Assembly (NCBI RefSeq): GCF_003704095.1
Contig: NW_020846942.1
Location: 372,001 to 436,000, forward strand
Source: Pocillopora damicornis
Lineage: Eukaryota
Length of the DNA stretch: 64,000 nt
Direction of reading: 5' to 3'
The position numbers and the translations under genes are program-made. Shown here piece by piece: positions 1 through 64,000 of this stretch. Below the pieces are notes generated by a model that did not search any database, was not told the DNA's origin, and saw only the letters and a list, made by a program, of their open reading frames with translations. Every line of letters begins with the position of its first letter. Positions within the stretch are counted from its first letter, which is position 1.

Positions 1-239
1 AGTATCAATACCAATATCAAAAAAAAACATCAGTATCATACTCATTATCAAATCAATTTGGAAAAATGGTTTATTACTGGTCTACAACTGCTTATAAGAC
101 CTCTCACTGCCGTCTGTTCAGTCAGCGAGCAGAATCTCATGTTTCAGCCTATGTCTCCATTGCAGCCAATTAAATGTAAAAAGTTATTCAAACCCCTATT
201 ACCAAACAAATTGCTCATCATATCACAGACTTTTCCTAC

Positions 240-3200
240 CTCAATATAATGTCGAAGTACATAGTGCACCAGACCATTTTCTGCTAAATTTACAAGTTGC
301 TGATGAAATCTCCAAAAGGATCCTGATCCTATCTTTCCATATAACACAACAGCTATGGAGTTGTTTTCAGATTTAGGATAGTGGTGATCAAATTCAAAAC
401 CCTGCACCAAGGGTCTATATTCATGAAGAAGAAAAGACAACAACAAAATGTTTGACTAAAAATATTTAAAAATTACCAATAACAGAATACAATATATATG
501 AAATTTAATTAAAAGAGCAATGTTCTTTCAGCGGAAAGCCAATTTGTTTTTCTCATGCATCTGAAACTTGAGCATTAGAACTAGAAACATACATGTTTTC
601 TGCTTGTTTGATGAGAGAAACAGCTTCTGTAATGTCACATATTGTGCTACTGCCAAGCTGAACAAAAGCCTCACAGTCTGGTGCTGGGAGATCATGGGCA
701 ACCTGATGAAAGAATGAAAAATGTACCAAATAAAATCATATAACTGTTAGGCTCAAATGCCTGAGTGTAGATATGCACACTGCAGAGTCATAACAACCCA
801 TGGTACTAACAGCTTTGTAATATGAGTTTTGGATTACAAACTAAGTTTCAAAACACCTAAATACTGAACAGCAAAGATAATAACTAACTATTCAGCAGAC
901 CTTTTGAAATCTCACCTTATTGAACAGTTCCACCCTGGGGGAATAATACCTCAGTGACAATGAGAATTGCAAGAAATTTAAACCTATCGGAGCTAGCAAC
1001 TGGCCTGCAGTTTTTAAAACATGTTTATATTCATCTGAAATCAAAACAGAGTAAAATACAACATTAAAAACTTATTCAACACTGTGGATAACAGCTCAAA
1101 AACCATCTTTTCACTGTTTACACCCCTTCAGTGCCTCGCATCTAATTTCTCCTTACAATATATCACCACTGAATCAAACATTGAGTCGTGAGAATAAAGG
1201 AAAAGATCCCCAACCTATAATGTTCTTGATTATTAAAATTCTCCTTGTCAGTACCATAGGAAATGTATAGAGAATGGTATAGAGAAACTGTGTGTTGATA
1301 TTATGGCAAAAAGGGTTAAGTAACAACCAGGTGCCAGTTGTTCAAAGGATGGGAAATGCTATCCACTGAACAAATCTCTATCTGGTGGATAGCATATAGT
1401 ATATTTTGTTGGCACTTATCCCATGAATAGCAATTTATCCATTAGATAGAGTTATCCAACCTTTGAAAAACTAGAGCCAGGCCTTTTAAACCTTTAACTC
1501 CCAGATCAAATTTATAATTCTCCTTACTGTCAACCATACAATTCTTATAATGTTAGTTCCGAGAATTTATTATTGGATCAACTAATTATCCCCAAATTGA
1601 TAATTTTCTTTATTCTCATTTCTTTCTCTGGTTGATATTGAATAGATATTGCAAGGAGAAATTCTGTCTTGGTCACTCATGGGAGTTAAAAGGTTAATGC
1701 AGGATTAAGTCAATGAAATAACATCAACTGTTGAACTGAAAAATTAGGAATCTTATTCTTTTGTTATCATGACATTGATTGTAGCTCCTTGGTATACTTC
1801 ACACAATAATTACACCAAAAGAAAATAATCATTCATTACCTAAATCATGACTGAATGATTTATCTTGACATGAATCCACAAACTTCCAAAATTTTTCATT
1901 ACTCTCTGCTGCTAAATATTCACTGAAATTAAAAAAAAAACATCTTATTCCCAGGGTGAGCTGCGTTACAGTACCTATCACTCTTGTCCAAAGAGTGAAG
2001 GACAATTTTCCAAAATTTCTTGAATATTCAGAAATGTGCAGTTGTCTGCGGAGGAGCCTTTTGATCCCCTTGTGTCACCTTCTTTGTATCATGGTCTGGT
2101 TATTCAAAATTTCTAATCATTATATTCATGTATTATATTCATTCAGCTAAAACACAAACAAAAAGTGAAAACTAACTAAGAAAGTAGCAATACTATTACA
2201 AAAGGGTAATTTGATATTATCAACTGAGTTGATATTAAAAATGTAATTTGGCCACCGTAAAGGGTTTCAAAGCTGACATTTTGAGCATTAGCCCTTGATC
2301 AGAGCAAAGCCCTTCCTTCTCACTCTGACGAAGGGTTAACGCTCGAAAGTCAGCCTTGTAACCCTTTATTGTGGCCAATTTACGTTATCACCCTAAATTA
2401 CCCTGTTCTACTCTCCCACTGACGCAGCAACACAGTTTCCTTAGAAACTTACCCCCTAAACACTATTATAAGACTGAGTACATCTGAACCCTTTAAACAA
2501 CTTTCAAATAAATGTGTGTAACACTACTTTAGATAATAAAATTTAGCACCAATACAATTCTAAATTGACATGAAGCGAAAGAATAGTGTAAAGTTCTGAG
2601 AGAATAAGCAACATAGCAGCTAAATGTCTTAGTATAAATTAGCCCAGGCTGGTGATATTTAGCCAGAGCATTCTATGTAGCTGTAGAAGAGCTCTCATAT
2701 CTCTAGTCTTAGGAATATCCTGGGAGTTATGCTGTTTTTTATTTGCTTTTATTCTGATTTATTTTGAAAATAACCCTGTTCTCAACCAACCTTGCTTCAA
2801 GCAGAAGAGGTGTCGATCCCCATCTTGCATCTAGAGAGGCTATTATTGATTTAGAGCTACTTGATTTGCAAAAGGATTGGTGGACTAACGAAAGAAGGGT
2901 AAACAAAGTGGCCACCGTAGTACACATTACCTGCAGAAAGAGTGAAGGAGTTTTAAATCATCTGACGTAGAAAGAGCATGCAGTCGGAAACTTCCGCTAA
3001 TTTGTTGAACAATTTCGTTGGCGATTATAAATTCTCCTCACTGCAGTACGTGCGTTGATTATGTCCGAAAAGTTCCAATAAAAAAATTAAATTTGGGCGG
3101 AATGTGCTACATAATATAAAAAAATCAAAGGTTACATCAATGTACATGTACATTAGTACGTATTACGTGAATCTTAATTTAAAGCAGCACATTTTTCAAT

Positions 3201-3544
3201 CAATTTCAAACAAATAAAATACCACTTAAAGAAACACAGCTTCATTTGAGATGAGTGTTGGAAAACTTAGGCTGCAAGGTTCGGGTTAAAAAAAATGAGC
3301 ACAAATCACCGAAAATCTGACTTGCAATAAAGCTCACGCCAGCCGGTCTTCTTTCATTACAAACTGATCATGAATAACTGAAAAACAGATCATTTTAACC
3401 AATATTACTAAACACAATCATATAAAATACAAGCGGTAAACAATGTATTCATCCAATCTTATATGTCAGGATTCAGCCTTCAACAAAGAAAGAAATCAAT
3501 ACATTTCCTACCCCTGCGTTGCTCAGACACTTTTTGGCCGCCAT
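240..3544 (-). CDS. UGGT: UDP-glucose:glycoprotein glucosyltransferase, 5' exons (gene continues off the left edge)
   Basis: Phase-compatible GT-AG exons 3544-3512, 2930-2791, 1922-1840, 1034-916, 702-593, 414-240. They translate to a signal peptide, then KSIIASLDARWGSTPLLLEASEYLAAESNEKFWKFV, LNFLQFSLSLRYYSPRVE and FEFDHHYP..VVLYGKIG..FHQQL..YVLRHY, which match the UGGT N-terminus. Confidence 0.9.
1329..1480. mobile_element. MITE with GGYCCAGTTGTTCAAA-like TIRs (second copy ~45591-45740)
   Basis: Imperfect inverted ends (gccagttgttcaaagg / cctttgaaaaactagagc), internal ATCCA/TGGAT repeats, and a related copy in a UPF3 intron. Confidence 0.6.
1486..1697. mobile_element. TTAA-flanked piggyBac-type MITE
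   Basis: Reads ttaa-acctttaactccca ... tgggagttaaaaggt-taa. It is the reverse complement of the copy at 40811-41021. Confidence 0.75.
2203..2458. mobile_element. Dispersed repeat carrying two inverted, decayed minimal hammerhead-ribozyme motifs (Penelope/retrozyme-like)
   Basis: Plus-strand motif CTCTGACGAAGGGTTAACGCTCGAAAGTCAGC at 2323-2354 and an inverted degenerate copy at 2271-2305. Flanks are shared with ~38043-38590, ~42985-43096 and ~57451-57890. Confidence 0.65.
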
Positions 3545-4419
3545 CTTGGAAAGAAAGCCAATGCAGTGTAACCACGTCGCTGGCGTTAATTTTATGTGGG
3601 GGAGTGGGAGAAAGTTTCTTTCCAACGTACTTGATGATGAGGCCAGACGATTTCTGTCCCATTGAGCTCATTCCCATTCTTGATATCCCACTTATCTCTC
3701 ATTTACCATTTACCATCCATTCACTCCCACTAATCCATGGGCCTGGACTTCCTCACAATGACCTTTCGGTACCATTCATGATGGAAGGGGGGGGGGGGAG
3801 TAATGCTGACGTGAATTTTTTTTAAAACAAAACTTACTCCAGTTTAGTTATTTTGTATAATAGCAGTGCTTAATAGGTAGCTAAACAGGGAATATCACAG
3901 GAAATAAACAATAAGAGAGTACATTCCTTCCCTCGTCTCCACAGACCGAGAAAGCCTGGCACAGTCTACTTTTAGAAGGATTTTAAAAGACACATTCCGG
4001 ATGATAGATCGTGCTAACCAATCAAAATGCTTTGCTTCGTTGCTTTAATTAACTGTCATTCCGAGCCCAAGTGTTTTCAAATGACAGTGAACAGAGATTT
4101 CTAAGTTCTTCTCCTTAATTGTATCGTTAACAGATCAAGGTAATTGTTTTAATCCGTCTTTGAGGTTCACAGGTACGACAAGGGGTAGACAATTAATACT
4201 GCTAAAGGTAAATCTACCTTTAAAGTGGCTTATATCTTTTCTCTCCTTTATATTAGTTCTGCGATGCTTTATAACCCGATGGTGACGCACCAATATGGAT
4301 GAATTTGAATGCCCTTCAAACGGCTTTCTTGTGCCACAAAAGAAGTTTCCTTATATGTTTCTTTCAAGTTTGTCCAGTGACATATCTAAGTTCATAGGCA
4401 GTGGTGAGATTAAAACAAA

Positions 4420-5830
4420 GACCATTCATTTTCAAAATATTCGTGTTAACCTTTAATAAGCATCTTTGTTTGCATGTGAAAAGTGGACAAATTGAATATT
4501 CATGCATAAATGCAAATTTAATGATCACGTAATCTTCTGTTTTGAGAGCATTCAGCAAAATAATCGCATTTATTGGTATTAATCAGTCAGTTGGGGAATA
4601 AAAGTTTCGATCATCTTTGCTAAAGATGATTTTTGGCCTGTAAAAGAGTATTTGTAAGAGTAATTTGCATATTCGTGAAGTTTATTATGTTGCAAAAATT
4701 TTGTAGTGTCGAGTTTCCAAATCCGTTTAACTTTTATTTCCTTGTGTGTTCCATTTTTCGNNNNNNNNNNNNNNNNNNNNNNNNNNNNNNNNNNNNNNNN
4801 NNNNNNNNNNNNNNNNNNNNNNNNNNNNNNNNNNNNNNNNNNNNNNNNNNNNNNNNNNNNGTCGACACAATGCCGGAACTAGAATGTTCGAGAAGAATGG
4901 TTTGAGAAACAGAAAAATTCTCTTTCATATGTGAAAGAGGATTCACTTCCATTTACGCGTTCTTTTCAAATTTCATGTCGCCGTTGATAGAAGTAATTGA
5001 TGATAATGATAATGCATGCGAACATTCTGGACATGTTTACATTTGCACCAATGTAGCACTATCAAATAGCTCCAGAGATTTATCGATTTCATAAATACCA
5101 ACTTTTATTCTCTCTCCCGATTTGCTTGATAAATTTAGGCGACAAATATTAGAATTGGTCGCGCAAAACAGAAGTATGGTTTCCCTGCACTAACTAGTAG
5201 GGGCTTGATTAATGCAGAATAATTATTGAAGCTAAAATCACTGTCATCTTTTCTCCTGCTACACGTCCATCAACCTGTTCAATGGAAAAAAATCCTCCTA
5301 AAAATAAACGTTTTATAGTAAAGCGCATGAGAGCTTTAGAATAGGACGCTATAGAAATTTTTGTATGATTATTATTATTATCCATATTGAAAACACTTCT
5401 GTGAACCCTTTAATAAGCATCTTTGTTTACGTGTGAAAAGTGGACAGATTGAATAATCATGCCTAAATACAAGTTTAAAGATCACGTGATCTTCTGTTTT
5501 GAGAACATTCAGCAAAATAATTGCATTTATTGGTACTAATCAGTCAGTTGGGGAATAAAAGTTTCGATCATCTTTGCTAAAGATGATTTTTGGCCTGTAA
5601 AATGGTATCTTGTTTGAATATGAAAACTTGAAATTTGCATATTGGTGAAATCTATTATGTTGCAAAAATTTGGTTGCGTTGAGTTTTCGAATCCAATTAA
5701 CTTTGTTTATTATTATTTCCGTGAGATCCACATATCCTGCACTTGTTACTGCGTGTTCTATATCTAAAAAACACTTTTTTCCGAATCCGTTTAACTTTGA
5801 TTATTCTCGTTTCCTTGTGTGCTCTATTTT
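4420..5830 (+). repeat. Duplicated TRPA upstream segment (~4420-4760 vs ~5380-5830)
   Basis: A long shared block (ctttaataagcatctttgttt...aatcagtcagttggggaataaaagtttcgatcatctttgctaaagatgatttttggcctgtaaaa...) occurs on both sides of the gap at 4761-4860. Confidence 0.8.
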
Positions 5831-6317
5831 TTGCGTGATAGAGGACATTGAGTCACCGATGACAAGTCGTCTGCCGCCTATGAATTCGAATTAATGTCTG
5901 TACTACGTTGATTGTCCGACTTAAGTATGGAAGCTTCTTTCGACCAGAAAATAAATGTTGTATACCTCGACGAAAGTCGCAGAACTCCTGTGCATCGTGC
6001 TGCTCTGGATGGTAAGCACGAACAGGTGGAAGAAAAAGTACGAGTCACCTCCGGACTGGATGACCAAGATGAACAAGAAAGGACCCCACTGCATCATGCG
6101 ACCGAACACGGACACAGGTACCTTTGCCCGGTTTATCTCAAAGAGATTTAAGGTTAAGTGTCATAATGTGAAACGTATGATTCCGAACACACAGTTGGTG
6201 GAGCCAAACACAGTTTTCGTCCCCTTTGATTCTGATCAGCGAAAATAATACTTACTGTAAAATCTACAGGTTGCAGTGGATGTGTAGTTATTAATAAGAG
6301 GGTCTTGATGGGGTGTA

Positions 6318-7557
6318 GCTTTTATGGCTAACGCTTAAAAATACTGGCCAATCTATGGCTAACGGTTAATATCTTTCCAATGTGGTCGACCAATGGTTAC
6401 CGCCATTGAGACCCTATTTATAGAATCAAACTGTAGAATTCTTAAAAAGTTTTGAATTTGAAGATTTTGAAAGAATGAATCATTGAAAAAGTGAAGTATA
6501 AGAATTGACACCAACTGAAGTAAATGAAAGGGCTACACTGGAAAAATAAAGTAAGTGCATTGCTTTCTGTTGTATNNNNNNNNNNNNNNNNNNNNNNNNN
6601 NNNNNNNNNNNNNNNNNNNNNNNNNNNNNNNNNNNNNNNNNNNNNNNNNNNNNNNNNNNNNNNNNNNNNNNNNNNNNNNNNCTCTAAGCACCAAACATAA
6701 GAGCAGATTTTATCTTAATATTCCAAAGGGATAACTAATATTACAAGTTCCCTTCTTTCACGAGGAATTGAATTTTAGACCATTAGTCTTGAATNNNNNN
6801 NNNNNNNNNNNNNNNNNNNNNNNNNNNNNNNNNNNNNNNNNNNNNNNNNNNNNNNNNNNNNNNNNNNNNNNNNNNNNNNNNNNNNNNNNNNNNNAGCTTT
6901 TACGGCTAACGCTTAAAAATATTGGCCAATCTATGGCTAACGGTTAAATTTTTACTCTTCGCGGCTAATTCCATTTGGCCGATTGGCGGTCAATGGTTAC
7001 CGCCATTGAGACCCTATTTATAAAATCAAACGGTAGAATTCTCAAAAAGTTTTAAATTTAGCGATTTTAAAAGAATGATTAATTGATAAAAGGAAGTATA
7101 AGAATTGACAACTGAGGTAAATGAAAGGGCTACACTGGAAAAATAAAGTAAGTTCATTGCTTTCTGTTGTATGAGAAACGGTGGCCAAAGGGTTGAAGTT
7201 CTGGGTTCTATCCTTGGCATGGTTGCTGTGTTGTGTTCCAGTACAAGACACACGCATCTCCCACAGCGCCTTTCTCCAACAAAAGTTATATATGGGTACC
7301 GTTGAACTGTCAGAGAAACCTGACAAAACGTTATAGGGGTCAACGGGGGAGGGGGGTAGCCCGAGATGGGCTATCATACCCTTCTGGGGGTATAGCCAAT
7401 ACTTGTGCTTGCTCTATGCTACGGCTGCCACGATAAGTTTCGACTCTCAGGGCACCAAACATGAGAGCAGATTTCACCCTTATTATTCTAAAGGGATAAC
7501 TAATGTTACAAGTTCCCTTTTTTCACGAGGAATTGAATTTGAGACCATCAGTCTTTA
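6318..7557 (+). repeat. Duplicated TRPA intron-1 segments separated by gaps
   Basis: 6318-6575 matches 6895-7172, and 6681-6794 matches ~7444-7557. This implies additional, incompletely assembled gene copies. Confidence 0.8.
7180..7460 (+). mobile_element. Degenerate tRNA-derived SINE (related copies ~24590-24740, ~44120-44270, ~50510-50740)
   Basis: A/B-box-like head (ggtggccaaagggtt...ggttctatcc) followed by the body tgtgttgtgttc...atgggtaccg..gaactgtcag..aaacctgacaaaa. The body recurs as a reverse complement at ~50590-50700. Confidence 0.6.
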
Positions 7558-10226
7558 ATCCACCATTGCAACTGTTCGGTTGCGTTTTCTCTTGGAAAAA
7601 TGAAAATAAGATTAAACATTGAACCAACACAAAGCGTAGATGTTTGAGTTTTCGTTTTCTACATGCAGGAAAGTTTGCCACACTCTGTTACAACATGGCG
7701 CTAACTCTTCTATTAAGGACAGAGAACACTGGACACCACTAATGAGTGCATCAGACCTGGGCAAGGAACAGTCGTGCCAAGATATACTCACTGTTAATCC
7801 CGAGACTGATGACGTGAATATGGATGGAGAAACAGCATTGCATATTGCGTGTAGGAGAGGACATGTGGGTGTTGTCAATCTGCTAATGGATTACGGGGCA
7901 AGTTTGAATGTTTGTAACAAAGATGGTGTAACGTGTTTTGAGACAGCCGCCAAGTCAGGAAAGAGCGAAGTTGTGTTTGCAATGATAAAGCATAAAAGGT
8001 ATGAACGGTCTCTCCAAACTGAGCTGTTATCTACCAGTTAAACTCAAAGTTTTAATGGCAGGAAGTGAGAGACTCGACTTGCACATGACAGCCGAAAAGT
8101 AAAAGTACAGAAGAGCGTAAGTAAAGCTGGGCAAGCTGGGCTATGAAAACAACGGTCTCCTCTTCGTTTTGGTGCTACGATTAAGACGTTTTTCTTGCGT
8201 TATATTTTAAGATAGCTAAAAATGGTTAAGTAAATTTTCAAAACCAAGTCTTAGATGGAACGTAGCTTTAATGCCATTCTTTCCTCTGTTTTCTTGTATC
8301 AATGGAAATTTTAGACTCTTTCTCAAATAACAGTCGTAATTATTTTTCTGACACATAAGGTCAGTTCAGCAGAGCCAAAGCCTCTTAGAAACACCCCTAT
8401 GTTTAACCTTATGTAAGTTTCACCCCAAGCTAAGCTCGGTTCCCCCTTTTTTTTAATTGAATTGCAAAGCTTTACTAAAAATCTCAGACGAACTAACCCA
8501 GGATCTCCTGCACTTTGTTATAGCTGGAGATTTTTTGATACGTTTTGTTAAGGAAACACACGAAAAGTGTGTTAATGTCCATTCATTAATAATTAATATT
8601 TTAGGATAAACCTCTTTATGAGCCACCTTGAGCTTCCTTCCTCGGACAACCTAAAGAAAATCTGTCTAGGTTAAGATATAATTTCAAGATTTATTAGACT
8701 TAGGGGTCATATGATTGATTGAGTTTGGTCGGGCGCACGGGTAAATACTTGACTTTGACTCTGTTTTATTGCTTCTGAACAGATGGATGGAAATAATGGA
8801 ACACAAGGATAAGAAGGGCCTTACCCCCATGAAGCTTCTCATAAAACACTTCCCAGAGAGTGCACAGCTGGTCATGGATTACTGCATCGATCGATCAGAG
8901 ACAGAAAGTTCCGATGATCCAAATTTTACCGTTACTTGCAACCTCCGTTTCCTAGACCCCAATCCTACTCACACCACTTGCCTGAGAGAAAGCCGTTTCT
9001 TTGGACCGAGCACCATGGTGAAACACGAGCGTAGAGAATTACTCGATCATCCTTTGACACAGGTCTTGCTGAATAAGAAGTGGTCTTCTTTCGGGCGCTT
9101 GGTGTTCTTCTTTAACTTTATGTTCTATTTTGTCTTTGTTGTCATGATTACAGCTTTCTTAATCCGATTCATGCAGAACGGTGACAAAGAATTGGGAGAT
9201 TATTTTATTTATGTATATCCAATAGCATTTTTACTTATAGGCGTCCAGTTCACCAAGGAAGTTATTGCAATACTTGTCCAGAGGCTTCAGTATTTCACCA
9301 CTTTAAACAATCTCACTGAATGGTTACTCTACAGTACGACGACTTCATTCATGGTGTCACTTTTCATTTTCGATCTAATATTTTCGTTATCCGGCCGTGA
9401 TAAGCGTGATATTGTTTATCCACAATTCATCTGGGTGTTGGGTGCCATTTCGATTTTTCTTTGCTATGCGAACCTAGTCTTGGTTCTTCGTCGGTTGAGT
9501 CTGGTTGGAATCTATGTCACCATGTTTATAGAGGTCGGTTTTAAAAGTACTTCTGATCTTCTTTGTCTTGTTCTTTGGGTTCTCCATGGTGTTCTACGTC
9601 CTCTTTAAATCAGAGGTAAGATGAAATAAGAGATAAGTGTGTATGTGAGTAAATTTGCTTCTGTTTGTGATTTATGTGAGTTTTTTCCCTTTTTTATCAT
9701 GCTCGTAATCTAAAACCGAAAGTAAAAATATTCCTCATACTGTACCTTTTCGCGCCGTTTATTGACTCGCTCCATAGCAACAAGCCTGACAGATTTGGTT
9801 ACAGTAATTTTCAGTGCGCTTTGACGACATATAAAGCTCGCTCGGTCTCGTCAAGGGTATCTTGGAATCATGACTCAACTAAAATCGCTGCATTTGTAGT
9901 AAACGAAATATACAGTAATAGTAAACAATTAACAAAAGTCCATTAAATTGTCCGGGTTTGCCATAAGGATCTATTCCCTTCAGTAATACGCTTATGGAAA
10001 AGGAATGAGCATTGGCTAAAGCGCTGAGAGTCTCTCGTATTTCCTCCACAGGAGTCGGTATTTAAGCATCTTGGATTTGCCTTACTGAAGGTGACAGTGA
10101 TGACAATTGGAGAGGTTGACTTTGAANNNNNNNNNNNNNNNNNNNNNNNNNNNNNNNNNNNNNNNNNNNNNNNNNNNNNNNNNNNNNNNNNNNNNNNNNN
10201 NNNNNNNNNNNNNNNNNNNNNNNNNN

Positions 10227-11821
10227 CATAGCAAAGGAAAATCGAAATGGCACCCAACACCCAGATGAATTGTGGGTAAAGATTAAGACGCTTCTCAACA
10301 CCGAATAACGAATATAACAGATCGATAATGAAAAGTAACGTTATGAATGAAAGCGTCGTACTGTAGAGTATCCATTCAGTGAGATTGCCTAAAGTGGTGA
10401 AATAACGAAACCTCTGGACAAGTATTGCAATAACTTCCTTAGTGAACTGGACAAATATAAGTAAAAATACTATTGGATACATAAAAAAATCTCCCAATCC
10501 TTCATCACCGTTCTGCATGAATCAGATTAAGAAAGCTGTAAACGTGACAACAAAGACAAAATAGAACATAAAGTTAAAGTAGAACACTAAGCGCCCGAAA
10601 GAAGATCATTTCTTATTCAGCAAGACCTGTGTCAAAGGATGATCGAGTAATTCTCTACGTTCGTGTTTCACCATGGTGCTCGGTCCAAAGAAACGGCTTT
10701 CTCTCAGGCAAATGGTGTGAGTAGGACTGGGGTCTAGGAAACGGAGGTTGCAAGTAATGGTAAAATTTGGATCATCGGAACTTTCTGTCTCTGATCGATC
10801 AATGCAGTAATCCATGACCAGCTGTGCACTCTCCGGGAAGTGTTTTATGAGAAGCTTCATGGGGGTAAGGCCCTTCTTATCCTTGTGTTCCATTATTTCC
10901 ATCCATCTGTTCAGAAGCAATAAAACAGAGTCAGAGTCAAATATTTCCCGCTCCGGCCGACCAAACTCAATCAATCATGTGACCCCTAAGTCAAACAAAT
11001 CTTGAAATTGTGCCTTAACCTAAACAGATTTTCTTTCGGTTGTCCAAGGATGGAAGCTCAAGATGGCTCATGAAGAGGTTTATCCTAAAATACTAATTAT
11101 TTATGAATGGACACTAAAACACTTTTCGTGTGTTTCCCTAACAAAACGTATCAAAAAATCTCCAGCTATAACAAAGTGCAGGAGATCCTGGGTGGTATTT
11201 ATCTGAGATTTGTATTAAAGCTTGGCAATTCGATTGAGAAAAAGGGGGAACCGAACTAAGTTTTGGGTGAAGCTTACATAAGGTTAAACATAACTGTGTT
11301 TCTGAGAGGCTTTGGCTCTCTGTGTCAGAAAAATGATCACGACTGCTTTTTGAGAAAGAGTGGAGAATTTCCATTGATATAAGAAAACAGAGGAAAGAAT
11401 GGCACTAAAGCTACATTCCATCTAAGGCTTGGTTTTGAATTTTTTATTTTACCATTTTTAGCTATCTTAGAAGCAAAGAAAACGTCTTAATCGTAGCGCC
11501 AAAACGAAGAGGAGACCGTTGTTTTCATCGCCCAGCTTGCCCAACTTTCGTAATGCTCTTCTCTACTCTTACTTTTCGGTTGCCATGTGCAAGTCAAGTC
11601 TCCTACTTCCTGCAATTAAAACTTTGAATTTAAATGGTAGATACCAGTTCAGTCTGGGGTAACCGTTCATACCTTTTATGCTTTATCATTGCAAACACAA
11701 CTTCGCTCTTTCCTGCCTTAACGGCGGCCTCAAAACACGTTACACCATCTTTGTTACAAACATTCAAACTTGCCCCGTGATCCATTAGCAGGTTGACAAC
11801 GCTCACATGTCCTCTCCTACA
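10227..11821 (-). pseudogene. TRPA-like channel, copy 2 (inverted fragment with two nonsense codons)
   Basis: Paralogous to copy 1 exons 2-3. It has NKK-TGA where the others have TGG (10606-10608) and LI-TGA where the others have CGA (~10522-10524). Gaps bound it on both sides. Confidence 0.85.
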
Positions 11822-12346
11822 NNNNNNNNNNNNNNNNNNNNNNNNNNNNNNNNNNNNNNNNNNNNNNNNNNNNNNNNNNNNNNNNNNNNNNNNNNNNNNN
11901 NNNNNNNNNNNNNNNNNNNNNGAACTGGTATCTACCATTTATACTCAAAGTTTTAATGGCAGGAAGTAGGAGACTCGACCTGCACGTGACGGCCGAAAAG
12001 CAAGAGTATAGAAGAGCATTACGAAAGTTGGGCAAGCTGGGCGATGAAAACAACGGTCTCCTCTTCGTTTTGGCGCTACGATTAAGGCGTTTTCCTTGCT
12101 TTTAAGATAGCTAAAAATGGTAAAATAAATTTTCAAAACCAAGCCTTAGATGGAACTTAGCTTTAGTGCCATTCTTTCCTCTGTTTTCTCGTATCCATGG
12201 AAATTCTCGATTCTTTCTCAAAAAGCAGTCGTGATCATTATTCTTACACCAAAGGTCACTTCAGCAGAGCCAAAGCCTCTAAGAAACACCCTTATGTTTA
12301 ACCTTATGTAAGCTTCACCCAAAACTTAGTTCGGTTCCCGCTTTTT

Positions 12347-13560
12347 AACTCGTGAATTGCGCGCATGCGCAAGAGCGAGTTGTAGATACGATGTGGGGAA
12401 TAGCACTCGCTCGCTCGCTCGCACGCTCGATTAGTCGATTCCTGTAAACTTTTTTTCGATTTTAGGCTTTTAAATGCATTTGATAGTTTTTGGCGAGCAA
12501 TAAACAAACGAAATGGCGACCTTTGTTGCTAAGAATAGTGGTGGGGTGAAAAAGAAGCCAATGATAACCTTAAAAGAGTTTTTTTTTTCGTTTTAGTTTC
12601 AACAAGCGGCGCAAGCGACTAGCAGGCATGCAAGGATTCACACTGAAATAACAGAACAACCTTCGTTTTCCATAAAATTGTAATTTACAATCCTTGAACT
12701 TGTAAACAATCCGAAGATTCATTGAAAATATCACTTACTGCGAAGCGCTCGGAGTTTACAGATGTTCAAAAGCTTCTTCTGTTATGGCGTGATTGAGGAC
12801 AAAATCAATCATTACGTTTCGTATCGTGTGTTTTTCCTGTGTGAAGCAACAAAAGATGCCAGCGACAGACGAAATTACAAGTTAACACGAAAATCAAATA
12901 ACACCTAAACAAACAATTTCAGTAACCGATTTTCAGTGAATTTTTAAAGAACAATTTTCTTTTAAGTTTCAATACAATTTGAAGATTTAAAATACATATT
13001 ACGTACTAAGATGCGAAAGTTATATACTACAAAATAGATAAATAGGCCTGAAATGAAATTCTATCTTGTTATTGATTATACGTTGCCTTGCACGTGACTA
13101 AAATCTACCCAGGCGGAGATCCAAAATGACGGTGGCAGTCTTGGCTTAGTTATATCGCTCAAAACTCGTTCCCGTTTGTCTCATTTGATAAAGAGGGAAT
13201 TGTTAATGTTTTCAATAAGACAGTATTGCCTTGATTTTCTAATATTTACAATGACAGACAGTAAATTTCACTTTTCACCCACATTCACTTCCAACCTTTT
13301 CTTTTGAACCAGAAACAAAAATGATATACGTTTAAAACACGACATCATCCACCTTGTCAAATGTAATAGCATGATCATTTCAATTGTAATGCCTTCTTAT
13401 CCCAAAGTTACTTTGTTTCTTTGCTACATTAGCGAGCACTGAACTACTGCTCGTACTCTAGATATGACAATCAACCACCAAATTCCCTAAACCAGGTAAC
13501 ATTAAACATAATCCAAAAAATCATGTGTCAATTCACGAGTTTGCTCACAGAGCACTTTGA
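12347..13560 (+). mobile_element. Non-autonomous Helitron2/Helentron (HINE)-like insertion in a TRPA copy 3 intron
   Basis: Absent from the homologous introns of copies 1 and 2. It has a 13-bp inverted repeat AACTCGTGAATTG (12347-12359 / 13529-13541) and a 3' hairpin TGCTC-aca-GAGCA (13542-13554). It sits in a T-run with no TSD. Confidence 0.7.
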
Positions 13561-13901
13561 TTCTCAATCGAATTGTCAAGCTTTAATAAAAACCTCAGAT
13601 AAATACCACCCAGGATCTCCTGCACTTTGTTATAGCTGGAGATTTTTTGATACGTTTTGTTAGGGAAACACACGAAAAGTGTGTTAGCGTCCATTCATTA
13701 ACAATTAGTATTTTGAGATAAACGGATAAACGTCTTCATGAGCCATCTTGAGCTTCCTTCCTCGGATAACCGAAAGAAAATCTGTTTAGGTTAAGATACA
13801 ATCTCAAGATTTGTTAGACACAGGGGTCAATGATTGATTGAGCTTGGTCGGGCGGATCGGGAAATATTTGACTCTGACTCTGTTTTATTGCTTCTGAACA
13901 G

Positions 13902-16177
13902 ATGGATGGAAATAATGGAACACAAGGATAAGAAGGGCCTTACCCCCATGAAGCTTCTCATAAAACACTTCCCAGAGAGTGCACAGCTGGTGATGGATTA
14001 CTGCATTGATCGATCAGAGATAGAAAGTTCCAGTGATCCAAATTTTACCATTACTTGCAACCTCCGTTTCCTAGACCCCGGACCTACTAACACTATTTGC
14101 CAGAGAGGAAGCCATTTCTTTGGACCGAGCACCATGGTGAAACACGAACGTAAAGAATTACTCGATCATCCTTTGACACAGGTCTTGTTGAATAAGAAGT
14201 GGTCTTCTTTCGGGCGCTTGGTGTTCTACTTTAACTTTATGTTCTATTTTGTCTTTGTTGTCATGTTTACAGCTTTCTTAATCCGATTCATGCAGAACGG
14301 TGATACAGGATTGGGAGATTCTTTCATGTATCCAATAGTATTTTTACTTTTTGGCGTCCGATTCATTAAGGAAGTTATTGCAATAGTTGTCCAGAGGCTT
14401 CATTATTTCACCACTTTAAGTAATCTCACTGAATGGATACTCTACAGTACGACGGGTTTCTTCATGATTTCACTTTTCGCTTTCGATTTTACAATTCCGT
14501 TTGACGACCCTGAGAAGCGTCATAATCGTTATCCACAACTCATCTGGGTGTTGGGTGCCATTTCGATTTTCCTTTGCTATGCGAACCTAGTCTTGGTTCT
14601 TTGTCGGTTGAGTCTGGTTGGAATCTATGTCACCATGTTTATAGAGGTCACTAAGTCGGTTCTAAAAGTACTTCTAATCTTCTTTGTCTTTTTCTTTGGG
14701 TTCTCCATGGTGTTCTACATCCTCTTTAAATCAGAGGTAAGATGAAATAAGAGATAAGTGTGTATGTGAGTAAATTTGCTTCTGTTTGTGATTTATGTGA
14801 GTTTTTTCCCTTTTTTATGATGCTCGTAATTTAAAACCCAAAGTAAAAATATTCCTCATTCTGTACCTTTTCGCGCCGTTTATTGACTCGCTCAATAGCA
14901 ACAAGCTTGACAGATTTGGTTACAGTAATTAATTAAAATGTCACCTGATTTTGGGCTCAATATGGGTGCAGCAAATGCCTAATCGTACCTTTTCAGTGCG
15001 CTTTGACGACATATAAAGCTCGCTCGGTCTTGTCAAGGGTATCTTGGAATCATGACTCAACTAAAATCGCTTCATCTTCTAACGGAGCGCGCCAAAAAGG
15101 TACGATTAAGGATGATATAACGTTATAGTAAGCGAAATATGCAATAATGATAAACAATAAACAACTCCCAAGATCTGATTGTTAATTCTCCCCTCTAGNN
15201 NNNNNNNNNNNNNNNNNNNNNNNNNNNNNNNNNNNNNNNNNNNNNNNNNNNNNNNNNNNNNNNNNNNNNNNNNNNNNNNNNNNNNNNNNNNNNNNNNNCG
15301 GTTGCATGTTTCACCTACAGGTGGGTCTTGCCGTGGGTGATATCGACGCAATTCGCCGCAATGCTGCGTTTAAAAGGATGGCTATGCAGGTCATGTATAT
15401 CGTTAGGGTCGAAAACAGCTTCCCGAGGTGCATCTCGCGGCGTTTTCGCCATCCAGAAGTAAGTTTGCGGCCAAATCGTCGAACTCTGAGGAAAAGATAT
15501 GGCGTGATTGCCATTCTGATAAAAAATCACACGTAAATCTCAAAAATGTCAGAAAATTCTAAAAAGCAGCTTTACAACGACTCCAGCAATGTCTACTTCT
15601 CTTTAATATCTTTACCATTCATTATCCAGCCAGAAAACTGATCAGGTAGAAGTTGTCATTTTGATCTAACACTACATTCTCGTCACTGATTGACAGGAAA
15701 ATTTATAGCAACTTGAGGGGAGAAGTAACAATCACATCTTGGGAGTCAAATTAAGGGTTAAAATGTTCACTTCACAAAATTATTTCTTTGTCTTCGATAT
15801 TCAGGTTGATGCTTTTTCTTGGAATGAAGACATCTTCGGGCTTGGACTTTTCTCCTCGCGCCAAAGAAGAACCGTCCCCCGGTGTAGTTTTGGATTATAC
15901 TGAGATTAAGAAAAAGCTTGACCTTACTGAGAAACGCGTCGAAACATTGGTCGATATGATGGAGGTGCAAAACGCTCTGCTCAGAGAATTAGTAAAAAAG
16001 ATTGATCGTGGGACCAAGATGGACAAGAAGAGCATGGAAATGGAAGGATCGACTGTGGAACACGAGTATGGGAGCACATCAGCTTCAGGAGAGAAATGGA
16101 TCCTTGACGACCAGCAGCCATATGAGATTAAAACACAACCACACTTGCATAAATGTAGAAAGATCACTTATGTTTAG
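13902..16177 (+). CDS. TRPA-like channel, copy 3 (TM exon intact; TRP-like helix and coiled-coil exons lie after a gap)
   Basis: Exon ~13902-14736 runs from the linker to S5 (GIYVTMFIEVTKSVLKVLLIFFVFFFGFSMVFYILF). Exon 15321-15496 has VGLAVGDIDAIRRNAAFKRMAMQV (cf. TRPA1 IGLAVGDIAEVQKHASLKRIAMQV). Exon 15805-16177 is a coiled coil. The donor at 15497 reads AT instead of GT. Confidence 0.8.
14980..15108. mobile_element. Small MITE with TA-bounded 14-bp TIR
   Basis: TAATCGTACCTTTT ... AAAAGGTACGATTA. Confidence 0.65.
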
Positions 16178-18253
16178 TCATATTGAGCAGCCATATATCA
16201 GTATTTACTGAAACAATAGCTAACGTTGAAGGCGCGCTTTGATTGGTGACTCAAACTCCGAATAGTCTTTGCTACTCACTTCCGACCAGCTCGTGCAAGC
16301 GTTTGCGCCTGAAAATATTGTAATTTTGCAGGAAAAAATAAGTTAAAATAATCTTTTTGTACTATGTTATCTCACTGTTTTAGTGTTTACTAAAACAACC
16401 ATTTACCTCAGCATCGGTGGCTAGCGGTGGATATTTGCCCTTTTAGTGGATAGTTGTTAATTATACTATCATTGTACCTTATTTAGGGTGAAGGAAAAAG
16501 AAACTTTGATGTAACCATCACACTTTTAGGATTAGCAATAACAAAAGTGCCGTGAATAAACACAACATTTTACGTTAGAAGCAGTTATGCAAATGTTTTG
16601 GGAGAAATAATAAACATGACAGAATCTGTGTGCTTGTTTTCTTAGATATGTAAGGTACATTGAGCCAAAGGAGACCATTTTTTTTTTATAAATAGGCGAT
16701 CAAGGGAACTCCAGCAAGGAGTGAACATACAAAATACGCACTGTGAGCGCCTGTTAGATAAACTTGAAATCCCAATTGATAATATATTCTGTGTTCAATT
16801 ATATGGCAAGCAAATAAAACTTCCAAATCGTGATAAATGCAAATTATGTAAACCCCACATGTAAATGTATAAACGCATAACAACTACTGGATCCAGGAAT
16901 CCATTCTTAAATGGAATAAACCCTTAGAAGGTACAGAAATTTTAGATAGCCAAATTTCCCCAACATAAAGCTCTTACTCAAAACCATTTTATGTAATATA
17001 TTACGGTTTAATAGAGTATTTCGCGGGCTTTTATTTTTTTTTTTTGCTTAATTTTACTTATTTCCACTCCCGATGCATGTCAATAAACATGTCACTATAA
17101 CTTTGTTCCAGACTCGACCGAAATACATTTTGGCCTTTCTATCAATTTCTACACTAGTTCTCGTTTCACTTCGAATCCCTGTGATACGCCGCCTATAAAT
17201 AGCTATTTCGGTGTTTAATTAGGGTTTTTGTTCCAATTTTCCGAACACCTGGAGAAATAAAAGCTGTAAGTGAATCACATCGCCCCATTGGCGCCCGATA
17301 TCTGCAAGGAATATTCATAGACTTTTCTCTGTGCGTTTATTACTCAATTGTTTTCGTTTTTTTTGTGTAAAATACAAGTCAGAACTCGCAGTATACATTA
17401 TTACAATTACTGAGTGGTACTCTTATGTAAATAAGTATGAAATGACTTGAATCTCAAAGCATCAAATCCTCAAGTCTAACTTTAAGTCATTATTAGCGAG
17501 ACCCAAGAACGACAAGATTCATAGAGAACATCTATCATGTCAACAACTATGTGTTTAAGCGTAAACAAATGAGTTGCTGATAGTCAAGGGTAAAAAACAC
17601 ATGTTTCGCTGTTTTCTGAGTAGCACGTCTATCTTTTACATTTTATGCAAAAATCATAAATAATTTTGATAATCGGTGAAACTTGGTTTTTTATAAGAGA
17701 AGCAATTTAACCCCAAGTGGCAAAGCAGATGTCTTTAGGCATTAGTTAATTGTCCTAGCACCCCTTCATCGCCAGAAATATCCACAAAATCTGTCATTCC
17801 GTCGATCTCGCGCAGCTAAAATTATCAAGTTATTTGCCTGTCACATTTTTTTCATTTTGAACTCTAACTTAGGATACGTGATCATGCGTCGGAAATTTTA
17901 AATTATTTATTGTAGCTTAAAGTAACTATTGAAGTATATTTACATTGTAATTCGCGGGTAAACTCTCACTGGGAAGAAATTCGCCACAAAGTGAGTTCTT
18001 GTCTTCGAGCGAGAAATAAATCGCTAATTAATCGACACGGACAACACGAAACGGATTTTCGGCGAGACAGTATATGAAGACATCGCTCACCTGAGGTGTT
18101 TCTCGAGGTTGGAGTCAATTTTAAGAGCGGCACCTTCGTTAAAATTCAGACTGCAAAGTAACAGCATAAGAATAATATTATTGAAAGACAAACGGCGCAA
18201 TTGAACGTGTAAGGCAAACAGCCCGCGGAGTGAACCGTAAGAATCATGGTACA

Positions 18254-19408
18254 ATGACTTCAAACGCTACTTTCTCGATGACAAAGAAAGAAAGTTCCGC
18301 CAGTTCAAGAATTAGGATCAACGTAAGCGGAACAATGTTTGAAACTTTAGAAGAAACCTTGTCGAGGTACCCAGACACTCTTTTAGGATGTCCAAAGAAG
18401 CGTGTTCAATATTTTGATAAAAGAAATGACGAATACTTTTTCAACCGAAACAGACTGGCTTTCGATGCGATTCTGTTTTATTATCAGTCGTATGGGAGAC
18501 TAGTTAGACCCGACATGGTGCCTGAGAATGTTTTTATCGATGAGGTACGTTTCTTCCAAATTCGAAGCTCTTACACTTCTACTCGAGATAAAATCGAGCG
18601 TGCTCTTTTAGGAAAAGACGAGGATTTACCACAAAACCTCATACAACGTAAGATATGGCTGTTGTTTTCAAATCCCGAATCATCATACGCAGCAAGAGTT
18701 CTGGCAGTTTTATCTGTTATTATCATTCTTCTTTCGGTCGTTATACCATGTTTTGAGTCGTCATCTGGGGGCATCAACTCTTTAAACAACAATAGGAGCA
18801 CGTTTTTCTCGTCCTTGGAGATGGCCTGTTATATTTGGTTTACCTTCGAGTTAGTGGTTCGTTTTTGCAGCGCACCTCATAAACTGCGGTTTTTTCGCTC
18901 AATGCTTAACATCGTTGACATAATCAGCGTCGTTCCGTACTATGTTCTTCTAACAATGCAAAACACTCGTGCACCGTTATCGGTGCTGCGCGCGGCAAGA
19001 ATGCTGCGTGTTTTACGGATATTCAAACTTTCCCGCTACTCCAGTGGTATGCGGATATTGATATTTACGTTTTATACGAGTATGAAAGAGTTGGGAATGT
19101 TTTTTATCTTCATCTCCATCAGTGTCGTCGTATCATCGAGCGCAGCGTACTACGCCGAGACTGGTTGCGAAAAATGCGCTTTTACGAGCATCCCTGACGC
19201 GTTTTGGTGGGCGGTAAACACGATTACAACGGTGGGTTACGGCGATCAGTACCCGCTGACAGCCTCTGGTAAAATGGTGGGTTGTTTGCTGACCGTGTTT
19301 GGTGTTTTAATCATTGCTCTTCCAGTTTTCCTCTTTGTCGCAAACTTCAACAAAGTTATGAACGCCAACATGGCGGCAATTGACCGCGCTGGAGAAAAAG
19401 AACGCTGA
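18254..19408 (+). CDS. Intronless Shaker/Kv1-family voltage-gated K+ channel, probable regulatory subunit
   Basis: T1 domain (RINVSGTMFET..YPDTLLG..YFFNRNRLAFDAILFYYQS), S4 LRAARMLRVLRIFKLSR, pore AFWWAVNTITTVGYGD, and S6 IIALPVFLFVANF. Confidence 0.93.
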   Translation: MTSNATFSMTKKESSASSRIRINVSGTMFETLEETLSRYPDTLLGCPKKRVQYFDKRNDEYFFNRNRLAFDAILFYYQSYGRLVRPDMVPENVFIDEVRFFQIRSSYTSTRDKIERALLGKDEDLPQNLIQRKIWLLFSNPESSYAARVLAVLSVIIILLSVVIPCFESSSGGINSLNNNRSTFFSSLEMACYIWFTFELVVRFCSAPHKLRFFRSMLNIVDIISVVPYYVLLTMQNTRAPLSVLRAARMLRVLRIFKLSRYSSGMRILIFTFYTSMKELGMFFIFISISVVVSSSAAYYAETGCEKCAFTSIPDAFWWAVNTITTVGYGDQYPLTASGKMVGCLLTVFGVLIIALPVFLFVANFNKVMNANMAAIDRAGEKER

Positions 19409-21104
19409 AGTCAACTGAACCCATTGAAACTCTAAGTGTGCACTGAAATGGCTTTCTCCGATTGCTTGCCGAATTTTGTATCACGCGAAGTACCTTTAGC
19501 AAAGTAAAACAAATTCTGCTACCATTTTGCACATGAATTGTGCAAATATTTTCTTTGTATTTAAGCGCTTGTATCGATTACCATTTGTTACTTTAATGTT
19601 CTTCAAGTTCCTTCGATAATAGAAACTATGACTAATGTCAGAGCCACCCGCTAAAAGGTTTTTATCAATTTTCCTTAATCAAAATGATGTCCATGTTTGT
19701 GTTACCAACGCAAAAATATGACTAATCTCTTTTTTCAGGCAGATTATTGAAAACCTGTTTGAAAATAAGATGGATTAATTGATTGCTTGAAAAGGATTTT
19801 AGCTAGTGTAAGGGCAATTCTTTCTGTTTAGTAAAAGAAAATGTTTCTATCGGAAACTGTATTTAGGTAATCAATCAAGCTGTCTTATTTGTAAACAGCT
19901 TTTAAATAATCTTCCTGAAAATTGGAAACATTAGTCACTGCATAAAATCCTTGATTATTGTAAACGGACTAAAATTAATTTTAATTTTTTTCAAATAAAG
20001 CTTGCGATTTTACCCCATGAACACTTACCGTAACAGTATACTGAGTCCACTAAAGCAAGAAAAACCTTTAAAATTGTTTACATCTCGCGCATCAAACAAA
20101 TTTTCAGCGCTAGAATCCAGTCCATTGCGAAACTTAACTGTGCTCTGATACGGATCAAAATCAGCATTATATGCCGTTCCCCATTTCATTTATCGTTATT
20201 TTCGTTACCCTTCTATGGTTTGTTGTTTTGTACTTTCATGTCTCTTTTCATTTGTTTGTTTTTGTTTGGATTTGTATTTGTTTTTCTTTTTTCACCAACG
20301 AGTCTTCACCCAAGTAACTTATATACAAATGAAAATGTGAATTTCAGTTTCTCTTTCATTTGCTCTCTCATTTATTACGATGAATGAACTCTGTCACTTC
20401 GCCAAAATAACATGTCCTCTGGTGTCAGGGTGTTCAGAATTAATTTTGTATTGAATAGGCTTCAATCAAGGACCGGGAATTTCAACATTTCAATTTCAAT
20501 ATAAAAGAAGACCGACGCTCAGCTGAATGACTGTTTGTATGTTTGCGATCAAGTCAGTTAAGTGGTTCTAAGGAAAGAAATTAATTAAAGACGGGGATCA
20601 ACGTCCCTTATTTCGCCAATAGATCATCAGACCCTACAATATTCGCCGGTTAAGGGGAGAACTTTGCACGTACAGTATATCAGGAAAAATGATGGACACA
20701 ACCGCGATGACCGAAAGAATTGAAAAGCTCTCCTGATGGGTTATACGAAATTAAGACTGAGCGCTTATTCCATTAGCCACGAAGTTGAGGTTTTTGTCGG
20801 CTGATTTATCACCTCGAGGAAAAGGATTGTCAAATTGATAGGAATAGAAAGTGCCAAGTGGTATAATCGTTACAGAGTGATTCAATAAAGAACCGCCTTA
20901 GGGCTCCTACGTAAATTTCAGTATAGTTTGCCTTTTTGCAGCTTCAAAACAGCAGATAGTAACCCAATGATACAGTAAGACTGTTGGAAGCTTTAAGAAG
21001 AGCACAATAAAAGTTGAGGAGGTGTTAGCTCAGTGGCAGATTTGCTGTGATGAATATCTGCTCCTAAATCGAAGCTTTGATCAACTTGTAATGTAACGCT
21101 CTAA

Positions 21105-21384
21105 TATATAGATTTAGCCAAGCCTAAAAGCGGAGCTCGCATTTTTTTTTCCGCACGTCTCAAGGGCACAACGGCTTGCCCCGGAACCCGGGTCGTCCGA
21201 CTCGGAGCCCAGTACACTGATCACTGGACTACTGAACAAAGCGTGGCGTTGGCGTGCCCGCGGTACAGTTGACCACGCATGTTAAAAGTAGCACCTTGTA
21301 CGGTCGTACGGTCGTCGGTCGGCTTGATGGGTTACTACTATTTTGTATAATTATGGGGCTACGCTCTACGAGCTCCGCTATAAT
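21105..21384 (-). mobile_element. HINE/Helitron2-like short element containing a tRNA-derived SINE head
   Basis: Inverted AGCGGAGCTCG at 21129-21139 / 21369-21379, adjacent hairpin TTTAG..CTAAA at 21113-21128, a (CGGT)-like microsatellite, and an A/B-box-like segment at ~21160-21233 on the minus strand. Confidence 0.55.
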
Positions 21385-22027
21385 CGCCAACTGCGAGAGA
21401 TGTGTCGTTGAAACTTGTGTTGTGGTCATCTGTAAAGTCAGGTTCTCCAAGGCTCTGTTTTGGCCTCTTTATTCTTCTTATTATTAGTCTACCAAACTGG
21501 GCTATATATTAAAAAAATCATATTTTAAGGAGAGGTCTATATTAAGAAAATCCTATTTTAAGGAAAGGTGTAGACTCTGTTAATTACCGTGTGACAGGAG
21601 CCAATTACTTAATGGGCTCCTACGTGTGATCCATACTGCACTAAAAACTTTCAGCTATTCGCTCATATGCGATATGTGGTTAAATAAAGTTACTTACTTA
21701 CTTAAGTTACTTACTTAATTACTCATATCGTACGTGCAGTCTGATTATGAACGCTGCGGCCGGTTGCAAGCTAAGACCCGGCGACAGTAGCCTGCTAAGC
21801 TTGTTGTTTTTCTTCACTCCCCTCTTGTCCACCCTCTGCCTTACAGGCGGGTTAGGTGAGCGAGCACTGGAGACTGGAAACCACTAGAAGGCTTGGCTAC
21901 TGAGCGGAGGATTGTGTTTTGAAGAGAGTTGAGTATCGAAGCGTGATCGTGTGAAGTGAGGTTTGTTTTTATTCCATCTCCTAAGAAGGTTTGGTATTCA
22001 GAATAGAAGAATCTGTTCCTTGCAAGA

Positions 22028-23685
22028 ATGGGTGATCATGTCAGAAATCCCTTTGACGACATTGATTCCGGAGATGATGAGATAGAAAAGCCACCGACAC
22101 CTGAAATCCATCATGGCGGTGATTCGCCAAGGGCGCCAGGTTTTAGCGATATTTCAGACAACGAAGATGAAGAAAAAACCGGCGAAGAAGCCACCAAACA
22201 ACAGCCTGAAGATAGCAACGATAGTTCTAACGTTAGTTCCCCAGGGGATAGGGAAGATAATACAAAAGAGGATATCATTACGGAGGCGAAACCTGACGCT
22301 AGTCCTCTTTACGATCAGGAAATGTCGCCCGTTTCATCAACTTCGGCAACAGCTGACGACCAGGAGAACACGGTCGCCAAAGAAGATCACAAAGAGAAGG
22401 ATGCTTCCTTAGAAGCTGAGCAATTACCACAAAAAACAAATCAAGAATCTGAAAGAAAACAAGAGAATTTAGAAGGAACGGAAGTCGAAGGTGAACTTGG
22501 AGTTCTTAGTCAGCTGTCTACACCAAGAGCAGAGATGGGCGAAGGAGAGCCCGAGGGAAATTTAAATGTAACAGAGAACACAACCGAAAGATGGCGAACT
22601 TTTTCTTCAGGGGCAGCAACGGACGATGATTTAGAAATGCCAATATCACCTTTAGGTCTTGGACTCTCAGGACCTGAATCAGAAATAGTTGATGACATTT
22701 TGAAAAGTGATGTCTCCAAGCTTCTTCCTGGCAATGAAGACGAGTCTAAGGAAGGACCAATAGGTATGATTGATTTTGAAACGGTAGGGCACACTTTCTA
22801 TCTGTGAACCAGTACAATAACTCACTCAGGATGTTGGGTAGAATGAGAAACGCTTGGAAATTTCAAGCCAAAGATGAGTGATTTACAGACTTGTTGGGTT
22901 GTTGATCGGTTGTTTTGCTGGCAAGCCGTTATAAAGTGTGGCCTTTTGTTTTATGAAACAGCTATAGTCTAATGGTATACTGAACCCTTTCTTTCACCAA
23001 TCAGAGTGCACCTAGTATCTTTTATGTAAAGTAATACTTAACAAACTCATTTTATCAACCCCATTGATGAAAACCAAATTATGTTGACATTATATGAGTT
23101 GCCCAGTTTTTTCCCTGAGCTCTCAGGGTATTAAGCAGTAAGTGAACTGCATGTAAAGTTTTGCCTGAAGGTACAGCCACCAATTACACCATCAGCAACT
23201 GAATATGGAAAAAGTTATTGAAACCCCTGCATTTGTTTTATTTTGTCTCTGACTGGTTGGAAAGGTGGTATTAGGTTATCAAACCAGTTATAGAGAAAAT
23301 TGAAAAAACAAAATCAGAAAAAAAGAGAAGCAAAGAGCTTAGGTCATTAGATGTAGTTCTAAGGTATCCCGGATCAGCATCAGTATCTGGGCAATTGCCC
23401 ACCTACCCCTCCCCTAACCCAACATTAACCCTAACTTGTCATCAATTGACTGTTGTTGGTTTAGGGGAGGGGTAGGTGGGCAGTTGCCCAGATACTGATA
23501 TTGATCCAATATCCCTTACAGCTGAAAAAACTGTCCAGCAGTGAGTATAGGAAACTATAAACATGGTGATGTAGGCTGGTTACTCTATTGAGACATTCCT
23601 CTGATCTCACCTTCAAAATAACCACTTACTTCAACAATAAAGCCACCAACTCCAAAACTCTTTTACTAATGCTGCCTCTCTCATT

Positions 23686-23722
<37 letters not shown>

Positions 23723-26700
23723 CCCTTTGGGAGCTTGGTTCCACCTCTCATGTGACAGGTAGTCTTGACACATACACTGTGCCCTTTCTTTGCAGACCAA
23801 AACGATGACCTCAACAACATAGCTAAAGAGGAGAAGAGTCTTGCTGAGGGAAGACCAACAGAACCAGATGAGGAAGGGTATGTGCAATCTTTACATTGTG
23901 ACCACACAGCTGATCATCATTATTTTTCTCAACGCAACTCATGGTACTGTTCAGAAGTAAATAAGAGTCTTATATAATATGATCATGAAGTTCTGGAGGC
24001 ATCTAATGAATAGAGATTTTAAGTTAACTTTGCTTAGTACTTTGCCTTCCCCCCTGCATGATATTTTACAGTTATCTTGCCACTAGGAAGACTCACCACC
24101 AGTGAGCTCACCACTAAGGTAATTTCACCACCACCAAGGGGCCACCAGTAAACTTGCCACCAAGGTTGCTAGCTAATTCATTATAGATTCAAAGATTTAG
24201 GCGACTCTTAAGTTTGAACTTAAGTCTTGCAAGCATCACCATAGGAATGCCAAAGGCAAAACCACAGAGCTGTGCTGAAGGCTCAATAGTTTTATCAAGA
24301 TGGCGGAAGGTGAGTCAAATGTGCATAATAATCAAGGAGCCACCAATTTGATCTGATACAAGAAGATATCAAAGGGACTATTGAATGACGAATTCGATCC
24401 TGTAAATATTTAGAATGTTCATAGTGACTGCAACTTTTTGATTGAACAAACAAATTACAAGGAATATTATTGAACGCATGCATATTTTTGTTGACAAAAC
24501 AAGTGTTTTGAAAGCTCACGAGGAGATCCTGACAATTTTTACTCCACTACCACAACAACTCTAGTGGCGAGTCTTCCTGATGGCAAGGTGACTGCGTGAC
24601 CATCACAAGCTTATCCCCTTGCATTTCATCAAATTTTCATCACAGTTCAGCTCAACCAATTTACACCCCTGTGTGCCAAGAGGCACTATAAGAGTGAAGT
24701 TTTTGCCCAAGAAGACAATATAGTGACCAGTTCAGGAGCCTCTTTCAAAGGCCCTAATTCCCTTTCAGACTCAAACCCTTATGTTAAAGTTCTGTGAGGA
24801 TTAGTGATTTTTACCTTTGCTCAAACACATTTCCCTTGTTTCATTACCAGATATTTTAACTGTTTAAATTTCAAACTTGTTAATATTTTAATCTTGAATG
24901 TAAATGCAGCAAACAAAACTCACTTTTTGGGACCAGTAACCACAAACATTTTCTTCTAGCACATTTTACAAGTTAGATAGGAAGTATATTTCTTCAAATG
25001 TTGATCAGGGTAGAATCTGAAGAGGAGGCTGGTGAGCAGCTGATTCAGGATATTTTTGGTGCTAGTGATGAGGAGGAAGAATTTGTGGTAAGAATGAAAA
25101 CACCTGACAGTTCACTTAGTTTGTTTCGCCTCTCTTTCTAGCTAAACTTTTTCACTACCAGGGATCTGAATGCTAACTCCCCCCCCTAAGTGATGATCAT
25201 ATATGAATATTTGAATCAATGAAATCACACACATACCCCTCCCCTAACCCAACATTAACCCTAATTTGTTATTAGTTGACTTTTGTTGATTAAGGGAAGG
25301 GGTGGGTGGGCAGTTACACAGATACTAACATTGAGCGAAATATTTTCTGGCTTCTTATGAGAATTTGGTGTTTTAACATAACAATATAGTCAATAAACTT
25401 GTACCCTTTGCAAGATGACATTTTTTTCAATGTTCTTTACTAGTCTGCTCTGATACTGTAATCAAAACAAATGAACAATTTCTTACTGATTCTTCAAACT
25501 TTTAGGGATTTGGACAAGAAGACATTGAAGTGACCAAGAAGAAGAAGGGAGGTAAAGACTTATAGCTTGTTACTTTTTCCAATCAGTAACTGTTTATCCA
25601 GGGAAATTTTGTTGTGCACAGTTTATATTACTCAAAGTCAAATCCTTGCTGTCTGTATTTAGCACGAGACAGAAAGCAGCACTCACTGTCCCTTGGATCA
25701 GAAGCTGATGATGAAGAAGTTAAAGCAAATAAGGATGACTTGGAAACAATGAAGGTTCCAAAACCCAAATCTAACAAAAGTGCCTTAGATGATGATGATG
25801 ATGATGACGATGATTTGGATGACAAGCAAGTGTAAGTGTACTGTAATTAAATTCATTTCAGTCTGCACCTTTTTTTCAAACAATGAAGAGAGCTCTTGGA
25901 ACATTACTTGTTCACTTGAATGATGTAATTGCATTGGTGCTTTTGCCATTCTGAATTCCGTCAGGTTTCTCTTGGTACATTTCTCTTAATTACAATTTAC
26001 ATGTGGGGGTCAGTTTGTTACTGTTATTCACCCAAAAAATGCAATTTACCCAGGGGTATTTCATGTAATTGTGTTCTTGTATTTATACATGTACATCTTG
26101 TTTTCTTTTTAGGTTTGTGTCAGATTTTGACCTGATGATACAGAAAAAGAAAGAGGTACATCCAAACTTGCAGTCTTTATGGTTACTCAAAGGAACTTAT
26201 TTTACAATGTTTTGTTTCTTCTCTGTGATTTCTTCTGAAGTTGCATCTTGCAAGTAGGGTTAAATCTCAAGAGTGGATTTCCTTGGAATGGAAAATAGAG
26301 AAAGAAAAAAGTCTCCTTGGCTTGCAGAATCCTTCTCTGTAAATCACTTTGTTAAGCATCAGCTACAAAATAGAATTTGGGTTTGGCCCATGCTCATAAC
26401 AGATTTTTGACATCTTGGTATATCTATGATTATATTTTGTTGTCAAACAGGCTGATTTGACAGGACTTAAGGTAACCTTTAGCAGTTTCATGTGTATGAT
26501 GGTTTTATGACTGTCTCATTATTTGTGTGCTTATACAGATGAACAGGAATTTCAGAAGGAAAAGGAAGGTAAGAAGTATTTACAGACTATTGGTAATTGA
26601 AACAAGTGGAGTTCAATTTGGTCTGACATCATATTCGTGATTTCACAATCAAATTGGAATGCACCACAAGTTGATTTGAGTTCACAAGTATGATTTCAGG

Positions 26701-29700
26701 CCAAAATTTTTAAGACAAAAAGTTACTTTAGTTAATCAGTTTTGAAATTACAAAGTTTCATTTATTTCATATGTAGTTAGATTAACACATGAAAAAGCCC
26801 CACATCGAAATCCAAGAATAACAATCGTCTGTGTGCACTTTCCATGGGATAATCTATATCTCCCAATGAAATTCACCTTTTTGTGCATAAAAATATATTT
26901 TTTTATCTCAGAGGTCTCTGAAACACAGTTATAGTTAATGAAAGTTTAATGAATATGAATAAAAACTCACAGATGATTAATGGTTTTGGACTTTAAGAAT
27001 GTGGACATCATAAGTGACAGTGATGATGCAGTAGCACATATGATAACTCAGATGAAAGAAGTTGCAGAGGTACCTGTGATTTTTACTTTGGGTTATTTTT
27101 ATAATTATAATTTGTAATTCCACTTTGAAATTCCAATTAGCCCATAATTCTTATTGTTGTTTTTCTAGCTTCACATGCAGTTTGTTTCTTTTTATTTATT
27201 TAGGAAGATAGGATGCTGAACGGAGCAAAGCAAGCAGCTACCAAGAAACTCAAAATGCTTCCTTCTGTTCTAACACACTTACACAAGTGAGTCTCTGATT
27301 GTTATCCCGTTCGGTCTGCCTTCCTTATTCAAAATACTTGTCTTTAATTGTTTTGCTCACTCCATGATTGTCTCTTGTTTGGTATTTCAGAGCTGATTTA
27401 CAAACTACATTTCTCGAGCTTGGCGTTTTGCCTGTTTTGAAGGTTAGTAAGCTCTTTCATCCAGATGTGTTATTTTTCTTTTACCCTTAAACGAAGAAAT
27501 GTTTTGTCAGAAATAGAAAATTTAGCAGCTGAGCAGAAAGTTGGCAGTTTCGATAGGTCGTGAATCCTATTGTAAACGTCCCAGATTACTTTAACGCTCA
27601 ATATGAAAATGGCTGTATAACTTTTTCCCGATGAAAATGAAAGTATTTTCTCTTGAAAAGCACTACTTACATGACTATGGACGCGCCGGAAGTGCGTGTA
27701 ATTTCCACGCGTGTAGTTACTGTAGCACTCGTGGTCGGTATTCTACATAATAACTCATGTCGTATTTTGCTTTACGCTTTAGGACTGGTTGAGCCCTCTG
27801 CCTGATGGTTCTTTACCTCATCTTCAAATTCGAGAAGGACTGCTTAAAGTCTTAGCCGAGGTAATCTTTGAGCTTGAAATGCTTGTGGGCTTTCTGAAAA
27901 TAAGTTCGTACTTTTGTCCCTCTGTCCTCAGTCAACATCTTCTTTAGGATTTAATGGACCAGAGGTAGTAACTCTGTATGGATTACCCATGATCCTCGCT
28001 GCCAGTTGGGTAGTTCTGTGTCACTAACAATGTTCCTTTTGCTCACTGGCTGAATTGTAGCTACGATTCCCTCGTGAGGACCTCACTCTCGGTTGATAAG
28101 TAGTTGTTTGTTTTTAGTTTCCTTCTATGGACAGTAGAACTCTTAAAATGAGCGGAATCGGTAAGGCAGTCATGTACCTGTGCCGCCATCCGAGAGAGAC
28201 AAGAGCCAATAAGAAAATTGCAGGAAAACTCGTCAGTAAGTATTGTTATTACGGTTACAAGAACGAGATTTGAATAGAAATTTCCTTCAAGGATCCCTTC
28301 TGAAAAGTCGTGCATTATGTAACGGAATTAAATAATGCTTTGCGATAGAAGCCCATCTCACCGCACCACATTTCAGTACAATTCCAGTGGTAGCATAACG
28401 TTAAAGAATTTCCCCTCGCCCTCTTTCGTCAACCTTGTTCCCAAGGACCAAAATTAGAATAGAGAGGACCCTGTCGGCTTGTCTTTGTCCAAGAGATTTT
28501 AAACTGTTGCTTTGTCGGTTCCTCGTACCCCTAAGCAGGCCATTTTCCTTAGCACCAAATTTATCTTTTATTTTATACAAGTCCAACTCATTTTATAAAT
28601 GTAATAACATGATTTCAAGTGCAATTTGATGTTAATGAGCAGTAAGTAAATTTTCAAAGACAACAAAATTGCACGAGGTCGTAGGTCAAGGGCAATTTGT
28701 AGTCTTTGAAAATTTACAAGTGCTTATTAACACCAAATTGCAGGATAAATCATGCTATTACTTGTTGATAATATGCATGAAAAAAGCATCCCAAAAAAAA
28801 GTCAAGACAGGCAAAATTTTGACAGCGCACGCTATTTGTTATTTAAACTCGTGTTGCAACTTTGCACTCTGGTTGCATGAGAATGCGCTCGTTTTCAGTC
28901 AATCAGAAGCGAGTAATTTTTCATGCGCATTATTATGTATGAAAGGTCCCAGAACTTTTCATAATTGTTAAAAAGGGTGGGTTTGGGGCACGTAAATAAG
29001 ATAGAAAGCAAACGATCAAGTAAAGTTACTCCGATAGAAGGGAATTTTCTGGAAGTACTTCCGTCCTCCCTCATAAAATGAGAAGTACTTCCGCCTTCCC
29101 ACATTAAAATGACCCTAGAAGTTTAATGCTTTTAGCTTCAGGGCGTTTAGCCCCTTTTTTTAATTTATTGTTATATTTCATTTGTTTTGGTTTTTTTTCT
29201 CAGTATTTATTTTGTTTACTAAGTTTGTGGTTTATTCTGTCTAGATGACTGGGCGCGGCCGATTTTTGGTGTGACGTCAAACTTCAAATCCCTCAGTCGA
29301 GAGGAGAGAGAACAGCGGGATTACCAAAACATGTCCAAGAAAAGAAGATTAAGGTATCGTGTTGGAATTTGTTACTATGGAAAGCTTCTTCCACGACAAC
29401 TTACTTCAAGGGTTCCCCCCATTTCAGGGACCCAAATTCTTGTCCCGACTGAAAAATCTTCTTACAACCGCTGGTCTGTCAACTTCACTGAAGGAACACC
29501 TTTGTGAAGCGGATGCAAAAATAACATTTGTTTGTACTATTGCAGCATTATTTTTTATTTGGACCAATCCGGCTGATGTTTGAACCGCAGCTGGTTTTTA
29601 TGAACGGAAGTTGTTTCCAGTGAGGTTCACGTAGTAGTGAAAATGATGGTGAACTCATACTTACTTAAAACTTCATCGTTTCAGTCGTTATGCTCAACCA

Positions 29701-30592
29701 TCTCAGCAGTCATCCCATTTGAAATCATCTCTTTTTCACATATCCTATTTCGAGGGTATCATACTTTTTGAGTTGCGTCCTTATCTAAAGTAGACTAAAA
29801 GAGATTATCACGCTTGTTTTATTTTGCTTTCTCAGTTCAGTAGATAGCGATGGAGGCAGGACTCCAAAGTCCATCGATTCTGCTCTGCAGAGCGACAAAA
29901 AGTGAGTACGCTTGATCTTCAACCTTATTTGTTTTGCGCTTCACTAACGCGACGTGTCTTGAACCCCTCTTCAGAGCCGTGAAGCCTGGTGACAAGGGCT
30001 TTGTGATGCGAGCCCGCGTTCCCATGCCATCCAACAAAGATTACGTTGTGCGACCACAGAATGCTGTTGAACGGATGGATTTCTCCAAGGTAAGTCGATG
30101 ATGAGACTACAGTTACTAGGTCAGTGTCACGTTACGTACACATGACTCGCCTTTGAGCGACGGTTGTCAGGCATATTGGAAAGTACAATTTGCCAGTGTG
30201 GTGTAGAATGCAGTTGAAATCTAACTTAAGGGCTGCCTGACCAGTAAACGCCTAACAGGTTGCTATTATGATAGACATATGTATCAGCTTGAAAGTGTTC
30301 TTTTGAAGGAAAGTTATTAGCTTTAGCTATGGGGGAAGATTAGAAATCAGTTTTAGTTTAGTGTATACAACCAATTTACGAACAAAGGATTAATCAGACA
30401 GTAAAAAAGTTATTGGACATAAAACGAGTTTCGTCTTGCTTTGCTATGTTCTGTCAATTTCAGAAACCTCAAAAGTCGATGAACCGTTTTGAAAAACAGA
30501 AGAGAAAGTTTGATGAAAAGAAAAAGCTTCTCAACAGAGGATCACAGCGAGCCGTGGGTATTAGCATCGAAGGAAGGAAAATGGCTCTTTGA
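22028..30592 (+). CDS. IWS1: Transcription elongation factor IWS1/Spn1 homologue (about 16 exons)
   Basis: Acidic first exon 22028-22783. Later exons give [24 protein letters not shown] (27783-27860), [30 protein letters not shown] (28118-28235), WARPIFG (29245-), [16 protein letters not shown] (29975-30089) and the terminal [14 protein letters not shown]. Confidence 0.93.
23371..23507. mobile_element. Foldback MITE (near-perfect hairpin); degenerate second copy ~25225-25336
   Basis: GGATCAgcATCAGTATCTGGGCAAtTGCCCACCTACCCCTCCCCTAA is mirrored by TTAGGGGAGGGGTAGGTGGGCAgTTGCCCAGATACTGATaTTGATCC. Confidence 0.8.
23687..23720. repeat. Poly-C tract (~34 nt)
   Basis: Uninterrupted C run in IWS1 intron 1. 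Confidence 0.9.
28630..28970. repeat. Palindrome-containing dispersed repeat in an IWS1 intron
   Basis: Inverted arms taaattttcaaagacaacaaaattgc ... gcaatttgtagtctttgaaaattta. Confidence 0.55.
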
Positions 30593-33500
30593 TCGACGCC
30601 GTTTACGTGCTGCCTACACGAAGTAATCGTTCATGTGAAACGCTGATGCTAAATGAATCTCTACTGCAAGCATCCCTCGTCTTTGTGAACACGCAATGAA
30701 CAAACGTCATCAGTCACTTGAGAGATGAATGGAGCGAAGTGTTTTGACGCACGCCTATCAGAGCCAACGATGTAACAACTTTTTAACTTGCGCTAATTGT
30801 AATGAAAATGAATGAAGGAAAATAGGGACAGAAGATTTTTGTTACCTTTGATAAGAAATCCATACTCTATTATTAGTATCCTGATATGATTTTGTGAACT
30901 CGTAACTTGACTTCAAAGGACTGCAGGGAAAGTAACTGAGGTTTGAGCTATTACACTCTAGGTTATAGAACCTTAGATTAACTTGTGTTTTTTTTTTTGG
31001 TTGCTGTTTGAAAAACAAAAGTTACTTCCCTTTGTGTCCGCGCGAAAGCATCTTCATAAATACTCGGTTTTGTACATAACAAAATAATTATTTAAAACTT
31101 TTAAATTGTGGAATCATTGCTAGAGATACAACAGACAGATGAAGGTTTACTCGGTTTCTATGCGAAGCCATTGGATTTGTTGTTTCGCAAGGATGGAAGC
31201 TACGGCGAGTTTCTACCAAGCATAGTTTTCATATCGCGCTGGAAATATACATGTTGTTCGATTAGCGCGGATATTTGGCGAATTGCGTCGTATTTATCCG
31301 AGCCCCTCAAGGGGCGAGAAAAGTCCATGCGATAGGCAAACTGTCGGACCTTGTTATATGTTAAACCATCGAATAAGGGATTTTATCCACCAATATTTCG
31401 TTTCCTAGTATTTTTGGCTTCTAGTTTCTAAATAATTTCTGACTTATCTGAGTATTATAGCGATCGCATACGGTGTGCGTGAAAGACGGTAATATTACAA
31501 ACCAAACCATGTAAGTCCGCTTTTTTATGACCAACGAAACAAACTGATACACTTAAAAGCTCGTTGCTTAAAAATTTCTAGCCCAACTAAAACGAAAAAG
31601 TAGTTGTTTGGATCGTCCAGTGCGTTCCGCTTCCCTTCCGAATTTGACCCTGTCCTATTGTAATACCGTGGCAAACTTTGCGCGTTTCGTTGCCCCAATA
31701 TGGTAATTGGAGTGATGGTGGAATAACAATCTTGGAGGGAATGAGCACAGCAAGAACATCATGGAAAGGCTTTTTCTAGGTGGCTATAGGGAAAAAGCTT
31801 TCAAGTCGCTAGCACAGAGCTTGTATGATTACAGCTTATTCCTAGTTCTTCACGACGCTTATTCCAATTTCTGTTGGCTTTATCGTTAGTATCTGTGGCA
31901 CTGGTAGGATCACATTTCTATTTGATATGATGAAGTACTTAAGATTGAAGGTCTTTCAATTTCAACTAGCTTTCTTCCAAAAGAACCTTTGTAATGAAAT
32001 CCTGACAAAAACATTTCCGCACAAAAGCGAGCGGGTGACAAGAGATTGTTTAAGTGCTTTACCCAAGATCAAAGCACAAAGCTCTTGGGTAGAATTCCCA
32101 CGGGCTATTCCTTAGGCTTCTGCCCTTCATTAAGAAAATGGGGAGCCCTTACGAAGGCAAAGGTTCTTTCAAAATATTTTTGTAGGGCGAAACGTTAAAC
32201 TGGTACTAACTAAGAGTTTTGTTAAAGTATTAAATAACACCACGTGAAGTCCTTATTTTGAAAAAAAAAAAGAAAGAAAGAAAAAAAAAAAACAAGCACG
32301 AAGAGCATAAAGGTGCAATGCTCAGAACAGGTATTTCATGGTGAACAAAGAAAAAGCGTTCGTTGGAAGAGGATGATATCAATTATGGAACAGCATTTGG
32401 TCGGTTCTAGTATTTTCAACTCTTGAAAAAAATCAATTCTGCGGTTCCATCTCGCAATGCTTCTTCGCCTAAGAGTCTTTTAAGAGACAAGTCCTGAATC
32501 CTCAAACTGCAGGAATGCTAGTCCGATGATTTATTTTTCCTCACCTCGAGTGTAACAACGCCAACTCAAATTTAGCTCGTCTTCCAACAAACGATCGAGC
32601 GAATGTTCATGTACCTTACACGACGTATGATGCTTCCTTGACGCAGTAAGTATCGAAAACTTTATGTCTTTTTTTTTCTTTTTTATATATTTTTCAGTTT
32701 AGGGCGGTATTCTAAGGTTACATTTTGCAGAGTATCCTAATTAGAGGTAATAGTAAGGTAAATATTTATCGCCGCCACCTGCAAGTAACCCGCTGGTATA
32801 GCTGAACTGAAGTTAGTAAGAATGTTTCAGTCGAATGCTTTTTTTACATCAATAAAGAATTTGTTTATATTGCGATTTTTGGGTTCTGTTTTTAGAATGT
32901 TATTGTAAAGGCTGAGTGCACTGCTTTGGTAGATTCGCCGAAAAACAGGAAAAATAATCACTTGTTAACTTTTTTGTGTCTGAGCGCCTGAGTAACGGAG
33001 TAATTCATACAAATATTTTAAAGGCGCGTTTATTGAAAATAACTTGAATATTATGACTAATAGATTTTAACCTCAAAAAGTAGGGAAAAACTGCGGACTT
33101 TAGGAGATCTAATGAAAGATTGTGTGAAGTCCTTAAAAGTCAATTGGTGAAATAACATGTCGTCGGCGTAAAGACAATAAAACCACTGTAAATGAACTAG
33201 ATTTTTAAATGTATGAAACTTCAACAATGAATTGAAGCGAACTTTAATAAATGAGTTTTAAATTGTCAAGTGTTCGCAAAGAATTGCCTTGAATCCGAAA
33301 TCTGATGTTCATTTATCAATTTGTGTTTCTGTTATATTTAACAGTCTGTCTGGTTCACAGAGGGAAAGCATAATCTTCCGCTCTCTCACATGAAATATTA
33401 AAACGTCCCGAACTGGTATCGGTTAGAATGTGTTAGCAAGCAAAAAATACCTACTGTTATTTTCATCTTTACGCAAAAACCATGGGTGGTATCGAATTTC

Positions 33501-34889
33501 TTTTACTTCATACTTAGATTCGTCAAAGTACTGAAAATTCTATGTTAAGGAAGAGATCAGCTTGAAAAATGAAAATGATAAATATTAAAAGCACATGGCT
33601 ATGTCATGTGCGATCTTACGACCACGTCAATTTTTGAGAAATATAATGGGGTAGGCAGTCTTTGAAGTCTGACTGACAATTCGGCCATAAAATATAATAC
33701 TATGCAAACTTGGAAAAAGAAATTAAAAAAAAAACTGATTTGGTTCAGAGCTAACATCTGTTTATTCAGTGTAATGGCAGTGTTAATGTATTTACCGAAA
33801 TGTATACATTTCCGATTGTGGCGAAGAAACCAATTCACGGGCCGCGGACATGCTTAAGTCAACAAAAGAAAAAATGTCATAAAAATATTTCGCCGCCTTG
33901 TAATAAGCAAAACAAACGAGTGCTCCGGAAAAGGTGAACAGTTGCTACTCGAAAAGTGTAAATACCATGTTTAAAATGGTTATTAATTTTAATCACGTAC
34001 ACTGACAAAGCTAACAACTCTGCTACAGCTACGAAAATCCTCGTCTGAATTCTCAGTCTTCGCGAAAGAACCCTTTTGAAATACATTTGGGTCACGGTTT
34101 CGAAGGAGTAAGTCACGAAATTTATTCCGCTGGACTCTCGTAAAATCTTAAAATATCAGGAAATGCATTCCTCGAGGTGAGAAGTTTTTAGTTTCATTGC
34201 TTGTCAATTCTTTTGTTTGGCCTGGTACATGGTGAAATGGTTGGTTAAGTTTTGAAGTATTACCACACATCTGTCTCCAAATAAACGCATCTGAATTGAA
34301 AAAAATCAAAACTTTCCATGTTAGTTTCACGATTTCTCCATTTAATTTTGTCCTGTTCGAGATTTTTCTGGCTGGTGGTGATGAAAAAAAATCTTCGAGG
34401 TGAATAAAATTCATACATAAATTATGTTACTTTTATACTGCTGTTTAAAGAGCGAGAACAAACTTGTCTAAGAGAATGACAACAGAGGGCTTTGACTTGA
34501 GGCGGGATCACCCGCTCTGAATCGAATGAAGGAGTACTTCCGAAAGTCCTTAAAGTCAGGATAAATTTTCCCCATCGCTTCAAAGTTTTGTGGGTTGCCA
34601 TTTTGTGTATTTATACTTTGTACAGTTTTTAAGGACTAAGTATCACTTGCGGGCGAACTAACAATAGTATTGAATAATTGAACAGCGACAAGCCAATGAG
34701 ATGGCTCGTTTTTCTTAGCAAACATCCCTGTTAATTAGTCAGAGACATTTAAACAGTGGTCTTTCTATTTGAGACCAATTTTGCTTTAATCGTAGAGGAC
34801 TAGAGCATCCATCACGTGGAGAAGCTGTAGTATTGAGTTTTGTTTCATCTCTTAGGTCAAACTCGACGAGAAAATCTTTTGAAATTACC

Positions 34890-37359
34890 ATGAGCGCTGT
34901 ATCTGAGAATGCCCCATCCAACAGTACCCTACGCGCGCCAAAATGCGCCCGCTGCCGGAATCACGGAGTGGTGTCTTCGCTGAAAGGTCACAAACATTAT
35001 TGTAAATGGAGGGACTGTGTTTGCCCCAAGTGCCTGTTAATAGCAGAGAGACAGAGAATTACCGCCGCTAGGGTGGCCCTTCTGCGCCATCAAACCAGAA
35101 TGGAACCGTTCGAGTCTAAAGGCTGTGGACCATGCGTTGAATTTACGCATGGAGGCGCGGATCACGAAGTAGTATTCCCTTCGTTCACGCCGAGAGTGAA
35201 CTCGGTTTTCTCCGCCAGTCCTCCATCCGAACCAACACGACCAGCTTCTTGCCCTGTAACTGAAGGTAATAAAAAGATAGTTATGATTTTTCTTTTTTTG
35301 TATAGTATGTCAATACAAAGTTAGCCATTTAAAAAATGGTACGTGATTTGAAAAAATTAGTATGTGATTTCCAGGTGTCATCAGGCGTGAAACAAACTCT
35401 AAAACGGAAGACGATTTGAAAGAACAAAAGATCAGCTGCGGTTGAAATCAACTAAAAAAAAAATTCTTTTGTCTCGATGAAAGTGTTGTGTAATCTTAAC
35501 AGTGAGTTGTCTATAAAACCATTTCTATCGATCTTTTTGTTTCGCGTTGACGGTAATTCTAAGCCCAACTTTTCTAAATGTACAGCACTAAAACAAATTT
35601 TAAATTACATCATCATTGAAAGAGGAGAAAGGAACATGCCAAGAAGATAAAAAACATTCGAATTAGTTTTTTCTTGACAGAGGTGTCTCCTAAGATTTAA
35701 TTTAATGCACATGTCAATTGCGTAGAGTTTAAGTGCTATATTTAAGTAGAGAGAAAAAAACGAATTTTGTAATTGAAGGAAATGGACTGTAGTAAAGAAA
35801 CAGTAATACATGTGGTTATTCTCTTTGGGAAATTTGTTATAAATAGGTAATTTCTATTCATTCTCGAATAGTTCATTTGATCGTATGTTTCCGAAAGTAT
35901 TTATCGTTTAGTTTAATGAACTGCACAAACTGCACAAACAATCAAACCACCTGTTGCCCACTTGAGCGAGTACAAAAATATCTAGACTTTTTATCAAAAT
36001 TAATTACTTCTCTGATAAATTGTATAACTGCTTGCTCGTATGTTGAATTTGAACGCTACTTTTTCCTAAAGGGAGGTTGGTACTTATTAGAAATTATTCA
36101 GTGGTACCGGTATGGTTCGATAATTTGTTTCGTTCTAATTCTTGTGCTGACAGCGCTTTTAAATTGGATTTGTCTGACGTAAAGAGGAAATGTCCGCCTA
36201 TTATTTTAACTCACTTTTATTGAAGGAGAGAGACTTGAAAAGACAACAGAAAGTTCTACTGACATACATTTTTTGGTTTGTCTGTTTAACGAGTTTGTCT
36301 TCAATTGAAATGTTTGGCAGACGGTGCAAATAATTCAGTTACTTTGATTGAAAGTGAAAAGGTTAGGGTTTTGTTAATCAAATTGTGAATCCTAACTTCT
36401 CTTCCATGATTCATCTTACAGAGAAAAACTCACAACAGCCAGTGTTCATTAAAGAAGAAAAAATTGATCCGGAGTATTCCAGCAATGACACTCTTCCCGA
36501 AGACGACCGAGGTGATGAACCTCCTCCCAAAAGATTGGCAAGAAGCGCCTCACCGCAGCTTACAAACGGGAATGTTTCTCGCTCCCCGTCACCTCGCTTT
36601 CACGTGCATGAAAGCTGTCGACCACAAGCAGATCATGTGATCAGGGAGAACGATAACTCTTCGTTTCAGTTGCCATGGAGCTCGACTTTCCGTGACCAAG
36701 ATGATTTCGACTACACCGTGAAGCTTCTTCAAAAGAGTCTTGGTGAATCTGCCTTCAAAAGACGGAAACCTCCCCATCCTGTCGAAGTTCTCAGCAAAAT
36801 ATTTCCTTCACACAAAGAAAACGTATTGGAACTCGTTCTGAAAGGCTGCAGTGGTGATTTGGTCCAAGCGATCGAATGTATTCTAGCTGGCAAGAGTCAT
36901 TCCATCGACTTTACGGAGCCAGCCTCGTCCTGTCTTTCCTCTGCTCCTTTGCCTTCTAGTTTTTCCAGCATTCCGTTCACGGGAGTTAAACAAACTCTGC
37001 TTCCAGGCGTGCCTCTCTCTTTACCTCTTACGTCATTCAACGGTGCTACCAAGACTACGGCGCACCCACTGACCTCAATGGGAGCGCAGGCTCATGGTGG
37101 ACTAAGGTTACCTCCCATGATACGAAGCCGTTCGTTACAAACTCAAAGAAACGAGCATGAAGAAAGAGAACTGAATGGATATCATGCGCACAACGGCCTC
37201 ATTGGGCCAGCATTTTTGCCGCCTTATCGAGGTTCGCCTCCGCTTTCTAGAGAAAACAACTTTTTGGAGAACGAAATCTCGGTTTGTTTTCGTTGTGGTA
37301 CAAAATCTCGATCGGGTGACCGATTTTGTGGGAAATGTGGGGCGGACCTTAAATGTTAA
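34890..37359 (+). CDS. Doublesex/mab-3-related (DMRT, DMRTA-type) transcription factor with DM and DMA domains and a C-terminal zinc ribbon
   Basis: Exon 1 (34890-35265) has the DM domain [53 protein letters not shown] phase-1 intron leads to exon 2 (36422-37359) with [39 protein letters not shown] and CFRC..FCGKCG. Confidence 0.93.
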
Positions 37360-38074
37360 CAAGACGTGTCATTTGTTTGACTGTGAGCCATTAGTTTTGG
37401 TGAGGGTCGGGTATATTAAATCGAGCTTACCAGAAAACTCCCCGAGAAAAGTTTAAAAACAGCGGCTTTACCGTTTTCGTTTTCTTCTAGTTATATCAGT
37501 TTTGCAGTGGGGTGTCGTAAAAAGAAAGTTTTAAAAAGCGGTTCGTGGTCTTTCCCAAGAAGTTACCAGTAAGCCTCGATATGGTGTATTCGCCTCATTC
37601 GTGTCCAAATAATTGGCGCACATTTTCCAATCGGTCGGCAAAACTAGTTTCGAAAATAATTAATCCAAGAAAGGTCACAATATTTACTCTTTTATGTGCA
37701 AATTCTGATGAGGAGTTGTAAATGTTGTTGGCAAAGGTGTTACTTTTTTCTCAAGGCAGGATCAAGAGACAAAATCACCTTTTTAAAAGAAACTTATCTG
37801 TGAAACCATCTCAGAGTCCTTTATCTAACAAAAGGCATAAACGGAAATAAAAACGCATTTTTTGTCTCTAACTATTACAGCTTTAATCTATTCTCAAAAT
37901 CAGGGGGTTGGTTGGAAGGAAAAGATCACCTTAACAAGATTCATCTTTACCCTCTACTTGTCACTGTAAGCAATAAAAATGTCAACCAGATTGACTTATC
38001 ATGATTAAAGGGGGGAAGTTTCCTAAGAGACCGTCATACTGCGTAAATTGGCCACCGTAAAGAGTTTCACAAGC

Positions 38075-38563
38075 TGATACGATGACCAAAGATACTCGTA
38101 CATATCCAAACGAAAACACGCTTTAATGTACTTCCAAACAAAACGAAACGACGTGAAGATTCGAAGCGAAGTGAACAATTGAAGCGGTTGCTAAAACAAG
38201 GTTACAAATAATAAGTTACTAAATTTATACGTAAAGAAATTGGCAAACGAGAAAACAAAGTAAAGATTTACTAAAGACACTTCCAAACGCTATAGGATGT
38301 CCGGGAACAAATGGCTGGTTACAGACGATAGAGAACGATTTAAAGCGATTTTGAAAAATGAATCAGAACAGTTAAACGAGAAAGCCGAATGAATGAAATT
38401 TATGGTATAGAACTTAGGGAAATGATGTAAAAACAAAGTAGCGGATTATCGATGAAAGTAATGCGCGTGAAAACAAAAGAACAAATATAAATAAAAATGC
38501 GATGGAAAGTGAAAAGTTACGAATTCACAATGAATTACGTCAATATGATTTTTGGCGGTAACA
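38075..38563 (-). mobile_element. Candidate solo LTR
   Basis: The minus strand reads TGTTAC...GTATCA with ATTAAA ~50 nt from the 3' end. It interrupts a hammerhead-family repeat. No clean TSD. Confidence 0.5.
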
Positions 38564-39556
38564 GATCAAGCTTCGAGCGCTAGCACGTCGTGGTTTCTTT
38601 TATCGCCTGCACTCAATCATCTGTTTGCTTCTTGTAGTAACTAGTCTTCTTATCACTAATAAGAAACGCAGACGCAGTGTGTAATTGTTTTTTATTAAGA
38701 AAGACTCAATTTCAACTCCAGCTCACATTACTCTGAACATACTCAGTTTCTTTCCAGGAGTGGTTTCAAATACCTCAAAGATAGGCTAGCCCTACATCAA
38801 TAAAGTAACACTAGACTATCACACGGGCATTTGGCAATCCATGAGTCACCTTTAAGAAAAATATATCAGGTCATATGTGTAGAAAGCAAATTAATTTAAG
38901 TGGAATAGACTTGGATTGATAATGACAATTAACACAAAAAATTATTTAAACCAGTAATAATGAGTAAGGAACAGCATGATTTTTTCCAATGGATATTAAG
39001 CCACGCTAAAGAAAAACTGAGCAAATATCAATTTAAAGTCTCTCACAACCTGTTAATTAAGAACAAGTTCTGCCGGTGATCTTCATCCTTACCAGACAAG
39101 ACTGTTCAGAATGATAAAGAATGGAACTCGACTTGCAGGCCTGCTCTTGAAGGTTTATTAATCATGGCTCAATACATCCTTGTTCTTGTTCTTATAATGC
39201 TCCTTCTTTCTGTTTATGGATGGCAAACCAAGAGACTCTTAAAGGCTTTTTTCAGTTGTACTGAACCTTTTCATTATTATTATTTTCATCATCTGACTGA
39301 CTATCTGGCTCAGTAGTATACTATCATCGTATCACCATGCGGGACACTATTTCCTAAGCAGAAGGTATGTCATTGCACAAAAATGTAATTAATTATTATC
39401 AATAACATGGCAATCACAGGGAATACAACTACATAATACAAGATACAAAACAGCTAACCATTCCCCCTAACATGGAATAGTTATATTTTACAACATCTCT
39501 GGCTGATTTAGCGATATATATTGTTTATTTTCAAGATGTACATCATTCTTTATTAT

Positions 39557-43350
<3,794 letters not shown>

Positions 43351-43627
43351 CTTGACGTTCTTTTCCATCAGTTCTGATTAAAAACTTTTCGTAACTACGT
43401 GAATTCTCGTGACAGTCAAACTGCATGAGTTCTCGCGAGGAAGTCATGTGAGAGGATGCGAGGAACCTGCAATATCTCTAGGTCAGCAGAATTGCGTGGG
43501 CAAACTCTACTTCATGTTTGCAAAATTGAGTTTTATCCTAAACGCAAGGCATTGAGCACCGTTCAAAACAAAGATGGCAACGGACCGGATGATGAAGCAG
43601 CACTGAATTCTAACGTTTGTGTGGAAA
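43351..43627. promoter_or_regulatory. Bidirectional promoter RagA/B <-> UPF3
   Basis: Divergent start codons are under 300 bp apart. TCTCGCGAGG at 43431-43440 matches the CGCG element and AAGATGGC occurs at 43571. Confidence 0.7.
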
Positions 43628-46600
43628 ATGGGAAAAAGTGAAGTCGAAAAAGCACCTAGTGCACCCAAAACCAAGAGAGAAAAAATATATTCCCCTACTA
43701 AGGTACTGTAGTAGAAATACTTTCAATGCAGTTTAATGTCATGTCCCAAATGAAAACATTTGCCAATTTTACATCTCAAGACTTAGATTTCTGCCTTGCC
43801 TTTTTCTAAGCTGCATAAAATGTTCCATTATGCACGCCTATTGCTTTTTGAAATATCTCAAAGCTAAAATATTGCTCGCAAAAGCCAAATACCACTGTTC
43901 AAGTGATAATCTCTCGCCTTCCGTCATGATCTACGTACAAAATAGTACTGAAAAACCTTTTTTCAGGTTATAATCCGCCGTCTCCCTCCATCGTTTACCG
44001 AAGAGCAATTGAAAGAAGAACTTGGAGAGTTTCCTGAGCATGACTTTTTCTATTTTGTTGGCAGTAACATGAGGTAAGCTGATCTTTATTTGGTTAATAC
44101 GGTACTGGTAGGGGAAAGACATCACTATCAGTTAAGAGGCTTAAGATAGACTCCAGAGCATAAAATGTATCTCGGCTTCCACAACATTAAGTCGCTTGTA
44201 GTATTCCTACTTCTCCTAGGTGGAATTCAGTTGTAATCCGGCTTATCCCAACCCAGCAGTTTATAAAGTGAGCTTCTTCAGAAATGCTCCTACTAACAAA
44301 CTTTCCCCTCCAACCTTATGCCTCTAAGCCAGAGCTTCAATTTTTTGACAGTCCCCCTCGTAATATTTTATTTCCTTCTCTCCCCTTTTCCTATGGAAAA
44401 AATATCTTATTTATGATAGGGGACAACATCTTCTCTGTTTTGTGTCAATTTTAATAATTGTTTTCTTTACTTTCTGTTTACAGCTTTGGTCCTGTTTCTT
44501 TTTCAAGGGCATACATCAACTTTAAAAATAGAGAGGATATAATCAAGTTTAGAGATCAATTTGATGGGTACTGCTTTGTGGACAGCAGAGGTATGCTTAG
44601 GAATAGTATCTTGGTGGTTTTTTTTTTAACATCCTTTAACCTATCATACTGTTTCAGTGTCTCAAGCTCTCTGTTACACTAGCCTGTTCAAAAAAACCCT
44701 TGTGGTTGTTCTGTAAGTCTTTCTCTCAGTCTTTCTGTTGTTATTTCTTTCTTCTGTGGATCAGTCTTTTAACTATCTTCTTTCCCATGTGTTTCTGAGA
44801 CTGTGGCTTAGTTAGTCACACTTTCAATCACTTCATCAGGCAGTCATTCAAGTTCCGCAAACAATCTGTCATGCACTCATGAGTTTCTGTTGGTGAGATA
44901 AGTCACTCAGGCTGCCTGTCATGCATTCCTAAACTAAAAGAAATTTAGGTGAAAACATTTTTTTTTTGTTTTTTTTAGTTCTTGATGCTCATGCTCAAAT
45001 CCCTATCTTTGAACAGTTGTTCCAATAGTCATTAAGTATCAAGAGGCTTTTTTTCTATTGATGCCACTAGTCTTTTTCTTTAACATCAGGTGTAGAATAT
45101 CCTGCTGTTGTGGAATATGCTCCTTACCAAGCTGTACCTAAAAAGAAAGTCAAAAAAGATCCAAAGATTGGAACTATTTTGGAAGGTGCGTACAAGATTT
45201 TTTTCTTTTCCCTTTGGGATACTAGGCATGTATTACTGATCTCTTCACAAAATACAGTACAAGCTGGTGGGAAAGTCATTATCAATTTTGCTAGCTAAGA
45301 AGGTCAGGATATGTATTTGTCAATGTCTCTGAATTATCCTGCAAGTGAGATAGCCACAGACAATCTCAAATGCTACACCCTCTACACCCTGACATCAGTA
45401 TGCATATTCTCCCTACTTTTTTCCATACAATTCTGAAGGTGCTGGCAAAGAGAATTTGTTTAACAATTGGGAGCTTGTTAAGTTGGTGATCATTCCCTCT
45501 TTTCTCATGAACTTAATGTTTGATCCAGGGGTGATATTGTCAGGAGAAATTAGATGCTAGGCAGTCTACGAGATCACATTTTAATAGACCAGGCCCCTGT
45601 TGTTTGAAGGACAAGTAATGCTATCCACTGGATAAAAGTCTATGCAGTAGATAATGCAGTACATTTTGCCATCACTTTTGCACTGGATAGCAATTTATCC
45701 TTTGGATTGCATTATCTGCCCTTTATACAACTTGGCCCAGAAGGAAATGGCATTGGGTAAGCCTAGGACAAGGCTAGGACAAAGGTAACATCTGAAAAGA
45801 AGCTGTGTTTTGGACACCAGATGGGTTAAGGAAAGGTTTAGGACCCAAATTTTGTCGAGATGGAGCATCAGAAAAGAGCTAGTATGGCACAAGAGCAGTC
45901 CAAAGTTGGAGTACTTTGGAGGCATTATGCATGGCTATAGAATGCTAAAATGACAGATGATTTTGATAATTTTATTTAATTTCCTTTCATTTTTTATATC
46001 ATCATCAGATCCTGACTACAAGGTTTTTCTGGAATCACTGAACAAAGATGAGGAGCCTCCCCCAAGTGTTGAGGCTCATTTGGAGGAGATTGAAGCTAAG
46101 AAATGTAATAACAGTGTTTTATTTGTCATCATAAATGAAGAATTTAGAGAATGAATAAATTGTATGTATGCGAAGTTCTAGTTATTACAAGATTCATCAT
46201 ATACATAGACTTTTTATCAACATCTTTAAGGAAGAATTTAGAGATCTAATAGTTTGTATGTATGTGGGGTTTCACCAAGTACTCAATTCATTACCTACTT
46301 GTACTTGTCATCTTGAAAATGGAAATTTGGGATTGATTAAGTTGCATAAATGTGGAATCTCTCTTATCACTAGCTTCATCCAGTGCAGCAAAAAAGAGTA
46401 CTCCATTACTGGAGTACTTGAAGATGAAGAGAAGTCCTCGTGGAAGGCCTTTGTCATCTGTAAGTACAATGAAATGTGCAAGAAAATTAAGACAAGCTTG
46501 CATGCTCATGTATCCAAGAGCTTGTACACCAGGCTGCACAGTAAATCCCCAACCCTCTACCCTAAGTGACAAGTTTCTACCTGACAGGCTCCCACTCTCT

Positions 46601-49600
46601 AATGCGTCTCCATCCCTCCCTCTCCTTTCAAACAAAGTCTATGAATTAGACTTGGTTATGTGTCAGTGAAAGAAACACTGGTGGTTGAAGCTTGTATTCA
46701 GTGTTTTCCAGAAGACCCGGCGGCTGGATTCTTCCCCGGCTACTCGTACCTGAAATTCTGAATGCTTGACAGAGAACCCTCCCTACTCCTTTCTACTTTA
46801 TATATGGTCTATTTTAAATCTTATGATCTCCTTTGCCTTTTCTTCTGATCACAGCGGAATATTTCTGACAAGAAGAGAAGGCCCGACCGAGAGGAACTAC
46901 CGAAGGTAACATTTCACTGTCGTTGTCTTGTTTTGTCTTGCGTTAGCTATTGTATTAGATGTCATGTGTTGTTAAGTTTACATGCTTGTGAGATAAGCTG
47001 TATGACGTGGTTTTCGACATCTAGGAAAGGAAATGATGGAAGGAAGAGTTTGACCATCTGAACTTAGTTGGTGTTCGGTAAACTAACAACCCAAGTGAGG
47101 TTCTAAAAATGGTTACAATTCCCACAAATCTTCCCTCATCGTTTGTTTCAACTATCAATACCTACAGAATTGGAGTTGTATCATTTCGTTTGTGGTTCCA
47201 TCGGCAATCTCGTCCTGTCTCGCATAAATGTTCTGCATTATCCTTCTCCTATCCCCATCCTGAACAGCATTAGAGCGTCCTATGGCCTTCCTATCTTGGT
47301 TAGGAGCTTAGTCATCTCCCGCCATACAGTCCCTTCCCGTAGAATTGTCCTGTCCTGCACTATAATTATTTTAACTGAAGCATCATACTGTCTTCCCATG
47401 CGAGACACGCAGAACACATGTCGCGTGTCTCGATCATCGCGTTTCGCCATGTTTGTCTCCGCTCGCCTTAGATACTGCGCCTGTCCAGCGGGTGAAAGTA
47501 AGTCTAATTATCAGTGCAAATCCTATTCGGAAAGTAGACAATTTGCTCTCACGCTGTTGCCCTCCTTCTGCGATTGCGACGCGCTGTGCATACATTAGTA
47601 GCACTGGTTAACAGAATTGTTATAAAAGTACTGTTGCTTCTCTTCTGTTTACTCGCGTATTTTATTATTTTAACCAGTCGCCGAAGAAATCGTCGAATTT
47701 GTCTTCCAGCAAAGATTCTGGTGGTAAAAGTGGCAGCCATCCGCCAAAGGAGGAAAAGCCTAAAGACGAGTATGACAATTAAACTTAATTTTTATGAAAA
47801 AAGAAAGCATTACTGAAATAGTAGCACACGCAGAGACCGAATGGTTAGCGCGCGGAACTCTGGTTAGGGAGGTGCAGGTCACTATGTTCTTGAGAAGAGC
47901 AGGAAACTAAAAATAAAGGATAATCATCAGTGGTATGGGCTTCTTGGCTAAACAGCAGACTTAAGTTTCTTTTTCCATCAATTTATCCATTCCGGAGAGT
48001 ATTTAAGTATTTTACCGTTTATTTATCCAGCACTTGGCTGGCTTTTCTTGTTATCCTTATTAGGTGCGAATGAAAATTTAAAAAAAAACAGTAGCGTGCA
48101 AAGAGTTTTACATTAGTTTACAAAGTTTTCCGGTGTCGTCTTTTATTTTAATGGCTGTTACTTATCGACAGAATCCTTATCCATGAGATGATATTGTCTC
48201 AAGTGAAACTTTTCAAAATCACCAGTTTGATTTTTCCAATGTTTTATCCAGCAGGAAAGATGCAAATGCCAAAGAAGGAACTCGAAAAAAAGATGAGCAG
48301 GATAGAAAAGGCAGCAAAGACACAAAGGTAATGACAGTGCTCGTTAAAAGCACAGAGTCCTCATACTGAAAATTATAAAACGAGTATAAATTTTGTCTAG
48401 GGTGTCCTTGGTTTGACTAGGGGTCTCCATCGTCTGACTTGTACCAAGTCTTCTGTGAGACAAGCTTCCGTTGATGGATTGGAAGGGAAAAAAAGAGGCT
48501 TTCCTTTCTATTCCGCCTCCCATTCATCCCCTTCATAACTCATCTTTTTCTCTCTCGCGCGCGCGCGCTTCCAGGTACAGTTAAGAGACTTGTTAGCTAC
48601 AATGTGCCTAACCGGGTCTTAGAAAGTAAATGATATCATGGCTGGCAATCGCCGAAAACCTCCCTCAAATTGCCTCACCGATGAAAGGAAGATGGAGGTC
48701 GGGGGGGGGGAAAGGAAGACGAAGACGGGAACGCGTTAAGCACCGCTAAAACCTGTGAGCGGGCTATCGTTAGGAGATAATACTGAGTGCATGTTTTTAA
48801 ATGTGAGTACTTGACTGCCTGATATTTTCATTACACCAAAGGTTTGCTGTTTTTGTTTTGAAACAGGCATCATTGTCTTCCAAAGAGAAGTCTGATTCAA
48901 AATCTCCTGCGAAAGGAAAAGAGGAAAAGGTTGGTTGCATCTGAGATTCTTTTTCTCGTTTATCTTGTAAAAAAGTTACATGTCATATGTGAATTCCGTA
49001 ATTTTTATTGATTTTCTCAGGGTCGACCTGAATCAGGAAGATTCGGAAGGAGGTCCGACAGCCGACGCTCCGACGAAAGACGACCAGAAGACAGACGAAA
49101 TAGCAATCGTAGAGACCGAAGAGATACTGGTGATAGTTCCGGAAGCGATCGAGTACGTGACGATCGCTCCCGAAAAGAAAGCGGGAGTGACGGAAGCGGG
49201 CGACGCGATCGAAGACCAGAGAGTCGACGGGATTCGCGACCATCTCGAGAACCCGAAGATAAGCCGAAAGGAAGAGAGCCCTTACCTAAAGCAAGCGATG
49301 CTGATAAGGGCGGGAAAAGTGGTGGGGAGAAAGAGAAGGAACAGATGAAAACCACATCAAAGGCAAATGAAACGGAGAAAAACAGAAAGGAGGAAGACAG
49401 CTCAGTAGTTGGTGATGCAAAACCCTCCAGAGAAGAAGAGAAGGGAGCGGCCAAAGACGAGAAAGTACGAAGCGAAGAGGAGACGAGTAGGCAAAGACGA
49501 TTACGAAACAAGGTAAATAAGCGTCAACTAGTAGACTGGCAATTCGATTTTCAGTTTTCAGATTGTTAAATCACATTTAAGTTTGCTATGCATGGCCACA

Positions 49601-51128
49601 CGTTTTCCCGCCCATAAATTTTGTTTAGGTTGTCATCTGCTATCTTTTTGTTCGTCACCCCGCGCATGACTCTTCAATACACACTTTGCACGAACAACGT
49701 CAGTAATTTCTTTGGAGGAGGCCAGTGCTAGGACGGTTCTCTGTGAGATGTCATTCCAAGTCTGTTAACTTGAGCTCTGTTATTCGGCCAAGATATAGAA
49801 AATCAAGATTGAGTTACCACCAGTGAAGAATCTGTTCCTGACATGCTGCCACTAAAAAATATGATTAACTCTGTGCAGTAGGATTCTTGGCTGTCAAAAA
49901 TGTTGTATTTGTAATTTTCTTCTTTTTTTTTATTTCTGTTCACGAGCGACAAGTTTATGTCTGTTTTATCTTAGGATCGTCCTGATCGAGCCATTTATCA
50001 GCCAAGATCAGCTTCACGAGGAGCAGGCTCTAAAAGTGACGCTTCTAAAGGAACTGAATCATCAGGTTGGTAAATATCAGAAGTTTTTCACCTGCTGCGC
50101 TTCCTGTCTCCTTCGTAGTCTTTCTTTGGGATGTCACGCATTACAGTCCCCCAACAGATGACTATTTTGAATAGAGCGCTCTAACGAAAAGTTGCAACAA
50201 GAGGAGATTATTTTTCCTCAAGATAGTGTAAAAAAAGACGAGTATTAAATTTTGGAACGCAGAAAAGGGAAAATAGCATTAAGTAATTGTGTCCTAGACC
50301 TGGAGCAATGATGATCAGACAGAGACATGAATAATTATCAATGATTATTTAACACAAGTGTTCCTTCAGAATTCATCAGGAAACGAGGTAATTTTTCTTA
50401 AAGAATGATCTGTGAGCATTACTTCCTAGACTTGAGTGGTAAAGATTTGCTTTCGTTATGCAAAATTTGCACATTTCAATGTTTACGGATGAGATAGAAA
50501 AGCTTATTCCGGTAACCACGGCATGAAGCGACTAGGAGTATCACTAATCCACCCTGGATGGGATTCTAGTCCATCGTAAGGTTAACACCCCCCCTCCAGA
50601 ATTTGATCAGGCTTTCCTGACAATTCACCGGTACCCATATGTACTCCTGGGTAAAGAGAGGCGCTGAAAGAGAGAAATGACTTGCAGAACACAACACATT
50701 GATTCAGCTTTGATCTCGAACCAGGACTTCTCAATCCGATTTTTTTCCTCGACTTTCCATGTAATTCATAACTTTGCGAAAGAAATGAGATATCAAAGAT
50801 TTTCGATTTTTTTCTTTTAGAAAAAGAAAGAGGCAAGGACTCCAGGACCAAGGAGAAGAATCGTGAAGCAGAACGTGAAAGTAGAAAGAACCGTGATGAT
50901 AAACCACGCGATCGATATCGTGACGATCGAAGAGAGCGTGACAGAGACCGTGACAGAGATCGACGAAGCGATCGTGATAGAGATCGTGAACGTGATCGTC
51001 CGCGAGAAAAGGCGCGTGAGCGTGACCAGGACCAAACTGAATTCACGAAAGAAGAACGAGACGAGCGGAAAAAAGCTGAAGCCAACGAAAGCGTCTCCGA
51101 CGAAACTAAGACAACAACTTGTGAATGA
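43628..51128 (+). CDS. UPF3: Nonsense-mediated decay factor UPF3 (multi-exon)
   Basis: RRM-like exons: K|VIIRRLPPSFTEEQL, FSRAYINFKNREDIIKFRDQFDGYCFVDSRG, VEYPAVVEYAPYQ, GTILE|DPDYKVFLESL, STPLLEYLK. The EJC-binding motif RLRNK|DRPDRAIYQP spans the 49512/49975 junction. The RD/RE-rich last exon is 50821-51128. Confidence 0.92.
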
Positions 51129-51917
51129 AAAACCATCAATCCTTGTTTTTAATCTTGACGCCAAGTGCTAGTAACAAAGACTCCTCCGAAAAAAGGAATA
51201 CTCGATAATGCCACTTTAAAATTGCATGTTTAGACCCTTTTTTGCAACCGTTACGTCAGCAGTTATGTGCATTTAAAAATATAAATCTAATTATTGACGA
51301 CATAAAAAACAATTTTTCTTGCTTATTGTTTAGGAGTTTAACTTTTAAACAGAGCTAGCGTACAACAGTGACTTACAATTCCATGAAACTGGTGAGTTTC
51401 TGGCCGTAGTAAAACTGTGCGCGCGCTACTTACGGGTGAAAATTGTATATTACAAGGGAATTACTCTAGTTTGAGTTTACGATATACTGCACAGCAATAT
51501 TGATATCAGTATTCACAGCAGTGCGTTTGTTTTGTACTTCACGGAAACACGTAACATTTTCGGCAAACAGTTCTAATCAAGAAAAACTTGCGGATATATG
51601 ATTTAAAGAATACTAGTTATATTTCTGGTACCTTCAAGTTTTGTAGTCATCAGCTCAGAAGTCCCGTCCCCACTCTGCCCCGTCCACCCTTTGGATCCTA
51701 CAACAACCATGACCCTTCCTATATTTAGCAAACCACACCCCCATTCCCCACTACAATACATTTCGGCAGCTCTCGAACCGGACTACTCGAAAACCGTGAA
51801 TAATTGATTAACGAAACTAAGTGCCGATTGTGTTTGTGACAATAGGATCACGTGATCTAACTTTCTTGGAAAGCGCCTCGCGGTGGGAAAGTCTTGCTGT
51901 GACATTTGAGGAGGAAC

Positions 51918-54900
51918 ATGGCTTACTTTTTTTCGATTTTCGTTAAAATTTTTGGTATCGTGGCCTGGTTTCTCAGCCGGGATATTCCTAAGGGATTGCC
52001 GGACGATCAGCTAACGAGTCTACAAGTGAGCGGTGTTAGTATGGATATCCTGCGCTTCCTGGTAAGGACACTTGCAGCTGTCGATTAGCTTGTCGTTGAT
52101 ATTATTTTCAGTGAATGGACTAGGTCGGTGGAATGGCCTCGTCGATTCACAAAAAGTCTAGCTGGACTTCAGCTTTTACACGCTGACACATAAAGTATAA
52201 ATAAAGCGATCACAGCCACATTAGAATTCATTGAGTGTTTATCATAAATTGCGAAACTTTTAAACGGAGAAGGATGGTCGATATCTATATTGTTAAACTA
52301 CTTTTGAGTTGCGATCTATGACCTAAAAAATCCTCCAATTTTAAACAGAGAGCAAAAACGGACCAAGCAACTGAGAAATCATTTGGCCCGCTTCCGCCCC
52401 TAAGCTTTGAAAGCGTCACTCTTGATCAAAAAGTTTATTTTTAATTATTTATTTCTAGGGGTATACGGCTTCTTTATTTGGGAAAGGGGAGTCGATCGAA
52501 TATGTTAATTGGGGACTTCAGTGGTTATCATGGATGCACCCTAAGGATGAAGAATCAGAAAAATTATTGGAAATTTGGAATGAAAAGATAGCCAACATCC
52601 CTGTACGTTTTTATAAACCAAAAACCCTTGGCAAAAAAACTACTGGTGTGGTTTATTTTCATGGCGGTGGATTTACTATTGGAAGTGTTGGTAGGTCATG
52701 ATATCAACCCTTTAATTCCTAGAAGTGATCAAATAACATGTAACTTTTCCTAGTAATATCCATACATTATTCAGCAAACAGGTAACGAGAATACCCAGAC
52801 TTATCAGGTAGAAATAGTTATCTTGATCTAACACCAAGTTCCTATAAATTATTTGAAGGAAATGTGTAGCAGCTAGAGGGGAGAATTAACACTGATCAGA
52901 TCTTGGGAGTTAGAGGGTTGATAGGGTAATTTATCAGTGCCTGCTGGTAACATCAGGAAACAAATTTTTGGATTGGAAAGGACAAAGAGAAGGGGGAATG
53001 GAAGCCTGAAAAAATTGAGAATGAGAGGTGAAAGAGAGGTACTAGGCCTGGACACAACATATTACAATAAACATAAATGATTAATCTAGCAACATGATGG
53101 CTCCTTTAAATCCTTTCTGTGGGCACCACATTTCCAACAAAATTAAGCCTTGAAACATGCCCTTTTCATCTTCTCAAAAATTTGCATCAGTTCTTCGTAT
53201 AATTGTTTTTATGAATTATTGTTTCAGATCAGTTTCATCTATTCACCCTGCTGTTAGCTAAAAAAGCAAATGTTGTGCTGGTTTCTGTTGAGTAAGTGTT
53301 CCACCCACTGAGTCTGGATTTCTACTGATGCATGGTTTTACAACATGATCTACTGAACCTTACAGTGGGCTCAGATTTCTTTCTGTCACCTGTCACAAAT
53401 GTTTCCAACATCTTTCTTTATTTGACCACAGAGCTCATACCATCTTTCTTGCCTAGAATCTTGATCCACACAAGATACTTTTGGTAAGCTGATCCTAGCT
53501 ACATATGCTTTGGAAAGCAGCTTGGTGGATATGCAGGACCTGAAAACCAAAAACTTCTCCTAGTTAACTCCCCCACCCCTGGATCTTTTTATTAATTCTC
53601 CTTACTGTCTGCCATACAATTTTAATGATGTTTGTTTGGAGAATTTGGTATTAGATCAAACAATAATTCTCTAATTGATAATTTTTTTTTTGATTCTCAT
53701 TACTTATCTTCTTGATATTGTTTCAATATTGCTAGGAGAAATCTTTCTTAATCATTCTTTAGAGTTAAAAGGGTTATATGAGCTTAATTGATAAAGCATT
53801 CAGAATAACAAAATCAGAACCTTTCAAGACTCAATACCTTACACCTTTGAGAATGAAAAAATTATATTTTGTTCTTTAATTATCAGCTTTATACCTATGC
53901 TTTTAAGCATTCGGAATAACAAAATCAGAACCTTTCAAGACTCAATACCTTACACCTTTGAGAATGAAAAAATCATATTTTGTTCTTTATCAGCTTTATC
54001 CCTATGCTTTTAATAAGTATTTAATATTTCTCCATCACGCACACAAGTATTTTTGGTATAATAATTTTTTTGGACACAAAAGAGCAAATAAATACATTAA
54101 ATTGAGAACCTAAAAATTAACAAAAATCAGTATACTCGGTAGAATTGCAAAAAATGACCAAAACTTGGTTTGTTTTTGTATTTCTTGTGTTCTATTCATT
54201 TGATAATAAAAACTACTCCTAATTCTAGCTCCTTTGCTCACAATGACAGGATAATTTCAAGATAATAAGACTTACAACTCATCACTACTCTGTGTGTCTC
54301 TAAACTTTGTAGATACAGATTAGCACCCAAACACACTTTCCCTGCCCAGTTCCATGACAGTTATGCTGTTGTTAACACCCTGCTGGCCACTGGAGCGAAA
54401 TATGGTATTGATACAAACCGTATTATTGTTGCTGGAGACAGTGCTGGTGGTAATCTAGCAGCTGCAGTTGCTCTCAAGCTTCGAGATGAGGACAAACATC
54501 TGGCAGCTGAGGTAATGTTACCTTGATCTACCAACCAGCCTTTGTAAGACCCTATTGATTTCTTTTGTAAAGGAAAGTTACCCCTAAATACCTCTATTAC
54601 CTAGGTTATCATGGCAATCACAAGGTCACTGTGGTAACAAATCTTTCATGCAAAGCCAGCTACTTAACTGATCTCAGCTCATCATTGTCTGGCCTATTGC
54701 CATTTGAGTGATGAAACACCTTGCATGCTTGATTCAATGCAAACTTTATCCTTTGCAAGTCAGAGCCAGTTCTTTAGGAATTTTTCTTCAGTTGATGCTT
54801 TATTTCCCTTCACATACTGTTGTTAAATGAAGTATTTTAAGTTTACAGAACAATGTATTTGTGAAATGATTACATATGAGTTGCTATAATTGTTGGTTAC

Positions 54901-64000: not shown

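Follow-up and report, generated by a model that had tools for sequence, protein, structure and literature searches.

A young TRPA1-like channel subfamily in a pocilloporid coral with a hypervariable sensor crown, probably under diversifying selection

Results

Organization of the locus

The window analysed here, a stretch of 64,000 nucleotides from Pocillopora damicornis, contains three copies of one 278-codon exon, which runs from the pre-S1 linker to S5 of a TRPA-like channel. All three lie at the positions given by a first-pass annotation, which missed the strand of copy 2 and the lesions in the copies and whose description of the flanks did not stand. Copy 1 of this large exon occupies 8783..9615 on the plus strand, and its hypervariable patch, of the type 'TSFMVSLFIFDLIFSLSGRDKRDIVYPQF', covers the outer part of S3 and the S3-S4 loop at 9342..9428 (plus strand). 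Two ankyrin-repeat exons of the same gene precede it on the plus strand, one in an open frame at 5912..6151 (Pfam Ank_2/Ank_4; ~97% colinear with contig L025) and the last one at 7640..7998 (Pfam Ank, E 1e-16), whose start within the open frame (7640-8041) is not fixed and whose end is taken by homology from the copy-2 splice. The beginning of the copy-1 pore-loop exon could be read directly at 10052..10126 (plus strand), its first 25 codons, with L025 colinear to 10126; the rest falls within a gap.

Copy 2, flanked by a gap on either side, is on the minus strand. Its large exon (10227..10906, patch at 10267-10353) is cut by a gap in S4 and is preceded, on the same strand, by an intron at 10907..11672 that is spliced out in RNA (junction 10906/11673) and, before that, by an ankyrin exon fragment at 11673..11821, cut by the second gap. 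The intron upstream of the copy-3 exon extends over 11922..13901 on the plus strand and carries a high-copy repeat insertion, delimited by self-comparison at ~12361-13533, for which the DNA runs gave a depth in the thousands together with empty-site contigs. The copy-3 exon itself (13902..14736, plus strand) is intact, unlike those of copies 1 and 2. On the same strand it includes the S1-S2 loop region at 14287..14340, a second variable module, and the region for which positive selection is supported below, at 14446..14541, divided by the structural model into the outer half of S3 (14446-14493) and the S3-S4 loop (14494-14541). Further downstream on the plus strand, an open frame at 15306..15536 holds the exon for the end of S6 and the TRP-like helix, with 92-94% identity to contigs L025 and L028, in an array member not tied to copy 1, 2 or 3. 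The C-terminal open frame of that same gene follows at 15788..16177 (plus strand); a Pfam search of this frame returned no match, and it is colinear with L025, L024 and L028, in each of which the 5' region of a further gene comes after its counterpart.

The gaps themselves are informative. To the left of the gap at 10127-10226 stands the plus-strand pore-loop exon of copy 1, and to its right the reverse complement of the copy-2 S4, whereas the gap at 11822-11921 is an inverted-repeat junction between the copy-2 ankyrin exon (minus) and the copy-3 intron (plus). Neither gap is continuous or in frame. The tandem arrangement within the window is a scaffold construct, and the locus is collapsed or mis-oriented here. 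The assembly holds only three close copies of the exon, and its authors, who scaffolded with HiRise, reported a failure to assemble repeats of high identity (PMC6208414). With the locus collapsed in the reference, neither gene counts nor SNP calls can be relied on there. A tandem array, as first annotated, nevertheless exists as whole genes placed head-to-tail in independent coral metagenome contigs (L024, L025 and L028): L025 carries a whole copy-1-type gene and then the 5' region of a next gene, and at the start of both L024 and L028 stands the C-terminal exon of a gene that lies upstream in the same orientation.

TRPA1 identity and position of the patch

The assignment to TRPA-like channels was upheld by both sequence and predicted fold. 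In phmmer searches the exon matched Drosophila and human TRPA1 (E 5e-19), the next family being TRPV1 (5e-4). An AlphaFold2 model of the copy-3 exon (pLDDT 82.6, pTM 0.71) retrieved only TRPA1 at Foldseek ranks 1-14 (E 3.5e-9 to 2e-5), with TRPV from 1e-3. The translation of 15312-15536 matched TRPA1 chains only (phmmer, E 4e-7), aligned after S6, as a TRP-like helix would be. Ankyrin repeats (Pfam Ank, Ank_2 and others) were found in the upstream frames 7640-8041 (E 1e-16) and 5912-6151, and ankyrin frames take the same upstream position in L023-L035. The variable S3/S3-S4 patch aligns to the outer half of the S3 helix and the S3-S4 loop of human TRPA1, and the model agrees, so that by homology to TRPA1 topology the patch would be exposed to the extracellular side.

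Copies, relatives, lesions and transcription

The three copies are real sequences, since two independent DNA runs yielded contigs specific to each of them, and their depth in run X6 was similar (~13-15). From other samples, 37 related exon open reading frames were recovered, 82-96% identical and 15 of them with DNA. An alignment of 38 sequences, which leaves out the frameshifted variant P0190, contained 26 distinct patch sequences in ~10-12 types (at least 10), and the clusters at 90% identity comprise 50-142 member sequences each. The patch DNA of copy 1 is identical in the Tara contig L023; among the best 40 of 90 differences none fell in the patches of copies 1 and 3, where coverage was partial, and an indel pair was seen in the copy-2 patch in one RNA run. 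Two independent 12-nt deletions affect the S3-S4 loop and a 6-nt indel the S1-S2 loop. In one sample the same exon occurs in two different genomic contexts, and the type of the S1-S2 loop is associated with that of the patch (AMI 0.50; the pre-S1 module gave 0.06-0.16).

As far as this exon goes, copies 1 and 2 of the three are pseudogenes in the reference colony. In copy 1, an 8-bp deletion at ~9534-9537, in S4-S5, shifts the frame before S5; this break was overlooked when S4-S5 was first described as nearly identical between copies, and it is absent from the near-identical exons of L023 and L025, from other colonies. Copy 2 contains in-frame TGA codons at 10606-10608 and 10522-10524; at position 10524, runs X6, X15 and X17 read G, giving CGA (Arg) in place of TGA, and its orthologue in L024 is 97.9% identical and intact. 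One of the disabled copies, copy 2, is still transcribed and spliced: the polyA RNA run X15 contains the joint 10906/11673, its ends reading CT..AC and, on the minus strand, GT..AG. The patches of copies 1 and 3 are represented by contigs in RNA libraries, which also contain intron sequence. Taken together, the three copies, the head-to-tail genes, the disabled copies 1 and 2 and the frameshifted P0190 indicate that each genome carries several paralogues in an array subject to birth and death.

Divergence and recombination among the copies

The central observation of the first-pass annotation was exact. Between copy 1 (9342-9428) and copy 3 (14455-14541), 17 of 29 codons differ and all 17 change the residue, and on recount the 12 conserved residues use identical codons throughout. 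The S1-S2 loop variants, including DEGLGDFFMY and DTGLGDSFMY, also read as given there. Eight of the 29 patch codons encode three different residues in the three copies, and many differ at two or three bases. Nonsynonymous differences in the patch number 22 on 68.5 sites, compared with a neutral divergence of ~0.08 from introns and all synonymous sites pooled (binomial p 1e-8). Among the window copies, dN within the patch is 0.31-0.50 and dS 0.12-0.25, and dS outside the patch is 0.08-0.10. The flanks, said to be nearly identical, are so only for the downstream intron: copies 1 and 3 differ there at 6 of 194 sites (3.1%), as against 34 of 327 (10.4%) in the upstream intron, to which the dS outside the patch may be added.

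Blocks of exact identity change partners along the exon, the minimum number of recombination events (Rmin) is 24 and a PHI-like test gave p 0.001. Recombination or gene conversion is thus pervasive and maintains the similarity of the flanks.

Selection on the patch

In the patch, piN is 0.19-0.29 and piS 0.04-0.175, with an intron pi of 0.07-0.08. For codon models the patch was defined as alignment codons 184-215, and maximum likelihood gave an omega of 2.58 (p 0.0014); when codon frequencies were set equal, it was 2.21 (p 0.006). The outer S3 half alone, a region without indels, reached 5.2 (p 0.0015), and the S3-S4 loop half alone 1.8, which is not significant (p 0.17). The three window copies on a star tree gave 3.4 for the patch (p 0.016). 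When the exon was divided into nine non-overlapping windows of 32 codons, only codons 187-218 survived Bonferroni correction (p 0.0005); the S1-S2 window (125-156) had an omega of 2.8, whose p of 0.03 did not withstand correction. Omega values of 0.5-0.9 outside the patch mark the family as weakly constrained overall.

Several features qualify this signal. The patch region was picked after inspection of the data, and heavy recombination undermines tree-based selection tests. M2a site posteriors showed no peak in the patch and were scattered over the exon. When changes in the patch were counted without a tree, as a lower bound, omega came to no more than 1.36 (p 0.22). The tree of the patch has a length of 3.3 substitutions per codon, compared with 0.3-1.3 elsewhere. 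Codons differing at two or three bases, together with the 12-nt loop indels, mean that complex mutation could inflate nonsynonymous counts. The first-pass annotation had named an omega of 1 or less in S3-S4, or synonymous divergence rising in proportion, as results that would speak against selection. The codon models placed omega significantly above 1 in the region. Synonymous changes are, in part, as the second case foresees, ~2.2 times denser in the patch (11 on 20.5 sites versus 38 on 159), so the contrast is partly one of old lineages escaping homogenisation; nonsynonymous change is raised 5.4-fold against this 2.2-fold, and omega still exceeds 1. With the caveats of recombination and a post-hoc region, dN/dS above 1 is concentrated in the exposed surface, and the data support positive selection acting on the sensor domain's extracellular crown.

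Discussion

The reading we prefer, with a probability of about 60%, is that the locus belongs to a young TRPA1-like channel subfamily of a pocilloporid coral in which the sensor crown is under diversifying selection while the rest of the gene is shuffled. Each gene would consist of ankyrin exons, the large exon from pre-S1 to S5 and three further exons, coding for the pore loop, for S6 with the TRP-like helix and for the C terminus. Most of the gene would stay similar and mosaic through unequal crossing-over and gene conversion, involving both members and alleles, and members are gained and lost over time. The exception would be the crown of the voltage-sensor-like domain, made up of the outer half of S3 with the long S3-S4 loop and, on less clear evidence, of the S1-S2 loop; there, at least 10 discrete types differ mostly by amino acid changes (omega ~2-5). 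Diversifying selection may tune the action of a peptide, toxin or other ligand on this outward surface, or the gating set-point. Such tuning is the most likely reading, in which the selective agent and the function are inferred.

TRPA1 of human and Drosophila (6PQQ, 7YKR) is alike in the sequence and predicted fold of pre-S1, S1-S4 and S5, in the exon for the TRP-like helix and in the N-terminal ankyrin repeats, the comparison covering the parts other than ankyrin count, pore and S6, which lie in gaps. The coral exon is, however, only 22-28% identical to it, the S3-S4 loop has ~14-19 residues against ~7 aligned in human TRPA1, and the coral has several near-identical genes with a hypervariable sensor crown. 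Its S1-S2 loop is also much shorter than in the other TRPA-like paralogues of the coral. Cnidarian TRPA expansions, such as the coral genome's own cluster of ~10 TRPA-like genes on contig C1935 and the 'TRPA1-like' proteins of Nematostella, share tandem clustering and the same large exon from pre-S1 to S5, but their paralogues are old (36-59% identical), whereas the window clade is young (82-96%), mosaic and has omega above 1 focused on S3 and the S3-S4 loop. In our literature search, no paper was found describing a young mosaic TRPA clade with omega above 1 on S3/S3-S4. In Acropora tenuis, a TRPA1 homologue was an outlier in a population-genomic scan, for which balancing selection was proposed (PMC11874183). 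That case differs in being a single gene of another genus, with SNPs, one missense change affecting the TRP helix and an environmental association (PMC11874183), and it involves neither a multi-copy array nor the S3-S4 crown. In human TRPA1, gating is influenced by the S1-S2 linker, and a docking of ProTx-I places this toxin on the S1-S4 module (PMC5281607). Sites of gating-modifier toxins, both this one and the S3b-S4 'paddle' of voltage-gated channels, occupy the same surface, the extracellular ends of S1-S4 and their linkers, a likeness to the coral channels by position only.

Several alternatives were weighed. We regard as rather unlikely that adaptive diversification is absent and that a weakly constrained loop simply retains an old divergence, conversion homogenising the rest of the gene and stopping at the mismatched stretch. 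The pervasive recombination agrees with it, as do the intron divergence of copies 1 and 3 (3.1% downstream against 10.4% upstream, fitting a conversion tract), the omega of 0.5-0.9 outside the patch, the 2.2-fold synonymous density with a non-significant lower-bound omega of 1.36, and the S1-S2 and S3-S4 loops of the wider family on C1935, which are variable in length and poorly conserved. Yet dN above dS is beyond the reach of relaxed constraint, and values of 2.2-5.2 (p 0.0014-0.006) were obtained for the patch and the indel-free S3 half; moreover, the star tree of three copies, which has no topology problem, gave 3.4 (p 0.016), eight of 29 codons carry three residues in three copies and the conserved patch residues keep identical codons. 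A mutational hot spot, where indel-associated or multi-nucleotide mutation or templated micro-conversion mimics positive selection, could account for patch codons that often differ at two or three positions, for the two 12-nt loop deletions and the 6-nt S1-S2 indel, and for the patch tree length of 3.3 per codon against 0.3-1.3. It is highly improbable, however, as the strongest signal lies in the indel-free S3 half (omega 5.2), a search of the assembly found no donor for the patch elsewhere, and the proportionate synonymous rise that it predicts contrasts with the 2.2-fold and 5.4-fold increases seen. The types are also stable and identical across colonies, which speaks against ongoing hypermutation.

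The types could instead be mainly alleles held by balancing selection at a few loci, forming a polymorphic surface for recognition (of self/non-self, symbiont, pathogen or competitor venom) in place of a fixed paralogue repertoire. The at least 10 types across samples versus three copies in the reference, the clusters of 50-142 members at 90% identity, the joint rise of dS and dN in the patch, as in MHC-like systems, and the association of S1-S2 with S3-S4 types (AMI 0.50 versus 0.06-0.16 for pre-S1) all point this way. We nonetheless hold this to be improbable: three types occur at similar depth in the DNA run of a single colony, we know of no recognition system built on a TRP channel, and the same exon in two genomic contexts in one sample makes paralogy certainly part of the picture. 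That the patch is not biological, the copies being mis-assembled haplotypes or chimeras, is hardly credible. Although 100-N gaps break the locus and coincide with unit boundaries, copy 2 is inverted between two of them and high-identity repeats went unassembled in the HiRise scaffolds (PMC6208414), copy-specific contigs for all three copies come from independent DNA and RNA runs of other studies, and other assemblies hold near-identical orthologues of each type. An artefact is thus largely refuted; the arrangement alone is artefactual and the sequences are not.

A bolder proposal, quite unlikely in our view, sees in the S1-S2 and S3-S4 crowns a single surface, co-adapted and polymorphic, that would serve recognition. 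Its many discrete cassettes would be kept by balancing or diversifying selection and shuffled by gene conversion, in the manner of MHC or allorecognition systems or of a target-site arms race with a peptide toxin, here on a TRP channel in place of a classical receptor. Candidate sources of such a toxin are a competitor, a corallivore or the coral's own venom. MHC and chemoreceptor families are multigene recognition systems shaped by gene conversion and diversifying selection. By analogy, MHC class I/II and chemoreceptor arrays would share with the coral genes the mosaicism, the segregating pseudogenes and discrete variable modules in which dN exceeds a dS that is itself raised; the scaffold differs, being an ion-channel sensor domain in place of an immunoglobulin-like or GPCR binding site. 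The chemoreceptor repertoire and the arms race with a toxin or pathogen put forward in the first-pass annotation are guesses.

Returning to diversifying selection on the sensor crown, the usual view of TRP channels is one of conserved polymodal sensors in which positive selection touches no more than a few sites. In a reef-building coral genus sampled across the Pacific, the tip of the sensor domain behaves like a fast-evolving receptor binding site: its variants fall into discrete types, dN exceeds dS, exchange is mosaic and pseudogenes segregate. The pattern looks like that of a channel family selected for variety, and the agent sensed may be a peptide, a toxin or another ligand. If true, there would be an unrecognised extracellular ligand or toxin site on TRPA channels, the natural loop variants would be usable for structure-function work, and a sensory or defence locus would be added to the fast-evolving tandem families that shape coral genomes.

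Identity and placement of the repeated exon

One 278-codon exon, the large exon, is present three times in the window (G000:C3577:372001-436000), at 8783-9615 on the plus strand (copy 1), at 10227-10906 on the minus strand, where it is cut by a gap (copy 2), and at 13902-14736 on the plus strand (copy 3); the minus-strand position of copy 2 had escaped the first-pass annotation. A search of the whole assembly (4393 contigs, 234 Mb) returned no fourth close copy, the next paralogues being 36-59% identical. With exons searched singly, each by reference, the large exon matched TRPA1 chains with an E value of 5e-19 and TRPV1 with one of 5e-4. Pfam assigned it no family at E ≤ 0.01, its relatives have precomputed PF00520 hits, and TRPA1 homology was set by PDB sequence and fold searches in place of Pfam. 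The AlphaFold2 model from a 71-sequence alignment (A3) reached a pLDDT of 82.6 (a shallower alignment, A2, gave 45 and was not used), and its best 14 Foldseek matches were all TRPA1. Ankyrin repeats occur in open frames upstream, the exon after the gap at 15199-15298 matches the post-S6 TRP-like helix of TRPA1 and nothing else, and the nearest named proteins are the 'TRPA1-like' ones of Nematostella and Hydra.

On this model, in the numbering of the copy 3 exon, S3 covers residues 172-197, the S3-S4 loop 198-211 and S4 212-235, so that the hypervariable patch (residues 185-213) occupies the outer half of S3 and the loop. The same placement comes from the HMMER alignment to human TRPA1, whose S3-S4 loop is about 11 residues shorter than that of the coral. 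The assembly also carries an older TRPA-like cluster of about 10 genes, 36-59% identical, on contigs C1935 (about 107-246 kb) and C483 (about 278 kb). Their S1-S2 loops are much longer and acidic, whereas that of the window clade is unusually short, and their S3-S4 loops vary in length.

Divergence of the patch and reality of the copies

Between copy 1 (9342-9428) and copy 3 (14455-14541), 17 of the 29 patch codons differ and all 17 change the residue, while each of the 12 conserved residues has the same codon in both; both counts of the first-pass annotation are exact. At 8 of the 29 codons the three copies carry three different residues. By the Nei-Gojobori method, the window copies show dN of 0.31-0.50 and dS of 0.12-0.25 in the patch, against 0.04-0.05 and 0.08-0.10, respectively, in the rest of the exon. 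The flanks as a whole are not nearly identical, a point that the first-pass annotation missed: the upstream intron has 34 differences in 327 sites, and the downstream intron alone is close (6 differences in 194 sites). The patch DNA of copy 1 is identical to that of L023, an independent coral metagenome locus, and of the differences between sequencing runs and window, none of the best-supported 40 of 90 lies in the copy 1 or the copy 3 patch; an indel pair in the copy 2 patch appeared in one RNA run. The patch types, i.e., the discrete classes of patch sequence, are stable. A distant paralogue as the source of the patch was rejected, because none of the next paralogues exceeds 59% identity and the codons of the conserved residues do not differ; across the whole assembly, patch DNA matches the three copies only.

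The three copies are real and not assembly phantoms. In two DNA runs of different studies, contigs specific to each copy (identity of at least 95%, many without any difference) extend over all of them, and the three have similar depth in the single-colony run X6 (about 13-15), depth and order being weak evidence here because the runs are stored as short contigs. The runs containing this stretch are labelled coral or marine metagenomes. That the patch or the copies are purely an assembly artefact is barely credible. RNA-library contigs cross the patches of copies 1 (9201-9456, 9276-9449) and 3 (14274-14569, 14422-14569), which alone is no proof of transcription, since these libraries also contain intron sequence. 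Copy 2 is transcribed and spliced, as shown by a polyA RNA contig that joins 11673 to 10906 on the minus strand, skipping 766 bases with GT..AG ends; this junction also sets the exon phase, two codon bases ending the ankyrin exon and the third starting the large exon. Lesions that the first-pass annotation overlooked are the in-frame TGA codons of copy 2 (10606-10608 and 10522-10524, the latter reading CGA in runs X6, X15 and X17) and an 8-bp frameshift deletion ahead of S5 in copy 1 (about 9534-9537), which is absent from the near-identical orthologues L023 and L025.

Organization of the array

In the window, copy 2 and copy 3 fragments (one of them inverted) sit within gene 1, a layout produced by the scaffolding, and the repeated unit has a gap at each of its boundaries. 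To the left of the gap at 10127-10226 stands the plus-strand start of the copy 1 pore-loop exon and to its right the reverse complement of copy 2 S4, and the gap at 11822-11921 lies between the copy 2 ankyrin exon (minus) and the copy 3 upstream intron (plus), at an inverted repeat (11239-11650 against 12346-11922, 89.7% identical). Neither gap is continuous or in frame, and contigs from the sequencing runs bridged no gap; an apparent joint of 9201 to 10489 on opposite strands was dismissed as mere similarity of copies 1 and 2. The P. damicornis assembly was scaffolded by HiRise, and its high-identity repeats were reported as unassemblable (PMC6208414).

The head-to-tail array of whole genes is nevertheless real, as argued by the gene order of independent contigs. 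L025 (28.6 kb) is colinear with window positions 1-10126 at about 97% and continues with about 1.2 kb missing from the window, a match to 15301-16197 (92-94%) and a stretch like 4861-5054, the 5' region of the next gene. L024, 97.9% identical to copy 2 with its frame intact, and L028 both start with the C-terminal exon of a same-strand upstream gene. Thus, the tandem array proposed in the first-pass annotation stands for these contigs, but not for the arrangement in the window. Mutually exclusive alternative exons were also considered and rejected, since the repeated unit comprises ankyrin exon, intron and pore exon, and whole genes occur in independent contigs.

Upstream of the array lies an exon with a Thioredoxin_12 domain of the UGGT-type glucosyltransferase kind (144-446, minus strand); its presence also in L025 (2955-3218) indicates that the 5' flank is conserved. 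In one Tara sample, L026 and L027 have large exons without codon differences and upstream flanks 93% and 87% identical to the window, suggesting either a duplication or conversion event of very recent date or two haplotypes. The intron upstream of copy 3 holds a high-copy repeat (12361-13533, contig word depth in thousands), and DNA contigs of X12 and X6 in which the site is empty (12360 linked to 13534 through AAA) imply that the insertion is polymorphic or absent from a sister copy. A second very high-copy repeat (15001-15198) adjoins the gap at 15199-15298, and the numerous distinct loose ends near 15163 would mark the boundary of a dispersed element. Directly downstream of the array lies a gene for a Shaker-type voltage-gated K+ channel, an intronless 392-residue open frame (18230-19408, plus strand) in which BTB_2 (tetramerisation) and Ion_trans domains were identified. 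Elsewhere, an acidic, low-complexity open frame of 259 residues (22028-22807, plus strand) had no match in Pfam, and a DMRT-A type transcription factor has plus-strand exons with a DM DNA-binding domain (34833-35324, E 2e-22) and with a DMA motif (36385-37359, E 8e-17) and C-terminal zinc ribbon. Duplicated, partly inverted segments (51877-52930, 55264-55806, 58278-59540 and 60978-61973; 74-89% identical) carry arylacetamide-deacetylase-like Abhydrolase_3 exons, a second gene family duplicated locally in the window.

Diversity and recombination

Searching with the copy 3 exon retrieved 37 exon-sized ORFs, 82-96% identical, mostly from Tara Pacific metagenome assemblies, and none of that size at 61-82% identity, full-length annotated proteins of other pocilloporids falling outside the length limits of the search. 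Their alignment varies in three modules, a pre-S1 segment, the S1-S2 loop and the S3/S3-S4 patch, and is nearly invariant from S4 to S5. The patch occurs as 26 distinct sequences of about 10-12 types, two of which have 4-residue deletions; one ORF variant (P0190) has a frameshift inside the loop. S1-S2 types are associated with patch types (AMI 0.50), and the pre-S1 module gave values of 0.16 and 0.06 with the other two.

DNA from 14 loci yielded a codon alignment of 280 codons and 15 distinct sequences. Nearest-neighbour scans revealed exact-identity blocks that switch partner along the exon: copy 3 is identical to L024 at codons 26-120 and to L022 from codon 126, and L028 resembles L029, then copy 3, then copy 1. 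The four-gamete test is violated by half of the informative site pairs, with an Rmin of 24 over the 840 bases, and p was 0.001 in a PHI-like permutation test. The partner switching and four-gamete failures indicate that gene conversion or crossing-over homogenises and shuffles the exon, which weakens site-level inference and accounts for some of the patch-flank difference.

Probable selection on the patch

Maximum-likelihood GY94 fits (own code, partition-specific trees, alignment codons) gave for codons 184-215 an omega of 2.58 (p 0.0014 against omega = 1), of 2.54 with patch codon frequencies (p 0.0017) and of 2.21 with equal ones (p 0.006). An omega of 1 or below, which the first-pass annotation had named as contrary to its reading, is therefore not what these fits return (2.21-2.58, p 0.0014-0.006). 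Of nine non-overlapping 32-codon windows, 187-218 alone stayed significant after Bonferroni correction, with omega 2.8 and p 0.0005; the one over S1-S2 had omega 2.8 with p 0.03. M2a was preferred over M1a (LRT 32.6, partition-specific trees), a weak support that is not trustworthy given Rmin 24 and high-posterior sites spread over the exon. A tree-free lower bound for the patch counts 51 nonsynonymous and 11 synonymous changes (omega 1.36, not significant). Diversity is 0.19-0.29 (piN) and 0.04-0.175 (piS) in the patch and 0.07-0.08 in introns.

The main rival explanation, in our view unlikely, is a weakly constrained patch in which old divergence escapes homogenisation. It agrees with the synonymous density, raised 2.2-fold in the patch relative to the rest of the exon, and with the loop half (codons 200-215), where omega is 1.8 and p 0.17. 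Proportionate synonymous divergence, also named beforehand as contrary to selection, is partly seen; nonsynonymous density rises 5.4-fold. Against the rival, dN significantly exceeds dS in the indel-free outer half of S3 (codons 184-199; omega 5.2, p 0.0015) and in the patch of the three window copies on a star tree, which is free of the topology problem (omega 3.4, p 0.016); codons 1-183 of the same copies gave 0.92, not significant. That the patch types are mainly alleles under balanced polymorphism appears improbable, and a mutational hot spot in the patch slightly more so.

This array was not found described in the literature searched; a population scan in Acropora flagged a different coral TRPA1 homologue (PMC11874183). 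In human TRPA1 the S1-S2 linker influences gating, and docking has placed a tarantula toxin on the S1-S4 module (PMC5281607). For the coral, position would be the guide to what the variable crown may do. We consider it probable (about 0.6) that diversifying selection acts on the extracellular crown of a sensor-like domain, in a TRPA1-like gene array that is young, recombines and evolves by birth and death.
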